From Candidatus Latescibacterota bacterium (GTDB lineage: Bacteria > Latescibacterota > UBA2968 > UBA8231), in NCBI GenBank assembly GCA_965221775.1, contig CBDCSU010000006.1, positions 1,184,001-1,248,000 of the forward strand: a stretch of DNA of 64,000 bases, in the 5' to 3' direction. Shown one piece after another: positions 1-64,000 of the stretch. The first letter of the stretch is position 1, and each line of letters begins with the position of its first letter. Made by a program: the position numbers and the translations under genes. The notes under the pieces are model-generated. The model was given only the letters and a program-made list of their open reading frames with translations, was not told where the DNA came from and did not search any database.

Positions 1-4
1 CGAG

Positions 5-1489
5 GTGCCCCTCGAGGGCTGCCTGGAGTACTCGCAGCCGATCCCGGCCGGCGGCTTCTGGTTCATGGACTCGCCGGGCAACGACCTGGAGTCGATCGCC
101 GGCCAGGTGGCCTCGGGCTGCAACGTGATCTACTTCGTCACCGGCAACGGCTCGATCACCAACTTCCCCTTCGTGCCGACGGTGAAGATCGTCACCACCA
201 CGCCGCGCTTCGATCTGCTCGAAGAGGACATGGACGTCAACGCCGGCGCCTACCAGGACGGCACGTCCATGGACGCCCTGGGACGGGCCCTCTTCGATCT
301 CACCCTCCAGATCTCCTGCGGGCGCCGCTCCAAGGGAGAGCAGGCGGGGCACTCCCAGGTGTCGATCTGGCGCGACTGGCCCCAGCGGGACACCCGCCGC
401 CTCGCCGAGCTGCAGTCGGCCCCTCCCCCCCCGGGGGGACCGCTGGCCCTCCGGTCCACGACGGCGCCGCCCGTCTCCTTCGAGGCCCTGGCCGCCGAGA
501 GCGGCGTCGCCGTCGACCGCGTCGGTCTCGTGCTGCCCACGAGCCTGTGCTCCGGCCAGGTGGCGCGCATGGCGGCGGAGCGCCTCAACGCGGCGGGCCT
601 GGGGTCCCCGGCGGGGATCTCCCGCTTCGCCGCCCTCGTCCACACCGAGGGCTGCGGCGTCTCGGGCGGGTCCAGCGAGGAGATCTACCGGCGGACGCTG
701 CTCGGGTACCTCACCCATCCGTCGGTGGCCCTCGCCCTGCTGCTGGAGCACGGCTGCGAGAAGACCCACAACGACTACATGCGCGCCGCCCTCGACGAGG
801 CGGGGATCGACGGCAGCCGCTACGGCTTCGCCAGCGTCCAGCTCGACGGCGGCATCGAGCGTGTCCTGGAGCGCGTCGAGGGGTGGTTCGCCGAGCGGCT
901 GGAAGGAGTCCCGGCGCCGCCGGCGGCGCCGGCCGGTCTCGCCGATCTGCGCCTGGGTCTGCTGGCAGCGGGATCGATCCCCGACGAGGCGGCGCGGGCC
1001 TTCGCGCAGCTGACGGGCTGGATCGCCGGCGCCGGCGGCACCGTCGTGGTGCCGGAGGGCGGCCTCGCCGGCGCCCCGGCCTACGCCGCCGCCCTCGGTC
1101 TGCCCGGAGCGCCGGCCCCCACCATCGCCCACGGTGAGAGACCCGCCCGGCCCGGCCTCCACGTGATGGAGGCGCCCATCGAACATTGGACCGAGTCTCT
1201 CTCGGGGTTGGGCGCCACCGGCGTGGAGATCCTCCTGGCCCACGCGGGAGAGCACCCCGTGCAGGGCCATCCGCTGGTCCCCCTGCTCCAGGTGAGCGCT
1301 GTCGAGGAGGTGATCTCGCGCTTCGGGGAAGATCTCGACGGCGCTCTCGAGGAGGGTGACACCCCCTGGGCGGAGGGTTTGCTGGAGCTGGTGCTCGAGG
1401 TGGCGGCGCGACAGCGGCACCCCCGGCTCTGGGAGCGCGGCGTCACCGACTTCCAGATCACCCGGGGCCTGCTGGGCGTGTCGATGTAG
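5..1489 (+). CDS. UxaA/GarD-family (altronate/galactarate dehydratase-like) protein, 5'-truncated by window edge
   Basis: Motifs MDSPGNDLESIAGQVASGCN...FVTGNG...VPTVKI and PTSLCS...HTEGCG...EHGCEK, typical of the GD_AH/UxaA family; frame is open at the window start. Confidence 0.8.
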   Translation: MPLEGCLEYSQPIPAGGFWFMDSPGNDLESIAGQVASGCNVIYFVTGNGSITNFPFVPTVKIVTTTPRFDLLEEDMDVNAGAYQDGTSMDALGRALFDLTLQISCGRRSKGEQAGHSQVSIWRDWPQRDTRRLAELQSAPPPPGGPLALRSTTAPPVSFEALAAESGVAVDRVGLVLPTSLCSGQVARMAAERLNAAGLGSPAGISRFAALVHTEGCGVSGGSSEEIYRRTLLGYLTHPSVALALLLEHGCEKTHNDYMRAALDEAGIDGSRYGFASVQLDGGIERVLERVEGWFAERLEGVPAPPAAPAGLADLRLGLLAAGSIPDEAARAFAQLTGWIAGAGGTVVVPEGGLAGAPAYAAALGLPGAPAPTIAHGERPARPGLHVMEAPIEHWTESLSGLGATGVEILLAHAGEHPVQGHPLVPLLQVSAVEEVISRFGEDLDGALEEGDTPWAEGLLELVLEVAARQRHPRLWERGVTDFQITRGLLGVSM

Positions 1490-1495
1490 AGCCCC

Positions 1496-2542
1496 TCAGA
1501 GGGCGGGCATCTCGACTCCGAGCTCGGCGGCGACACCGGCGATCTGCTCCCAGGTCGCGTCGGGGATCTCGAAGCCCTCGGCTCGCCTCCGGGCGCGGGT
1601 CTCCTCCTCGATCTCCCCCGGCGCATAGACCTGCGAGAAGCCGGGCAGGGGCCGGGCGGAGGTCACCCAGGCGGCCAGGGCCTCCACCTCCTCCACGTAG
1701 TCCTCGAGGGTGGTGAAGGCCGAGATGTCGATGGCCAGGACCATCACCCCGCCGCCGCCCTGCCCGTCCTGCCGGGTGCATCCCGCGTGGGAGAGGGGGC
1801 CCACCAGCATCTCCACCATCATCGCCAGGCCGGCTCCCTTGTGGCCGAACTGCAGGCCCCCCAGGGGCAGGACGGCGTTGTTGGCGGCGTCGCCGTGGTA
1901 GAGCGCGGCGTCGGTGACGTAGCCGCCGTCGCGGTCGATGACCCAGCCATCGGGCAGTGGATCGTTGCGCACGATCTTCTGCTCGATCTTGCCGCCGGCG
2001 ACGACGGTCATGGTCATGTCGAGCATGAAGGGCGCACCGTCGCGGCGCGGCGCCGAGAAGGCGATCGGTTCGGGCCTGAGACGGCGGTCGGCGCTGCCGT
2101 GGGGGGCCAGGAACAGCCCGCCGCCGTTGAGCCACACCATGCCGATCATTCCCTGCTCGGCGATGCGCGGCGGATAGTCGCCCAGGCGGCCGATGTGGGT
2201 CACCGAGTTCAGACCGACGAAGCCGAAGGTGGCGGCACGGGCCTTCGCCACCGCCAGGTCGACGGCGCGGGTGACGGCGACGATGCCGTTGGCCCCGCGG
2301 CCGTCGATGATCGTCAGGCAGGGGTTCTCGCGCACCACCTCGCGCTGTTCCCAGGGCACGTAGCCGCTGCGCATCTGCCGGGCGTACCCCGGCATGAACC
2401 AGGTGCCGTGCGAGTCGTGTCCCGCCAGATGGCTGTCGACGAGGTGGTCGGCCACGATGCGGGCGTCCTCCTGCGGGATCCCGGTGGCGGCGAAGATGTC
2501 GAAGGCGAGGGGGCGCAGGACTTCCTCGCGGACGATGGGCAT
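1496..2542 (-). CDS. Ldh_2 family (malate/L-lactate/sulfolactate-type) oxidoreductase
   Basis: GHDSHG, HIGRLG, LDMTMTVVAGGKI, GHKGAGL and PGEIE motifs; ATG at 2542 preceded by AAGGAG. Confidence 0.88.
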   Translation of the reverse strand: MPIVREEVLRPLAFDIFAATGIPQEDARIVADHLVDSHLAGHDSHGTWFMPGYARQMRSGYVPWEQREVVRENPCLTIIDGRGANGIVAVTRAVDLAVAKARAATFGFVGLNSVTHIGRLGDYPPRIAEQGMIGMVWLNGGGLFLAPHGSADRRLRPEPIAFSAPRRDGAPFMLDMTMTVVAGGKIEQKIVRNDPLPDGWVIDRDGGYVTDAALYHGDAANNAVLPLGGLQFGHKGAGLAMMVEMLVGPLSHAGCTRQDGQGGGGVMVLAIDISAFTTLEDYVEEVEALAAWVTSARPLPGFSQVYAPGEIEEETRARRRAEGFEIPDATWEQIAGVAAELGVEMPAL

Positions 2543-2577
2543 GCCGGACTCCTTCGGGCGCGGCTGGGGGGGGCTCT

Positions 2578-3687
2578 TCAGGCCGCCCGCCTCCGCGACA
2601 TCAGGTCGGCGAAGTAGCCGAAGAGGTGGTAGCTGTCGTGGGGGCCCGGGGAGGCTTCGGGGTGGCACTGGATGGAGAACACGGGCAGCTCGCGGTGGTG
2701 CATTCCCTCGACGCAGCCGTCGTTGAGGTTGCGCCGCGTGACCTCCAGGGCATGGGGCATGCTGTCGCCGCGGATGCCCCAGCCGTGGTTCTCCGAGGTG
2801 ATGAGGATGCGGCCGCTGTCACCCTCCTCGATGGGCTGGTTGGCCCCGCGGTGGCCGAACTTGAGCTTGTAGATCTCGGCGCCCAGGGCCAGGCCGAGGA
2901 TCTCGTGGCCCAGGCAGATGCCGAAGATGGGACGATCGGCGCGCTCCACGAGATCGCGGACGGTGTCGATGGCGTAGTGCAGGGGCCGCGGATCTCCGGG
3001 GCCGTTGGACAGGAAGATGCCGTCGGGCTCGCGGGCGAGGGCCTCGTCGGCGGTGGTGGTGGCGGGCACCACGGTGACCCGGCAGCCCTCGGCCACCAGA
3101 CGGCGGATGATGCTGCGCTTGATGCCGTAGTCGAAGGCGACGACGTGGAACCGCGGCGGGCCGTCGGGCTCGCAGTCGTACGGCTCGGCGCAGGTCACGC
3201 CGCGCACCAGGTCGACCCCGACGAGGCCCTCCCAGTCCCCGGCCTTGGCGGTGAGGCTCTTCGGGTCGAGATCACGCGTGCTGACCGCCGCGTTCATGGC
3301 GCCGTGGATCCGCACGCGGCGGGTCAGCTCCCGCGTATCGATGCCCTCGACGCCGACGACGCCATGCTCCTCCAGGTATTCCACCAGGCCGGAGGTGGCC
3401 CGGTGGTTGGACGGCCGCCGACAGCACGCCTTCATCAGGAAGGCGCGCACCTGAGGGCGGTCCGACTCGTCATCCTCGGGGTTGACCCCGTAGTTGCCGA
3501 TGTGAGGATAGGTCATGCACACCATCTGACCGGCGTACGAGGGATCGGTGAGGATCTCCTGGTACCCGGTCATGCTCGTGTTGAAGACCATCTCCCCGAA
3601 GACCTCTCCCTCGGCGCCGACGCCGGTTCCGAAGAAGGTCGTCCCGTCGGCGAGAGCGACGAGGGCGGGCGTGTTCTTGCGAGTCAT
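2578..3687 (-). CDS. carA: carbamoyl-phosphate synthase small subunit
   Basis: GEMVFNTSMTGYQEILTDPSY, LSNGPGDP, GICLGHE, HPEASPGPHD. Confidence 0.97.
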   Translation of the reverse strand: MTRKNTPALVALADGTTFFGTGVGAEGEVFGEMVFNTSMTGYQEILTDPSYAGQMVCMTYPHIGNYGVNPEDDESDRPQVRAFLMKACCRRPSNHRATSGLVEYLEEHGVVGVEGIDTRELTRRVRIHGAMNAAVSTRDLDPKSLTAKAGDWEGLVGVDLVRGVTCAEPYDCEPDGPPRFHVVAFDYGIKRSIIRRLVAEGCRVTVVPATTTADEALAREPDGIFLSNGPGDPRPLHYAIDTVRDLVERADRPIFGICLGHEILGLALGAEIYKLKFGHRGANQPIEEGDSGRILITSENHGWGIRGDSMPHALEVTRRNLNDGCVEGMHHRELPVFSIQCHPEASPGPHDSYHLFGYFADLMSRRRAA

Positions 3688-3704
3688 GGGGGGTCAATAT
3701 AACA

Positions 3705-3740
3705 AGAAGAGGAGCTCCCGGGGTCGGGAACTCCTCTTCT
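3705..3740 (-). terminator. intrinsic terminator-like hairpin downstream of the SWIB gene
   Basis: 16-bp stem AGAAGAGGAGCTCCCG / CGGGAACTCCTCTTCT with 4-nt loop; the single mismatch is a G-U pair on the minus strand; followed by TGTTATATT on the minus strand. Confidence 0.7.
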
Positions 3741-3772
3741 CGATCGAGTGCGGCCTGCCGAATGACCGCGGG

Positions 3773-4264
3773 TCAGGAGAGATGCTGACTCACGAGCTTG
3801 GTCATCTCGAACATGCTGACCTGCTTCTTGCCGCCGAACAGATCCTTGAGCTTGTCGTCGGCATTGATCATCCGCTTGTTCTGACTGTCCTGCAGGTTGT
3901 TTCTCTTGATGTAGCGCCAGAGCTTCTTCACGACCTCTGTCCGAGGCAGCGCCTTGGTTCCCACCACGGGGGCCAGAGCCGCGTCGGGAGTCAGCGGTCT
4001 CATGAACTCGGCGGGCGGCTTCCTCTTCGCCCTCTTCTTAGCGGCTTTTTTTTTTGCTTTCTTCTTGGCCGATTTCTTCTTCGCCGCCTTCTTCCTGGTC
4101 GCCTTCTTCTTCGACGCCTTCTTCTTGGCGGCCTTCTTCTTGGCCGCCTTCTTCGGTGCGGCCTTCCTGGCCGCCTTCTTCCTGGCGGCCTTCTTCTTCG
4201 CCGCCTTCTTCGGTGCGGCCTTCTTCTTCGCCGCTTTCTTCCTGGTGGCCTTGCGCTTCGCCAT
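3773..4264 (-). CDS. SWIB/MDM2-domain protein with histone H1-like Lys/Ala-rich N-terminal tail
   Basis: About 80 aa of KKAA/KKKA repeats, then the SWIB motif LAPVVG..LPRTEVVKKLWRYIKRNNLQD..NKRMINADDKLKDLFGGKKQVSMFEMTKLVSQHL. Confidence 0.93.
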   Translation of the reverse strand: MAKRKATRKKAAKKKAAPKKAAKKKAARKKAARKAAPKKAAKKKAAKKKASKKKATRKKAAKKKSAKKKAKKKAAKKRAKRKPPAEFMRPLTPDAALAPVVGTKALPRTEVVKKLWRYIKRNNLQDSQNKRMINADDKLKDLFGGKKQVSMFEMTKLVSQHLS

Positions 4265-4534
4265 CTGCTCTCTCCTTATGTGCGCGTGGAGCGGCTCTGC
4301 CGCCTCGCCTGTCGTTGTGCCCGTCGGAAGAAACTCCCCCCACTCCTGCTATGGGCACAAGTCACAATTCGGGCAAAGATAGCCAGAGCGTTTCGAGTCC
4401 GTCAAGGGAGAATTGGTATTGCGTACAGAGGGGAATCGCCCTCTGTACGGGGCGATTCCCCTTGCAGCGCGAGTCGTGGGATGGGTACTTTCTGCGGGTC
4501 TTCCATTCATCGCCCACTTGAACAGGGAGTCCCC

Positions 4535-5347
4535 GTGACGCCAAGCTCGTCAGAGCCCACCATTGCAGTGATCGGCGCGGGCCATCTCGGAGGCTGCCTC
4601 ATCTCGGGTCTGCTGGATTCCGGTTTGTCCGCCCATCGAATGACGGCGGTCGATCTGCTCCACGACCTGCTCGCCCCTCTCGCTCAGCGCGGCCTGTCGA
4701 CCTCCAACGACGTGAGCGCCGTCTCCACGAGCGATGTCGTCTTCATCGCCGTCAAGCCGCAAGTCGCCCGCCAGGTCCTGCGGTCTCTCGCCCCCCACCT
4801 GTCGCCGGAGCAACTCGTCGTCTCGGCCATGGCCGGCGTAACCACCTCCGCCATCGAGGATCTCCTGCCGCCTTCCCAGGCCGTGGTGCGCGTCATGCCG
4901 CAGACGCTGGTACGACTCCGTGCCGGCGCAACCGCTTGCTGCGCCGGGAGCCACGCCGGCCCGGCGGCGGTTGCCGCGGTGCGAGACCTCTTCGGCCGGC
5001 TGGGTACCACGGTGGAGGTCCACGAGTCGCAGATGGACGCCGTCACCGGACTGTCGGGCAGCGGCCCCGCCTACATCTACACGGTGATCGAAGCCCTCGC
5101 CGACGGAGGCGTGGAGGCCGGGCTGGCGCCGGAGGTGGCCATGGCCCTCGCGGCGCAGACCGTGAACGGTGCGGCGCGCATGGTCCAGGAAGGCGTGGCC
5201 TCTCCGGCTGCGCTGCGGGACCAGGTGACCTCCCCCGGCGGCACCACCCTCGCGGGACTGGCGGCCCTGGAGGAAGGCGGCTTGCGCCAGGCCCTGGCAG
5301 CCGCCGTGGCCGCCGCCTCGAAGCGCGCCAAGGAACTGGGAAGCTGA
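4535..5347 (+). CDS. proC: pyrroline-5-carboxylate reductase
   Basis: IGAGHLG, AVKPQ, TGLSGSGPAY, VTSPGGTT; GTG start at 4535 after GGGAG (start inferred). Confidence 0.93.
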   Translation: MTPSSSEPTIAVIGAGHLGGCLISGLLDSGLSAHRMTAVDLLHDLLAPLAQRGLSTSNDVSAVSTSDVVFIAVKPQVARQVLRSLAPHLSPEQLVVSAMAGVTTSAIEDLLPPSQAVVRVMPQTLVRLRAGATACCAGSHAGPAAVAAVRDLFGRLGTTVEVHESQMDAVTGLSGSGPAYIYTVIEALADGGVEAGLAPEVAMALAAQTVNGAARMVQEGVASPAALRDQVTSPGGTTLAGLAALEEGGLRQALAAAVAAASKRAKELGS

Positions 5348-5350
5348 GTC

Positions 5351-5953
5351 GTGATCGCCATCGCCGACTACGGCATGGGCAACCTGCGCAGCGTGGAGAA
5401 GGCTTTCCAGTTCCTCGGTCACGAGGCCGCCATCGTCGAGGATCCGGCCCTCGCGCGCCACGCAACGCATCTCGTGCTTCCGGGTGACGCCGCCTTCGGC
5501 GACGCCATGCGCAACCTGCGCGCCTCCGGGTGGGACCAGGCGATCGCCGATCACTTGCGGGGGGGCCGGCCCTTCCTCGGGATCTGCGTCGGCCTGCAGC
5601 TGATGTTCGCAGCCAGCGAGGAGATGGGGCACCACACCGGCCTGGAGTTGTTCGCCGGCCGCTGCCGCCGGTTTCCGGCGTCGGAGCGAGTGCCCCAGAT
5701 CGGCTGGAACCAGATCTCCATCCAGCGGCAGTGCCCGCTCCTGGAAGGCGTCGAGGAAGGCAGCTTCTTCTACTTCGTCCACTCCTACTACGTTGACGCC
5801 GAGGAGGAGAGCGAGTCGGTGGCGACCACCGAGTACGGCCTCGAGTACACCTCGATCGCCGCCCGCGGCAACCTCTTCGGCGTGCAGTTCCATCCGGAGA
5901 AGAGCCAGAGGGTGGGACTGCGCCTGCTGGCCAACTTCGCCGCTTTCCAGTAG
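5351..5953 (+). CDS. hisH: imidazole glycerol phosphate synthase glutamine amidotransferase subunit
   Basis: DYGMGNLRSV, GICVGLQ, YFVHSYY, QFHPEKS. Confidence 0.96.
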   Translation: MIAIADYGMGNLRSVEKAFQFLGHEAAIVEDPALARHATHLVLPGDAAFGDAMRNLRASGWDQAIADHLRGGRPFLGICVGLQLMFAASEEMGHHTGLELFAGRCRRFPASERVPQIGWNQISIQRQCPLLEGVEEGSFFYFVHSYYVDAEEESESVATTEYGLEYTSIAARGNLFGVQFHPEKSQRVGLRLLANFAAFQ

Positions 5954-5971
5954 GTCGGCTGCATCGTAGCC

Positions 5972-6754
5972 ATGCTGGCCAAGCGCATCATCCCCTGCCT
6001 CGACGTAAAGGACGGGCGCAACGTGCGCGGCGTCCGCTTCTCCGCCGACCGCGACGCCGGCGATCCGGTGGAGCTGGCCTCGCGCTACGACCGCGAGGGC
6101 GCCGACGAGCTGGTGTTCTACGACATCACCGCCTCCGCCGACGGCAGGGCGATCGTGATGGACCTGGTGCGGCAGGTGTCGGAGCAGGTCTTCATCCCCC
6201 TCACCGTGGGCGGCGGAATCCGTACCTTCGAGGATGTGCGCGCCATTCTCAAAGGCAGCGCCGACAAAGTCTCCATCAACTCCGCCGCCGTGAGGGACCC
6301 GGAGATCGTCAACCGTTCCGCCGAGAGCTTCGGCAGCCAGTGCATCGTCGGCGCCATCGACGCCCTGCGGCGGCCCCCGGCCGACGGCAACGGGCCGAGT
6401 TGGGAGATCTACGTCGACGGCGGGCGCACGGCGACCGGGATCGACGCCCTCGAATGGGTGACGGAGCTGGTCGAACGGGGCGCCGGCGAGCTGGTCCTCA
6501 ACAGCATCGACGCCGACGGCACGAGAGACGGCTACGACCTGGCCCTCAACCAGGCGGTGGCCCGACGCGTGGGCGTCCCCATCGTCGCCTCCGGGGGCGC
6601 CGGCACGCTGGAGCACATCCACGAGGTGCTCACCGAGGGACAGGCGAGCGCCGCCCTGGCGGCGTCGATCTTCCACTTCGAGGTCTACACCATTCCGCAG
6701 GTGAAGGAATACCTCGCCGAACGCGGCGTCACCGTGCGCCACTACGAGACGTGA
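5972..6754 (+). CDS. hisF: imidazole glycerol phosphate synthase cyclase subunit
   Basis: [39 protein letters not shown]. Confidence 0.97.
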
Positions 6755-7893
6755 ACCACGCACCCGAGACCCGGCCGCGGGCCCGGCGCATGTCCGGCGT
6801 GCGCCGCGTGGTCGTCAAGATCGGCTCCACCAGCGTCGCCGGAGAGGCCAACCAGCTGCACCGGCCCACCGTGCGCCGGCTGGTGCGCGAGGTCTGCGGC
6901 CTCAGGGAGCGCGGCCTCGAGGTGGCCGTCGTCTCCTCGGGAGCGGTGGCCGCGGGCATGGGCCGCCTGGGACTGAGCGAGCGCCCCCGGTCGATCGCCG
7001 ATCTACAGGCGGTGGCCGCCGTCGGCCAGAACCTGCTGGTCACCACCTACGAGAGCCTCTTCGCCCGCCGCGGCGTTGCCGTGGGGCAGGTCCTGCTGAC
7101 GGCGGGGGACATACTCGAGGACCGGCAGCGCTACGTGAACCTGCGCAACACCTTCCGGCAGCTCTTCGCCCTCGGCGCGGTGCCGCTGATCAACGAGAAC
7201 GACTCCGTGGGCGTGGCCGAGCTCAAGCGCTCCCTGGGCGACAACGACATGCTCGCCGCGTACGTGGCCAACCTGGTCCACGCCGAGCTGCTGGTCATCC
7301 TCTCCGACGTGGAGGGGCTCTACCGCCGCTACGCCAACGGCCGCGGCGACGAGTTGCTGCGCGAGATCTCCCCCGAAGACGACGTGAGCCGCTCGGTGAG
7401 CCGCGCCGCCAACCGGCTGGGGCGCGGCGGCATGGCGACCAAGGTGAGGGCGGCGCAGCTGCTGATGGCGTGCGGCGAGATGACGGTCATCGCCCACGCC
7501 CGCAAGCACGGCCTGGGGGAGATCCTCGACGGCGGCGAGGTGGGCACGCTCTTCGTGCCCGCGGGACGGCGCATGGGCAGCCGCAAGCGCTGGATCGGCT
7601 TCGCCTCCCCGCCGCGGGGGAGCGTCACCGTCGACGCCGGCGCCGTGGCCGCCCTCAAGCTGCGCGGCGGCAGCCTGCTGCCGGCGGGAGTCACCGCCTG
7701 CTCCGGGACCTTCCGCGCCGGCGACGTGGTGCGCGTCGAGGACGACCAGGGCCGCGAGGTGGCCCGCGGCATGAGCCGCTACGGGGCGGGGGAGGTGGGC
7801 CGCATCCTCGGACGCAGCTCGCCCGAGGTGGCCAGCATCCTCGGACAGCCGCCCCTCGAAGTGATCCACCGCGACGACCTGGTGCTCACCTGA
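6751..7893 (+). CDS. proB: glutamate 5-kinase with PUA domain
   Basis: [35 protein letters not shown] and a C-terminal PUA domain; start GTG 6751 or ATG 6790. Confidence 0.95.
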
Positions 7894-8249
7894 TGGCCAA
7901 GCGGACCCCCGCCGACCCGCCGGCGACCGACCCCCTGGCCAGCGAACCGCCGAGGGTGCGGCCGTGGACGGTGGCCGCCGTCCTCCTCGCGGCCGCCGCC
8001 TGGGGCTACCTGATCTTCGGCGAGGAGGGCGGCTGGGTGGAGCTGCAGGACCACGGCGCGCGCCTGGCCGAGCTGGAGGCGGAAGTGGCCCGCCTGGAGG
8101 CGCAGAACGACAGCATGCGGCAGGTTCTCCACCGGCTGGAGAACGACCCCGCGTTCCTCGAAAAGCTGGCGCGCGAGCAGTTCGGCATGTCCAGGCCCGG
8201 AGAGCGGCTGTACCGCATCCGTGGACCGGACGGTTCCGGCGGCCAGTAG
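7893..8249 (+). CDS. ftsB: septum formation initiator FtsB/DivIC family protein
   Basis: TM helix, coiled coil, LEKLAREQFGMSRPGE motif; TGATG coupling to proB. Confidence 0.85.
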   Translation: MAKRTPADPPATDPLASEPPRVRPWTVAAVLLAAAAWGYLIFGEEGGWVELQDHGARLAELEAEVARLEAQNDSMRQVLHRLENDPAFLEKLAREQFGMSRPGERLYRIRGPDGSGGQ

Positions 8250-8258
8250 CGGCGGCGC

Positions 8259-9071
8259 TTGGCACGCATCCAGGCCAGGACCGACGCGGTGGTCCTGCGC
8301 ACCCGGCGGCAAGGAGAGACGAACAAGCTCGTCACCCTCTTCACCGAGGACCACGGCAAGGTCAGGGTGATGGCCAACGGCGCCCGGCGGCCGAAGAGCC
8401 GCTTCGCCGGCTGCCTGGAGGTCGGATGGTCGGTGCACATCGCCTGCTCCATGCGCGACGACCGCGACCTGCACACCCTCTCCGAGGCCGAGCTGGTCCG
8501 CTCCCGTCCGGCCCTGGTAGCCGACCTGCGGCGCCTGTCGTACGCCGCCGCCGCCTGCGAGATCGTCGACCGCCTGACGATCGAGCACGAGGCGAGCCGG
8601 CGCCTGTTCCGCTGTCTCACGGGGGTCCTCGGCGGTCTCGAGGAGGTGGAGGAACCGCAGCTCGAGTCGCTGTTCTGGTATTACCAGCTGCGCGTTGCCG
8701 AGGCCCTCGGATACCGGCCGGAGCTGGGGGTCTGCGTCGTCTGCGGCTCAGCGCCCGGGGGCGGGCCCGGCTGGTTCAGCCCCGCCCTCGGCGGCGGCCT
8801 GTGCCGTGACTGCGGACGGTCCGGCGCCGGCGGCGACCGTGCGGGGTCCGGCGACTTCGGCGGCGCCCGCCGGGTCGCCGGCGACAGCATGCGGCTGCTG
8901 GCGCAGCTGCAGGGGCTGCGCGCCTACACGCGCGAGGCGATCCCGCCGGCGCCCGCGGCTCTCACCGGCGAGATCCGCGGTCTGCTGCGCAGCTTTCTCG
9001 AGTACCACGCGGGGACGAGGGGCCGCCTGCGGTCCCTGGAGTTCCTCGACAGACTGAAGGGAAGGGGTTGA
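8259..9071 (+). CDS. recO: DNA repair protein RecO
   Basis: AVVLR..GETNKLVTLFTEDHGKV...GARRPKSRF; CxxC...CxxC zinc finger. Confidence 0.93.
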   Translation: MARIQARTDAVVLRTRRQGETNKLVTLFTEDHGKVRVMANGARRPKSRFAGCLEVGWSVHIACSMRDDRDLHTLSEAELVRSRPALVADLRRLSYAAAACEIVDRLTIEHEASRRLFRCLTGVLGGLEEVEEPQLESLFWYYQLRVAEALGYRPELGVCVVCGSAPGGGPGWFSPALGGGLCRDCGRSGAGGDRAGSGDFGGARRVAGDSMRLLAQLQGLRAYTREAIPPAPAALTGEIRGLLRSFLEYHAGTRGRLRSLEFLDRLKGRG

Positions 9072-10456
9072 TGTCAGATGCCGATGTGATGGAGAAGCTC
9101 GTCTCCTTGTGCAAGCGCAAGGGATTCATCTTCCAGAGCTCCGAGATCTACGGCGGCCTCAACGGCTGCTGGGACTACGGACCCCTCGGCGTCGAGCTGC
9201 TGCGCAACGTCAAGGAGTCCTGGTGGCGGTCCATGACCTACCGCGAGGACGTGGAGGGGATCGACGCGGCGATCCTGATGCACCCGCGCACCTGGGAGGC
9301 CTCGGGCCACGTGGAGGGCTTCACCGACCCCATGGTGGAGGACCGCAAGACCAACGAGAGGTTCCGCCTCGACCATCTCCTGGAGGAGGCGGGCGTCGAC
9401 TGCACGGGCCTGGGCCTGGAGGAGATGACGGCGAAGATGGCCGAGGTGGGCCTCAGGAGCCCCCGGGGCAACGAGCTGGGCGAGGCCCGTCACTTCAACC
9501 TGATGTTCAAGACCCACGTGGGCCCCGTGGAGGACTCGGCGAGCGTCGTCTACCTGAGGCCGGAGACGGCCCAGGGCATCTTCGTCAACTTCCTCAACGT
9601 GCAGCAGGCGATGCGCCAGAAGCTGCCCTTCGGCATCGCCCAGATCGGCAAGGCCTTCCGCAACGAGATCAACACCCGGAACTTCCTCTTCCGCACGCGC
9701 GAGTTCGAGCAGATGGAGATGCAGTACTTCGTCGCTCCGGGCGAGGAGGGGCGCTGGCTCGACTACTGGCGGGAGGAGCGCTGGACCTGGATCACCGAGG
9801 GTCTGGGGATCCCGGAGAGCCGGCTGCGCTGGCGCGAGCACGGCGGCGGCGAGTTGGCCCACTACGCCCGCGCCGCCTTCGACATCCAGTTCGAGTTCCC
9901 CTTCGGGTGGGACGAGATGGAGGGCATCCACCACCGCGGGCAGTACGACCTCGGCCGCCACGAGGAGTACTCGGGCAAGCAGCTGAAGTTCTTCGACGAC
10001 CAGTCGCGGCAGAAGGTCCTGCCCGCCGTCATCGAGACCTCGGCCGGGGCCAGCCGCCAGACGATGATGGTCCTCACCAACGCCTACGCCGAGGAGGAGG
10101 TGAAGGGCGACCGGCGCACGGTGATGCGCCTGCACCCGCGCATCGCGCCCCTTAAGGCGGCGATCCTGCCCCTGGTCAAGCGCGACGGCATGCCCGAGAT
10201 CGCCCGCCGCATCGAGGCGGAGCTGCGGCCCCACCTGCGCGTGGCCTACGACGAGGGCGGCGCCATCGGCCGCCGTTACCGGCGCATGGACGAGGTGGGC
10301 ACCCCGTTCTGCATCACTGTCGACTCCGACACCCTTCAGGACGGCACGGTCACTCTCCGGGAGCGCGACTCCATGGAGCAGGACCGCGTTGCCGGCTCCG
10401 GCCTGCTGGCCGAGATCAGCCGCCGCATGGACCTGTGGAAGCACCCGGAATCTTGA
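9071..10456 (+). CDS. glyQS: glycine--tRNA ligase (alpha2 type)
   Basis: KRKGFIFQSSEIYGG, LRPETAQGIF, FRTREFEQME, IGRRYRRMDEVGTPFC. Confidence 0.96.
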   Translation: MSDADVMEKLVSLCKRKGFIFQSSEIYGGLNGCWDYGPLGVELLRNVKESWWRSMTYREDVEGIDAAILMHPRTWEASGHVEGFTDPMVEDRKTNERFRLDHLLEEAGVDCTGLGLEEMTAKMAEVGLRSPRGNELGEARHFNLMFKTHVGPVEDSASVVYLRPETAQGIFVNFLNVQQAMRQKLPFGIAQIGKAFRNEINTRNFLFRTREFEQMEMQYFVAPGEEGRWLDYWREERWTWITEGLGIPESRLRWREHGGGELAHYARAAFDIQFEFPFGWDEMEGIHHRGQYDLGRHEEYSGKQLKFFDDQSRQKVLPAVIETSAGASRQTMMVLTNAYAEEEVKGDRRTVMRLHPRIAPLKAAILPLVKRDGMPEIARRIEAELRPHLRVAYDEGGAIGRRYRRMDEVGTPFCITVDSDTLQDGTVTLRERDSMEQDRVAGSGLLAEISRRMDLWKHPES

Positions 10457-10481
10457 TCCTGCTCAGGCGATCGGGTATATT
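10453..10481 (+). promoter_or_regulatory. sigma70-like promoter for the tRNA-Leu/tig operon
   Basis: TTGATC-N17-TATATT upstream of the tRNA. Confidence 0.6.
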
Positions 10482-10554
10482 CGCCCGGCTGTGGAGCGAA
10501 GCACCGGGCGGCGTGCGGACCCGGTGCTTCCTTTGTTGCACGGAGCGCGGTTTT

Positions 10555-10638
10555 GCGAAAGTGGCGGAATTGGCATACGCGCCAGATTTAGGATCTGGTG
10601 CCCTTCGGGGCTTGGGGGTTCGAGTCCCCCCTTTCGCA
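10555..10638 (+). tRNA. tRNA-Leu (anticodon TAG)
   Basis: Acceptor GCGAAAG/CTTTCGC plus discriminator A, D-loop GGAATTGGCATAC, anticodon arm CCAGA-TTTAGGA-TCTGG, long variable arm, T-arm GGGGG-TTCGAGT-CCCCC; CCA not encoded. Confidence 0.96.
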
Positions 10639-10643
10639 CGGAA

Positions 10644-11951
10644 ATGACGACCTTGGAAACGACCGTAAGAGAGACCGGCCGCTGGGCGCGCGACCTCGAT
10701 GTCGAGGTGCCGCCCGAGCGCATCGACCGGGAGATGCAGAGCGCCCTGCGGGGCTACCAGAAGCGCCTGGAGATCCCCGGCTTCCGCAAGGGCAAGGTTC
10801 CCCTCCGGCTCATCCAGCAGCGCTACGGCCCTTCGATCCGCAGCGGCGTCATCGAGGACCTGCTCCCCGAGATCATGCGCGAGGCGGCGCAGCAGACGGG
10901 CCTGAGGCCGGCGGGCACCCCGCGCATCACCCGCCTCGACGAGAGCGAGGGCGGCGGCCTGAGCTTCACCGCCAGCATCGACATCTGGCCCGAGGTCGAG
11001 GTGCAGGGCCACGAGGGCCTGAAGGCGACGCGCCTCACCCACGGGGTCTCCGACGACGAGGTGGAGGAGCAGCTCCAGCAGCTGCAGCGGCAGCATGCGT
11101 CGGAGCGCTCCGTCGAGCGCGGCCTGGCCCGCGGCGACGTGCTCATCGCCGACCTGCAGCGCCTCGACGAGGGCGGCGTGCCGATCATCGGCGACCGCTA
11201 CGAGGAGCGCTACTTCCTCATCGGCGACGACAACGCGCCGAGCCCCGAGTTCGAGGAGGCCCTGATCGGCATCGAGGCGGGGGCCGAGCGCAAGGTCCGG
11301 TTCCAGTACCGCGAGGACCTGCCCAACGAGGACCTCGCCGGCACGCGGGCCCACTTCGCCGTCAGCGCCCGCGAGATCCGCGAGCGCACCCTCCCCGACC
11401 TCGACGACGAGTTCGCCAGGGAGGTGGGCGACCGCTTCGAGGGCCTGGAGCAACTCAGGGACCACCTGCGCTCCCAGCTGGACGAACGCTGGAACTACCT
11501 GGCCCGGCAGAAGCTGCGCAGCGACCTCCTCGAGGGCCTCCACCGGGCCAACGAGGTGGAGCTCTCCGATTCGCTGGTGGACAACTACCTGGAGTCGATG
11601 CGCCGCGAGCGCGAGCGCCAGGAGCGCGACCACGACCGCCACGGCCACACCCATGATCACGGCCACGATCACGACCATGAGCACGAGGAGCCGACGGCGG
11701 AGGAGCGGGAGGACGCGGTCAAGCGCCTGAAGACCTTCCTGATCATGGAGGGCCTGCGCAAGAAGGTCTCCGTCGAGGTCACGGACGAGGAGTTCGAGGG
11801 CTACCTGGCCGACCGGTCGCGGCAGCTCGGCATGCAGCTCGACAAGCTGAAGCGTTCCCCCAGGGCCGCCGACCTGCGCCGCGACCTGGAGGAGGACAAG
11901 ATCTTCGCGTATCTCGAAGAGCACGCCATCGTCGAAGAGAGGGCGGTCTGA
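10644..11951 (+). CDS. tig: trigger factor
   Basis: Ribosome-binding signature [19 protein letters not shown]; canonical tRNA-Leu-tig-clpP-clpX order. Confidence 0.93.
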
Positions 11952-11953
11952 AC

Positions 11954-12571
11954 ATGTCGCTGATACCGATGGTCATCGAGCAGACCGGACGGGGCGAACG
12001 CTCCTACGACATCTACTCGCGGCTGCTCAAGGAGCGCATCGTCTTCATCGGCACGCCGGTGGGCGACAGCATCGCCAATCTCGTCATCGCCCAGATGCTG
12101 TTCCTCGCTTCGGAGGACCCGAAGAAGGACATCTCCCTCTACATCAACACCCCGGGCGGTTCGGTGACGGCGGGCATGGCGATCTACGACACCATGCAGT
12201 ACATCCAGCCCGACGTGGCCACCATCTGCATCGGCCAGGCCTCGAGCATGGGCGCCGTGCTCCTCGCCGGCGGGGCCCGCGGCAAGCGCCAGTGCCTGCC
12301 CAACGCCCGGGTGCTGCTGCATCAGCCCATGGGCGGCATCGGCGGGCAGGCCGCCGACGTGGAGATCCACGCCCGCGAGATCATCCAGATCCGCCGGCAG
12401 ATCAACGACATCCTCGCCGAGCGCACGGGGCGCGATCTCGAGCGCATCCAGGCCGACACGGAGCGGGACTTCTTCCTCAACGCCGAGGAGGCCCGCGAGT
12501 ACGGCATCATCGACGAGATCATCACCCCCTCCAGCCTGGCCCTGGCGCAGCCGGCGGAGGCGGCGGGCTAG
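11954..12571 (+). CDS. clpP: ATP-dependent Clp protease proteolytic subunit
   Basis: [36 protein letters not shown]. Confidence 0.97.
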
Positions 12572-12579
12572 CTCCTCCC

Positions 12580-13830
12580 GTGCGCCGCCGCAGCACCTCC
12601 AAGGCCGAGCCGCGCTGCTCCTTCTGCACCCGCGGGGCCAGCCAGGTGGACCGCATCATCACCGGGCCGTCGGTGCACATCTGCAACGAGTGCGTCAAGC
12701 TCTGCAACGACGTCCTCGCCGAGGACAAGAAGCAGGCCGTGCCATGGGATTCGGGCACCCTTCCCAAACCGATCGACATCAAGGCCTACCTCGACGAGTA
12801 CGTCATCGGCCAGGAGGAGGCGAAGAAGATCCTCTCCGTGGCCGTGTACAACCATTACAAGCGCATCCGCACCAACGTCGCCCTCGACGGCGTCGAGCTC
12901 GAGAAGAGCAACATCCTCCTCGTGGGGCCCACGGGCACGGGCAAGACCCTGCTCGCCCAGACCCTGGCCAAGGTCCTGCAGGTGCCCTTCTGCATGGCCG
13001 ACGCCACCATCCTCACCGAGGCGGGGTACGTGGGCGAGGACGTGGAGAACATCCTGGTGGGCCTGCTGCAGGCGGCCGACTACGATGTGGCCCGCGCCGA
13101 GAAGGGCATCATCTACCTCGACGAGATCGACAAGGTGGCGCGCAAGTCGGCGGCGCCGGCGGTGAGCCGCGACGTCTCGGGCGAGGGCGTGCAGCAGGCG
13201 CTGCTGAAGATCCTCGAGGGCACGGTGGCCAACATCCCGCCCAAGGGCGGCCGCAAGCACCCCGAGCAGCCGATGATCCAGATCAACACGCAGAACGTGC
13301 TGTTCATCTGCGGCGGCGCCTTCGAGGGCCTGGTGAAGGTGATCTCCTCCCGCGTGGGCCGGCGCACCATGGGTTTCGGGGCGGCCTCGGAAGAGGCCGA
13401 CGCCGAGAGCCCCGCCCAGGTCCTGTCCGAGGTGCAGCCCGAGGACCTGCTGCAGTTCGGCCTGATCCCCGAGTTCGTCGGCCGCATTCCGGTGGTGACC
13501 ACCCTCGACGCCCTCTCCGAGGAAGACCTCTTCCGCATCCTCACGGAGCCGAAGAACGCCATCGTCCGGCAGGTGAGCCGCCTCTTCGAGATGGACGGCG
13601 TCAACCTGCGGTTCACCGACGACGCCCTGCGCCGGGTGGTGGAGCTCACCGTCAGCAAGGGCACCGGCGCCCGCGGCCTGCGCTCCGTCCTGGAGCAGGC
13701 CCTGATGGACGTGTTCTACGACACCCCGTCCCACGAGGAGGTGACGGAGCTGGTCGTCACCGACGAGATGATCGACCTCGGGTTCGCCTCCGACGACGAC
13801 GGCGACGAGCTCCTTCGCAAGTCCGCCTGA
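12580..13830 (+). CDS. clpX: ATP-dependent Clp protease ATP-binding subunit
   Basis: C4 zinc finger CSFC...[35 protein letters not shown]; GTG start 12580. Confidence 0.97.
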
Positions 13831-13844
13831 AGGCCTGCGGCGTC

Positions 13845-14447
13845 GTGCGGATCCACTCTGCGGAATTCGTCGTGGGCGCCGTGGGCGACAAGGGCTCGCC
13901 CACCGACGGCCTGCCCGAGGTCGCCTTCGCCGGGCGCTCCAACGTCGGCAAGTCCAGCCTGATCAACCGCCTCGTGCAGCGCCGCAATCTCGCCTTCACC
14001 AGCTCCACCCCCGGGCGCACGCAGCAGCTCAACTACTACCGGGTCGACGACCGGCTCTACCTCGTCGACCTGCCCGGCTACGGGTACGTGCGAGGCGGCG
14101 TCGACCTGCGGCGCAACCTGGGGCGGCTCGTCGAGACCTACCTGGCCCACCGCGAGGCCCTGCAGGCGGTGGTCCTGCTCATCGACGCCCGCCACGGCCC
14201 CACGGAGCTGGACCTGCAGATGGTGGACACCCTGAAGAGCAGCGGACGCCCCTTCCTGCTCGTGCTCACCAAGGCCGACAAGCTCTCCCGCGGCAAGCTC
14301 GACCGGCAGGTCTCCCGCCTCGAGGAGGAGGGCCACCTCGCCGACCTGCCCTACCTGCCCTTCTCCTCCGAGACCGGCCTCGGCCGCGGCGACCTGCTGC
14401 AGTGGGTCGGGGAGGTGACGGCGGTGGAGGCCGCACCGGCCCCATGA
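13845..14447 (+). CDS. engB: ribosome biogenesis GTP-binding protein YihA/YsxC
   Basis: GRSNVGKSS, TPGRTQ, DLPGYG, TKADK. Confidence 0.95.
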   Translation: MRIHSAEFVVGAVGDKGSPTDGLPEVAFAGRSNVGKSSLINRLVQRRNLAFTSSTPGRTQQLNYYRVDDRLYLVDLPGYGYVRGGVDLRRNLGRLVETYLAHREALQAVVLLIDARHGPTELDLQMVDTLKSSGRPFLLVLTKADKLSRGKLDRQVSRLEEEGHLADLPYLPFSSETGLGRGDLLQWVGEVTAVEAAPAP

Positions 14448-16051
14448 GAGTCCTGATCAGCGACCGCGTCGATCCCGGCTGCGTCGACGTGCTGCAGGCC
14501 GGCGGCCGCATCGAGGCCGACATGAGCACCGGCCTGACGCCCGCCGAGCTGCTGGAGCGCATCGACGCCTACGACGGGCTCATCGTGCGCAGCGCCACCC
14601 GCGTCACCGGCGAGGTCATCCGCCGGGCGCGGCGCATGCGCGCCATCGGCCGGGCCGGCGCCGGGGTCGACAACATCGACGTGGACGAGGCCACCCGCCG
14701 CGGCATCGTGGTGATGAACACCCCCGGGGGCAACTCGGTGAGCACGGCGGAGCACACGGTGGCCATGATCCTCTCCCTGGCGCGCAACGTCCCCCAGGGG
14801 ACGGCCTCGATGAAGGCCGGCCGCTGGGAGCCCGGCACCCTCACCGGGGTCGAGCTGGCCGGCAAGACGATCGGCGTCTTCGGCCTCGGCCAGGTGGGGC
14901 GCGAGGTCGCCCAGCGGGCCGCCGCCTTCGGCCTCCGCGTCCTCGCCTGCGACCCCCCGGTGACGGAGGAAGTGGCCCAGTCGTACGGCGCCCAGCTCGC
15001 TCCCGAGGAGCAGATCTGGGAGGAGGCCGACTTCCTGACCTTCCACGTGCCCCTGACGGCGCAGACCCGGCACCGCCTGTCGGAGGGGGAACTGGCCCGC
15101 TGCCGCGACGGCGTGCGCGTCGTCAACTGCGCCCGCGGCGGCATCGTCGACGAAGAGGCCCTGCTCCAGGCCCTCGACTCCGGCAAGGTGGCCGGCGCCG
15201 CCCTCGACGTGTACGAGAGCGAGCCGCCGGAGGCGGGGTCGCGGCTGGTGGCCCACGAGCGGGTGATCTGCACCCCCCACCTGGCGGCGGCGACGCGGGA
15301 GGCCCAGAGCAGCGTCGCCCTGCAGGTGGCGGCCCAGGTGCGCGAGGTGCTGGTGGGCGGGGCGATCCACAACGCCGTCAACGTGCCCAGCGTCGATCCC
15401 GAGGCCTACGAGAAGCTGCGCCCCCACCTGGAACTGGGCGAGCGCCTCGGCCGCATCCACGGCCAGCTGGCCAAGGAGGACCGGCTGCGGCGCATCACCG
15501 TGGAGTACCACGGCGAGATCGCCACCGGGGCCACCTCGTCCCTGACCTCGGCGGTGGTGCTGGGGCTGATGGAGAGCTTCGCCGAAGAGGGGACGGTGAA
15601 CCTCGTCAACGCCCGCATGACCGCCCAGGAGCGCGGCGTCCGCATCGAGGAGCTGACGAGCAGCGACGCCGAGGACTACGCCAGCCTGCTGACGGTGGCC
15701 CTCGAGTTCGACGGCGGCGGCCGCCGGGTGCTGTCGGGCACCCTCTTCGGCCACCAGGACCCGCGCATCGTGCGCGTCGACGAGTACGACCTGGACGCGG
15801 TCCCCGAGGGGCATATGCTGTTCTACGTCAACGACGACGTGCCGGGGATCATCGGCCGCATCGGCAGCACCATGGGCCGGCGCCAGATCAACATCGCGCG
15901 CATGGCCTGCGGCCGGCACCACGTGGGCGGCCGGGCCCTGACGGTGCTCAACGTCGACAGCCCGGTGCCCGAAGCCGTGATCGAAGAGATCCTCACCGAC
16001 CCCCACATCACCTGGGCTCGCCTGGTGAGCCTGTGCGGGAGGGAGAGCTGA
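14444..16051 (+). CDS. serA: D-3-phosphoglycerate dehydrogenase (ASB+ACT type)
   Basis: GRAGAGVDNID, NCARGGIVDE, TPHLAA and C-terminal ACT domain. Confidence 0.95.
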   Translation: MRVLISDRVDPGCVDVLQAGGRIEADMSTGLTPAELLERIDAYDGLIVRSATRVTGEVIRRARRMRAIGRAGAGVDNIDVDEATRRGIVVMNTPGGNSVSTAEHTVAMILSLARNVPQGTASMKAGRWEPGTLTGVELAGKTIGVFGLGQVGREVAQRAAAFGLRVLACDPPVTEEVAQSYGAQLAPEEQIWEEADFLTFHVPLTAQTRHRLSEGELARCRDGVRVVNCARGGIVDEEALLQALDSGKVAGAALDVYESEPPEAGSRLVAHERVICTPHLAAATREAQSSVALQVAAQVREVLVGGAIHNAVNVPSVDPEAYEKLRPHLELGERLGRIHGQLAKEDRLRRITVEYHGEIATGATSSLTSAVVLGLMESFAEEGTVNLVNARMTAQERGVRIEELTSSDAEDYASLLTVALEFDGGGRRVLSGTLFGHQDPRIVRVDEYDLDAVPEGHMLFYVNDDVPGIIGRIGSTMGRRQINIARMACGRHHVGGRALTVLNVDSPVPEAVIEEILTDPHITWARLVSLCGRES

Positions 16052-16053
16052 AC

Positions 16054-17331
16054 ATGCCAGCAACCGTCGTCCTCGGTGCCCAGTGGGGCGATGAAGGCAA
16101 GGCCAAGATCGTCGACTACCTCGCCGCCGGCGCCGACGTGGTGGTGCGCTTCCAGGGGGGCGCCAACGCCGGCCACACCGTCGAGGTGGGGGGCCAGACC
16201 TGGATCTTCCACATCCTGCCCGTGGGCGTCCTGAACGACCACGCGGTCTGCGTCATCGGCAACGGCGTCGTCCTCGACCCGGAGTCCCTGTTCTCCGAGC
16301 TGGACGAGCTGGCGGGACGGGGCGTCCCCGTGCCTCCCGAGCGCCTGCGCGTCAGCGGCTGCGCCCACGTGGTGCTGCCCTACCACAAGGCCCTCGACCG
16401 CGCCTCCGAGGAGAGCCTCGGCTCCGGCGCCATCGGCACCACGGCCCGCGGCATCGGCCCCGCCTACCGCGACAAGGTCGCCCGCAGCCACGCCCTGCGG
16501 GTGATGGACCTGCTCGACGCCGACCTGCGCGACCGGCTGCGCTCCGCCGTCCGGGCCGCCAACGACATGCTCACCCGCATCTACGAAGCGCCGCCTCTCG
16601 ACGGGGAGGAGGTGGTGCGCCAGACCCTGGGGTTCTCCGAGCGGCTGCGGCCGTACGTGGACGACACCTCCGTCTACCTCAACAACGCCCTCGACGAGGG
16701 GCGCCGGGTGCTCTTCGAGGGCGCCCAGGGCACCCTCCTCGACATCGACCACGGCACCTATCCGTACGTGACCTCCTCCAACACCACCGCCGGCGGCGCC
16801 TGCACCGGCACCGGCGTCGGACCGACCCGCATCGACGAGATCATCGGCGTCACCAAGGCCTACATGACCCGCGTCGGCAACGGCCCCTTCCCGACGGAGC
16901 TTCTCGACGACGAGGGCGAGCGCATCCGCGAGCTGGGCCAGGAGTACGGCGCCACCACGGGCCGCGCCCGCCGCTGCGGCTGGTTCGACGCCACCATCGC
17001 CCGCATGGCGGCGCGGGTCAACGGCCTCACCGGCCTCGCCCTCACCCGGCTGGACATCCTCGACCCGGTGGAGCGCCTCAAGCTGTGCACCGCCTACCGC
17101 CACGGCGACCAGCTCCTGGAGCAGTTCCCCGCCGACCCGCGGATACTCGACAAATGCGAGCCCGTGTACGAGGAGGTCGGCGGCTGGTGCGCGCCCACCA
17201 CCGGCGCCCGGAGCTTCGCCGACCTGCCCGCCGGCGCCCGCGCCTACGTGCGCCGCATCGAGGAGCTGAGCGGCACGCCGGTGAGCCTGATCTCCGTGGG
17301 CCCCGACCGCGACGCCACCATCCGCCTCTGA
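16054..17331 (+). CDS. purA: adenylosuccinate synthetase
   Basis: GAQWGDEGK, QGGANAGHT, EGAQG, GATTGRARRCGW. Confidence 0.97.
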   Translation: MPATVVLGAQWGDEGKAKIVDYLAAGADVVVRFQGGANAGHTVEVGGQTWIFHILPVGVLNDHAVCVIGNGVVLDPESLFSELDELAGRGVPVPPERLRVSGCAHVVLPYHKALDRASEESLGSGAIGTTARGIGPAYRDKVARSHALRVMDLLDADLRDRLRSAVRAANDMLTRIYEAPPLDGEEVVRQTLGFSERLRPYVDDTSVYLNNALDEGRRVLFEGAQGTLLDIDHGTYPYVTSSNTTAGGACTGTGVGPTRIDEIIGVTKAYMTRVGNGPFPTELLDDEGERIRELGQEYGATTGRARRCGWFDATIARMAARVNGLTGLALTRLDILDPVERLKLCTAYRHGDQLLEQFPADPRILDKCEPVYEEVGGWCAPTTGARSFADLPAGARAYVRRIEELSGTPVSLISVGPDRDATIRL

Positions 17332-17339
17332 AACGCTCG

Positions 17340-18239
17340 ATGCTACTCTCCCATCGCACCCCGCCGGCGGACAAGGCCGCCGCCCTGCGCCGCGCCATCG
17401 CCGCCGGCACGGTGGTGATGCCCGGGTGCTTCAACGCGCCGGTGGCCATGCTCGCCCAGAAGCTCGGCTTCGAGGCGGTCTACATCTCCGGCGCGGGGCT
17501 GATCAACAGCGCCGGGTACCCCGACATCGCCCTCCTCGGCATGGAGCAGGTGGCCGGCGCCGCGGGCACGATCGCCGACGCCGTGGAGGTGCCGGCCCTG
17601 TGCGACGCCGACACCGGCTTCGGGGAGGCCCTGCAGGTGATGCGCACGGTGCGCGCCTTCGAGGCCGCCGGCGTGGCCGGCATCCACCTCGAGGACCAGG
17701 TGATGCCCAAGCGCTGCGGCCACCTCGACGGCAAGGGGCTGGTCCCCGCGCAGGAGATGGAGCGCAAGCTCGCCGCCGCGGTGGAGGCGCGGGCCAACCC
17801 CGACTTCCTGCTGGTGGCGCGCACCGACGCGCGCGCCGTGGAAGGCTTCGAGGCCAGCGTCGAACGCGGCCGCCGCTACCTCGAGGCCGGTGCCGACGCG
17901 GTCTTCATCGAGGCCCTGCAGACCGAGGACGAGTTCGGCCGTTACGCCGAGCGGGTGCAGGGACCGCTGCTGGCCAACATGACCGAGTTCGGCAAGACCC
18001 CCGCCCTCACGGCGCAACAGTTCGCCGACCTCGGCTACGCCATGGTGATCTTCCCCATGACGGCCTTCCGGGTCATGATGAAGGCGGTGGAGGGCGTGCT
18101 CACCGAGATCCGCGACCAGGGCTCGCCGGCGGCCTGGCTCGACCGCATGCAGACGCGCGAGGAGCTGTACGAGCTGCTGCGCTACCCGGAGTACGAGGCC
18201 ATGGACCGGCGCCTGGCCGGCAAGGGCGGCGATGGCTGA
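17340..18239 (+). CDS. prpB: 2-methylisocitrate lyase
   Basis: DADTGFG, EDQVMPKRCGH (KRCGH signature), LANMTEFGKTP, MQTREELY. Confidence 0.9.
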   Translation: MLLSHRTPPADKAAALRRAIAAGTVVMPGCFNAPVAMLAQKLGFEAVYISGAGLINSAGYPDIALLGMEQVAGAAGTIADAVEVPALCDADTGFGEALQVMRTVRAFEAAGVAGIHLEDQVMPKRCGHLDGKGLVPAQEMERKLAAAVEARANPDFLLVARTDARAVEGFEASVERGRRYLEAGADAVFIEALQTEDEFGRYAERVQGPLLANMTEFGKTPALTAQQFADLGYAMVIFPMTAFRVMMKAVEGVLTEIRDQGSPAAWLDRMQTREELYELLRYPEYEAMDRRLAGKGGDG

Positions 18240-19362
18240 GCGGCCCGAGTACAGCCCCGGGCTGGCCGGGGTCATCGCCGGCGAGTCGGCGATCTCGCGC
18301 ATCGACTTCGAGGCCAACCGGCTGATCGTGCGGGGCTACGACCTGGTGGAGATCACCCGGCAGGCCGTCTTCGAGGAGGTGGCTTGGCTGCTGCTCTATG
18401 GAGAGCTGCCCACGGCCGTGCAGCTCGGCGAGTTCCAGGACCGCCTGCGCGCCGAGCGCGGCCTGCCGCCGATGGTGGAGGAGCTGCTGCGCCGGACCCC
18501 GGCGGAGGCGCAGTCGATGGCGGTCCTGCGCTCGGCGGTCTCCGCCCTGGGGGTGACCGACCCCGAGGCCCCCGACATCCGCCGCGAGGCGACCCTGCGC
18601 AAGGCGGAGCGCCTGCTGGCCAAGGTCCCCACGATCCTCGCCGCCGCCCACCGCTGCAGCCAGGGCCTGGAGCCGGTGCCCCCCGACCCGGCCCTGGGCC
18701 ACGCCGCCAACCTGCTCTACATGGTGGACGGCCGGCGGCCGGCGGAGCACGCCGTGCGCGCCCTGGACGTGGCCCTCATGCTCTACTCCGAGCACGGCTT
18801 CAACGCCTCCTCCTTCGCCGCCAGGGTGACGGCCTCGACCCTGTCCGACCTGCACGCGGCGGTGACGGCGGGCATCGCCGCCCTCATGGGCCCCCTCCAC
18901 GGCGGCGCCAACGAGGCGGCCATGGAGATGATGCTGGAGATCGGCGAGACCGAGCGGGCGCGCCCGTGGGTGCTGGAGGCCCTGGCGCGGAAAGAGAAGA
19001 TCATGGGCTTCGGCCACCGCGAGTACAAGAGCGGCGACTCGCGGGTGCCCGCCGTGACCGAGGAGGGGCGCCGGGTGGCCGCGGCCACCGGCGAGAGCCG
19101 CTGGCTGCGCATCGCCGAGGCCGTGGAGGAGACGATGCGCTCCGAGAAGGGGATCTTCCCCAACGTCGACTTCCCCGTGGCCTGGACCTTCTACACCATG
19201 GGGCTGCCGATCCCGCTCTACACGCCGGTCTTCGTCGCCAGCCGCGTCGCCGGCTGGGCCGCCCACGTCGTCGAGCAGCAGGACGGCAACCGCCTGATCC
19301 GCCCGAACCACATCTACACCGGTCCCGAGGAGAGGGCCTTCCGGCCCCTGGCGGACCGCTGA
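18232..19362 (+). CDS. prpC: 2-methylcitrate/citrate synthase
   Basis: EHGFNAS, GPLHGGANE, IMGFGHR, PNVDF; overlaps prpB. Confidence 0.85.
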   Translation: MAERPEYSPGLAGVIAGESAISRIDFEANRLIVRGYDLVEITRQAVFEEVAWLLLYGELPTAVQLGEFQDRLRAERGLPPMVEELLRRTPAEAQSMAVLRSAVSALGVTDPEAPDIRREATLRKAERLLAKVPTILAAAHRCSQGLEPVPPDPALGHAANLLYMVDGRRPAEHAVRALDVALMLYSEHGFNASSFAARVTASTLSDLHAAVTAGIAALMGPLHGGANEAAMEMMLEIGETERARPWVLEALARKEKIMGFGHREYKSGDSRVPAVTEEGRRVAAATGESRWLRIAEAVEETMRSEKGIFPNVDFPVAWTFYTMGLPIPLYTPVFVASRVAGWAAHVVEQQDGNRLIRPNHIYTGPEERAFRPLADR

Positions 19363-19370
19363 GGACGGGA

Positions 19371-19555
19371 ATGCAGGTCAAGCGCTGGCAGGAGGAACGG
19401 ACGTCCTCGAGGGCGGGCACCTTCACCGTGGGCGGCGAGTCCCGCGACCTGACGCCGGCTGGGCGGTGCTCTGCCCCCCGGGCGAGGACCACGGCGCGGT
19501 GAACTCCAGCGGCGGCTGCCTCGCGGTCCTCGTCTTCATGGCGCCCCACCCGTAG
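19371..19555 (+). pseudogene. cupin-domain gene remnant (frameshifted, internally deleted)
   Basis: Pieces in different frames join to MQVKRWQ..VLEG/GTFTVGGESRDLTP/AVLCPPGEDHGAVNSSGGCLAVLVFMAPHP*, resembling the second cupin motif. Confidence 0.6.
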
Positions 19556-19562
19556 CAGCCGG

Positions 19563-20108
19563 TCACCGCCCCCGGCGCAGCTCCCGCAGCCGGCCCCGCA
19601 CCTGCCGCAGGAACTCCCCCACCTCCGGCCCCCGGTAGTCTGGATAGGTCCACGGCAGCGGCCGGTACTCGCCGCGCTCGAAGCGCAGGGTCACCTCGGC
19701 CCACAGGCCGGCGGCGATGGCCACGCGGTGGCCGCTGGCCTTGGTGGTGGCCAGCACCAGGCTCTCCTCCGACAGCAGTCCCGGGTCGACATTCACCGTC
19801 CGCCGCAGCTGGCCCCCGGCGCCCTCCACGGCGCGCTCCCGCTCGAAGGCCAGGGTCTGCCGCTTGCGCCCGGCCAGCCGCTCCGGGTCGATGGGGTCGC
19901 CGAGCCACACCAGGCCCTTCGCCAGCCCCGGCCCCATCTCGGCCTCGTAGTAGCCGCTCATGTCGAAGGCCCAGGTGGGGCTGCGGGCCTGCACCGCTCC
20001 GAAGCGCGCCGCCAACTCGGCCACGGCCTCGTCCACGGCGTCGCCGCCGCGGGCCATGACGGCGCAGAGGAAGGCGGCGGGCTCTCCGGGCTGCAGGTCC
20101 AGGGGCAT
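19563..20108 (-). CDS. DUF4416 family protein
   Basis: YYEAEMG, RRTVNVDPG, LVLATTK..HR, PWTYPDY motifs. Confidence 0.85.
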   Translation of the reverse strand: MPLDLQPGEPAAFLCAVMARGGDAVDEAVAELAARFGAVQARSPTWAFDMSGYYEAEMGPGLAKGLVWLGDPIDPERLAGRKRQTLAFERERAVEGAGGQLRRTVNVDPGLLSEESLVLATTKASGHRVAIAAGLWAEVTLRFERGEYRPLPWTYPDYRGPEVGEFLRQVRGRLRELRRGR

Positions 20109-20152
20109 GGCGGCATGCTACGGAGGCGGGTCCGGCGGCGGCAAGAGCCGCC

Positions 20153-20182
20153 TTGACGCTCCGAGCCGGCCCGGTCTATCGT
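20153..20182 (+). promoter_or_regulatory. sigma70-like promoter
   Basis: TTGACG-N18-TATCGT in the divergent intergenic region. Confidence 0.5.
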
Positions 20183-20207
20183 GAGCCCCCCTCTCGACGG
20201 AGCGCCC

Positions 20208-21263
20208 ATGCACATCGACGACCTCGACACCCCCTTCCTCCTCGTCCACCTCGACGCCCTGGAGGAGAACCTCGACCGCGCCCAGGCCTACTGCGACGAG
20301 CACCGCGTCGGCCTTCGGCCCCACATCAAGACCCACAAGTGCCTGGCCATCTCGCGCATGCAGATGGACCGCGGCGCCATGGGCATCGTCTGCCAGAAGC
20401 TCGGCGAGGCCGAGGTCATGGTCGACGGCGGCGTCGACCGCGACGTCCTCATCCCCTACAACCTCGTCGGCAGGATCAAGCTGGAACGGCTCGCCGCCCT
20501 GGCGCCGCGGACCCGGCTGACGGTGGCCGCCGACTCCGAGTACACGGCGCGCGGCCTCTCCGAGGCGATGAGCGCGGCCGGCACCCGCGTGGGCGTCATC
20601 GTCGAGGTCGACCAGGGCCGCACCGGCGTGGGGACCCCCGCCGCCATCGCCGACATGGCGGCCCTCATCGACTCCCTCCCCGGCCTGGAGTTTCGGGGCA
20701 TCATGATCATGCCGTCGCCGCCCTCCTGCCGGCCCCTGCTGCAGGCGGTGCTGAGCGGTCTCGACGCCCGGGGCCTGCCCCACCCCATCGTCAGCGGCGG
20801 CGCCTCCCCCTGCATGTGGACGGCCCACGAGGTCCCGGAGCTGACCGAGCACCGCGCCGGCGAGTACCCCGTGGGGGGCATGAAGCACCTGCAGGTGGGC
20901 ACCCACACGGTGGCGCAGTGCGCCGGCCGGGTGCTGACCACCGTCGTCAGCCGGCCCGGCGGCGGCCGCGCCATCCTCGACGCCGGCAGCAAGTCCCTGA
21001 GCCTGGCCGTGCACCACGACGAGCGCGGCGGACTCCTGGGCCACGTCGTCGAGTACCCCGAGGCGCGGCTGTCGGGCGCCTCCGAGGAGCACGGCCACCT
21101 GGACGTCTCCAGGTGCGACCCCGCGCCCCGGATCGGCGAGCGCGTGCAGATCATCCCCGTGCACCCGTGCCCGACCTTCAACGAGCACGACGAGATCGCC
21201 GCCGTGCGCGGCGACCGGGTGGAGGCCGTCTGGCCCGTCGAGGCCCGGGGGCGCATCCGCTGA
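20208..21263 (+). CDS. PLP-dependent fold-type III enzyme (D-threonine aldolase / DSD1 D-serine dehydratase family)
   Basis: LDTP, LRPHIKTHK (PLP lysine), QKLGEAE, LDAGSKSL, SEEHG, IPVHPC. Confidence 0.85.
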   Translation: MHIDDLDTPFLLVHLDALEENLDRAQAYCDEHRVGLRPHIKTHKCLAISRMQMDRGAMGIVCQKLGEAEVMVDGGVDRDVLIPYNLVGRIKLERLAALAPRTRLTVAADSEYTARGLSEAMSAAGTRVGVIVEVDQGRTGVGTPAAIADMAALIDSLPGLEFRGIMIMPSPPSCRPLLQAVLSGLDARGLPHPIVSGGASPCMWTAHEVPELTEHRAGEYPVGGMKHLQVGTHTVAQCAGRVLTTVVSRPGGGRAILDAGSKSLSLAVHHDERGGLLGHVVEYPEARLSGASEEHGHLDVSRCDPAPRIGERVQIIPVHPCPTFNEHDEIAAVRGDRVEAVWPVEARGRIR

Positions 21264-21973
21264 TGGCGCAGGTCGCGCAGCAGACCCTCGACCGGCTGCG
21301 GGTCCCGAGCACGGCGACCCTGACCTCGGTGCTCAAGGGCCACGGCCTCGGCAACACCTTCCTCCACGAGGTGGCGCCCCTGCGGCCCGACACGAGCATG
21401 GCCGGGCGCGCCTTCACCCTGCGCTACATCCCGGCGCGGGAGGACCTCGTGGACGTGCCCATGGACAACCTCACCGACATGCAGCGGGTCGGCATCGAGC
21501 AGATGCAGCCGGGAGACGTGCTCGTCATCGACGCCCGCGGCGACACCCGCGCCGGCACCATGGGCTCAATCCTGGCGGCGAGGATGGCCCACCTCGGCGT
21601 GGCGGGCGTGGTCACCGACGGCGCCTACCGCGACAGTCCGACCATCGCCGCCAGCGGCTTCCCCGCCTACGCCCGCGCCATGAACGCCCACACGAACAAG
21701 ACCATCCACTACCCGAGCGAGATCCAGGTGCCCGTCGGCTGCGGAGGCGTGGCCGTCTTCCCCGGAGACGCGGTCGTGGGCGACGGCGAGGGCGTGGTGG
21801 TGGTCCCCGCCCACCTGGCCGACGATGTGGCCGCCGAGGCCGAGGAGCAGGAGCTGAAGGAGGAGTTCATCACCGGGAAGATCCGCGCCGGCGCCCCCCT
21901 CCACGGCACCTACCCCCTCGACGAGGAGGGCCAGCGCGAGTTCGAGGAGTGGCGCAGGAACCGCGGCCGCTGA
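21263..21973 (+). CDS. RraA-like / HMG-CHA aldolase family protein
   Basis: GRAFTLRYIPARED, PGDVLVIDA, VTDGAYRD, PGDAVVGDGEGVVVVP. Confidence 0.85.
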   Translation: MAQVAQQTLDRLRVPSTATLTSVLKGHGLGNTFLHEVAPLRPDTSMAGRAFTLRYIPAREDLVDVPMDNLTDMQRVGIEQMQPGDVLVIDARGDTRAGTMGSILAARMAHLGVAGVVTDGAYRDSPTIAASGFPAYARAMNAHTNKTIHYPSEIQVPVGCGGVAVFPGDAVVGDGEGVVVVPAHLADDVAAEAEEQELKEEFITGKIRAGAPLHGTYPLDEEGQREFEEWRRNRGR

Positions 21974-22035
21974 GCGCGACAGACGCCCGCCGCAAGCGTC
22001 CCCCGACGATATCCCCCCCGACCCGGAGAGTCCCC

Positions 22036-22548
22036 ATGCTGGAGATCTTCAAGGTCCCCGTGGAACCCCTCACCCCCGAGGCCTTCGCGCCCTTCGGAAG
22101 CGTCATCCGAACCTGCGACGAGACCCGGCCCGAGGTGCGGGTCGGCGGCCTCACGGAGAACCACTACACGGTGACGGCGGAGGTCTCCGACCCGCCGCCG
22201 GAGAAGCTCTCCCTGTCGGAGGGCCGGCTGCGCGCCCACTTCGCCTGCCACGACGACGCCGGCCAGTCCTTCTACCCGACGCGGCACTGCCCCACCGTCT
22301 TCCTCGTGGCCCCGCCCGCCCCGAGCCTGAACCCCGAGGACCTGCGCGCCTTCCACTCCGACGGCCGCCTGGGCGTCTGCCTGGGGCTGGAGGTGTGGCA
22401 CACCATGCCCATCTGCCTGGAGGGGACCGAGGTCTACCACACGGCCCGCGGCGACCAGGACTACCAGACCCACTCCGTGGAGGTCGACTTCGACGAGGAG
22501 CGGGGGGTGGTGATCGATGTGGACGTGGAGGGGTTTGCGGGGGGTTGA
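22036..22548 (+). CDS. ureidoglycolate lyase-like protein
   Basis: VEPLTPEAFAPFG N-terminus, H..AGQSF, VWH motifs. Confidence 0.7.
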   Translation: MLEIFKVPVEPLTPEAFAPFGSVIRTCDETRPEVRVGGLTENHYTVTAEVSDPPPEKLSLSEGRLRAHFACHDDAGQSFYPTRHCPTVFLVAPPAPSLNPEDLRAFHSDGRLGVCLGLEVWHTMPICLEGTEVYHTARGDQDYQTHSVEVDFDEERGVVIDVDVEGFAGG

Positions 22549-22595
22549 GGGGGCGAGTTCCTCTGCTGCGCCATGTCATTGCATACATTCATGGG

Positions 22596-22803
22596 ATGGC
22601 CAGCATCACAATCCACCTCGGCGATGACCTGAAGCGGCGACTGCGAGCCCAGGCGGCCGAGCACGGGCGATCCTTGGAAGAGAAGCGCGGACGATCCTGC
22701 GCGCCGCGCTCGCCGAGCCCGCGCCCCCGGCCGATCTGGCCCGTGCCATACGGGACGCTTCGAGCCCCTGGGGGGCGTGGAACTGGACATCCCACCGCGG
22801 TGA
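22596..22803 (+). pseudogene. FitA-like ribbon-helix-helix antitoxin (plasmid stabilisation), two frameshifts
   Basis: MASITIHLGDDLKRRLRAQAAEHGRSLEE / EARTILRAALAEPAPPADLARAIR / RFEPLGGVELDIPPR* across three frames. Confidence 0.75.
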
Positions 22804-22822
22804 TCAAGCCGCCTCAGGCGAT

Positions 22823-23092
22823 ATGCAAGAGGTCTCGGCCAGAGAAGCCAGGAAACGATTCGGGCAATTGCTCGATGCCGCCCAGGGCGGACCTGTATGC
22901 ATCACCAGGAGAGGCCGCGCGGCCGCCGTCATGATGTCCATGGAGCAGTACCAACGGCTGCAAGGCGCCGCATGGGCGCGCTTGACGGAGACGATGGACC
23001 GCTTGGGAGCCGAGGCGGTCGGCCGTGGATTGACCGGGGCTGGGCTCGATGCGCTCTTGGATCCGCAAGGTGAGACGACCCTTGAGAGCTGA
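22823..23092 (+). CDS. Phd/YefM family antitoxin
   Basis: VSAREARKRFGQLLDAAQGGPVCITRRGRAAAVMMSMEQY. Confidence 0.85.
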   Translation: MQEVSAREARKRFGQLLDAAQGGPVCITRRGRAAAVMMSMEQYQRLQGAAWARLTETMDRLGAEAVGRGLTGAGLDALLDPQGETTLES

Positions 23093-23353
23093 TCGGCGTG
23101 CTGGTGGCCGAGGTCGCCCACAACACGCCCTACGAGCGCCCAGTGGAGGACACCCTGTGGACCGCTCGCTGCCTGGCGCAGGTCACCGCGTGTCCGAGGA
23201 TCGCATCCAATCTGGCGGACCATCGGGCTGCTGCCGTATCGACCGATGCCTTTTCACTAGACAAGGTGCGCAACATCGTGGGCCTGCATCTCCACTCCCC
23301 AGCATGATGCCGCCTGTGTCTGCAATAGCGCTTCAGAGCGCGGCGGTCCCCAC

Positions 23354-26300
23354 ATGATCATCCCGCTCGAACCCAACCTCCAAGGCTTGGCAGCACGACG
23401 TTTCCATAGCTTTGCTCGGCAAGTTCTCAACCGGCAGGGGGCCGGCGAACACCATCGAATCGCCGCGCTCGTGGACGCGGAGACGGTGCATGCGCCCGAA
23501 CGCCGCGAGCTCAAGGGTCAATGCGACGAATACACCGCCTGCGTGCGGGTGCTTGGAGACCTCGCGCAACTGCGCTGGAAGCTGGTGGAGAGCGGGCACG
23601 GCCTGGAGCTCCACTCGCCACGCCTAGTGGACGCTCGGACCTCCGGGCCCTGCGAGTCTCACCGGCGAAAGGAAGCGATCCGCAACGAGCTGCGTCCGCG
23701 CCTCCTGCAACAGTTCGCGGACCCGCACGTCCGGCAGTTCATCCGGCGGATGGAGCGCCCAAGAGCCACGTCGAGACATACGTCCATCAACGCCCTGATC
23801 GCGGACGGCGCCGAATTGCAGCAGCGTCTGCGCGAGGCCCGGGACCATCCGCTCGACGATCCTGCACGCAGCAAGGCGCTGCGCGGCGCCATCCGACCCT
23901 ATCTCCAACTCGTCGAGCCGGGGGTGCGCGACGAGCACACCGCGATACCGCTGCGGGACATCTGGCGCTACTTCCGTTTCACTTGGTCAATCCCGCAAAC
24001 CCCGATACCCGGTCGCAGCTTACTCTATCTGGTCAGGGACGCGGCCCACGAGTACCATGGCGTGATCGGCATCGCCGCACTCAGCAACTGCGCCGTGCAA
24101 ATGGTCCCGCGCGACCGCGCCATCGGCTGGAGTGCCAAGGGACTTGCTGACGCCCTGACGACGCTCTTCTCCTCCGCTGAGCAGAGGGGGGAGCGCGAGG
24201 CTAGCGACCCCTCCCTCGGCATGCAAGGCCCCTATCGGTGGCTGTTGCCGCTGTTCCCGGTCGGCGTCGACCCTTCGCAAGAGACCAAACGGACGGCACT
24301 GGAACGTCTCTTCGCTTGGCTTCTTCAGGGGATATCCACGGCGATCGGGGAGATCGAACATCAAGGGCTCGCGACGCCGGAAGACCTCAAGGCACCGACC
24401 CAGGAGATGATCGACCGCCTTCGCCATCTTAGCAGGGAATTCGCGGCAAAGCGCCAGGAGGCGCTGGCCCGAAGCCGGGAAGACGGCGACATCGTCGGCC
24501 TAGCCCCGGGCGCCGCGACCGCGCCCGTCGACGATGATGTCCTCAATCTCGAGGCCAAGCATGCGTCCAATGCGCCGGTCAACAATTCGCGGCGCATGCT
24601 GGTGCGCAAGAAGCGGGCCTTCGAGCTGGCGCGCCTGCTCGATGCCGCTAGAGTCCTGGCCGCTAGCCGCCAAACCCTGACCGACCCCACCACCGCCTTC
24701 GCCACCTTGGAGCGGGAAGAAGTACGCACCGCCATCAACACGGCCATGAGCGCGACAAAAAGCCGGCGCATCGGGACCAACCTTCTGGAAATCACCACAT
24801 GTGGCGCGGTGGCCCCCTACAACCGCATGCTGGGCGGCAAGCTGGTTGCGCTGCTCCTGCTCAGCCCACAGGTGGCGGCGGACAACAACCGCCGCTACGG
24901 GAACGAACCTGCGATCATCCGCTCGCAACTCAAGAATACCCGGGTCGTCCCCGACAATACCCTTGTCTGGCTCGGCACGACCAGCCTTTTTTCACACGGC
25001 AGCAGCCAGTACGAGCGTCTGCGCCTTCCGTCCGGCACCATCGCCCCTGACCAGGAGGAGATCCGCTACCGCTATCTCGGCGAAACGACCGGCTACGGCA
25101 CGGTGCAGTTCGCGGACGACACCGTGCGCGCACTCGATACCGTGATGCGCCGCCGACGCGGCTTCCGGGACGTCAACAGCGTGTTCGGCGAGGGCGCGAG
25201 TCCCAGGCTGCGTAAGCTGAGGTCGGGATTGGACGCGATCGGCTTCAACGCCAGCCTCACCATGCTCCACCACCAAGGCAGGCGCATCTACGGCGTGCCC
25301 CTGTTCCCGACCGCCGCCGCCTATCTGTGTGGCCTCGACCCGGACGTTCCGGACTACATCCGTGCGCCCGAATCCTACGAGGACGCCAGCGAACGCATCG
25401 CCGAGTTCTGGCGCCGACGCTGGCTTGCCCGAAGACTCGAACACGAAGACAGCTGGACGGCTCTTGGCGAGACCGGACAAAGGCTTCTGAGCGCCACCAT
25501 TCCAGAACCGCCCGAGCCGACGGCGTCCCGGGTGGCCGGAGACGGAGAGGACATCGACGACGGCGACGGCGGGAACGACGGTCCGCCAGCGGATGACTTG
25601 GCCGAACTCAACTTCTGGCGCACGCTCGCACGCGGCGGGCCTAATGCCATCTCAGAGGGTTTGTCCGACGACGAGTATGCGCGGTTACACCTTACGACGC
25701 CGCTCGAAGATCATCTTCTCAAGCAGGCACGACAAGGCCGCTCGATCGTACTCACCGGCAATGCCGGCGACGGAAAGACCCATCTCGCCCGCACCCTGCG
25801 GCGCCGCCTCGGAAGCAATTCCGAGCGTTTCGTATTCGAATTCGATGCCACCGCCACTATGACCAGCCGGGATGGCGTCGCACCGATCATAGAAAGCTGG
25901 CGATGGGCGAGCAACAACGGCAAGAGCATGGTGCTCGCGATCAACCAGTACCCGCTGCACATGCTACGCCAAGAACTGCGGAGCGCCCTGCCGGCCGTCT
26001 CCGACGCCATCGACCAGCAGTGGCGGGCGCGATTGTATACGGAGCCTTCGGACGATTCGTCGGACCCAAGCGACCTCCTGCTCGTGGACCTGTCTCTCCG
26101 CAATCCTCTCTCGCAACACTTTGCGAATCGTGTACTGAACAAGATGCTGGAGAGCCCGGCCGTCAGGCGATATGCCGCGAGCCATTCCGATCCGAACTTC
26201 TCGCTCAATTTCCGGTGCCTATCGCATCCCGAGGTGCAGACGCGCCTGTTCCATCTGTTCGCCAGGGTTGTCTCGTCCGGTGGACGCGCGACCATCCGCG

Positions 26301-27265
26301 AACTCTGGATCCTGTGCGCTCGATTGCTCTTCGGTGCCTCTTTGGATCCCGGCTTGCCCGGCTCTCACCAAGCTTGGTATTCCGACCGTCTGTTCCAACG
26401 CGACGCGCGCTTTCCCCTGACTGGTGCGCTGTGCCGCGTTTCCGACCCCGCACAGGTGAGCCACCCCCAGATCGACCGGCGACTGGAGGATCCGGAAGGA
26501 ACCCGGGGCGTCGACTGGCTCATCGACGGCGAGCCCCCGGACCTCCCAGCCTCTCCCGTCGCCACTATGGCCACCGCCGCCCACAACCGCGACCGATACC
26601 AGGCACGGTTCGCGGCCCGAAAACGCCGCTTCTACTTCGAACACACCGACGGCGGTGAAGACCGCGTCTTCGCGCTCGATGACAGCTCGCATGCCAGTTT
26701 CCACCGAATGCTGGGGACGGACACGCATGACGACGAGTACCGGCGCGTCCTGATCGAGGCGATCAATCGCTGCTACTTCCCGCATGAATTCGACGGCATG
26801 CGCGACAAGCTGTGCCTGTGGATCGGCCACCGCCTGGACGAGCAGCCGACCAAGAGCTTCGTTGCCAACGAGTGCCTTCCGCTGGGACGTCTCGCCCTCA
26901 GGCGTCCGGTGCCGCCGGCCTCGCTGCGCGACACCCTGGAATACGTTCCCGACCACCTCCTCTTGTGTCTCGCGAGCCCGGACGGCAGCGTTTCCCGGGA
27001 TCTCTCGCTCCGCATCGACCCGGCACTCTTCGACACCCTCTGGTCCATCCGGGGGGGGCTACCCCGACACCTGATCGATCCCGCCGAACTCAACCGACTC
27101 GACACATTCATCGACCGCCTGCGTCGCTCGTCACCGCCGCCGGAACCCCTGCCGGAGTTCCTGATCTACAACGCCGAGCATGTCGCCTCGAGCGTCGTCA
27201 AGCTCTCCGCCGATCGCACGCGATACGACCGTGTCGACCGGCTCCCTCCGGAAGGACGGACATGA
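23354..27265 (+). CDS. Druantia DruA (DUF4338)-like domain fused to a DptF/DndF-like P-loop NTPase
   Basis: N-half: WRYFRFTWS..PGR, CGAVAPYNRMLGGKLVA, TTSLF..SSQYERL, NSVFGEGASPRLRKLR, WRRRWL. Acidic/Pro linker. C-half: IVLTGNAGDGKTH, DATA, LAINQYPL, DLSLRN, KRRFYF. Confidence 0.72.
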   Translation: MIIPLEPNLQGLAARRFHSFARQVLNRQGAGEHHRIAALVDAETVHAPERRELKGQCDEYTACVRVLGDLAQLRWKLVESGHGLELHSPRLVDARTSGPCESHRRKEAIRNELRPRLLQQFADPHVRQFIRRMERPRATSRHTSINALIADGAELQQRLREARDHPLDDPARSKALRGAIRPYLQLVEPGVRDEHTAIPLRDIWRYFRFTWSIPQTPIPGRSLLYLVRDAAHEYHGVIGIAALSNCAVQMVPRDRAIGWSAKGLADALTTLFSSAEQRGEREASDPSLGMQGPYRWLLPLFPVGVDPSQETKRTALERLFAWLLQGISTAIGEIEHQGLATPEDLKAPTQEMIDRLRHLSREFAAKRQEALARSREDGDIVGLAPGAATAPVDDDVLNLEAKHASNAPVNNSRRMLVRKKRAFELARLLDAARVLAASRQTLTDPTTAFATLEREEVRTAINTAMSATKSRRIGTNLLEITTCGAVAPYNRMLGGKLVALLLLSPQVAADNNRRYGNEPAIIRSQLKNTRVVPDNTLVWLGTTSLFSHGSSQYERLRLPSGTIAPDQEEIRYRYLGETTGYGTVQFADDTVRALDTVMRRRRGFRDVNSVFGEGASPRLRKLRSGLDAIGFNASLTMLHHQGRRIYGVPLFPTAAAYLCGLDPDVPDYIRAPESYEDASERIAEFWRRRWLARRLEHEDSWTALGETGQRLLSATIPEPPEPTASRVAGDGEDIDDGDGGNDGPPADDLAELNFWRTLARGGPNAISEGLSDDEYARLHLTTPLEDHLLKQARQGRSIVLTGNAGDGKTHLARTLRRRLGSNSERFVFEFDATATMTSRDGVAPIIESWRWASNNGKSMVLAINQYPLHMLRQELRSALPAVSDAIDQQWRARLYTEPSDDSSDPSDLLLVDLSLRNPLSQHFANRVLNKMLESPAVRRYAASHSDPNFSLNFRCLSHPEVQTRLFHLFARVVSSGGRATIRELWILCARLLFGASLDPGLPGSHQAWYSDRLFQRDARFPLTGALCRVSDPAQVSHPQIDRRLEDPEGTRGVDWLIDGEPPDLPASPVATMATAAHNRDRYQARFAARKRRFYFEHTDGGEDRVFALDDSSHASFHRMLGTDTHDDEYRRVLIEAINRCYFPHEFDGMRDKLCLWIGHRLDEQPTKSFVANECLPLGRLALRRPVPPASLRDTLEYVPDHLLLCLASPDGSVSRDLSLRIDPALFDTLWSIRGGLPRHLIDPAELNRLDTFIDRLRRSSPPPEPLPEFLIYNAEHVASSVVKLSADRTRYDRVDRLPPEGRT

Positions 27266-28593
27266 CCAAACGGCAGGCGCACTTCCAAGCTTTCGGCTAC
27301 GAACCGCTGCGCATGAAGCCCGTGCATTTCGCCTCCGGCTTTTTCATCGCCCTGAAAGGGCAGGTCTACGCCAACGAGCTCCTGAACAAGGTCGCGGTGA
27401 CCCAAGCGAACAAGGGATTGCAGCACGGCTATACCGCAGAAGATCTCCTCGCCAAGCTGAAAGCCGACCAGCTGGTCTCGTCGACGATGACGCAGGCAGA
27501 TGTCGAACTGCTTCGCGTTCAGGTCAATGGCGTCGTCAATAATGATGCCGCAATGTATCCCGCGTTTCACCCCTACCGACCGAAGGGAAACGACTACACG
27601 TTTATCTCGCCTCGCGTGCTGACCACTGCCAACCGGACCGACGGCTTCGCCGGGCTCTTCGTCTTTGCCGTCCTCGACGAGACCGCTTCCGGAAAGGCCA
27701 TCCTTGATGCCGGGCGCGAGCTTGCAGCGGAACCCCAAGGCGCGCTGGAGCAGCTCGTCGCACCGCTACTCGAGGACGAGGATCCGGAGACGCGGGAGCT
27801 TCTGGAGAGCTACGAGCGCGATTTCGGCGTGCTCGATCCGGCGCGCATCGCGTCAATCGCCGCCGACATGCAGGCGGAAACCGACGCTCTGCAACGCCTG
27901 TGCGCCAACATGATGGGCTACAGCCACTACAAGAAAATCCGATACTACGTTCTCGGGCTCCTGGCTTGGCTGATGAGTTACATGCTCAAGACGGCCTCCC
28001 CCGAACAGTCGAAGACACCTCTGATGTTCTTTGACTTCATGGGCGAGAGGGACGGGCGTATCCGCACGCAGAGCCAAACGTGCTACGCACGTCTGCGGGA
28101 AACCGTGCGCCGGTCCTACAGCGAATTCGCTGCCTCCGGCCGGTTCGATCCCGACCCAATCGCCAAGGGGCTATTCAGCCCGAAAGAGCGGCCGGACGAA
28201 ACCAATTTCAAGTTCTTGGAAGAACACTTCAGCAATCTCGCCTTGCGCATGGGCTATATCCAGCCCCGTGCCTCGCGGGTGCGCCTAAAGCACTTCGAGC
28301 TTCAGCCCGACACGCTGCGGGTCCTGATGCTGAGCATTCTCGACGTCGATGCGGGGAACGCGATCACGCTCGACGACGTGTGCAAACGCCTTGGCCACAC
28401 CTGGAGCGTCGTCGTGGGGGCGCTTGGAGTCGATCTCGAGTCCCTGCGGGAGCAGGACTATTTCGGGTTCGACGAAGAAGACCTCCGCCACAACACGGCC
28501 GCATTCTCGCAGCATCTCAAGAGTCTCAGCATGGCATTCGAACCCTCCGATGGTCTGGTGCTTTGCTCCACGGATATCGGGGAAGTTCTTTGA
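27262..28593 (+). CDS. DptG/DndG-like hypothetical protein (443 aa)
   Basis: ATGA overlap with the upstream gene; size and position between DptF-like and DptH-like genes; C-terminal GYIQPR..K.F and LKSLSMAFEPSDG resemble DptG C-termini. Confidence 0.5.
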   Translation: MTKRQAHFQAFGYEPLRMKPVHFASGFFIALKGQVYANELLNKVAVTQANKGLQHGYTAEDLLAKLKADQLVSSTMTQADVELLRVQVNGVVNNDAAMYPAFHPYRPKGNDYTFISPRVLTTANRTDGFAGLFVFAVLDETASGKAILDAGRELAAEPQGALEQLVAPLLEDEDPETRELLESYERDFGVLDPARIASIAADMQAETDALQRLCANMMGYSHYKKIRYYVLGLLAWLMSYMLKTASPEQSKTPLMFFDFMGERDGRIRTQSQTCYARLRETVRRSYSEFAASGRFDPDPIAKGLFSPKERPDETNFKFLEEHFSNLALRMGYIQPRASRVRLKHFELQPDTLRVLMLSILDVDAGNAITLDDVCKRLGHTWSVVVGALGVDLESLREQDYFGFDEEDLRHNTAAFSQHLKSLSMAFEPSDGLVLCSTDIGEVL

Positions 28594-31500
28594 ACCGCGA
28601 CGGCTATATCGCGCAGGCCGCCGCGCTGGAAGTCGACCGGGTCATCCGGGAAGCCGGACATTTCTTCTGCCCCGAGCTTCCGGCCATGGACGTCCAGCGC
28701 TTCCTCTCCGCCCTAGCGGAACTCACTGACGACGTGGCCGGGGTGTCCCTCGCACTCGTCGGTTACGAGGTGTCGGAGACCGACCTGCGCGATCGGCTGA
28801 ACGCCATGGCACTGCCGGTCAGGCACGTGACGACTGATCTTCATGTAGCAGCGAAGTGGCGCAACGAGCCGGACAAGCATACGAACATCATCGCGCTCGC
28901 GACTGGCCGCTACCCCGGCGTCAGCACACTCGCGCACTTCCCGCAGGGCAACGCCCGCACCCTGGCGACGCGACTGCTCACATGGGCCCGGACCGAGCAG
29001 GCAGGACTCGCGTCCACCCCCGCGCAACGACGGCTCCTCGAAGCGCTCGCCGAGACTCGCGCCCTGTCCCCGCTGGTGTCCCTGAACGGCGTCGCCGGGT
29101 TTCTCGCGACTTGGAGCGCGAGCCAAGCGGAGGACGCGCTCGATGCGCCCCGCGGTGCGTTACCCCGTCTCGGCATTCTACCAGACCGGAAACTGTTCGG
29201 AGCCGTCGACGAGATCCCTCAGCGCCTGTCGCAGAATTACCGTTTGACCCAGAACTTGGCCAAGATGCCCGGACAGACGCTCGAGGCGATTCGCCGCCGG
29301 ATCCGCAGAAGCCGGTCCCCACATCGCGCCAGACGCCTGGAGATTCTCGAAAGGGTGGAGGCAATCCGCCACACGGGCGGCTTCGATACCTTCAGCGCGC
29401 TGGACTACGAGGACGCACGGGGAATCCTCTCACCTCCGAAGGACGATCGGGCACCCGGCCCACCCGCTGACCCCGACCAGGAGCAGAGAGACAACGGCTT
29501 GCCACGCGACACGCTCGACGAGAGGGATGTCTCGAGAGAGGGTGGCGAAGCGCTTCTCGACGGGGATGACAAGACGCTACAGGACATCACTGAGCGCGTC
29601 GGCCAGGCTCTCCACGATGCGATGGAGGAGGACGAAGACGAGGCCAGCGGCGAGTACGCCGTCAATGGTGACGAACGCCGGTTCGAACTCCAGATCGACC
29701 GCGAACTTCTGACCTGGGTTCGCTTCTTCTGTGGGGCCGATGCTTGGGGTGGGTGCTTCGAAACGCGAGACCCGTCCCTCGAGACCGCACTGCGCCACTA
29801 CGGCCAATGCGAGCCGATCCAGATCCGGCCGACAGAAGCAACGATTGCCCACATCGACGAGATGCACGATCTGCGCTCGGCCATCAAGCTCATGCAGGAC
29901 GCGTTGCACCGCGCCGGGATCACCTCGGAAGACTTCTGCGGGCTCTGGGACCGCATCGTGGCTGCGCGCCGGGTGTTGCTGGAGGATCTCGAATTCCTGC
30001 TCTTCCAGCCAACATTGGCGATCGCCGGCAAGCCGAAGCTCCGGGCGGCAGCGGCCGAACTCGTCCAAGCTTGGGAGCGCCTCTACGACAGGTTGGCCCA
30101 CCATCACAAGGACATGGAGCGAATTGACCGGGCCTGGACTCACATGCTCCTGGAAGCCGTCGCCTCGCTCGACGTCGTCCAGATCAAGACCAGGCTGGAT
30201 GCCCGACGATCGTCCTGGAAAGCGATCCTGCTGCCGACCCATCCCCTGCATCTGTGGCGCTACGAGAGAATGGCCACGCTTGCCCGCGGACTGGGACTCG
30301 AGGGACTAGACCGCATAGCAGTGCTTGAGCAGCTCGAACAGCCCGAGCACTATCTCGGCGTGCTCTGGCTCACGAGCTTCCCCGAGGGCAGAGGCGGAAG
30401 CCAGCCACTGCCCGTCGCGCGTGACTATCGCGGGCTGGGGGTCTTCGAGAACCTGCGAAATGCCTATAGCGGAAGTGACGGGGTCGAGGCGCTGCAACGC
30501 TGCGTTCGCCAGTTCGCACAAATCTACGTAAACCATACACAACCGCTGCGGCTTGCCTTGGTCAATCCGCCGAACGCAAGCGAGATGCTGTTGACCCTGC
30601 TCAAGGACAGTCGCGGGCGCCTCGCTCCCCCAGTGCCCTTGCTCGTCGACATCTATGCGACGCAGAACCATGAGGCCCGCATCGTCGGCGCGCGACGGTT
30701 CTCCACCGAGGACCGCGACCAGATCGAAGAACACATCGGCAACGGACGACTGCGGCTGCGCGTCCATGACCGCGTGACATCGCTGGAGGAACGGCTTCGC
30801 AGCTTCCAGGAGAAACCCGTCCACATCATCGCCGTGTTCGACGAAGCCACAACCAGCATGCGCCAGCAGCCCGGCGGCATCAATCTGCTACCCATGAGTC
30901 CGTTCGCAACGCGTCGGCGGATCGACTATCAGGCGATCAGCGGACAAGTTGAACTCCTGCCGTCACTGGAGGAGTCGGTGTTCCGGGCCTTTTACGACAT
31001 GCAGGGCAAACTGGATGCTCGGTCCGGTCAGACACCGCAAGCGACCGCCGACGCCCAGCAGATGCGCGAGCATATCGAGTCTGTCCTCACGGGCACCTGC
31101 CCGGGCGCGTTCTGGTTCTTCTTCGCCGATCGGGCGCTGCCCTCGCCCAGCGGTGCGCGGGTGGCGCGCATCCTGGAGCGACGCGACGGGCGGCGTCGCT
31201 CAGTCTGCTACGACGCGAGTTACGAGCGCTTGGCGCTGCTGCTCCGACAGCCACTGGACCAGTTCAATCTCCGCTTCTCCCCGCAACAACTCAAGGAGCT
31301 TATGGAAGAAGGCGTTATTCTGCTGGGCGATGGGCTGATCGATCTCTTCGGGGCCGACGGGCAGCCCGACCCAGCACGGGTCCTTGGCTTTGCCGGCATG
31401 CTGATCGCCGCTCGCGACTACAAGGCACGCCACCCCCAAGCGCTCGTCGTGTCCGTCGATACCCGTCTCGCACGCTTGTGGTTGCGCCTTTCCGATTCCG

Positions 31501-33281
31501 GCGAGCGCTGCGACCTCCTAGGTCTGCGCCATGAGGACGGCACGATGGTCGTCGAGGCAATCGAGGTGAAGACCGTCGGGACCGGCAGTGACGCCGTCGC
31601 ACAGGCGGACATCGAGAAGGCAACCGGTCAACTCGCATCCACGCTCGCCGCCATCCAGTCGGGCTTGGAGGAGAACGAGGAATCCTCGCCGCTTGCCGCC
31701 CCGCGCCAGGAAATGCTCAAGGAACTATTCGTGTCGGGCTGCCAGGCGCTGAAAGCCGGTCGCGAGGACCGCGAGCGTTGGGTGGAGTGGCTGCGGGTGC
31801 TGTTTCGCGAGATCGAGGGCGCCACCGAGACCCAGCTGCGCGGTACGGTCTACGCCGTTGAACTCAGCCACAACGGTCCGCCCGAGGAGGCAATCCTCGA
31901 CGCCACCTCTCATGCCATCGTCCTGCGCCGTGTCAGGGAAGCGCGGATCCAGCAACTGCTCTCCCCGGAAGTGCCTCCCCCGCAGGGCGACGACGACCCG
32001 ACCGATCCCAACCCTCCGACCCAAGACACGGCTCCCCCCAGAGGCTTTGCGGCCCCGCCACCCACCTCGCGTCCCGAGGATACCGCCGAACCGACCGCCG
32101 GCAGTTCTGCATCACCGCCCCCGGGACCCATCCCGATGGAGTCAGGAGTCGCCCCCGACCTAGACCCGGGCGTCCGATTCCCGGTCGGGGAACGTCTCGC
32201 AGGGCACGCGCAAAACCCCCTCTATCTGCACCCGAGCAATACCAAGCTCACGCAGCTCAATATCGGAATCGTCGGCGATCTTGGGACTGGCAAGACGCAA
32301 CTGACAAAAGCCCTGATCTACAACTTTGTCCGCAGCGCCAAGCAGAACCGAGGCCACGCCCCCAAATTCCTTGTCTTCGACTACAAGCGCGACTACACCA
32401 AGCCTGACTTCGTCGAGGCGGTAGGCGCCCGGGTCGTCAACCCCCACCGCATCCCCCTCAACATCTTCGACCTTCACGCGGCAGGAGACCGCACGCCGTC
32501 CGCCCGGCTCGGCCGCGTGAAGTTCCTGAACGACGCCCTGCAGAAGATCTACGGCGGAATCGGCCCGCGGCAGAGAAACCTTCTCAAGTCTGCCGTGATG
32601 CAGGCCTACGACACCGCTCCGGACGGCGTTCCGACCCTAGTCGATGTCCTACGTGCCTATGAGTCCCTCATCGGAGACAAAGTAGACGCGCCCTACAGCA
32701 TCCTCTCCGACCTCGTCGACTTGGAGATTTTCGTCGACCGCGCGGCCGATGCTCAGCACTTCAGCGACTTCTTTACCGGCGTCACCATCGTCGACCTCGC
32801 CTCTCTCGGAATCGGCGACAGGGAGCGAAACATGCTCCTCGTTCTGTTCCTCAACCTCTACTACGAATACATGACCAATCTGGTTAAGCGCCCCTATGTC
32901 GGACGCGATCCGCAACTTCGCTTCATCGATTCGATGCTTCTAGTCGACGAAGCCGACAACATCATGAAGTACAACTTTGATGTTCTGCGCCAGATCCTCC
33001 TTCAAGGACGGGAGTTCGGCATCGGTGTCCTCCTTGCCTCCCAATTCCTCTCCCACTTCCGCACCCGTGACACCGACTACTCCGAGCCGCTCCTGACGTG
33101 GTTCGTCCACAAAGTACCAAACGTCACCCCACGCCAGTTGGAAGCCATCGGCTTAAGCAGAGTCCCAACTTCGACGGTCGAACAGGTCAAGGCGCTGGAT
33201 GTTCACGAGTGTCTGTTCAAGACGCTGGCGGTTCCAGGACGTTTCATGCGGGCATTGCCTTTCTATGAGCTTATGGGGTAG
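28590..33281 (+). CDS. DptH/DndH-like protein: PD-(D/E)xK nuclease + HerA/FtsK-type ATPase (1563 aa)
   Basis: TTGA overlap start; CDLLGL...IEVKT nuclease motif; NIGIVGDLGTGKTQ Walker A, LVFDYKRDY, LLVDEAD Walker B, GREFG..LASQ. Confidence 0.75.
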   Translation: MNRDGYIAQAAALEVDRVIREAGHFFCPELPAMDVQRFLSALAELTDDVAGVSLALVGYEVSETDLRDRLNAMALPVRHVTTDLHVAAKWRNEPDKHTNIIALATGRYPGVSTLAHFPQGNARTLATRLLTWARTEQAGLASTPAQRRLLEALAETRALSPLVSLNGVAGFLATWSASQAEDALDAPRGALPRLGILPDRKLFGAVDEIPQRLSQNYRLTQNLAKMPGQTLEAIRRRIRRSRSPHRARRLEILERVEAIRHTGGFDTFSALDYEDARGILSPPKDDRAPGPPADPDQEQRDNGLPRDTLDERDVSREGGEALLDGDDKTLQDITERVGQALHDAMEEDEDEASGEYAVNGDERRFELQIDRELLTWVRFFCGADAWGGCFETRDPSLETALRHYGQCEPIQIRPTEATIAHIDEMHDLRSAIKLMQDALHRAGITSEDFCGLWDRIVAARRVLLEDLEFLLFQPTLAIAGKPKLRAAAAELVQAWERLYDRLAHHHKDMERIDRAWTHMLLEAVASLDVVQIKTRLDARRSSWKAILLPTHPLHLWRYERMATLARGLGLEGLDRIAVLEQLEQPEHYLGVLWLTSFPEGRGGSQPLPVARDYRGLGVFENLRNAYSGSDGVEALQRCVRQFAQIYVNHTQPLRLALVNPPNASEMLLTLLKDSRGRLAPPVPLLVDIYATQNHEARIVGARRFSTEDRDQIEEHIGNGRLRLRVHDRVTSLEERLRSFQEKPVHIIAVFDEATTSMRQQPGGINLLPMSPFATRRRIDYQAISGQVELLPSLEESVFRAFYDMQGKLDARSGQTPQATADAQQMREHIESVLTGTCPGAFWFFFADRALPSPSGARVARILERRDGRRRSVCYDASYERLALLLRQPLDQFNLRFSPQQLKELMEEGVILLGDGLIDLFGADGQPDPARVLGFAGMLIAARDYKARHPQALVVSVDTRLARLWLRLSDSGERCDLLGLRHEDGTMVVEAIEVKTVGTGSDAVAQADIEKATGQLASTLAAIQSGLEENEESSPLAAPRQEMLKELFVSGCQALKAGREDRERWVEWLRVLFREIEGATETQLRGTVYAVELSHNGPPEEAILDATSHAIVLRRVREARIQQLLSPEVPPPQGDDDPTDPNPPTQDTAPPRGFAAPPPTSRPEDTAEPTAGSSASPPPGPIPMESGVAPDLDPGVRFPVGERLAGHAQNPLYLHPSNTKLTQLNIGIVGDLGTGKTQLTKALIYNFVRSAKQNRGHAPKFLVFDYKRDYTKPDFVEAVGARVVNPHRIPLNIFDLHAAGDRTPSARLGRVKFLNDALQKIYGGIGPRQRNLLKSAVMQAYDTAPDGVPTLVDVLRAYESLIGDKVDAPYSILSDLVDLEIFVDRAADAQHFSDFFTGVTIVDLASLGIGDRERNMLLVLFLNLYYEYMTNLVKRPYVGRDPQLRFIDSMLLVDEADNIMKYNFDVLRQILLQGREFGIGVLLASQFLSHFRTRDTDYSEPLLTWFVHKVPNVTPRQLEAIGLSRVPTSTVEQVKALDVHECLFKTLAVPGRFMRALPFYELMG

Positions 33282-33702
33282 TGCAGACATCGGCATCACG
33301 TCGAACCCTTCGGTCCCCCACATCCTCCCCCAAGCCGCTCCGGATGGCTACGGGACCCAACCGTCTCTACACCCTTAGCCAATTGATCTCAAATTGCCTC
33401 CTGTGACCTTCCTCCATAACTTCCTCAGCCTTGGTTTTCCCACCCCTCCGAGATACCGACCCCACAACCACTTCACTTCCCCATGCCAGTCACCAACATC
33501 CGAGCGCGGGGCCCCTCAAGGAGACCGCGTCCGAGCCATGCTCGCTTCCCAAGCCCCCACCGGGCTGTCGTCAAGGCTCCACCCATTAACCTCCCCCGCC
33601 CAACGCGCCCAGTACAATGCTCGGACGGCGGAGCTTCGTTCATCCACTAACCTTCCCCGCGTCTGACCAGCCCGATCCCACCCACGAAAGAGGCATCTTG
33701 GA

Positions 33703-35049
33703 ATGGCACAGCAACCAGAGAGCAAGTCTCCCGACAAGAATGAGGACCCGGGCTTCACTGCACTCTCCGTCAGTGGCTTCAAGTCCCTCCGTGAGGAGAG
33801 TCGGATTGAAATCAGGCCCCTCACTGTATTGGCTGGCGCCAACAGTTCCGGCAAATCCTCCATGATGCAACCCCTCCTTCTCCTAAAGCAGACCGTTGAA
33901 GCAAGCTATGACCCCGGATTGCTGTTGTTGAATGGTCCTAATGCCAAGTTCACGTCCGTCAACGAATTCCGACCACGTTGGACGCAAGACTCCAATGGTC
34001 AGCCATTTGCCGTGCAAATAGAGAAGGTAGCGTTTGACTTCTCCATCAAGTGGGTGTTCGACTACGAAGAAGATTCCGGGGTGACCCTTAAGCAAGTGAA
34101 CATCCTCGAAGACGGCAGGAGTCTACGCTTGCGACACTCCCAGGGTCCGAGCCAAATAAAGAGGGCCATTGCAGGCTTTTTCGGGGACATAGATTGGCCC
34201 AAGGGCTTACAGTTGCAGATCACGAGGGACCGCTGCATGCTGCAGGTCGAGCCGAAACAGCCTACTACCAAGGAGGATCTTACGCTACCTCATGCCCGCG
34301 TCCTCTTCTTCACCAGAATCTTCTCTGAGGTTGTAAGAAGGAGATTGGGAGCAGTCATTCATGTCCCGGGACTACGCGGCAATCCTGAGCGAGGTTATCC
34401 TAGAACAGGCTCGGGACCGACATTCCCAGGCGCCTTTCAGAATTACGTCGCAACCATTGTCGCCCACTGGCAAGAGGAGGGGAACAAAGAACAGCTGCGG
34501 GCACTTGAGACGATGCTCTCAGATCTCGGCCTCACCAGGAAGGTCTTAGTGAGAGCAATCGATGACTCAACAATAGAGTTGCGCATTGGTCGTCTTCCGC
34601 ACTCGGACTCTGCCACGGACCTCGTAAGTATCGCGGATGTTGGTCTCGGTGTATCACAGGTCTTGCCTGTACTTGTCGCGCTTCTCGTTGCCGAACATGG
34701 ACAAACGGTGTATATCGAGCAACCTGAGCTGCATTTGCACCCTAGGGCGCAGTACACGCTAGGCAAAATGCTGGCCGAGACGGCCAAGCGAGGAGTGAAG
34801 CTTGTTGTCGAGACGCATAGCGGCTTACTGTTGCTTAGCGTACAGACGCTAGTAGCACAAGGGACTCTTGACTCTGAGTTAGTCAAGCTGCATTGGTTTA
34901 CCCGAGATTCCGAGAACGGCATGACGGACATTCATAGCGCGAATCTGGACGAGGATGGTGCGTTCGCAGATTGGCCGGAGGACTTTGGTGATGTGGAACT
35001 AAGAGCGGAGGGTGAATATTTGGATGCTGTGGAAAGCCGTGGCAAGTAG
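33703..35049 (+). CDS. ABC/AAA_15-AAA_21-type ATPase (DUF3696-like C-terminus)
   Basis: GFKSL, LAGANSSGKSS, ADVGLGVSQVLP, IEQPELHLHP, VETHS, WPEDFGD; visibly lower GC. Confidence 0.85.
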   Translation: MAQQPESKSPDKNEDPGFTALSVSGFKSLREESRIEIRPLTVLAGANSSGKSSMMQPLLLLKQTVEASYDPGLLLLNGPNAKFTSVNEFRPRWTQDSNGQPFAVQIEKVAFDFSIKWVFDYEEDSGVTLKQVNILEDGRSLRLRHSQGPSQIKRAIAGFFGDIDWPKGLQLQITRDRCMLQVEPKQPTTKEDLTLPHARVLFFTRIFSEVVRRRLGAVIHVPGLRGNPERGYPRTGSGPTFPGAFQNYVATIVAHWQEEGNKEQLRALETMLSDLGLTRKVLVRAIDDSTIELRIGRLPHSDSATDLVSIADVGLGVSQVLPVLVALLVAEHGQTVYIEQPELHLHPRAQYTLGKMLAETAKRGVKLVVETHSGLLLLSVQTLVAQGTLDSELVKLHWFTRDSENGMTDIHSANLDEDGAFADWPEDFGDVELRAEGEYLDAVESRGK

Positions 35050-35573
35050 TGGCAAAACAGAGCTGTCGTCGATTGGTGATTGATGCCAATATTGCCCGAT
35101 CTGCGGCGGAAACCGAAGACAATGTCTCAAGTGCGTGCCGGAGATTCCTGGAGGCGGTATTGTGGAGTGGCCATTCTGCCGTGATGTCAGATACCCTTAC
35201 GACAGAGTGGAAGCAGCACTCATCCGGGTATTCGAGAACTTGGCGAGTGAGGATGTATGCACGAAAACGGATTGTGCGAGTCCCGGTAGATCCCGATGAG
35301 ACTTTGCGTAGCCGCTTATGTGCTGCTGTCCAGATCGAGAGTGGAACCACCGTTGATGAAGATGCGCATCTTGTCGAGGCTGCGATTGTAACCGATAGGA
35401 GCATAGCCTCATGCGATGAGAAGGCTCGTAAGGTCTTTGCAGAAGCATCTGGCAGAGTAGGAGAGATAGGGACTATTGTGTGGGTGAATCCGACAACGGA
35501 GGCTGAAGCTCCCGTTTCCTGGCTTCAGGCAGGCGCACCGGCCGAGAGCCATCGTCATCTAGCGAACGGCTGA
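35049..35573 (+). CDS. PIN-like domain hypothetical protein
   Basis: LVIDANI, EW, EDAHLVEAA, IASCD acidic pattern; 1-nt overlap with the ATPase stop. Confidence 0.6.
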   Translation: MAKQSCRRLVIDANIARSAAETEDNVSSACRRFLEAVLWSGHSAVMSDTLTTEWKQHSSGYSRTWRVRMYARKRIVRVPVDPDETLRSRLCAAVQIESGTTVDEDAHLVEAAIVTDRSIASCDEKARKVFAEASGRVGEIGTIVWVNPTTEAEAPVSWLQAGAPAESHRHLANG

Positions 35574-35651
35574 TCCGCACGCTGGTACGCGGGAGTTGAT
35601 GGTCAATTATCCATGGATGGGAGGGTTCTTGGGCGTTCGATCTTCAGTCGC

Positions 35652-36485
35652 TCACAACCCCAGCAACCCCGCCATGTTCCCCCCCAGAACCAGCCCCCGG
35701 TCCGCCTCCGGGATGAAGCCGCAGTGCGTCCGCACCGCCTCCAGTGACTGCTGGTAGGTCATGTACCACAGCACCGGCGGGTAGTCGGAGGCCCAGCACA
35801 GGCGCGCCGGGCCGTAGCGCTCGTAGAGCTTGCGGACCATCCACATGGTGTCGGAGTAGGGGTACTCCCAGTCGACCTGGGAGACGTAGGCGAAGCCGGA
35901 CAGCTTCAGGTGGATGTTCGGCACCTCCGCCGACTTGAGGACTTCCTCGAAGTTGGGATAGGGCGGCTGCTCCGAGGCCCGGGTGCCGGCCATGTGGTGG
36001 CCGAGGATGACCAGCTCGGGGAAGCGGCGGGCGAGCTTGCGCACGTGGGGGTGCCAGGGGGCGCCGAAGGCGAGGCTGGCGATCAGGCCGCGTTCGGCGG
36101 CGGTGCCGAAGAAGGCCAGGCCCTCGTCGGACTCGAGCCAGTCGTAGTCGTCGGTGAGATAGTGGGTGAAGCCTTTGAGCTCGAGGCGGTCGGCGGTCTC
36201 GGCGAGGCGGGCGGCGGCGCCGGGTGTGTGGTAGGTGGGCGACCAGGAGCAGTCGACGTCGGCGAAGCAGGTGATGCGGTCAGGGTAGCGTTTCGCCGAC
36301 TCGGCGCCGTACTCGTTGTTGCGGGGGTTGTGGTCGAGGTTGGCGCAGACGAGCACGGCGTGGTCGACGCCGTTGCGGTCCATCTCCCAGAGCAGCTTCT
36401 CCACGCGGCCGTGGCTCTCCGGGTTGGGCACCTGCGGCTCGTAGGGCCAGTACTCCCAGGCGTGGGTGTGGCAGTCGACGATCAC
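35652..36485 (-). CDS. amidohydrolase_2 family protein
   Basis: IVDCHTH, ILGHH, LKLSG, WASDYP. Confidence 0.9.
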   Translation of the reverse strand: MIVDCHTHAWEYWPYEPQVPNPESHGRVEKLLWEMDRNGVDHAVLVCANLDHNPRNNEYGAESAKRYPDRITCFADVDCSWSPTYHTPGAAARLAETADRLELKGFTHYLTDDYDWLESDEGLAFFGTAAERGLIASLAFGAPWHPHVRKLARRFPELVILGHHMAGTRASEQPPYPNFEEVLKSAEVPNIHLKLSGFAYVSQVDWEYPYSDTMWMVRKLYERYGPARLCWASDYPPVLWYMTYQQSLEAVRTHCGFIPEADRGLVLGGNMAGLLGL

Positions 36486-36625
36486 GGGTCAGGTCCTCCT
36501 CGGGGGATCGGGGCGAAAGCCGCCGGGCGGCGGCGGGCGGGCATCTTAGCGCCCCGGCCTCGAGGCGGGCAAATGCGGGACCCGCCGATTGCCGCGGTCC
36601 TCGGCTCCCGGCTACAATAGGGCCG

Positions 36626-39067
36626 ATGAGCGACCCCGAGCGCGGCTTCCTCCTGCACCTCTTCCACCGCCAGCAGAACGGCCGGCCCGTCCTCTTCGGG
36701 GTGGGCCGCCTGGAGTCGGGGCCGACCTTCGCCTTCGCCGACAGCCGCCTCTTGCCCTCCTTCTACCTGCGCGAATCCGAGCTGCCGAGGGCGCGCCCCT
36801 TCTGCACCGGTGTCGGCGCCGAGTTCGACGCCGGCACGGGTCTGACCACCATGGACGGCGAGGCGGTGGTCCGCGTCGGCCTGCGCCAGCCCCGGCAGTT
36901 GCGCCGCCTCGCCGAGGGGCTCCACGGCCACAAGCTGCGCACCTACGAGGCCGACGTCTCCTTCCCGCGGCAGTGGCTCGTGGCCCGCGGGGTGCGCGGC
37001 CCCCTGCGCATCGGCGGGTCGTGGCGCCCCGGCCACGGCGTCGACCGGGTCTACGTCGACCCGGAGGTGGGGCCCGGCGACTGGGAGCCAGATCTCAGAT
37101 TGCTGGCCCTCGACATCGAGACCACCCCCGACGCCGGGCAACTGCTGGCCTGCTCCCTGGTGGCCTGGGGCGGCGGCGGCGAGGAGGTGGAGGAGATCCA
37201 CCTGGCGGGTGAGCCCGCAGCCGGCGACCCCGCCGAGGTGCGCTGCCACGCCACCGAGGCCGAGCTGCTCACCGGACTCCTGGCGCGGGTCCGCGAGCTG
37301 GACCCGGACGTGCTCACCGGCTGGAACCTGGTCGACTTCGACCTCACGGTGCTGCAGCGGCTGTGCCGGACCCACGAGGTGCCCTTCAACCTGGGCCGCT
37401 CCACCGACGAGTCGTGGTACCAGGAGGGCGATGTCTGGGGCGGCAGCCGCGTCGTCGTGTACGGGCGCCAGGTCCTCGACGCCATGCACCTGGTGCGGGC
37501 CACCCTGCAGCGCTTCGAGGACAACCGCCTGCACACGGTGGCCCTCGCCCTCCTCGGCCGCGGCAAGACCTTCGAGGCCAGCGATGGCGATTCCATGCCG
37601 GAGAAGATCCTGGCCGCCTTCCGCGGCGACCGCGCCGCCTTCGCCGGGTACTGCCTCGAGGACTCGCGGCTGGTGCGGGACATCCTGCTGCGCCAGAACC
37701 TCGTGCGCCTCAGCCTGCGGCGGGCCTGCCTCACCGGCCTGCCCCTGGAGCGCGCCTGGGGCTCGGTGGCGGCCTTCGACTTCCTCTACCTCACCGGCCT
37801 GCGGCAGCGCGGCATGGTGGCGCCCACCACCGGCGTCGACCGCGTCAACCAGGAGGGCTCGCCGGGGGGCCTGGTCATGGCCAGCCGCGCCGGGCTCTAC
37901 CGGCACGTCTTCGTCTTCGACTTCAAGAGCCTGTATCCCTCGATCATCCGCACCTTCAACATCGACCCCCTGACCCACCTGGAGGCGCGCGGCTCCAGCC
38001 CCGGGGCGGCGGAAGGGGGCTCGCAGGACGGCCCCGGCGTGGCGGGAGAGCTGCTGCGCGCCCCGAATGGCGCCCTCTTCACGCGCCGCCCGGGGATCCT
38101 GCCCGAGATGCTGGCCGGCTTCTTCGAGGAGCGCGCCCGGGCCCGGGCCGCCGGCGACGAGCTGGCCGCCTTCACCTGCAAGATCGTGATGAACTCCTTC
38201 TACGGGGTCCTGGCCACCGGCTCGTGCCGCTTCGCCGAGGGCGCCCTGGCCGGCGCCATCACCGGCTTCGGCCACTACCTGCTGCGCTGGACCAAGGCCC
38301 TGCTGGAGGACGGGGGCCGCGGCACCGTCCTCTACGGCGACACCGACTCCCTCTTCGTCGACCCCCACCTGCCCGAGGAGCTGGGCGTGGAGGAGGCCCA
38401 CGAGCGCGGGCGCGGCCTGTGCGGCTGGCTCAACGAGCGCCTGGCGGAGCACGTGCGCGAGCGGTTCGACCTGCCCTCGTACCTGGACCTGGAGTTCGAG
38501 AAGTACTACGCCCGCTTCTTCCTGCCGCCCATGCGCGGCGACGCCGAGCGCGGGCGCGCCAAGGGCTACGCCGGCCTCAAGACCGCCGCCGACGGGGGAG
38601 AGGAGGTGGAGATCATCGGCATGGAGGCGGTGCGCCGCGACTGGACCGACCTGGCCCACGAGGTGCAGCGCGACCTGCTGGGGCGCGTCTTCCACGACGC
38701 CCCGGCGGCCGAGCTGGAGGAGCGCGTCCTCGGCTGGGTGGACGCCGTGCGCCGCGGCGAGCGCGACGACGACCTCGTCTACCGCAAGGCCCTGCGCAAG
38801 TCGGTGGAGGGCTACACCCGCACCGTCCCCGCCCACGTGGCCGCGGCGCGACTGCTGCCGGAGCCGCGGGGCACGATCCGCTACCTCGTCACCCGCGACG
38901 GGCCCCAGCCCGCCGGCCGCCTGAGCGCGCCCATCGACTACGAGCACTACATCGAGAAACAGATCCGCCCCATCGTCCGCACCCTCGGACAGGTCTGCGA
39001 CCTGGACGTGGAGGTGGCCCTGGGCGGCACCCCCGACCTCTTCCGCAACGCCGGAGGCAAGCCATGA
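36626..39067 (+). CDS. polB: DNA polymerase II (family B)
   Basis: Exonuclease LDIET, GWNLVDFD, YCLED; polymerase FDFKSLYPSII, KIVMNSFYG, YGDTDS. Confidence 0.93.
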   Translation: MSDPERGFLLHLFHRQQNGRPVLFGVGRLESGPTFAFADSRLLPSFYLRESELPRARPFCTGVGAEFDAGTGLTTMDGEAVVRVGLRQPRQLRRLAEGLHGHKLRTYEADVSFPRQWLVARGVRGPLRIGGSWRPGHGVDRVYVDPEVGPGDWEPDLRLLALDIETTPDAGQLLACSLVAWGGGGEEVEEIHLAGEPAAGDPAEVRCHATEAELLTGLLARVRELDPDVLTGWNLVDFDLTVLQRLCRTHEVPFNLGRSTDESWYQEGDVWGGSRVVVYGRQVLDAMHLVRATLQRFEDNRLHTVALALLGRGKTFEASDGDSMPEKILAAFRGDRAAFAGYCLEDSRLVRDILLRQNLVRLSLRRACLTGLPLERAWGSVAAFDFLYLTGLRQRGMVAPTTGVDRVNQEGSPGGLVMASRAGLYRHVFVFDFKSLYPSIIRTFNIDPLTHLEARGSSPGAAEGGSQDGPGVAGELLRAPNGALFTRRPGILPEMLAGFFEERARARAAGDELAAFTCKIVMNSFYGVLATGSCRFAEGALAGAITGFGHYLLRWTKALLEDGGRGTVLYGDTDSLFVDPHLPEELGVEEAHERGRGLCGWLNERLAEHVRERFDLPSYLDLEFEKYYARFFLPPMRGDAERGRAKGYAGLKTAADGGEEVEIIGMEAVRRDWTDLAHEVQRDLLGRVFHDAPAAELEERVLGWVDAVRRGERDDDLVYRKALRKSVEGYTRTVPAHVAAARLLPEPRGTIRYLVTRDGPQPAGRLSAPIDYEHYIEKQIRPIVRTLGQVCDLDVEVALGGTPDLFRNAGGKP

Positions 39068-40356
39068 ACTGCTGGATCTTCGCCCACAACCCGTTCGAGT
39101 ACTGGATGGAAGGATTCAAGGAACGCTTCGACGCCTGGCACGACGGCGGCGTCCGCGGCCTCGTGGTGGGCCGCATGCAGTTCGACGGCGGCGCCTGCTG
39201 GACGCCGGACCCCAGGGTCTACGAGCGCTTCGGCGAGAGCCCGCCCGAGCCGCCCGCCGCCATTGACCGGGAGAAGGAGCGCCGGTTCCACGCCATGCTC
39301 GACGACGCCGCCCGCCGCGGCTGGCCGGTCTTCATCTTCGGCGCCGGGACGTCGAAGGGCAGCCTCCAGGACCTGGCCAACGCCTTCCCCCAGGTGTCGG
39401 GCTTCATCATCGACGGCCCCGGCGAGAACCACTACGAGCTGGCCTTCCACCACGGCGGCGAGCTGCTCGAGGTGCGCCCCGGAGAGGAGGGCCGCTTCAA
39501 CGAGGTCGGCGCCGACCTCGACCGCGTGCACCGCGGCATCGCCTCCATGCGCCAACGCCTGCACGAGCTGACGCCGGACCGGGTCCGCTACCTGGCGCCG
39601 GCGGGCACCCTCGCCGGCCTGACCCTCTTCGACATCGACGAGGACACCCTCCACTGGCTGCGCGCCCGGCGCGAGTCGTCGCGCCTCTCCTGGGCCCAGG
39701 CGCGGGACAACATCGACGCCGTGGACCGCAAGGTCGAGCTGGGCGGCATCCCCCGCACCGCCGCCTTCTCCTCCCTCACCGGCCAGGACTACCAGCAGAT
39801 GGCCTCGTACTTCGACATCGTCTTCCCCAAGCACTACTACTGGCACCGCGGCTTCGACGGCCTCTACGGCACCGTCGCCCGCTGGGTGCAGCGCCTGTGC
39901 CGCTGGAACCCCTCCCTCACCGAGTCCGACGCCTTCCTCGTGGTGCGCTCCCTCTTCGGCATCGACCTGCCCCGGGTGGACAGCCTCCTCGACATGGAGC
40001 TGGGCTTCCCCCAGGAGTTCTTCGACGAGCTGGTCTTCGACGAGAGCGAGCGCGCCCTGGAGGCCGTGGGCGATCCCGACAAGGTGATCTTCTGGGTCTC
40101 CACCGGGCGCAGCCCCCACGCCGGCGACTCCATGGGGGCCCGCGACCTGCACGGCATCCTCGCCGCCAGCGAGCGCGCCGGCGCCCGCCGTTTCCTGTTC
40201 CACCCGGACCCGGAGATGGGCGCCCCCGAGTGGCGGGTCATCTCCAACATGTGCGGCCGCCTGTGGCAGGAGGACCCGTCGAGCGTGTTCTGGCCGGGCG
40301 ACTCGGCGCGGGGGGACGAGTACAGCGGCGGGCGCCAGCCGGCGGTGGAGGACTGA
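39064..40356 (+). CDS. hypothetical protein (430 aa), possibly TIM-barrel
   Basis: ATGA overlap with polB; host-like codon usage; no family recognised. Confidence 0.75.
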   Translation: MNCWIFAHNPFEYWMEGFKERFDAWHDGGVRGLVVGRMQFDGGACWTPDPRVYERFGESPPEPPAAIDREKERRFHAMLDDAARRGWPVFIFGAGTSKGSLQDLANAFPQVSGFIIDGPGENHYELAFHHGGELLEVRPGEEGRFNEVGADLDRVHRGIASMRQRLHELTPDRVRYLAPAGTLAGLTLFDIDEDTLHWLRARRESSRLSWAQARDNIDAVDRKVELGGIPRTAAFSSLTGQDYQQMASYFDIVFPKHYYWHRGFDGLYGTVARWVQRLCRWNPSLTESDAFLVVRSLFGIDLPRVDSLLDMELGFPQEFFDELVFDESERALEAVGDPDKVIFWVSTGRSPHAGDSMGARDLHGILAASERAGARRFLFHPDPEMGAPEWRVISNMCGRLWQEDPSSVFWPGDSARGDEYSGGRQPAVED

Positions 40357-40380
40357 AGGCTCTCCTAAGGAGACAAGCTC

Positions 40381-42423
40381 ATGACCAGGAGACTCGGCAC
40401 CTTCCTGACTGTCACGCTCACGGCATCCAGTGCATGCCTCGCTCTCGGAGGCGCGAGCGAGCCGCAGGTGGCCACCGTCACCGGCGAGATCCGCAACCCG
40501 GTCTCGCGGGAACTCACCTTTACCTGCGAACTTCCGTCCGCCCTCGAAGAGTTCGACCAGCGCGTCGAGCTCGACAGTCTGGACCGCTTCGCCTTCGAGG
40601 TGCCTGTCGTCCACGGCACCGTGGTCAGCGGGCGCTACGTGGGCGGGGAGCCGAGGTGGAAGTGGGTCCAGTGGCTGGGGGGCTTCCTCTTCGGTCACGA
40701 TCCCCTCGCCTTCTTCGTCGAACCCGGCGACAGTCTGCACGTGGTCATGGACGAGGGCTTCTTCAGTCCCTCCATCTCCTTCAGTGGCGCCAACGCGGAC
40801 AACAGCCGCTTCATCGCCGAGTGGTACCCGGAGTTCTACTCCTTCCGCCTCGACTACGAGGAGCTGGAGGTGGAAGAGTTCAGGCACCTGACAGACCAGC
40901 GGCGGCAGGACCAGTTCGAGTTCTGGTCCGAGAGGGAAGACCAGTACGCCCTCTCTCCGGGTTTCGTCGACTATGCGACAGCCTACGTCAACTACGAGTG
41001 GGCCGAGGAGATGATCTCCTACCCGGAGAGATACCGGGCCGTCAACGGACGCTGGAACGAGGACATTCCCCCGGACTACTTCGACTTTCTCAAGGAGATC
41101 CCCCTGGTCGACGAGAAGGCCATGGGAATACGCGACTATCGCTGGTTCCTCGATCGCACGCTGTACTGGGAAACGAACGAGGGCTTCAAACACAAATACC
41201 CCAGGCTGTCCGATCTCTACGATCTGTCTCCACTGGGCCTTTCGGACTCGGTTCAGACCCGACTCGACTCCTTGTACAAGAGGGACGGGCTGCGACCTGC
41301 CCTGTCGAAGATGGTCGATCTCTCGGCCCTGGGTCTTCCCGATCCGGCCCGGGCCCGACTCGATTCCCTATACGACAGGGAAGGCCGGTACCTGGAGCTC
41401 TCCGAGCAATTCGATCTGGTGAGCCTGGGGGTGTCGGCTGCAGATCAGGCGCACCTCGATTCCCTCTTCAAGAAGGGTGGATTCTCCTTTTCCTCTTCAA
41501 GTGAGGCAGAGGCACCGAGAGTGGACACGACGGGAGGAGAGATCATGTTCCACCTGCCTCTCGAAGTGCCGATCGACTCCCTGCGGAAAGAGCCGCCCAG
41601 GCTGTCCGAGAAGATCGATCTCTCGGCCCTGGGGCTGTCAGGAGTCGCCCAGACCGAACTCGATTCCCTGTACGAGCATCGCGGACGAGTCCCGCTGTCA
41701 GAGAAGGTCGATCTGTCAGGCCTGGGGTTGTCGGCGGCAACCCGGACCCGACTCGACTCGCTCTATGCCGATACGGAATCGCAGACCTGGATGCAGCCCT
41801 GGAGGCAATACGATCTGGCCAAGGAGAGACTGGAAGGGAGAGTGCTCTACTGGTATCTGGCCCACCAGTTGATCGACGGGTTCGAGCGCGGCGAGAACTT
41901 TGCGATCGCTCAGAGAAGATGGGGAGAGTACCAGGCGGCCAATCCCTACCCGGAATATGCAGAGGCCGTCCAGGCGGCCCTGGAAAAGGCCCTGAAGCTG
42001 CAACCCGGACAGCAAGCCCCCGAATTCACCCTCCACGACCTCGACGGCCAACCGGTGTCGCTGAGCCAGTTCATGGGGCAGGTGGTTCTGCTCGACTTCT
42101 GGGCCAGCTGGTGCGGGCCGTGTATCGCCAACCTGCCCGATCTCCGCAGACTCAAGAAGGAGACGGCCGAGCTGCCGGTCGTCTTCCTCAACCTGTCGCT
42201 GGACAGGGATGAGGCCGCGTGGCGAGAGGCGATTGACAAACACCAGATTAGAGGCGTCCACGTGCGCGCGGAAGGGGGCTGGGATGCGGACGTGGCCGAC
42301 TCCTACCAGGTAAGGGCCATACCCTCGTATTACCTGGTGGACTCACAAGGGGTGATCGTGGAGCGTCTGTCCGGGGTACGGGATACGGACGGAATCGTAG
42401 CGACGATCGAGAACAGCTTGTGA
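40381..42423 (+). CDS. secreted TlpA-family thioredoxin-like (redoxin) protein with internal repeats
   Basis: Signal peptide; C-terminal APEFTL..DFWASWCGPC...IPSYYLVD; five internal LSxxxDLSxLGLSxxxxxxLDSLY repeats. Confidence 0.85.
   Translation: MTRRLGTFLTVTLTASSACLALGGASEPQVATVTGEIRNPVSRELTFTCELPSALEEFDQRVELDSLDRFAFEVPVVHGTVVSGRYVGGEPRWKWVQWLGGFLFGHDPLAFFVEPGDSLHVVMDEGFFSPSISFSGANADNSRFIAEWYPEFYSFRLDYEELEVEEFRHLTDQRRQDQFEFWSEREDQYALSPGFVDYATAYVNYEWAEEMISYPERYRAVNGRWNEDIPPDYFDFLKEIPLVDEKAMGIRDYRWFLDRTLYWETNEGFKHKYPRLSDLYDLSPLGLSDSVQTRLDSLYKRDGLRPALSKMVDLSALGLPDPARARLDSLYDREGRYLELSEQFDLVSLGVSAADQAHLDSLFKKGGFSFSSSSEAEAPRVDTTGGEIMFHLPLEVPIDSLRKEPPRLSEKIDLSALGLSGVAQTELDSLYEHRGRVPLSEKVDLSGLGLSAATRTRLDSLYADTESQTWMQPWRQYDLAKERLEGRVLYWYLAHQLIDGFERGENFAIAQRRWGEYQAANPYPEYAEAVQAALEKALKLQPGQQAPEFTLHDLDGQPVSLSQFMGQVVLLDFWASWCGPCIANLPDLRRLKKETAELPVVFLNLSLDRDEAAWREAIDKHQIRGVHVRAEGGWDADVADSYQVRAIPSYYLVDSQGVIVERLSGVRDTDGIVATIENSL
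41195..41775 (+). repeat. five ~31-32-aa (~95-bp) degenerate coding repeats
   Basis: LSDLYDLSPLGLSDSVQTRLDSLY, LSKMVDLSALGLPDPARARLDSLY, LSEQFDLVSLGVSAADQAHLDSLF, LSEKIDLSALGLSGVAQTELDSLY, LSEKVDLSGLGLSAATRTRLDSLY. Confidence 0.85.
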
Positions 42424-42425
42424 GC

Positions 42426-43445
42426 ATGTTCCGCGAGGTCGAGCTGTTCACCTCGGGCTCCGGCGGATACCACACCTACCGCATCCCGGCCCTGGTCTCC
42501 ACCGCCTCGGGCACGCTCCTCGCCTTCTGCGAAGGCCGCCGCGACGACCCCGACGACTTCGGCAAGATCGACATCCTCCTCCGGCGCAGCGCCGACGCCG
42601 GCGCCACCTGGGACGAGCAACGCCTCGTCCACGGCGAGGGCGAGGAGACGATCGGCAACCCCTCTCCCGTCGTCGACTCCGAGACCGGCGCCGTATGGCT
42701 GGCCTTCTGCCGCAACCAGGACCGCGTCTTCCTCACCCGGAGCGGCGACGACGGCCTCACCTGGTCCTGCCCGGAAGAGATCACCACCCGGGGCGCCAAG
42801 GCTCCCCACTGGCACTGGTACGCCACCGGGCCGGGCCACGGGATCCAGCTGACCACCGGCCGCCTGCTCATACCCTGCGACCACCGCGTCGCCCCGCGCC
42901 CACAGGCCCCGTACTCCTGCTCCCACGCCCTCTACAGCGACGACCACGGCCGCACCTGGCGCCACGGCGAGGACCTCGGTTACGGCAGCAACGAATGCCA
43001 GGCCGTCGAGACCCGGGACGGCCGGGTCTGCATGACCACCCGCAACCCCGTGGCCGGCGGCCGCACCGAGGCCTGGAGCACCGACGGGGGCCACACTTGG
43101 TCCGACCTCGCCGTCCGCCGCGACCTGCCCGACCCCGTCTGCCAGGCCAGCATCCTCCGGCTCACCGACGCGGCCGGCGGCGGCCGCAACCGGATCCTGT
43201 TCTCCAACGCCGCCAGCGCCGCCCGGGACCACATGACCGTGCGGCTGAGCTACGACGAGTGCCGGACCTGGGAGGTCTCCCGATGCCTGTACCCGGGCCC
43301 CTCCGCCTACTCCGATCTCGCCGTCGCCGCGGACAAGACGATCTGCTGCCTCTACGAGCGGGGCGTCGAGGAATACCGCGAGAGCATCCGCCTGGCCCGG
43401 TTCGATCTCGAATGGCTCACCGACGGCGCCGACTCGCTCGGCTGA
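42426..43445 (+). CDS. exo-alpha-sialidase (GH33, BNR/Asp-box)
   Basis: YRIP motif, Asp-boxes SADAGATW, SGDDGLTW, SDDHGRTW, STDGGHTW, SYDECRTW; AYSDL. Confidence 0.9.
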   Translation: MFREVELFTSGSGGYHTYRIPALVSTASGTLLAFCEGRRDDPDDFGKIDILLRRSADAGATWDEQRLVHGEGEETIGNPSPVVDSETGAVWLAFCRNQDRVFLTRSGDDGLTWSCPEEITTRGAKAPHWHWYATGPGHGIQLTTGRLLIPCDHRVAPRPQAPYSCSHALYSDDHGRTWRHGEDLGYGSNECQAVETRDGRVCMTTRNPVAGGRTEAWSTDGGHTWSDLAVRRDLPDPVCQASILRLTDAAGGGRNRILFSNAASAARDHMTVRLSYDECRTWEVSRCLYPGPSAYSDLAVAADKTICCLYERGVEEYRESIRLARFDLEWLTDGADSLG

Positions 43446-43489
43446 GGCGGTGGCCAGCGCCGTGACTCTCTCTCCAACAGGAGGAACCG

Positions 43490-44227
43490 ATGAACAGACG
43501 CAGTAACTCTCTCCGGGTGCTCGGCCCATTGCTGATCCCGGCGCTTGCGGCCTGTGACGTCAGTATCGGCTCGGAGGTGATCTCGGCCGAGACAGGGGAC
43601 AGGACCATCCAGGTAACCGGGAGCGGTTCGGTTGCCGGCGAGCCCGATCTGGCAGCGCTCGATCTCGGTGTCTCTGTCGAGGGCGAGACCGTGGCGGAAG
43701 CCCGCGAAGCCGCTGCCGGAGCGATGACCGCGGTACTCAACTCCCTGCGGGGGAACGATGTCGCCGAGGAGGACATGCAGACCGGGAATCTGGGCATCCA
43801 TCCTCAATACGACTATGGCGAGGGGCAACGCACCCTCCGCGGGTACGTGGTGAACAACACCGTCCGCGTGAAGGTCCGGAGACTGGAGAGCCTCGGCGAG
43901 GTCATCGATGACGCCGCCGAGGCAGGAGGAAACAGCATCGTCATCAACTCGATTCGGTTCCTGATCGAGGACACCACGCCCCTGCAGACCCAGGCCCGCA
44001 GGCTGGCGGTGAAGGATGCCGAGGAGAAGGCGAGGACCTTGGCGGAAACCAGCGGCGCAAGCCTGGGGGAACCGCTCTCCATCACGGAGAGCACCTATCT
44101 GCAGGGACCGCCGAGCCCCTTCCAGGGCGAGGAAGCCTTCGCCGATGCAGCCCGCACGTCCACGCCCGTTCTCCCGGGGGAACTCACGGTCACCGTGGCC
44201 GTCACCGTGGTCTACCAGATCGAGTGA
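43490..44227 (+). CDS. SIMPL (DUF541) domain protein
   Basis: IQVTGSGSV..EPD, I.PQYDY, AVKDAEEKA..LA, PGELTVTVAVTVVY. Confidence 0.9.
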   Translation: MNRRSNSLRVLGPLLIPALAACDVSIGSEVISAETGDRTIQVTGSGSVAGEPDLAALDLGVSVEGETVAEAREAAAGAMTAVLNSLRGNDVAEEDMQTGNLGIHPQYDYGEGQRTLRGYVVNNTVRVKVRRLESLGEVIDDAAEAGGNSIVINSIRFLIEDTTPLQTQARRLAVKDAEEKARTLAETSGASLGEPLSITESTYLQGPPSPFQGEEAFADAARTSTPVLPGELTVTVAVTVVYQIE

Positions 44228-44243
44228 GGCCCGGCGGCGAGCC

Positions 44244-46943
44244 ATGAACCGGACCCTGGCAGCGGCGGCGTTGTTGATGGCGGCACCCGCGTGGGCCCAG
44301 GAGAACGTGGCCCTCGGGGCGAGCTACACCCTCGACCCGCCGCCGAACTACGCGCACAGCACCGACGCCGGCGACGGTGTGCAACTGACGGACGGGGTCT
44401 ACACGGAGGGTTACTTCTGGACGCAGTTGTCGACGGTGGGCTGGCAGGAGAAGAAGCCCGTGATCGTGACGATCGACCTGGGCGCGGTGAGGCCCATACG
44501 GGGGGTCTCCTTCAGCACGGCGGGGGGATCCGCGGACGTGAGGTGGCCGCTGGCGATCGGCATCTTCACGGCGGGAGAGGACCGGCTCTTCCACGAGATC
44601 GGGGACCTGGTGGAGTTGAGCGCGGAACACGGCTCCCCTTCCGCGTCGGAGTACGGGACCCATCGATACTGGACGGATGAGTTGCGCACCCACGGCCGTC
44701 ATGTCGGTCTGGTCGTGTGGAACGAGCCCTTCACCTTCGTCGACGAGATCGAGGTCTACGCGGGCGAGGCGGAGTGGGTCGACGAGCCGCTGCCGGGGCC
44801 GGGGATCGCCGACCTGAAGGCGCACGCGGGCCGGCTCGCCATCCAGGCGGGGATCCGGACCCGCATCTCGCGGGACATGCAGGCCCTGAGGCGGGCGGCG
44901 GAAGAAGAGGGTGTCCCGGCGCAGACGCGGGGCGAGGTGCTGGACGAGCTGGCCGCCGTGGAGGCGGAACTGGCCGAGGCGGGCGCCGCCTTCGGAGACG
45001 ACTTTCGGGCGGTGCTGCCCCTGAATCCGTGGCACGAGCGCGTGCTGCGCGCGCAGGCTCGGCTGTGGCGCGCCCGGGGGCTGCAGCCGCTCACCTTCTG
45101 GCGCTCGAACCTGTGGGATCCGCTGCCCCTCATCGGAACGCCGGACACGGCCGCGGGACCGGCCCTCGAGGTCCACCTGATGCGCAAGGAGCACCGAGCG
45201 GCCGCATTCAATGTGAGCAACAGCGGCGACGAGCCGGTGCAGGTGGCCTTCCGCCTGAGCGGGTTTCCGGGGGGCGACAACCCGGGGTACGTGACCGTCC
45301 ACGAGGTGGCCTGGACGGACACGCGCACCGGGGTGCCGGTGGCCGCGGCCCTGCCCGAGGTCGCTGCCGAGGACGGTCGGTACGCGGTCTCCGTGCCCTC
45401 GGGCATGACCCGGCAGGTGTGGCTCACCTTCCATCCCGTGGACGCGGCGCCGGGGATCCACGAGGGCGAGGTGATCGTGGAGTCCGGCGGGGGCGCGCGG
45501 TTCCCGCTGCGAATGCACCTCTATCCCCTCGACTTCCCGGAAGAGCCGTCCCTGCACCTGGGCGGATGGGACTACACGGACCAGGTCGGCCATCACCGCC
45601 TGGTGACGGACCGGAACCGCCCGGCGCTGATCCGGCATCTCCGCGAGCACCTCGTCGACTCGCCGTGGGGTCTGCCGTGGGCGCTGCCGCGGGGCACGCA
45701 CGATGCGCAGGGGGCTATGACGGCGCCGCCCGACACGGACCACTTCGATGCCTGGCTCGAGCTGTGGCCGGGCGCGTCCCGGTACCTCGTCTTCGCGAAG
45801 GTGGGCACTCACTTCGAGTCGTGGGAGATGGGCACGCCGGAGTTCGCGACGGCGGTGAAGGCGTGGGTCACGTTCTGGGCGGGACAGATGGAGGCGAAGG
45901 GCCTGCAGCCGGAACAGCTGGCGCTGCTGCTGGTGGACGAGCCCCGCGAGCCGGCCCATGACGAGCGCATCCTGGCGTGGGCGAAGGCGATCCGCGAGGC
46001 GGGCACGGGGGTCCGCGTCTGGGAGAACCCGAACCACCGCGACATGAGCCAGGCGAACCAGGAGATGATCGATGCGTGCCACGTCCTGTGCCCCCACCGA
46101 CAGATCTTCCTGGAGGCGGGCCAGGACTACCGCGACTACTACGTGGAGAAGCGCGAGCAGGGGATCGAGCTGGAGTTCTACTCGGCGTGGGCGACGCGTC
46201 TCTTCGATCCGTACGCCGGCCGGCTGACGGCGTGGACGAGCTGGCGCTACGGGGCGACGGGGATGCACTTCTGGTCGATGGGCGACACCGGCGGCGAGTC
46301 CTCGTGGAACGAGTACGCGGCCTCGAAGGACGGGTACGCGCCCCTGTTCCTCGACGAGCACTCGGTGACGGCCGGCAAGCAGCTCGAAGCGGTGCGCGAA
46401 GGGGTGGAGGACTACGAGTACTTCGCCATGCTGGACCGGGAGATCCGCAAGGCAGCGGAGCAGGGGGTGACGGGTCCGGAGGCGGAGGAGGCGCGCCGGC
46501 TGCTGGAGAGGCTGCCGGTGACCGTTCTGGAGGCGGCGGGCCGGGAGACCCACTGGCTGAGCGGGATCGACCGCACCCTGGCCGACGAGGCGCGGATCCA
46601 GGTGCTGGAGGCGTTGACCGAGCTGACGGCCCTCACCGCCGTGGCGCAGCCGGCCTCCCGGCCCCACGAGTTCCGGTTGGAGCAGAACCACCCCAACCCC
46701 TTCAATCCCGAGACGATGATCGGGTTCTCTGTCCGCGGGCGGGGCGACGTCGAGCTCGCGATCTACAACCTCGCCGGGCAGAGGGCCCGGACCCTGCTGA
46801 GCGCGGTCCTCGAGGCGGGGAAGCACTCGGCCCGGTGGGACGGCCGCGACGACCACGGACGCAAGCTGGCCAGCGGCGTGTATGTCTACAGGCTGCGGGC
46901 AGGGGAGCAGGTCGATACGCGCAGGCTGCTGCTGCTCAAGTAG
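44244..46943 (+). CDS. secreted glycoside-hydrolase-like protein (discoidin-like N-terminus, DUF4091-like region) with FlgD/T9SS type-A C-terminal domain
   Basis: Signal peptide; LTDG...IDLG..EIEVY; LEAVREGVEDYEY; QNHPNPFNPET...IYNLAGQ...WDGRD..G..LASGVYVYRL. Confidence 0.75.
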   Translation: MNRTLAAAALLMAAPAWAQENVALGASYTLDPPPNYAHSTDAGDGVQLTDGVYTEGYFWTQLSTVGWQEKKPVIVTIDLGAVRPIRGVSFSTAGGSADVRWPLAIGIFTAGEDRLFHEIGDLVELSAEHGSPSASEYGTHRYWTDELRTHGRHVGLVVWNEPFTFVDEIEVYAGEAEWVDEPLPGPGIADLKAHAGRLAIQAGIRTRISRDMQALRRAAEEEGVPAQTRGEVLDELAAVEAELAEAGAAFGDDFRAVLPLNPWHERVLRAQARLWRARGLQPLTFWRSNLWDPLPLIGTPDTAAGPALEVHLMRKEHRAAAFNVSNSGDEPVQVAFRLSGFPGGDNPGYVTVHEVAWTDTRTGVPVAAALPEVAAEDGRYAVSVPSGMTRQVWLTFHPVDAAPGIHEGEVIVESGGGARFPLRMHLYPLDFPEEPSLHLGGWDYTDQVGHHRLVTDRNRPALIRHLREHLVDSPWGLPWALPRGTHDAQGAMTAPPDTDHFDAWLELWPGASRYLVFAKVGTHFESWEMGTPEFATAVKAWVTFWAGQMEAKGLQPEQLALLLVDEPREPAHDERILAWAKAIREAGTGVRVWENPNHRDMSQANQEMIDACHVLCPHRQIFLEAGQDYRDYYVEKREQGIELEFYSAWATRLFDPYAGRLTAWTSWRYGATGMHFWSMGDTGGESSWNEYAASKDGYAPLFLDEHSVTAGKQLEAVREGVEDYEYFAMLDREIRKAAEQGVTGPEAEEARRLLERLPVTVLEAAGRETHWLSGIDRTLADEARIQVLEALTELTALTAVAQPASRPHEFRLEQNHPNPFNPETMIGFSVRGRGDVELAIYNLAGQRARTLLSAVLEAGKHSARWDGRDDHGRKLASGVYVYRLRAGEQVDTRRLLLLK

Positions 46944-46963
46944 GACATCCGACAAGGAGATCC

Positions 46964-49795
46964 ATGCGCACCACGAGAGTGCTGACAGCCGTCGGCCTGG
47001 CGGCGCTGATCGCCGGCCCGGCCTTCGCGCAGCAGAGCCCCCCGGGGCTGGACTGGCGGCGGATCCGGACCGAGCGGTTCAACGTCATCTTCCCCGCCCG
47101 GATCACCGCCGATGCCCAACGCGTGGCCAACACGCTCGAGCACATCTACGGCCCGGTCTCGAAGACGCTGAAAGGTCCGGAGAAGCCGGTGGATGTGGTG
47201 CTGATGAACCAGGTGGCCGAGGCCAACGGCTTCGTCGCCATGGCGCCCCGCCGCACCGTGTGGTTCAGCACCCCGCCCCAGGGCACGGGGCTCAGCGGCG
47301 AGTGGTACCAGTTGCTGGCCGTCCACGAGATGCGCCACGTGGTCCAGAACGACCGCCTGCGCCGGGGCTTCATCCGCCTGGCGTGGCTCCTCTCCGGAGA
47401 GTTCGGCCAGAGCGCGATGAGCCACCTGCTGGTGCCGTCGTGGTTCTGGGAGGGCGATGCCGTGGGGATCGAGACGGCCCTGAGCACGACCGGGCGCGGG
47501 CGCATGCCGCGGTTCGATCTGGACATCCGGGCCCTGCTCCTCGACGGACGGCGCTACTCCTACTACAAGGCCCTCCACCGCTCGTACCGCGACTGGTATC
47601 CCAGTCACTACCCCTTGGGGTACTTCCTGACGACCTACGTCCGGCGCCACCACGGCGCCGGGACGTGGGACCGGGTTCTGGGACGCACCGCCTGGTGGGG
47701 GTTCCACCCCTTCTCCTTCAGCCGCGCCCTGAGGAAGCACACCGGCGCCAGCGCCGCCGGCACCTACGAGCGCGCCATGGACGAGCTGACCGGCTTGTGG
47801 CAGGCGCAGCAGGAGGGCCTGGTGACGACGCCCCTGCGGGTGCTGCCCGGTCAGAGCCAGTCGGACATCTGGACCAACTACTCGTACCCGCACCCGCTGC
47901 CGGACGGCAGTGTCCTGGCGAGCAAGGTCGGACTCGCCGACCCGCCGACCCTGGTGAGGCTCCACCCCGACGGCCGCCAGGAGCGCCTGCGCCAGTACAG
48001 TTCCCTCGGCGGCTTTCGCGTCGGCGGCGGCATCGCCGCCTGGAACCGCCGCACCCCGGACCCGCGCTGGGGCTTCCGCAGCTACTCGGACATCATGGTC
48101 CTGGAGATCGACAGCGGCCGCGCGCGCCAGCTCACCCGCAAGGCCCGGCTCTTCGCCCCGGCTCCCTCTCCCGATGGCGCCCGCATTGCCGCCGTCGAGT
48201 TCGGGCCGGACCGGCGCTGCCACCTCGTGCTGCTGGAGACCGCCACGGGCGCCGAGCAGGCCCGGTTCCCGGCCCCCGACGGGGTTTTCTGGCGCAGACC
48301 GGCGTGGTCGGAGGACGGCCGCCATATCGCCGTGGTGCGCCAGGACGAGGCCGGCAACACCCTCGAGCGCATCGACGCCGCCGACGGCCGGGGGGAGATC
48401 GTGCTGCCCCATACCCACGACGTCATCGGCTGGCCGGTCTTCCGGGGTCCCTACCTGCTCTTCGACTCCCCCCGGTCGGGGATCGACAACATCCACGCCG
48501 TCCACCTGGCGAGCGGGGCCCGCTACCGGGTGACCTCCCGCCCCCTGGCGGCGACCCGTGCGGCCGTCGCCGGAGACTCCCTCCTGTTCCAGGAGTACAC
48601 CGTCGACGGCTACCGCATCGCGGCCATGGCCCTGGACCCCGCGGCCTGGACGCCGGCCGAGCAGGTCGAGGACCGCAAGGTGCGCTACTTCGAGCCGCTC
48701 ATCGACCAGGAGCACGGCGGTCCCCTGTCGATGGACATCCCGCCGCGGTCCTGGCCGGTGAGCGACTATCGGCCCCTGGCGAATCTGCTCAAAGTCCACA
48801 GCTGGTCCTTCAGTACCCTGTCGCCGCTCCACTCCCTCACCCTCATTTCCCGCGATCTCCTCGATCTCAGCAGTATGAGCGGCGGCGTCGAGTACAACAG
48901 CAACGAGAGCGCCTTCAGTGCCCTGGGCGGCCTCCGCCTGGCGGCGTGGTATCCGGTGCTCAGCGTCGGCGGCCGCTGGGGCGAGCGCGCCTCGGAGTAC
49001 GAGATCGACGGGGAGAAGACCAGCGACAAGTGGACCGAGAAGAGCCTGCTGCTCGGGGCCCAACTGCCCCTGGACTTCTCCCGCGGCCCCTGGAGGTCTT
49101 TCGTCCAGATGGGCGCAGGGGTGGAGTGGACGGATATCTCCGGCCAGGCGATCGAGCTGTATCCACCCGACGCGGACGGCCTGTGGGACGGGAACGGGAA
49201 CGGACGCTTCGCGCCCCTGACGTACCGGCTAACCCTCGGGCGGTTGCGCCAGCCGGCGTCTCGCGACCTGGCCCCGCTCTGGGGTCAGAGACTGCAGCTG
49301 GCCCTGCGCCACACGCCCCTGGCCGGCGACTACGACGGCACCCTGCTGTCGGGGCGGCTGGTATTTCGCTTCCCCGGTCTGGCCGCCCACCACAGCCTGC
49401 GCCTCGACGGCGGCTACGAGTGGCAGGACCCCTCCGCGGACGACGCCCTTCCCTACCGCTTTGCCAGCGAGCTGCCCTTCGTCCGCGGCTACGGCTACCG
49501 CTTCCACCGCCGGTTCCTGCAAGGGGGCGCCAACTATGCCCTGCCGCTGCTCTACCCCGACTGGAACCTGGGCGCGCTGGTCTACGTCAAGCGCCTCAAG
49601 GTCAACCTCTTCTACGACTACGGCCGCGGCGAGGACGACTCCCTGCCTGCCAGGGTCTACCAGTCGGCCGGCGGCGAGCTGACGGCGGACTTCCATCCCT
49701 TCTCGCTGCCGATCCCGCTGGACATGGGCGTGCGCTGCGCCTACCGCTTCGAAGAGGGAGATTCGCGCTGTGAAGCAGTGGTCAATTTGCAATAG
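46964..49795 (+). CDS. outer-membrane protein: HExxH gluzincin-like domain + TolB-like propeller + beta-barrel
   Basis: Signal peptide; HEMRH...WFWEGDAV; PAPSPDG and PAWSEDG PD40-like repeats; amphipathic C-terminal strands with VRGY. Confidence 0.7.
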   Translation: MRTTRVLTAVGLAALIAGPAFAQQSPPGLDWRRIRTERFNVIFPARITADAQRVANTLEHIYGPVSKTLKGPEKPVDVVLMNQVAEANGFVAMAPRRTVWFSTPPQGTGLSGEWYQLLAVHEMRHVVQNDRLRRGFIRLAWLLSGEFGQSAMSHLLVPSWFWEGDAVGIETALSTTGRGRMPRFDLDIRALLLDGRRYSYYKALHRSYRDWYPSHYPLGYFLTTYVRRHHGAGTWDRVLGRTAWWGFHPFSFSRALRKHTGASAAGTYERAMDELTGLWQAQQEGLVTTPLRVLPGQSQSDIWTNYSYPHPLPDGSVLASKVGLADPPTLVRLHPDGRQERLRQYSSLGGFRVGGGIAAWNRRTPDPRWGFRSYSDIMVLEIDSGRARQLTRKARLFAPAPSPDGARIAAVEFGPDRRCHLVLLETATGAEQARFPAPDGVFWRRPAWSEDGRHIAVVRQDEAGNTLERIDAADGRGEIVLPHTHDVIGWPVFRGPYLLFDSPRSGIDNIHAVHLASGARYRVTSRPLAATRAAVAGDSLLFQEYTVDGYRIAAMALDPAAWTPAEQVEDRKVRYFEPLIDQEHGGPLSMDIPPRSWPVSDYRPLANLLKVHSWSFSTLSPLHSLTLISRDLLDLSSMSGGVEYNSNESAFSALGGLRLAAWYPVLSVGGRWGERASEYEIDGEKTSDKWTEKSLLLGAQLPLDFSRGPWRSFVQMGAGVEWTDISGQAIELYPPDADGLWDGNGNGRFAPLTYRLTLGRLRQPASRDLAPLWGQRLQLALRHTPLAGDYDGTLLSGRLVFRFPGLAAHHSLRLDGGYEWQDPSADDALPYRFASELPFVRGYGYRFHRRFLQGGANYALPLLYPDWNLGALVYVKRLKVNLFYDYGRGEDDSLPARVYQSAGGELTADFHPFSLPIPLDMGVRCAYRFEEGDSRCEAVVNLQ

Positions 49796-49810
49796 CCTGG
49801 GGAATAACCC

Positions 49811-50947
49811 ATGAGACCATTCGCCTTTGTCGTGGCCATTGTCACCTTGCTCACAAGCTTCTCCGCCTGTGAGCGAGCGTCGCCAATGGCCGAGCCGGTC
49901 ACAGACGAGAGCGGCGAGACTTCCATCGGCGTCGTTCTACCTCTGACTGGACGCCTGGCTGCCACGGGTCAACTCATGAAACAAGGCTTCGACCTCGCCC
50001 TCGATGAAGTCAACAGCGCACAGCTCAGTCGGAAAAAACTCAAGTTCATCATTGAAGATGATTCCAGCACCGCGGCGGGTGCGGTTGGTGCTTTCCATCA
50101 ACTGATTCGCCAAGAGGGCGTCTCTGTCATTCTCGGGCCCGCGACCTCGAGCGCGACGCAGGCAGCGTTTCCGATTGCCCAGGACAATCAGGTCGTGGCC
50201 ATCAGTCCCACATCGGGGGCCCGCGGTCTGAGTGCGATCGGCGATTTCGTCTTTCGCATCCCTCTCACCACAGGTGTGGTGATTCCCAAGGGCATCAAGG
50301 CGACGCAGGCGGTACTCGGCTATCAGCGGGTGGCGACGATGTATGACGAAACCGATCTGTTCTCCACGGATCGAGACGAGACCCTGCGGGAGACATTCGC
50401 TGCCAACGACATCGAGGTGCTGACGACGGAATCCTTCGAGAGCGGCGACACCGACTACTCTGCACAACTGACCCGGATCAAGGAGTTGGATCCCGATGCG
50501 ATCTTCGTCTCGGCGTTGCCCCCCGAAAAGCCGGGAATCCTGATTCAAGGCCACCAACTTGGCATCACTGTTCCTTTCCTTGTCAGTTCATTGACCGACC
50601 TCGAGGTGCAAGCTGCGGGTGCCGCCGCCGAAGGCGCCATCACTTTCATAGGGTGGCTCCCGACAGATGACGCCCCCGGAAACCAGGCCTTCGTCGAGAG
50701 TCACAGTGAGACTTTCGGCATGGAGCCGAACGCCTTCGCGGCCCTGTCGTACGCCTCTGTCCATATTCTGGCCGCGGCCATCGAGAAGGCCCCGGCAACC
50801 GATGCAATCTCCATTCGAGACGCACTCGCGGCTCTCAGAGATCTCGACACCGTTCTGGGCAAGTTCTCCTTTGACCCCAACGGGGACGCGATCTATGAGC
50901 CGAAGGTGCTGATCGTGAAGGATGGCACACTGCAACCCTTCGAGTAG
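49811..50947 (+). CDS. branched-chain amino acid ABC transporter substrate-binding lipoprotein (LivJ-like), orphan
   Basis: FSAC lipobox, IGVVLPLTG, ILGPATS, DYSAQLTRIK, GKFSFDPNGD; lower GC than flanks. Confidence 0.88.
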   Translation: MRPFAFVVAIVTLLTSFSACERASPMAEPVTDESGETSIGVVLPLTGRLAATGQLMKQGFDLALDEVNSAQLSRKKLKFIIEDDSSTAAGAVGAFHQLIRQEGVSVILGPATSSATQAAFPIAQDNQVVAISPTSGARGLSAIGDFVFRIPLTTGVVIPKGIKATQAVLGYQRVATMYDETDLFSTDRDETLRETFAANDIEVLTTESFESGDTDYSAQLTRIKELDPDAIFVSALPPEKPGILIQGHQLGITVPFLVSSLTDLEVQAAGAAAEGAITFIGWLPTDDAPGNQAFVESHSETFGMEPNAFAALSYASVHILAAAIEKAPATDAISIRDALAALRDLDTVLGKFSFDPNGDAIYEPKVLIVKDGTLQPFE

Positions 50948-50949
50948 CG

Positions 50950-51015
50950 CGCGACCTGGAGCCACTCCGGGGTCAGAGTCTGCAGCTGGCCCTTTCGCCG
51001 CACGCCCTGGCGGCG
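50950..51015 (+). repeat. degenerate copy of 49262-49328 (internal segment of the upstream barrel gene)
   Basis: 39/44 identical over 49262-49305 vs 50950-50993, continuing with indels for about 20 more nt. Confidence 0.8.
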
Positions 51016-51032
51016 TATCTCCGTGAGGCGCC

Positions 51033-51995
51033 CTACTCCCGGCCTGGCACAAAGCGCTCCACGGCGCGCATCAGCTCCCGGCTGATCCCGTCGCCGGCGT
51101 GTCCCGCGTCGTCCACGATCACCACCTCGGCGCGGGGCCAGACCTTGCTCAGCTCCCAGGCGTTGGCGATCGGCGCCTGGAAGTCGTAGCGGCCGTTGAC
51201 CAGGACTCCGGGGATGCCGGCCAGGGCTCCCGCGCCCGCCAGCAGGCAGCCGTCGTCCAGCCAGGCGTCGTGACGGACGTAGTGGGTCACCAGCCGCGCG
51301 AAGGCCAGCGCGTACGCGGGATCCTCGAACCGGGCCGCCAGCCCGGCCTTCGGCGGCCACTCGGGTGTGGCCGACTCCCACAGGCACCACTCGAAGGCGG
51401 CCCTCCGCCGCACCGCGGGATCGGGATCGAAGAGGAGCCGGTGGCAGGCGTCGACGACGTCGCGGTCGCCGGCGGCGAGGGGCGCGGCGCGCCGCAGCCG
51501 CTCCCACTGCTCTGGGAAGAAGGCGGCCACGCCGCCGCGGAAGAGCCAGTCGAACTCGGCGCGCCGGCCCGTGGTGACGCCGAAAAGGACCATCTCCGTG
51601 ACCCGCTCCGGGAAGCGCTCGGCGTAGGTCAGGGCCAGGGTGCTGCCCCACGAGCCGCCGAGCACCATCCAGCGGTCGATGGTCAGGTGGCGGCGCAGGG
51701 CCTCCATGTCGTCAACGAGGTTCCAGGTGGTATTGCACGCCAGGTCGGCGCCGGGAGCGCTGGCGTGGGGCGCGCTGCGGCCGCAGCCCCTCTGGTCGAA
51801 GAGCACCACGCGCCAGGCGGCCGGGTCGAAGAGCCCCCGTTGCCAAGGCGTGCAGCCGGAGCCGGGCCCGCCGTGGACGACGACGGCCGGCTTGCCTTGC
51901 GGATGGCCGCAGCTCTCCCAGTAGACCTGGTGACCGTCACCGACGGCCAGCATCCCGTGCTCGTACGGTTCCACCACCGGCTTGCGGACCGTCAC
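51033..51995 (-). CDS. pip: proline iminopeptidase
   Basis: HGGPGSG, DQRGCGRS, GGSWGS nucleophile motif, GRYD, AGH. Confidence 0.93.
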   Translation of the reverse strand: MTVRKPVVEPYEHGMLAVGDGHQVYWESCGHPQGKPAVVVHGGPGSGCTPWQRGLFDPAAWRVVLFDQRGCGRSAPHASAPGADLACNTTWNLVDDMEALRRHLTIDRWMVLGGSWGSTLALTYAERFPERVTEMVLFGVTTGRRAEFDWLFRGGVAAFFPEQWERLRRAAPLAAGDRDVVDACHRLLFDPDPAVRRRAAFEWCLWESATPEWPPKAGLAARFEDPAYALAFARLVTHYVRHDAWLDDGCLLAGAGALAGIPGVLVNGRYDFQAPIANAWELSKVWPRAEVVIVDDAGHAGDGISRELMRAVERFVPGRE

Positions 51996-52399
51996 TTCTC
52001 CATGCGCAGGACGCCGACCCGGAACCCGTAGGCCCGGTAGAAGGCGAGGGCCTCCTCGTTGTGGGCGAGCACGTCGAGGCGGACCCGCTTGTCGGTCCAG
52101 ATGCGGGCGTACATCCAGTCCATCATTGCCCTGGCGATGCCGCGCCGGCGATGGGTGCGCGCCACGAAGAGCTGGCGCAGGTAGTAGTGCTCGCCGTCGT
52201 CGCGGTAGAGGCAGTAGCCGACCGTCGTCCCCGCCTCCCGCGCGAGATAGCAGCTGTACCCCTCGCGCAGCCAGCCAGCCATGCGCTCGGCGAGCTGGGC
52301 GAGGTTCATGGGGTTGGGATGGCGCTCGTCCTCAATGAGCTGCCGGTTGAGCTCGGCCAGCTCTTCCACGTCGGCGGCGGTGGCCTTCTCGAAGGTCAT
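51992..52399 (-). CDS. GNAT family N-acetyltransferase
   Basis: LFVARTHRRRGIA, N..ALAFYRAYGF. Confidence 0.9.
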   Translation of the reverse strand: MTFEKATAADVEELAELNRQLIEDERHPNPMNLAQLAERMAGWLREGYSCYLAREAGTTVGYCLYRDDGEHYYLRQLFVARTHRRRGIARAMMDWMYARIWTDKRVRLDVLAHNEEALAFYRAYGFRVGVLRMEK

Positions 52400-52443
52400 G
52401 GCCCCAATATAGGTGCCTGCGCGAACCTTCTTACATTACTGTC

Positions 52444-53484
52444 ATGTCTTCGTATGGCGATCATGGGCTGCCGCCGTTCCCGGAGGGGTGGTATCTCCTC
52501 ACGACCCGCGAGTCCCTTCTCCGGAAGGGACTGATCGAGAAGACCTTCCTCGGCCGGCAAGTCGTCGCCTGGTGCGACGACGAAGGCCGCGTCTGCGTGG
52601 CCGACTCCGTGTGTCCCCACCTTGGCTCGAGCCTCGGTCCGGACGTGGGCGGCCAGGTGTGCAACGGCCGACTCGTCTGTCCCTTCCACGGCTTCCAGTT
52701 CGATGCCACCGGCCAATGCGTCGCCACCCCCAACGCCCCGGCCCCCAAGGCCGCCAGACTGAGCGTCTACCCCACCCGGGAGATCCTCGGCCTCGTCTTC
52801 GCCTGGTTCGGCAGCGGCGGCCGGCCTCCGCCCTGGGACCTTCCCGCGGCCCCTCCCACCACCCCGGAGTGGAGCAAGCCGGGATTCCGGCACCTCCGCT
52901 TCCGGGGCCATCCCCAGGAGACGGGGGAGAACTCCGTGGATCTTGGACACCTCCGCTACGTGCACGGCTACGACAATGTGCATCCCGTCGGTTCGGTCAC
53001 GGTGGACGGCCCCTACCTCAAGAGTTGCTTCGACTTCAAGAGGGTCCGCAGGATCCTCGGGGTAAAGGACCTCGTGTACGAGGTCTCGGCCGTCACCCAC
53101 ATCCATGGACTCGGCTACTCCCTGGTAGAGATCCACGAGAAGACGATCGACATGCATGCGAGATTGTGGGTGCTCCCCACACCGGTGGATGGCACGCTCC
53201 TCGACCTCGTGCTCGTCAGCCAACTGCGCGAGATCCGCAAGCCCCGGCGGTTCATCACCGGCCTGGGTTTCCTGCCCGGCAAGCTGCGCCAGAAGTCGAT
53301 GAACCAGATCCTCCTCTCCCAGCAGAAGCGGGACGTCATCCAGGATGTGGTGATCTGGGAAGGAAAGCGGTTTCGGACGCCGCCGCGGCTGTGCCGGGCC
53401 GACGGCCCCATCGGGACGTACCGCCGCTACTGCCGGCAGTTCTATCCGGAAGACCCGCCGTCGGTGGAAGACGCCGCCGAATAA
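52444..53484 (+). CDS. Rieske [2Fe-2S] non-heme iron oxygenase (Neverland/KshA-like)
   Basis: CPHLG...CPFHGFQF Rieske motif; ENSVDLGHLRYVH mononuclear Fe motif; QDVVIWEGK, DGPIGTYRRY. Confidence 0.88.
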   Translation: MSSYGDHGLPPFPEGWYLLTTRESLLRKGLIEKTFLGRQVVAWCDDEGRVCVADSVCPHLGSSLGPDVGGQVCNGRLVCPFHGFQFDATGQCVATPNAPAPKAARLSVYPTREILGLVFAWFGSGGRPPPWDLPAAPPTTPEWSKPGFRHLRFRGHPQETGENSVDLGHLRYVHGYDNVHPVGSVTVDGPYLKSCFDFKRVRRILGVKDLVYEVSAVTHIHGLGYSLVEIHEKTIDMHARLWVLPTPVDGTLLDLVLVSQLREIRKPRRFITGLGFLPGKLRQKSMNQILLSQQKRDVIQDVVIWEGKRFRTPPRLCRADGPIGTYRRYCRQFYPEDPPSVEDAAE

Positions 53485-53596
53485 CCGGCCACACAGGTTC
53501 GCCTCCGGACCAGAGCGCGGGAAGCCACCGAGGGTACCATGCGGCGCATCGCCATGATGTACGGGTGGCGCTTCAGGAAGGCGGCGGACTGAACGG

Positions 53597-54670
53597 TTAC
53601 GGCTTACGAGCCAGGAAACAGTACAGGGGCGTGAAGATACCCGCCTTGCCGCCCGAGACATAAGCCTCCGCGGTGCGGTCCAGGAGTCGGACCACTTCCG
53701 CGGAGCCCTTCGGAAAGCGCCGCAGTACTTCAGCCAGCTTCGATCCTGCGATGACCGCTTTGCGGCCCCACGGAAGCCTGCGCAAGGCCTTCCCCAACGT
53801 CCCGTGGCGGCTCTCCATGGGCTGATACCAGGGTATGGAGGGGCCTTCCTGGACGTCCAGGTCCATCCCTTCCATGACCTGGAATCCCGCGGCTTCGAGG
53901 GCGTGATTCACTTCCCCGAAGGTGGCTATGTGCTTCAGCGCAATGCCGCGCATGAGATCCCGCTTGATGGCCCGGTGCCGGTCGTCCTTCGGATTGAACT
54001 GGTCTGTCAGACACATCTCCTGACCCCAGAACAGGGCCCCGGGTTTCAGCACGCGGAATACCTCCTCGAAGGCACGTTGCTTGTCCGGCGCGTGGCACGT
54101 CGACTCGATGGCATAACCCCGATCGAAGGTGCCGTCCTCAATGGCCCTCATGTCCATGAAGCTGCACGTCTCGAAATCGACCATGTGATCGAGCCCCGCC
54201 TCGGCGATCGACCCTCTCGCCTTTTCCAACTGCACCTCGCTGATGTTGATCCCCACGACCCTGACACCAGCCTCCCGGACGACGCGGAGCATGGGGGCGC
54301 CGACTCCACAACCAACGTCGACCACCGTCATACCCTTTTGCAGCTCCAACTTGGAGATCATCATCCGCTGATGCCGGACCTTGGATTCCTCCAGACTCTC
54401 ATCAGGTGTGAGGGGCGCGAAGTGCAGGGATTCGCCCCAGCCCCATACCATGAACCCGCTGCAAAGGTCGTAATAGTCCTTCACTGTTTCAGTGTGTTCG
54501 TAGCCGCCTGCGCCACCGGGCTGCGGCGCCGCCCGGTCGAGCCAGCCGTCGAAGTGCTGCACTCGACGCGCGACGCCCGATCCCCGGTACGCATCTCTCA
54601 GATCTCTCGACAGCTTGCCCAGCCGCACCCGGTCTTTCTCCCTGGCTCCAGGAACGAGCCATGTCGTCAA
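53597..54670 (-). CDS. sterol C24-methyltransferase-like SAM-dependent methyltransferase
   Basis: YYDL...GWGESLHF, DVGCGVGAP, YAIESTCHAP, VLKPG, C-terminal GIFTPLYCFLARKP: the SMT/ERG6 motif set. Confidence 0.82.
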   Translation of the reverse strand: MTTWLVPGAREKDRVRLGKLSRDLRDAYRGSGVARRVQHFDGWLDRAAPQPGGAGGYEHTETVKDYYDLCSGFMVWGWGESLHFAPLTPDESLEESKVRHQRMMISKLELQKGMTVVDVGCGVGAPMLRVVREAGVRVVGINISEVQLEKARGSIAEAGLDHMVDFETCSFMDMRAIEDGTFDRGYAIESTCHAPDKQRAFEEVFRVLKPGALFWGQEMCLTDQFNPKDDRHRAIKRDLMRGIALKHIATFGEVNHALEAAGFQVMEGMDLDVQEGPSIPWYQPMESRHGTLGKALRRLPWGRKAVIAGSKLAEVLRRFPKGSAEVVRLLDRTAEAYVSGGKAGIFTPLYCFLARKP

Positions 54671-54673
54671 TCG

Positions 54674-56701
54674 TCAGGCGGACAGCTCCCGTCTCTGCTC
54701 GGCGATGCGGAACTTCAGCTTCTTGCTCGGTTTGAGCGACGGAAAGGGACTGAAACGGAGCTTGTACTTCGCTGGCGACACCTCGATCGTGAAGTAGTGC
54801 GCCAGCATCAGCAAGTTGGCCGCCAGGTGCAGCTCCATCCACCGGGTGCCCAGACACTTGTGCGTACCCAGCCCGTACGGGGCGTACCCGGGGCTGCGAT
54901 GCTCATGGCGCGGGGCCAGGTAGCGGTCGATGTCGAACTTCCAGGGATCCGGAAAGACCTCGCTCATGTAATGCGTGGCGGTCATGGCGATGTGGACCCG
55001 TTCGCCCACGCGCAGCTCGTAGTCCTCGACCACGCACGCATTCATCACGTTCCGCATGGACATGGAGACGATGGGGTACATGCGCAGGCACTCCATGAGG
55101 AAGCGGTGCGTCACGTCGATCCTGTCGGGGGTGAAGTCCTCTCTCTCGGGGTCGCCCTTGGCGAACAGGGCATCCGCTTCGGTCTGGATTCTGGCGTAGA
55201 GGTCGGGCTGGGACGCCATGGCGTAGACTACGAGGCTGAACGTATCGCCGAGGTAAACGCTGGCAATCAAGGCCGCGGAAAAGGCGAAGAGCAGGTTGGA
55301 CTCCGGGAGAAACTGCGGGTCGCTGGCGTGCAGGCTGAGGTAATCGTCCACGAGGTCCCGCGGGAGGTCCGCCCGTTGGGCGGGGGTATGGATGCCCTGG
55401 ATCCGCTGCATCAGGGTGTCCAGGGCTTTCGCCCGGCGTCTCATGCCCGGGGTGTTCAGCATGAATCGGGGCAGGAGCTTGGCGATGTGCACGCTGAGGG
55501 CCCGTTCCTTGTAGGCCATCAGGTCGTCCATGAGGTCCTGGGTGTCGACGCTGAGGAACAGGGGCGAGAGCTGGGCGTTCACCATCCCCCGGCACATGGA
55601 CGTGGCGCGGTAGGAGTCCCCAACCGTCAAGCTCGCCATGTACTTGCGCCCCTGATTGTAGAGCTGGTCCAGCTGCTCTCCCAGCCTCGCGCCGGAAAAG
55701 GCCGGGGACAAGGACTTGCGAAGCCGGAAGTGATCGGCGCCGTCCAGGGCGGGCAGGACGCCGGCCGCGCCGTAGACCTTCTCGAAGTCGCTGAAGTAGT
55801 CCCTGCATCTCAGGTACATGCGCCCGCGCTTGTGCACCCAGCGGTTTGTCTCGAGTCCGGCCAGGAAGATCATGGGCTCCGAGAAGGGAGGGCGGATCTG
55901 GAACACCGGACCGTACTCCTCCGCAAGGCTCCCGAAGAGCGCGTTCAGGTTGCCGTCTCGAACATGCGGGTTCATCATCAGCTTGGGCAGCGAAACCGCC
56001 GGGATCTTCCTGGTAAGGGGGGGACGTTGAAGGGCCGGGCCGGTGAGGTTCTGAGAGACCGCAGCGGCCAGGGAGCGGCCGATCAGGTCCATCTTGCAGA
56101 TGAACTCGATGCGCTCTTCCGCCTCGTCGTCAAGTTCGAATATGAAGCGAAAGACGTCGCACGTATTGATGAGGCAGATAATGATGACATCTCTCGGATC
56201 GGGAATCTTGTCGGTGAAGATGACCCTGCTGATACGCGTCTTTATGAACTGGCCCGCAGTGCCCTCCTCCGACCTGCCGTACAGTTTCCCATGCCAAACA
56301 GTAGGAGCCAGCGTCCAGAAATCGCCGTCGTGGTATTCCAGGATCTTCAGGTCAACCAGGCGATCCAGAACCGAATCGATGATCGACTCCGCACGGGGAG
56401 CGAGCCGTTCAATCCAGTACTGGGCGTTCCGTTGAACAGATTCGGCTGCAATTTCTTTCAGAATGGGGTCCAGGGCAGGGTTGCCTGTTTCCGACGCGTC
56501 CACGAGGAACAGGGATTCCATGTCCGTGTCGATGCGAGATCTGAGTGAAAGCTCCGCGAGCACGGCACCGACCAGGGCACAGTTCAGATGCCAGCCGGGT
56601 ACCTGATGAAAGTAGCCGGTCTCCTCGTTGAGGAGCATCAGGATGAGCTCTTGAGTCAGAGTCAGCGGTTGGGGCGTCAAACCCTCCGTAGTGTCAGTCA
56701 T
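54674..56701 (-). CDS. GPP34/GOLPH3-domain - cytochrome P450 fusion
   Basis: N-terminal LTLTQELILMLLNEETG...ALVGAVLAELSLRSRI...TGNPALDPIL; C-terminal ECLRMYP (ExxR), FDIDRY, PYGLGTHKCLG heme motif. Confidence 0.85.
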   Translation of the reverse strand: MTDTTEGLTPQPLTLTQELILMLLNEETGYFHQVPGWHLNCALVGAVLAELSLRSRIDTDMESLFLVDASETGNPALDPILKEIAAESVQRNAQYWIERLAPRAESIIDSVLDRLVDLKILEYHDGDFWTLAPTVWHGKLYGRSEEGTAGQFIKTRISRVIFTDKIPDPRDVIIICLINTCDVFRFIFELDDEAEERIEFICKMDLIGRSLAAAVSQNLTGPALQRPPLTRKIPAVSLPKLMMNPHVRDGNLNALFGSLAEEYGPVFQIRPPFSEPMIFLAGLETNRWVHKRGRMYLRCRDYFSDFEKVYGAAGVLPALDGADHFRLRKSLSPAFSGARLGEQLDQLYNQGRKYMASLTVGDSYRATSMCRGMVNAQLSPLFLSVDTQDLMDDLMAYKERALSVHIAKLLPRFMLNTPGMRRRAKALDTLMQRIQGIHTPAQRADLPRDLVDDYLSLHASDPQFLPESNLLFAFSAALIASVYLGDTFSLVVYAMASQPDLYARIQTEADALFAKGDPEREDFTPDRIDVTHRFLMECLRMYPIVSMSMRNVMNACVVEDYELRVGERVHIAMTATHYMSEVFPDPWKFDIDRYLAPRHEHRSPGYAPYGLGTHKCLGTRWMELHLAANLLMLAHYFTIEVSPAKYKLRFSPFPSLKPSKKLKFRIAEQRRELSA

Positions 56702-59700
56702 CAGCCTTCACTCCCTGCGTCTGCACCGGGGACGCGCCGGGAGCCGGAAGGGCCGCTCGAGGCCGTCAGACGCGAGTGGATGGTGGAAAGAGCGGGAACG
56801 ACCATCATCAGTACGGCGGTGACAATGAGAATGCCGCAACCGAGGGATGCGGCAAAGGGGATCAGGAACTGGGCCTGAATGGCGCGTTCCAGAATGAGGG
56901 GCGTGAAGCCGAGGAAGGTGGTCACGGAAGTGAGCATGATCGGACGAAAGCGGCCCTTGGCGCCCTCGATGATCGCTGTTCGCGCCGGGGCCCCGTCCCT
57001 GAGTTTCTGATCGATGAAATCGATCATGACCAGGGAATCGTTCACGACAACCCCGCTCAGGCCGAAGATACCCATGAAGGATACCGCGCTCAAGGCCACT
57101 CCCAGGACCCAGTGGCCCAGGATCACCCCGATGAACCCGAAGGGGATGACGGCCATGATGATGAGGGGCTTGGTATAGGAGCGAAGTGGAATGGCGAGGA
57201 GCGCGAAGATCATGATCAGGGCGATGGCGAACCCCCGGTACAGGGCATCCAGGGACTCGAGTTGCTGTTGCTGCTCCCCTCCGAAGCTGTATGTCAGGTC
57301 AGGGTGCACGGCGGTCAGGCCCGGGAGGATCGAATTGGCCAGGATGTCGTTGGCTTCGTCACCGGAAATCACCGAAGCATCGACGTCCGCCGTGACCGTG
57401 ACGACGCGCTGGCCGTCCTTCCGTCGGATGGCCGGCGGCGACACGCCCGGGCTCAGGGAGGCCACACTCATGACCGGGACCTCGGCCCCGCCCGGGGTGC
57501 GGACCAGGTACCCTTCGACATCGGTGATGGAGTCACGCTCATGGGCGGGGAGGCGCACGTAGACCCGGACCTCTTCCCGGCCGCGCTGCACCCGAACCGC
57601 CTCTGCGCCGAAGAACGCGGCGCGCGCCTGCCCGGCCAGCTCCTGGAGCGTGAGACCGAGGGTGCGCGCTTCCGGCCGGAGCTCCAGTTGCACCTCCGGG
57701 ATGCCCGGCGTGTGATCCGAACGTATGTCGTAGACGCCTCCCACACTTCGGAGGCCTTCGACCACCGAGTCCGCGATCTCGGCGAGAAGCTCCGGGTCCG
57801 GATGCGACAGCACGGCCTCCACGGCGTTGCCCAAGGTGAAGACCTCGGCGCTGAAGGTGATGCCGCGCACATGGGGCAGGACTCCCACCTCCTCCCGCCA
57901 CGCCTGCACGACCTCTCCGGTGGAGATCTGTCTCTGCTGCGCGCCCAGGAGCTTGAACTCGATGGTGGCGATATTGGCTTGGGGATTGAGTGTGGGCTCC
58001 GGGTTGAGCCCGCCCTCGAGTCTCGACCCCTGTCCGACGGTCACCGTCACACCGGTCAGCAGCGGTGGCGCGTCCCCGGGCCGGCCGAGGGAGAGTCGTT
58101 CGATGACCCGGTGGCCTGCGGCCTCCAGTTCCCGCGCCACTTCGTACGTCCTCGGAGCGGTCGCCCCATCGGGCATCTCCAGGACGACCGTCGCGATATC
58201 CCCCTCCACCTCAGCGGCCAGCGTGGTAGGAACGATGCCCGCGGGCAACAGGGAGATGCTCAGCACGAGCATTCCCACGGCCCCCGCCATCGTCACCCCG
58301 GGCTGGTCCGTGGCGAACCTCAGGGCCCGGTCCAGAGGCCCTTGCAGGAACCTGTTCAGCAGCGCGTTCACGCGCCCCTGGAGCCGCGCGAAGAACCGGT
58401 CGAAGGCATTGGCCGGCTCCCACTCCGGGCCGTGCAAATGGGACAGGTGGTTGGGCAGCACCAGCAGCGATTCGACCAGGGAAACCAGCAGCATGGCGAT
58501 GATGATGATCGGCAGGGCCCGCCAGACGTCACCGACGCCTCCCGGGATGAACAGCAAGGGGACGAAGGCCACCACCGAAGTGAGGACGGCGAAGGTCAAG
58601 GGCACCTTGATCCGCCGTACGCCTCGGATCGCGGCCGCGACCCCGGGGGTCCCCCGCTTGCGTTCCGATTGAATGTGCTCGGCCACGACGATGGCATCGT
58701 CGACGATGATGCCGATGGCGAGGACGAAGGAGAACAGGCTGATGGTGTTGATCGCCACGTCGAGTGCCATCATGATGGCGAGGGCGCCCATACCAGAAAC
58801 GGCGAGGCCCACGGCGACCCAGAGGGCGAGCCGGATTTCGAGAAACAGGCTGAGTGCGATCAGCACCAGCACCAGCCCCAGGAGCCCGTTCTTGAGGAGG
58901 AGATCGGCGCGTTCCTCGTAGACTTGGGATTCGTCATTCCACATGGTGACGCCCACACCGTCCGGCAGGGCCGGGATCACCTCGTCCGCCAGGTGCTCGC
59001 GGACGGTCCTGGCCACGTCCATCACCTGCTCGCCATCGGCCCGGTAGACCTCGACGAAGACGGCGGGGTGGTTCTGATGCCGCACGATCAGGTCCGCTTC
59101 CTGGAAACCGTCGCGGACCTCGGCGATATCTCCAAGGCGCAGGACCGTGCCGTCACGGCCGCTGAGGAGGACGACCTCCTCGAAGTCCTTCTGGTCGTAG
59201 TTCTGGCCGAGGGTGCGGACCCTCACCTGGGATTCCCGGGTATCGATGCTGCCGGCGGACAGGTCCAGGGAACTCCGGCGAATCGTGTCGGCGATGTCGG
59301 TGAGCGTGAGTCCGAGGGCCCGCAGGCGGTGGAGGGGCACCTCGATGGAGATCTCGTAGCTCCGGACACCGCTGACCTCGACCTGGGAGACGGAGGGGAG
59401 CGTCGTGAGGTCGTCCTCGATCTGGTACGCCAGTTCCTTCAGCGCGCGCTCGGAGACGTCGCCGTGGACGATGAGCCGCATCATGCTCAGGCGGTTGTCC
59501 ATCTCCCGGAACAGGGGACGTTCGGCGCCGGCCGGGAAGGACTGTATTCGATTGACCGCGGACTCGATATCGTCCAAGGCCCGGGCCATGTCCGTATCGA
59601 AAGCCATTTGAACCCGCACCGAGGCCATACCCGGGGCGGCTACGGACTTGACCGCCTTCACGTCATCCAGCCCGCTGACCTGGTCCTCGATCCTGACGAC

Positions 59701-59922
59701 GATCGACTCCTCGATCTCCTCCGGTGTGGCGCCGGGATAGGCCATCGAGACTTCGATATGGTAGAATGGGGTCGTGGGCCAGGCTTCCCGCTCGATACCG
59801 GTCAGCGCCACCACCCCGGCGGCGACGATGGCCCACATCAACAGGTTGGCGGCCACACCGTTGCCGGCCATGTAGGCGATCGGGCCGGGCCGTTCCTCGT
59901 GATTGCCGTTGCCGGGACTCAT
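56701..59922 (-). CDS. RND efflux permease (AcrB/HAE1-like)
   Basis: YPGATPEEIE, GIIVDDAIVVAE, GVVVNDSLV, RFRPIMLTS; 1073 aa. Confidence 0.95.
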   Translation of the reverse strand: MSPGNGNHEERPGPIAYMAGNGVAANLLMWAIVAAGVVALTGIEREAWPTTPFYHIEVSMAYPGATPEEIEESIVVRIEDQVSGLDDVKAVKSVAAPGMASVRVQMAFDTDMARALDDIESAVNRIQSFPAGAERPLFREMDNRLSMMRLIVHGDVSERALKELAYQIEDDLTTLPSVSQVEVSGVRSYEISIEVPLHRLRALGLTLTDIADTIRRSSLDLSAGSIDTRESQVRVRTLGQNYDQKDFEEVVLLSGRDGTVLRLGDIAEVRDGFQEADLIVRHQNHPAVFVEVYRADGEQVMDVARTVREHLADEVIPALPDGVGVTMWNDESQVYEERADLLLKNGLLGLVLVLIALSLFLEIRLALWVAVGLAVSGMGALAIMMALDVAINTISLFSFVLAIGIIVDDAIVVAEHIQSERKRGTPGVAAAIRGVRRIKVPLTFAVLTSVVAFVPLLFIPGGVGDVWRALPIIIIAMLLVSLVESLLVLPNHLSHLHGPEWEPANAFDRFFARLQGRVNALLNRFLQGPLDRALRFATDQPGVTMAGAVGMLVLSISLLPAGIVPTTLAAEVEGDIATVVLEMPDGATAPRTYEVARELEAAGHRVIERLSLGRPGDAPPLLTGVTVTVGQGSRLEGGLNPEPTLNPQANIATIEFKLLGAQQRQISTGEVVQAWREEVGVLPHVRGITFSAEVFTLGNAVEAVLSHPDPELLAEIADSVVEGLRSVGGVYDIRSDHTPGIPEVQLELRPEARTLGLTLQELAGQARAAFFGAEAVRVQRGREEVRVYVRLPAHERDSITDVEGYLVRTPGGAEVPVMSVASLSPGVSPPAIRRKDGQRVVTVTADVDASVISGDEANDILANSILPGLTAVHPDLTYSFGGEQQQQLESLDALYRGFAIALIMIFALLAIPLRSYTKPLIIMAVIPFGFIGVILGHWVLGVALSAVSFMGIFGLSGVVVNDSLVMIDFIDQKLRDGAPARTAIIEGAKGRFRPIMLTSVTTFLGFTPLILERAIQAQFLIPFAASLGCGILIVTAVLMMVVPALSTIHSRLTASSGPSGSRRVPGADAGSEG

Positions 59923-61097
59923 GGCGCGGGGTCGGCCTCCGTGAGGACGCGCATGCCCTCGGTGGCGAACCGGATTCCGCCGGTGACTACCGTGCCGCCG
60001 CCTTCCAGGCCGCCGGTGACGAATACCCGGTCGTCGGCGCGCTGAAGCACGCGCACCGGAACGATGCTCACCACCCCGTCCTTCACCGTCCAGACCTCGT
60101 CGCCCGGCTGGAGGGCTGCTCTCGGCACCTTGAAGTAATCATCCGGCGCCAGGCCCTCGATCTCCACCTCCACGAAGGCACCCACGAGCAACGGATGCAC
60201 GCCCGCCGGGAACGGGTCCGTCACGCGCACGATCACGTCGATGGTGCGCGTTCGCGCGTCGAGGGCCGCCTCGCCCCGATCGACGTAGCCCTCCCAGGCA
60301 TGACTCCCGCCGCGCGACGGGGCGACCACCCGGGCCGCCACCCGCCGGTCCCCATCCCCCGGCGCGAGTTCCCACAGCCCCGGGATCAGGGCCGCGTCGG
60401 CATCGGAGACGGGCACCACCACCTCCACCGCATCCGCGGCGAAGAGGCGCCCCACGCTCTGTCCGGGCGCGAGAATCTGTCCCACGTCGACGGACTCGTC
60501 GCGCACGAAGCCGTCGAAGGGCGCGGTCACCCGTGTCCTGGAAAGGGAGAGCTCCGCGTCGGCCAGCCGTGCCTGGTCGCGCTCGAGGGCGGCACGGGCC
60601 GCCTCCAGTTGCGGCTCCCTCAGGGTGAGGGGACTGGCGGCCGGCGCCGAAGATGCACTCCCCTGCCGCTCGGAGTAGAGCCGGTACTGGTCGCGGGCGA
60701 TGGCGGCCCGTTCCTCTTCCTCGAGCAGGGCCACGCGGCGGGCGGCGAGATTGGCCTCGGCTTCCTGCACCCGGTGGAGGTAGTCCGCCTCTTCGATGCG
60801 GAACAGCGCCTGGCCCGCCTTCACCCGGCCCCCGCTCTGGAATCCCGGGTCCACCCACACGACTCGCCCGCCCACCTGCGGCGCCACGTCGATCTCCGCG
60901 CTCGGCCTCACGGTGCCGGCCCCGTACACGGGTATGGCGCCGGACCCGGCCGTTACCCGGCCCGTCTGGGCGAAGGGGATCTGCGGCGGCGGCTCGGTGC
61001 GGGCCGGCTCGGGGGCCATGGAGACCAGGAGGGCCGCCAGGCCCACGGCAACGACGAGGATGGCGGCGGCGGCGACGAGGCTGCGGATGCGGGACAT
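59919..61097 (-). CDS. RND periplasmic adaptor (MFP) subunit
   Basis: N-terminal TM, PQVGGRV, TAPFDG, VPRAAL, GLEGG.TVVT; ATG 61097. Confidence 0.92.
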   Translation of the reverse strand: MSRIRSLVAAAAILVVAVGLAALLVSMAPEPARTEPPPQIPFAQTGRVTAGSGAIPVYGAGTVRPSAEIDVAPQVGGRVVWVDPGFQSGGRVKAGQALFRIEEADYLHRVQEAEANLAARRVALLEEEERAAIARDQYRLYSERQGSASSAPAASPLTLREPQLEAARAALERDQARLADAELSLSRTRVTAPFDGFVRDESVDVGQILAPGQSVGRLFAADAVEVVVPVSDADAALIPGLWELAPGDGDRRVAARVVAPSRGGSHAWEGYVDRGEAALDARTRTIDVIVRVTDPFPAGVHPLLVGAFVEVEIEGLAPDDYFKVPRAALQPGDEVWTVKDGVVSIVPVRVLQRADDRVFVTGGLEGGGTVVTGGIRFATEGMRVLTEADPAP

Positions 61098-61104
61098 GGG
61101 CGAC

Positions 61105-62649
61105 TTACTCCGTGGAGGTCGGCGGCGGGGTAGCGGCAGCCGCGCTGCTCTGCCGGATGGCTTCCCGGTTGTCGGCGGTCCACGCGCCGCCCAGCGCGCG
61201 GTGCAGCGCGAGGCGGGCGTAGCCGAGGTCACGTTCGGCGGCCGCCTGCGCGGCCTGCGCGCCGAGGAGAGTCTGCGATGCGGCCAGGAAAGCCTCGTAC
61301 CCGCCGACCCCGGAGAGGTACCGCCGCTCCTGCAACCCCGCTTCGGCCCCGGCCTCCTCTGCCAGCGAGACCAGCAGCGAGTGGCGGCGGCGGCTGGCCT
61401 CCAGACCGGCGAGAGCGGCCTCGACCTCGTTGACCGCGGTCACCACGGCCCGCCCGTAGGCGGCGGCCGCCTCATCCAGCCGGGCCTCGGCGAGAGCGAC
61501 ATTGCCGCGAAGGCGTGAACCCTGGAAAACCGGGCCGAGCAGGTTCAGGCTGAGATTCCGGAACCACTGATCCGGGTCGAACCACTCGTCCGCCTCGGTG
61601 CTCTGCACTCCGATGGAGCCGTGCAGGGACAGTCGCGGCAGCAGGTCCGCGCGGCGGGCGCCGACGGTGTACCGGGCCGCTTCCGCCCGCTGCCTGGCGG
61701 CGCCGACGTCGGGCCGCTGCGCCAGGAGGCCGGCGGGAATGCCGGCCGGGACCGGCTCCAGCGCCGCGGCAGGGGTCAGCGGGCCGGGCAGCCTGTCCGC
61801 GAGGTCGGCGCGGTAACCTCCCAGGAGCACCCACAGCCGCCCCTCCGCATCGGCCAGCAGGGCCTCGATCTGCGGCAGCCCGGCCTGCGTGTTGCGCAGA
61901 TGGCGCCGCGCCGCATGGAGGCCGCCCGCATCGCTCAGGCCGCGGCCATAGCGGGACTCGGCAAGGGACTCCTGGTGCCGCAGGATCTCCACGATCTCGC
62001 CGGTCAGCCTCCGCTGCCGGCGCAGGTTGGCGATCTCGAGGTAGGTCCGCACGGTCTCGGCCAGCACCCCCATGCGGGCTGTGAGGTAGTCGGACTCCGA
62101 GGCCAGCCGCGCGGCCCCGGCGGCGAGGGCGTCGTTTCGGTTCCGGCCCCAGAAGTCGAGCTCGTAGGCGACTTCCGCGGCGGCGGTATAGGTGGTCAGT
62201 CCGAGACGGTCGGGGAGAACGAGTCCGGATGCACCCAGACCGGACTCCAGGCCCAGTTCGTCGAATTGGGCGCCGATGCCCGCATTGGTGGGTGTGTCGG
62301 AGTCGCTGACGCCGACCGAGGGCTGAAGGAGCGGAAAGACCGGGGCCCTGGCGATGCGGGCCCGGGCCCTGGCCTGATCGACCCGGGCCACCGCCGCGGC
62401 CAGGTCGAAGTTCGAGGCGAGCACCTCCGCGATCACCCGGTCGAGCATCGGGTCGGAAAAGCTCTTCCACCACTCCCGCGGCTCGTAGGGACCGGCCGCT
62501 TCCCCGCCGGCGAACCCGGCCGGCAGCTCCTCCACCGACTCGAGGACCGGGGGGGTCTGCTTCGGTGCAAGGGAGCAGGCGGAGATGAGACAGCCGACGA
62601 TGGCCGGCCTCAGCAATCCGGAAACCTGGTTCCTCCCATAGCAGGCCAT
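61105..62649 (-). CDS. outer-membrane efflux lipoprotein (TolC/NodT family)
   Basis: LISAC lipobox, WWKSFSDP, YELDFWGR, LLAQRPDV, LHRALGGAW. Confidence 0.93.
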   Translation of the reverse strand: MACYGRNQVSGLLRPAIVGCLISACSLAPKQTPPVLESVEELPAGFAGGEAAGPYEPREWWKSFSDPMLDRVIAEVLASNFDLAAAVARVDQARARARIARAPVFPLLQPSVGVSDSDTPTNAGIGAQFDELGLESGLGASGLVLPDRLGLTTYTAAAEVAYELDFWGRNRNDALAAGAARLASESDYLTARMGVLAETVRTYLEIANLRRQRRLTGEIVEILRHQESLAESRYGRGLSDAGGLHAARRHLRNTQAGLPQIEALLADAEGRLWVLLGGYRADLADRLPGPLTPAAALEPVPAGIPAGLLAQRPDVGAARQRAEAARYTVGARRADLLPRLSLHGSIGVQSTEADEWFDPDQWFRNLSLNLLGPVFQGSRLRGNVALAEARLDEAAAAYGRAVVTAVNEVEAALAGLEASRRRHSLLVSLAEEAGAEAGLQERRYLSGVGGYEAFLAASQTLLGAQAAQAAAERDLGYARLALHRALGGAWTADNREAIRQSSAAAATPPPTSTE

Positions 62650-62757
62650 CTCCCTACCCTCTCGCGGCGACGGCAGCGGGGCACACCAAAGCCTCTGTCA
62701 TCTTGCCGTGACCTTCCGAAGTGTACGCAATCAAGGGAAATCCGGCATGGTTGCGGG

Positions 62758-64000
62758 TCAGGACCCCGGCGAGTCGACGAACTGGAAGGCGTACAACTTG
62801 CAGTCGCGCATGACGAAACGGATCCGGACGGGTGTCCCGGACAACGGGCCGACATCCCCGCCCTTCTTCCAGCGGACGGGCATGCGCACCGAGTTGCCGC
62901 AGATCCAGGAGGCGTCGCGCTCCGTGTACCCGCCGAGGGGACGTCCCTCCGCATCCTGAAGCTCGACGCGCACGGCGCCGCCGCCGCCGGTGTCGAGGTT
63001 CAGCTCCAGACGCCGGCCCTCGAAGCGGACGACGGGCGTGACGATCTCGCCGCCGCCGTAGCCCGCATCCGCCGACACGAACCCGTCGAGCCGCAGGATG
63101 GCCCGGCCGATGCCGGAGAGGTGGCCCCCGCCCGCCGGGTCGACGAGGCCGTCGTGGTCGCGGTTGGTGCCGCTGTAGTAGATCCAGATCTCGTCACCCC
63201 TTCGCACCGGCTGCGGCATGGCCCAGACCATGCGCGAGGAGAAGCCGCCTTCGGGCCCCGGGCTCAGGAAGGGCCGCCGTCCGCCGCAGCGCAGGAAGTT
63301 CACTCCGTCGCGGCTCACCGACAGACGCGCGTCGAAGCGGCTGGGGCCGTAGATCTGCTGTGTCTCTGTGCGCGGGACGTCCATGTCGTCGCGGACCGTG
63401 GTCACCACCGGCTCGCGGTTGAACCAGTACCAGTTGGCGTTGGCCAGCATGACGTACACGCCGTGGGCGTCCGGGTACTTGAAGACGGTGGCGCCGTAGT
63501 AGTCCATCGGCGTCCTGCCGTACGGCTTCTCCGGCGCCGTGGGATCCAGCGGCGCCCCGGTCTCGTACGTCGCCAGGTCTTCCTCGTCCGGCCACATGAC
63601 CGTCTTCTGGTTCTCCCAGTTGACCAGATCGTCGGATTCGAGACGCCGGACCGTCCGGTAGTTCTCGTTGCCGGTGGCGGTGGTGTGGCGTTTGGCGACC
63701 CAGCGGCGGGTGTAGAGGACGTAGCGCCCGATGGCGGGGTCCCGGAAGATGATGCTCTGCGTATCCCAGCCGCCGCGGTGCGGAAGCTGCATGCGGCGAA
63801 GGAACTTCCAGTGGATTCCGTCGGGCGAGCCGTGCATGTGGAACTGCATCGCCACATCCGGATTGTAGACCTTCGACTGGTTCTTGTAGCGCTCCTCCGG
63901 CGGGGCCTTCGGGTCGATCCAGACCGAGCTGCCGCCGATCTTGCCCGGGATGACGACGTTGTTGGCCGTCGACCCGCCTTCGTCGATGAGGTTCAGCTCC
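62758..64000 (-). CDS. hypothetical beta-propeller glycosidase-like protein, 5'-truncated by window edge
   Basis: Frame open to the window edge; SPDGIHW, SDDLVNW, SRDGVNF repeats, LRLDGFVS, KLYAFQF C-terminus. Confidence 0.7.
   Translation of the reverse strand, partial: ELNLIDEGGSTANNVVIPGKIGGSSVWIDPKAPPEERYKNQSKVYNPDVAMQFHMHGSPDGIHWKFLRRMQLPHRGGWDTQSIIFRDPAIGRYVLYTRRWVAKRHTTATGNENYRTVRRLESDDLVNWENQKTVMWPDEEDLATYETGAPLDPTAPEKPYGRTPMDYYGATVFKYPDAHGVYVMLANANWYWFNREPVVTTVRDDMDVPRTETQQIYGPSRFDARLSVSRDGVNFLRCGGRRPFLSPGPEGGFSSRMVWAMPQPVRRGDEIWIYYSGTNRDHDGLVDPAGGGHLSGIGRAILRLDGFVSADAGYGGGEIVTPVVRFEGRRLELNLDTGGGGAVRVELQDAEGRPLGGYTERDASWICGNSVRMPVRWKKGGDVGPLSGTPVRIRFVMRDCKLYAFQFVDSPGS

Follow-up and report, generated by a model that had tools for sequence, protein, structure and literature searches.

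Six genes occupy positions 52444 to 62649 of the window (the whole 64,000-nucleotide stretch of DNA that was analyzed), and a Pfam search bore out both the coordinates and the families that an earlier note had assigned to them. Five of the genes form an operon on the minus strand. The first encodes an outer-membrane factor (OMF) of the NodT/TolC type (61105 to 62649; 514 amino acids; Pfam OEP, 135 bits; TIGR01845, 265 bits), and it is followed by genes for a HlyD-type periplasmic adaptor, or MFP (59919 to 61097; TIGR01730, 177 bits), and for an RND permease of 1073 amino acids (56701 to 59922; Pfam ACR_tran, 523 bits). By its scores, the permease ranks as a generic multidrug permease of the HAE1 type, under every equivalog cut-off; for example, it reaches 418 bits with the NCBIfam model RND_permease_2, for which the cut-off is 1250. 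The fourth gene is a single frame of 675 amino acids (54674 to 56701) that fuses a GPP34 domain to a cytochrome P450, and the last (53597 to 54670 at its longest) encodes a methyltransferase with a Sterol_MT_C domain, here called the SMT. Convergent with the operon, a plus-strand gene (52444 to 53484; 346 amino acids) encodes a Rieske oxygenase with a KshA_C domain; its stop codon and that of the SMT gene are 112 nucleotides apart.

The operon genes had been described as tightly coupled, and most of the junctions were found as proposed. Seven nucleotides separate the OMF stop codon from an ATG codon at 61097. The longest reading frame of the adaptor (59919 to 61232) begins at a GTG codon at 61232, but the ATG codon is probably the true start, because it agrees with the 7-nucleotide gap. 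The adaptor and RND genes overlap by ATGA, and the RND and P450 genes share one base in TGATG. The exception is the proposed 3-nucleotide gap between the P450 and SMT genes, which a TTG start at 54670 would leave. The recorded SMT protein (P0124) has 343 amino acids, matching a GTG start at 54628, and this codon has a ribosome-binding site (GGGAGAAAG) just upstream. Therefore, a gap of 45 nucleotides is more likely.

The suggestion that the block differs in codon style from other genes holds for part of it. The SMT (62.5% GC), P450 (61.5%), RND (66.0%) and Rieske (66.4%) genes are 7 to 12 GC points below their neighbors, and the window mean is 68.0%. However, the adaptor and OMF genes resemble the adjoining prolyl aminopeptidase gene (72.9% to 73.5% for the three), and GC-poor stretches also occur elsewhere in the window.

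Features of the three enzymes

In the fusion protein, the GPP34 domain spans residues 15 to 216 (about 56054 to 56659; Pfam, 102 bits) and the P450 domain spans residues 239 to 662 (about 54716 to 55987; 111 bits). The haem-cysteine region (G610 to G618, including C616) is invariant in 25 homologues, as are E537 and R540, and the 120 closest database relatives (73% to 100% identical) all have both domains. The AF2 model of the fusion has a mean pLDDT of 71.7 and a pTM of 0.60, with a low-confidence linker at residues 219 to 228, and a model of this moderate quality gives nothing firm on how the two domains might pack. The closest P450s of solved structure are CYP51 enzymes and CYP204A3, which match weakly (63 bits at best). 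Given this score and the low identities (14% to 20% to the Foldseek matches listed, and 28%, along a stretch of 110 residues, to a CYP51-like neighbor in another genome, described below), we rejected CYP51 as the identity of this P450. No redox partner gene is present in the operon; five Fer2 matches occur elsewhere in the genome.

The Rieske protein scores 56 bits with the Pfam Rieske model and 78 bits with KshA_C, and its translation contains CPH...CPFH and E-x3-D-x2-H-x4-H, which we take to be motifs of a Rieske non-haem iron oxygenase. With a Rieske center plus mononuclear iron, it is of the same type as two systems that act on the steroid nucleus, the 3-ketosteroid 9-alpha-hydroxylase KshAB and the sterol C-4 demethylase SdmAB. 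Its best solved relative is KshA, although the similarity is moderate (85.6 bits) and mostly N-terminal (residues 12 to 174), and, in contrast to KshAB, no gene for a KshB-type reductase is present in the cluster. SdmA itself is clearly excluded (32 bits, where the cut-off is 600), and the 29% identity of the Rieske protein to an SdmA-like protein is confined to the Rieske domain.

The SMT reaches 52.9 bits with Sterol_MT_C, for which the cut-off is 21.7, and also matches class I methyltransferase domains. Region I (GWGESLHF), Region II (DVGCGVGAP) and YAIESTCH are all present. However, SMTs of this gene set carry GWG(E/Q/D)SLHF where canonical SMTs carry GWGxSFHF, and the protein encoded here shares 43% identity with a canonical SMT that belongs to a de novo sterol cluster. 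Of 25 residues that reportedly never vary among functional SMTs, it lacks one or two, with leucine at F89 and alanine at G132. Judged by these sequence features, the SMT is a divergent subtype. By the logic of the paper that reported the conserved residues, SMTs of this subtype, when tested, would be inactive on desmosterol and 24-methylenecholesterol.

Recurrence of the gene set across genomes

A scan of genome contigs matched 203 stretches, 190 of which encode a relative. We retained 79 loci from species-representative genomes, with fusions of 59% to 92% identity; the fusion tree has 75 rows and 11 phylum labels, as given by submitters. Within 10 kb of the fusion, a KshA-like Rieske gene of the same orthogroup as the one described here is found in 58 of the 79 loci, an SMT gene in 49 and a transporter of the RND superfamily in 72. 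When only the 66 full-length loci are counted, 58 have a transporter and 53 have both an enzyme and a transporter. As a control, no more than one or two of the 79 loci share the genes that flank the set in the window, apart from two weak matches (29%) to a binding-protein gene. Since the fusion keeps this set of partners in genomes of many phyla, the arrangement goes far beyond chance. Co-conservation, one of two computational checks that the earlier note had suggested, is seen, mostly in sponge-tied genomes, and the six genes form a conserved, horizontally spread module.

The transporter is not always the same. Orthologues of the RND permease (72% to 93% identical) adjoin the fusion in 34 of the 79 loci, which are labeled Gemmatimonadota/Latescibacterota, Gammaproteobacteria, Opitutia or Acidobacteriota. 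The adaptor is kept next to the RND gene in 19 loci, and 14 loci keep the OMF upstream of that adaptor. Another 34 loci have, at most 10 kb from the fusion, an MMPL pump with a sterol-sensing domain; the two transporters never occur at one locus. Four further loci (L023, L026, L034 and L039) have a second MMPL type, which brings the transporter total to 72. The type switches just twice on the fusion tree, and the substituting pumps match sterol-sensing or Patched domain models. The idea of a dedicated transporter is reinforced, because MMPL pumps that have a sterol-sensing domain take the place of the tripartite-type RND pump in other lineages. RND pumps are promiscuous, and sequence does not reveal the direction of transport.

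Horizontal transfer of the module is supported by several observations, among them the low GC content of the enzyme and RND genes. In five genomes of different phyla, the fusion proteins are 59% to 74% identical; in the same genomes, adenylosuccinate synthetase is 49% to 54% identical in four, with partial matches of 34% to 40% in the fifth, and citrate synthase is 33% to 43% identical. Within its phylum the fusion is patchy, occurring in 50 of 168 genomes and in 7 of 49 genera, and two of nine other genomes of the same genus have it. At least half of the sampled words were present in 11 runs; among them are runs that belong to three studies, bear the label sponge metagenome and carry near-identical DNA. 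In PMC11706023, Ferreira et al. 2025 describe proteins with GPP34 and P450 domains only from sponge symbionts, count 656 of them in a wider dataset and report their expression in sponge metatranscriptomes. The module is found in sponge-dwelling bacteria and apparently also in bacteria of some other marine hosts.

Sterol synthesis and known systems

The earlier note had seen no squalene or oxidosqualene cyclase in the window, and its other computational check likewise came out in its favor: the genome as a whole, which is 96.8% complete, yielded no SQHop_cyclase_N or SQHop_cyclase_C domain and no ERG4/ERG24 domain. It does encode a squalene/phytoene synthase beside IspH. Among 55 other genomes with the module, 19 have a strong cyclase match; two of these cyclases are OSC-like and 17 score like SHC, including one that was checked and is an SHC (TIGR01507, 779 bits).

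The proposed link to sterols gains support from the context of one locus, in a Nitrospirales genome (G004) in which the module directly adjoins a complete sterol-synthesis cluster. The neighbors there are genes for a canonical SMT, SdmB-like and SdmA-like (413 bits) proteins, ERG4/24, a CYP51-like P450, a squalene epoxidase-OSC fusion and an MMPL pump. Such adjacency is seen in only 1 of the 79 loci. The gene order corresponds to that of genes 270 to 279 in the 'Nitrospira MAG' (Brown et al. 2023, PMC10070321, Supplementary Data 1), and the 'Nitrospira sp. 2 of 2' SMT of that study (gene 2682229270) lies four genes from the canonical SMT, which is exactly the position of the module SMT in G004.

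The note had also known of no described pathway with this composition. Individual parts have in fact been published: the fusion (PMC11706023), symbiont SMTs (PMC10070321) and transferable sterol clusters (PMC9531527). The linked module, however, was described in no paper found by our literature search. GPP34_L, presented in PMC11706023 as a sponge-symbiont marker and putative secreted PI4P-binding effector, belongs to the same protein family and has the same two-domain architecture as the fusion in the window. That study takes the fusion alone, whereas here it belongs to a conserved operon that also encodes other enzymes and a transporter; its main text has no mention of sterol, methyltransferase, MMPL or RND, and its spreadsheet supplement none of sterol, MMPL or efflux. 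The bacterial SMTs from sponge symbionts and other metagenomes in PMC10070321 are of the same Sterol_MT_C family, and in its main text the words P450, Rieske and transporter do not occur, and the study is silent on the neighboring fusion, Rieske gene and pumps.

Kelly et al. 2022 (PMC9531527) describe ERG24-CYP51-LSS steroid biosynthesis clusters in genomes of Ircinia symbionts. Like the module, these clusters are enriched in sponge symbionts (about ten phyla) and horizontally spread. However, they are de novo clusters built around an oxidosqualene cyclase, which this genome and most module genomes lack, and their enzymes are different paralogues from those of the module. The BstABC system of Methylococcus capsulatus, as described in PMC10942540, and the hopanoid transporter HpnN likewise have an inner-membrane pump of the RND superfamily dedicated to a polycyclic triterpenoid lipid. 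Module MMPL pumps score far below the cut-offs for both (25 to 32 bits against 1400 for BstA, and 86 to 106 bits against 752 for HpnN), and the pump in the window, a tripartite HAE1-type RND system with adaptor and outer-membrane channel, is not an orthologue of either.

Possible functions of the module

We give slightly better than even odds (roughly 55%) to the hypothesis that this locus represents a copy of a module for lipid tailoring and trafficking that moves horizontally between bacteria, and by which an exogenous sterol, probably from the host, is tailored and then moved outward. The earlier proposal of exogenous sterol tailoring and export draws support from the co-conservation, the lack of a cyclase in this genome, the transporter and the Nitrospirales context; against this, the SMT is divergent, and the sterol substrate and export, like the reaction order and the role of GPP34, are only inferred. 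That the product is exported rather than relocated to the outer membrane is suggested by the general behavior of RND pumps.

A possible but distinctly less probable alternative is that the compound modified and expelled by the module is not a sterol but some other isoprenoid or hydrophobic molecule, such as the cell's own squalene or another acyclic triterpenoid, hopanoids in lineages with SHC, or sponge terpenoids for detoxification. An endogenous acyclic isoprenoid is a possible substrate because of the squalene/phytoene synthase, and hopanoids could serve where cyclases score like SHC. Hopanoids cannot be the general substrate, since most module genomes, this one included, lack any cyclase. 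The departure of the SMT from residues conserved in functional sterol SMTs also fits this alternative, as does a P450 that is as far from CYP51 as from terpene and fatty-acid P450s; SMT-like enzymes of Botryococcus methylate squalene. Moreover, 7 of the 79 loci have MpaB/Lcp-type oxygenases, a family that cleaves polyisoprenoid chains and would point away from sterols, and 26 have a flavoprotein like CrtI or protoporphyrinogen oxidase alongside the module. However, Sterol_MT_C scores well over its cut-off, the nearest solved Rieske enzyme is KshA, the substituting pumps match sterol-sensing domain models, and the sole locus with informative neighbors has a complete sterol pathway rather than one for hopanoids or carotenoids.

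It is improbable that the fusion is chiefly a secreted, host-directed effector, which, as PMC11706023 proposes, would bind phagosomal PI4P and block digestion of the symbiont, its neighbors being unrelated or merely secreting it. Clear GPP34 membership, the restriction to sponge symbionts and expression reported in that paper, and cotranscription with a pump and outer-membrane channel are consistent with such a role. However, the haem-thiolate P450 is intact with invariant catalytic residues, the N-terminus does not, by eye, resemble a signal peptide, and the genes that regularly accompany it encode a methyltransferase, a Rieske oxygenase and lipid transporters. A P450 also requires cytoplasmic haem and electron donors to function, and RND pumps carry small hydrophobic molecules, not 75-kDa proteins. 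Finally, similarity to Vps74/GOLPH3 is weak (E values of 0.012 to 0.09 across about 90 residues), and W81 and R90, which we take to be PI4P contacts, are unmatched in this low-confidence alignment.

There is only a slim chance that host sterols are degraded for carbon and that the KshA-like enzyme serves to open the steroid nucleus. KshA acts in steroid degradation as a ring-opening enzyme, and the Rieske protein has the KshA_C domain, but the similarity is limited as noted above, the presence of a SAM-dependent C-methyltransferase and of an efflux-type pump fits anabolism or export rather than catabolism, and the conserved neighbors include no further degradation genes. That a generic multidrug pump merely sits beside unrelated enzymes is scarcely credible despite its HAE1-type scores, given that one RND orthogroup travels with the fusion through several phyla and differing gene orders, that another lipid pump substitutes elsewhere, that start and stop codons overlap and that flanking genes are not conserved.

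If the module does tailor an exogenous sterol, a compound that the cell cannot make would enter the cytoplasmic membrane, likely from the host or neighboring symbionts because this genome has no cyclase. The GPP34 domain may tether the P450 to the membrane or to a lipid surface, like the N-terminal anchor of microsomal P450s. The P450 and the KshA-like Rieske enzyme would then oxidize or desaturate the sterol, with the help of redox partners whose genes lie elsewhere in the genome, and the divergent SMT would methylate the side chain of a substrate that is probably neither desmosterol nor 24-methylenecholesterol. The cotranscribed RND-adaptor-OMF pump would presumably extract the product from the inner membrane and deliver it either to the outer membrane or to the outside of the cell.

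Gene arrangement, co-conservation and spread

The module occupies positions 52444 to 62649 of the window, which has a G+C content of 68%, and consists of five minus-strand genes and one plus-strand gene in convergent orientation. Families were assigned with Pfam and NCBIfam. The minus-strand genes encode an outer-membrane factor (OMF; 61105-62649; TIGR01845, 265 bits, above the cut-off), a periplasmic adaptor (59919-61097, or to 61232 if the longest ORF is taken; TIGR01730, 177 bits, above the cut-off), an RND permease (56701-59922; ACR_tran, 523 bits), a single 675-aa frame that joins an N-terminal GPP34 domain to a C-terminal cytochrome P450 (54674-56701; Pfam), and a methyltransferase with a Sterol_MT_C domain (53597-54670; Pfam), here called the SMT (sterol methyltransferase). 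The plus-strand gene (52444-53484) encodes a Rieske oxygenase with a KshA-type C-terminal domain (Pfam). This is the six-gene arrangement that the earlier note described, and three of its junctions are found as given there: a 7-nt gap between OMF and adaptor, ATGA between adaptor and RND, and TGATG between RND and P450. The 3-nt gap that it reported before the SMT gene depends on a TTG start at 54670. A GTG start at 54628 is probably correct, because a 343-residue protein is on record and the GTG follows a good ribosome-binding site.

The enzyme genes and the RND gene have 61.5-66.4% GC, and the adaptor, the OMF and the next gene have approximately 73%. The remaining window contains housekeeping genes (ClpX, trigger factor, PurA and citrate synthase), which place the module in the core chromosome, as well as a GC-poor, probable defence island; the contig that carries the module is 2.6 Mb long. 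The island (23354-35573; 56-65% GC) encodes a Druantia DruA-domain protein of 1303 aa, a protein of 1733 aa that matches no family and an AAA_21/AbiEii-type ATPase, and it is probably an anti-phage defence island. Gene calls are ambiguous at 44016-49795, where a Pfam search found no family and where a 1272-aa plus-strand ORF (45977-49795), with weak similarity to TolB beta-propellers, overlaps long ORFs on both strands.

In two RNA libraries, contigs match the SMT, P450 and RND genes, the adaptor/RND junction and the OMF gene, with 0-2 differences in the best pieces. Because such libraries can contain DNA, these contigs give at most a hint of operon transcription and cannot show it, and gaps in their cover over the stretch carry no meaning.

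Over 120 database clusters, with 73-100% identity, represent the GPP34-P450 fusion, and all of them have both domains. To evaluate its genomic context, we scanned one genome per species. In total, 203 stretches matched, 190 of which encode a relative, and 79 loci with 59-92% identity were kept. ORFs were called in all loci and clustered, and partners were counted within 10 kb of the fusion. The Rieske orthogroup is present in 58 of the 79 loci, the SMT in 49 (a count that includes a few canonical SMTs besides the module type), a flavin amine-oxidase-type protein in 26 and an MpaB/Lcp-type oxygenase in seven. The RND pump type of the window is present in 34 loci, and an 827-aa MMPL pump that matches sterol-sensing and Patched domain models replaces it in another 34; none of the 79 loci has both. 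When a second MMPL type in four more loci is included, an RND-superfamily pump lies beside the fusion in 72 of the 79, and three of the seven loci without a pump are truncated contigs. At least one enzyme partner and a pump are present in 53 of the 66 full-length loci. As a control, the flanking genes of the window recur in one or two loci, which belong to close relatives, in addition to two weak 29% matches to a binding-protein gene. The genes are thus co-conserved, an outcome that the earlier note had proposed to check by a synteny search. Gene order and strand vary among lineages, which argues for selection on the association, rather than plain inheritance of an arrangement.

The flavin amine-oxidase-type protein (454 aa) is often encoded between the SMT and Rieske genes (for example, at 13151-14515 of locus L057), and its likeness to protoporphyrinogen oxidase is confined to the N-terminus. 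It is absent from the window, and its best match in the genome of the window, at position 421039 of the contig that carries the module, is 32% identical.

A tree of 75 fusion sequences includes 11 phylum labels, taken from submitters' titles, among them Chloroflexota, Latescibacterota, Gemmatimonadota, Pseudomonadota, Actinomycetota, Binatota, Verrucomicrobiota, Nitrospirota and Acidobacteriota. The Latescibacterota and Gemmatimonadota labels in this tree probably denote one lineage under two names. On this quick FastTree reconstruction, which has only local support values, 16 changes of phylum label are required (the minimum is 10), and pump type changes only twice. To judge horizontal spread, the genome of the window was compared with five genomes of other phyla, the same five for each protein. 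The fusion was 59-74% identical, citrate synthase 33-43%, and adenylosuccinate synthetase 49-54% in four genomes, with partial matches in the fifth (34-40%), and we read the module as horizontally spread. The RND permease shares 74% identity with a Gammaproteobacteria-labelled orthologue and 85% with an Opitutales-labelled one. Within its own phylum, the fusion was found in 50 of 168 genomes, 7 of 49 genera and two of nine other genomes of the same genus, and the nearest copies (92%) belong to another family. Eleven public sequencing runs hold at least half of the sampled words of the stretch; these include runs labelled as sponge metagenomes, from three studies.

Enzymes and pumps of the module

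The N-terminal part of the fusion (residues 15-216) matches the GPP34 family (PF05719, 102 bits) and is modelled as helical, with pLDDT mostly 80-90. Its alignment to Vps74/GOLPH3 is weak, partial and unreliable (E 0.012 to 0.09), and the residues that we take to be the PI4P contacts of those proteins did not line up. The P450 part has the motifs expected of a competent enzyme, namely YGLGTHKCLG with C616 and E537..R540, both invariant in 25 homologues, as well as G485-D486-T487. We take these to be the haem-thiolate cysteine loop, the ExxR motif and the acid-alcohol pair of the I helix, respectively. The structure model of the whole fusion is of moderate quality (pLDDT 71.7, pTM 0.60), with the predicted substrate-recognition stretches (383-473) below pLDDT 50, so that it is no guide to domain packing or pocket shape.

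Foldseek searches with this model returned generic P450 matches only, and an assignment to CYP51 was rejected. The best match to a solved CYP51 has 63 bits and covers only residues 428-642, and the P450 shares 28% identity over 110 residues with a CYP51-like protein from a sterol cluster. The Foldseek matches listed have 14-20% identity and TM scores of 0.56-0.69 (normalised to target length), and those to CYP51 are no better than those to CYP204, CYP725, CYP3A4 or BM3.

Some relatives in the phylum (for example, genomes G184, G174 and G199) have up to five full-length GPP34-P450 genes each. Some of these paralogues are just 32-38% identical to the fusion in the window, and a few contain an in-frame stop. 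Such multiple divergent copies imply that the fusion has diversified into a family. A short gene for GPP34 alone (219 aa, 159 bits) also occurs on the contig of the module (2239592-2240191; L087:9581-10240), next to genes for a xylose-isomerase-like protein, a DAO-type flavoprotein and an M19 dipeptidase. With no P450, lipid or sterol-type neighbour seen, it was set aside as a part of the module.

The SMT has a class I SAM methyltransferase core (Methyltransf_11/25/31) and a C-terminal Sterol_MT_C domain (PF08498, 52.9 bits against a cut-off of 21.7), and PF08498 is present in all of the best 120 relatives listed. Structure comparison returned generic methyltransferases as the best matches and no informative solved SMT. 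According to the accessible part of a recent preprint, 25 residues are conserved in all functional SMTs, including GWGXXFHF in Region I and DXGXGXXGP in Region II (10.64898/2025.12.19.695621). The window SMT has GWGESLHF, with L for F89, and DVGCGVGAP, with A for G132, so that it departs from both motifs. It keeps G84, W85, H90, F91, D125, G127, G129, P133 and the YAIE glutamate, and it keeps the residues that the same accessible part lists as retained in every SMT tested. The L variant at F89 is found in 38 of the 56 SMT sequences from the loci, and the canonical SMT of the de novo cluster described below has GWGQSFHF. If F89 is indeed conserved in every functional SMT tested there, any enzyme of the module subtype among those tested would have been inactive on desmosterol and 24-methylenecholesterol. 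Such inactivity would suggest that the module subtype has another substrate, perhaps the product of the oxygenases, or another target carbon. One SMT database cluster (P0177, 477 aa) also has a KshA_C domain; it represents either a true fusion of an SMT with a Rieske tail or a gene-calling artefact across convergent genes.

The Rieske protein matches the Rieske (56 bits) and KshA_C (78 bits) models, and its translation contains the patterns CxH...CxxH and E-x3-D-x2-H-x4-H, which we take to be those of the Rieske cluster and the mononuclear iron site. Its top solved match is KshA. The protein was rejected as SdmA, as it scores 32 bits on NF052579 against a cut-off of 600, through the Rieske domain alone.

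Permease, adaptor and OMF are encoded together, in frames that overlap or lie 7 nt apart, as in tripartite HAE1-type RND systems. Assignment of the pumps as BstA or HpnN orthologues was rejected because the matches are weak and below threshold.

Sterol genes in this and other genomes

In G004, a Nitrospirales-labelled genome, the module directly adjoins a complete sterol pathway. On the module side are genes for the fusion, an SMT, a Rieske protein, an outer-membrane beta-barrel protein and the flavoprotein. On the pathway side are genes for a canonical SMT, SdmB-like and SdmA-like proteins (the latter with 413 bits on NF052579), ERG4/24, a CYP51-like P450 (199 bits, Pfam p450), an MMPL pump and a fusion of squalene epoxidase and oxidosqualene cyclase (TIGR03463, 737 bits). 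The gene order is that of genes 2682229270 to 2682229279 of a 'Nitrospira MAG' in Supplementary Data 1 of PMC10070321, and the SMT beside the GPP34-P450 fusion corresponds to the 'Nitrospira sp., coral reef 2 of 2' SMT of that report; in its accessible part, erg and sdm homologues alone are named in the stretch. One of the 79 loci has de novo sterol genes within 10 kb of the module, and we regard this gene adjacency as a single but strong clue to a sterol link.

The epoxidase-cyclase gene of G004 (L084:10560-14129) is a single 1189-aa frame. ERG1 and ERG7 matches on one gene are listed for several sponge-symbiont clusters in the accessible part of PMC10070321, and such a fusion seems typical of these clusters.

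The genome of the window, which is 96.8% complete with 7.75% contamination, contains neither an SQHop_cyclase_N nor an SQHop_cyclase_C domain, which extends to the whole genome the absence of cyclases that the earlier note had seen in the window. ERG4/24 was also not found, in a search that lacked a positive control genome. The module enzymes differ from the de novo set: the P450 is distant from CYP51, the Rieske protein is not SdmA, and the canonical SMT of G004 shares 43% identity with the window SMT. A de novo synthesis cluster (oxidosqualene cyclase, squalene epoxidase, CYP51, ERG24 and SdmAB) was rejected as a description of the window. A strong cyclase match is present in 19 of the 55 other module genomes searched, and none of these 19 is a close relative of this genome. 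Two of the 19 (G004 and G016) have an oxidosqualene cyclase-like protein by NCBIfam; one checked example is a squalene-hopene cyclase, and the other 16 are so assigned by score only.

A second lipid-trafficking locus lies outside the window, approximately 1.03 Mb away on the same contig (about 2216600-2222400; L088:1639-7385). Its four genes encode an oxygenase of the MpaB/Lcp type, a sterol-sensing-domain MMPL pump, a LolA-like protein and a 423-aa protein of unknown type, and the locus adjoins IspH and the sole squalene/phytoene synthase of the genome. Along its full length, the MMPL protein shares 60% identity with that beside the G004 sterol cluster; its identity to pumps in module loci is 58-59%, for loci labelled Binatia and Thermodesulfobacteriota, and the oxygenase is 36-49% identical to oxygenases of module loci. 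Module components of other lineages thus sit at a separate site in this genome.

Proposed role and significance

The earlier note proposed that an exogenous, host-derived sterol or another lipid is tailored and then exported through a dedicated tripartite pump. Co-conservation, the absence of a cyclase and the sterol context support part of this proposal and sharpen it considerably; the substrate and the export step are predictions from sequence. We favor sterol tailoring and outward trafficking, with a probability of approximately 55%. Four observations point to a sterol: Sterol_MT_C on the SMT scores well above the cut-off, the best solved relative of the Rieske protein is a steroid hydroxylase, the pumps that replace the RND type match sterol-sensing domain models, and the G004 module adjoins a complete sterol pathway. 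The GPP34 domain would direct the P450 to a membrane or lipid. Rare GPP34-Rieske fusions, noted in the accessible part of PMC11706023, fit a role as an accessory domain common to both oxygenases. Redox partners would be supplied from elsewhere in the genome, since all five Fer2 matches lie outside the window and the operon.

That the substrate is a non-sterol isoprenoid or terpenoid is the most serious alternative, and we consider it rather unlikely. According to the accessible part of PMC11706023, GPP34+P450 proteins are reported only in sponge symbionts (656 in a wider dataset), form a group called monophyletic, are expressed in Aplysina metatranscriptomes and are proposed to be secreted PI4P-binding effectors. 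The main text of that report does not mention sterol, methyltransferase, MMPL or RND, and its spreadsheet supplement does not mention sterol, MMPL or efflux. An effector role appears improbable to us, as it fits badly with an intact P450 and with an operon of lipid enzymes and pumps, and no signal peptide is visible. Sterol catabolism is more doubtful still. A KshA system has a paired KshB reductase and a steroid-catabolic context; the window differs in that the operon has no reductase or ferredoxin gene, and the conserved neighbours of the module Rieske gene are the SMT, the P450 and the pumps. A meaningless adjacency is scarcely credible for genes that recur together across phyla.

The module is a variant of known bacterial sterol-modifying and sterol-trafficking systems. 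Beyond sterol tailoring and trafficking as such, we offer a tentative and rather improbable joint reading, in which sponge sterol chemistry would be partly a product of host and symbiont through a single mobile module, sampled under 11 phylum labels. Host sterols would be taken up, desaturated or hydroxylated by two GPP34-assisted oxygenases, and then methylated on the side chain by an SMT subtype that does not act on the usual delta-24 substrates; the product would be pumped to the bacterial surface or the host. GPP34 would then be a membrane- or sterol-delivery domain for the oxygenases, not a PI4P effector. The methyl group could be placed on a different carbon, as seen in 26-methyl sterols, which are typical of some demosponges, and sterol-coated envelopes could be a means by which symbionts escape being eaten. 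If this joint reading is true, cyclase-free bacteria contribute to the precursors of sterane biomarkers.

The operon joins three published observations, namely a symbiosis-marker protein, bacterial SMTs, which make the sponge biomarker record harder to interpret, and transferable sterol clusters of sponge microbiomes; we did not find this connection in the literature searched. Should sterols be the substrates of the module, the GPP34-P450 family, for which sponge symbionts are the only reported source, would acquire a concrete function, and bacteria without their own sterol synthesis would still shape the sterol pool of the holobiont. The SMT subtype, the P450 and the Rieske oxygenase would be candidates for the unexplained side-chain chemistry of sponge sterols, and the pumps would represent the second case, after Methylococcus, of bacterial RND-superfamily pumps dedicated to sterol trafficking.
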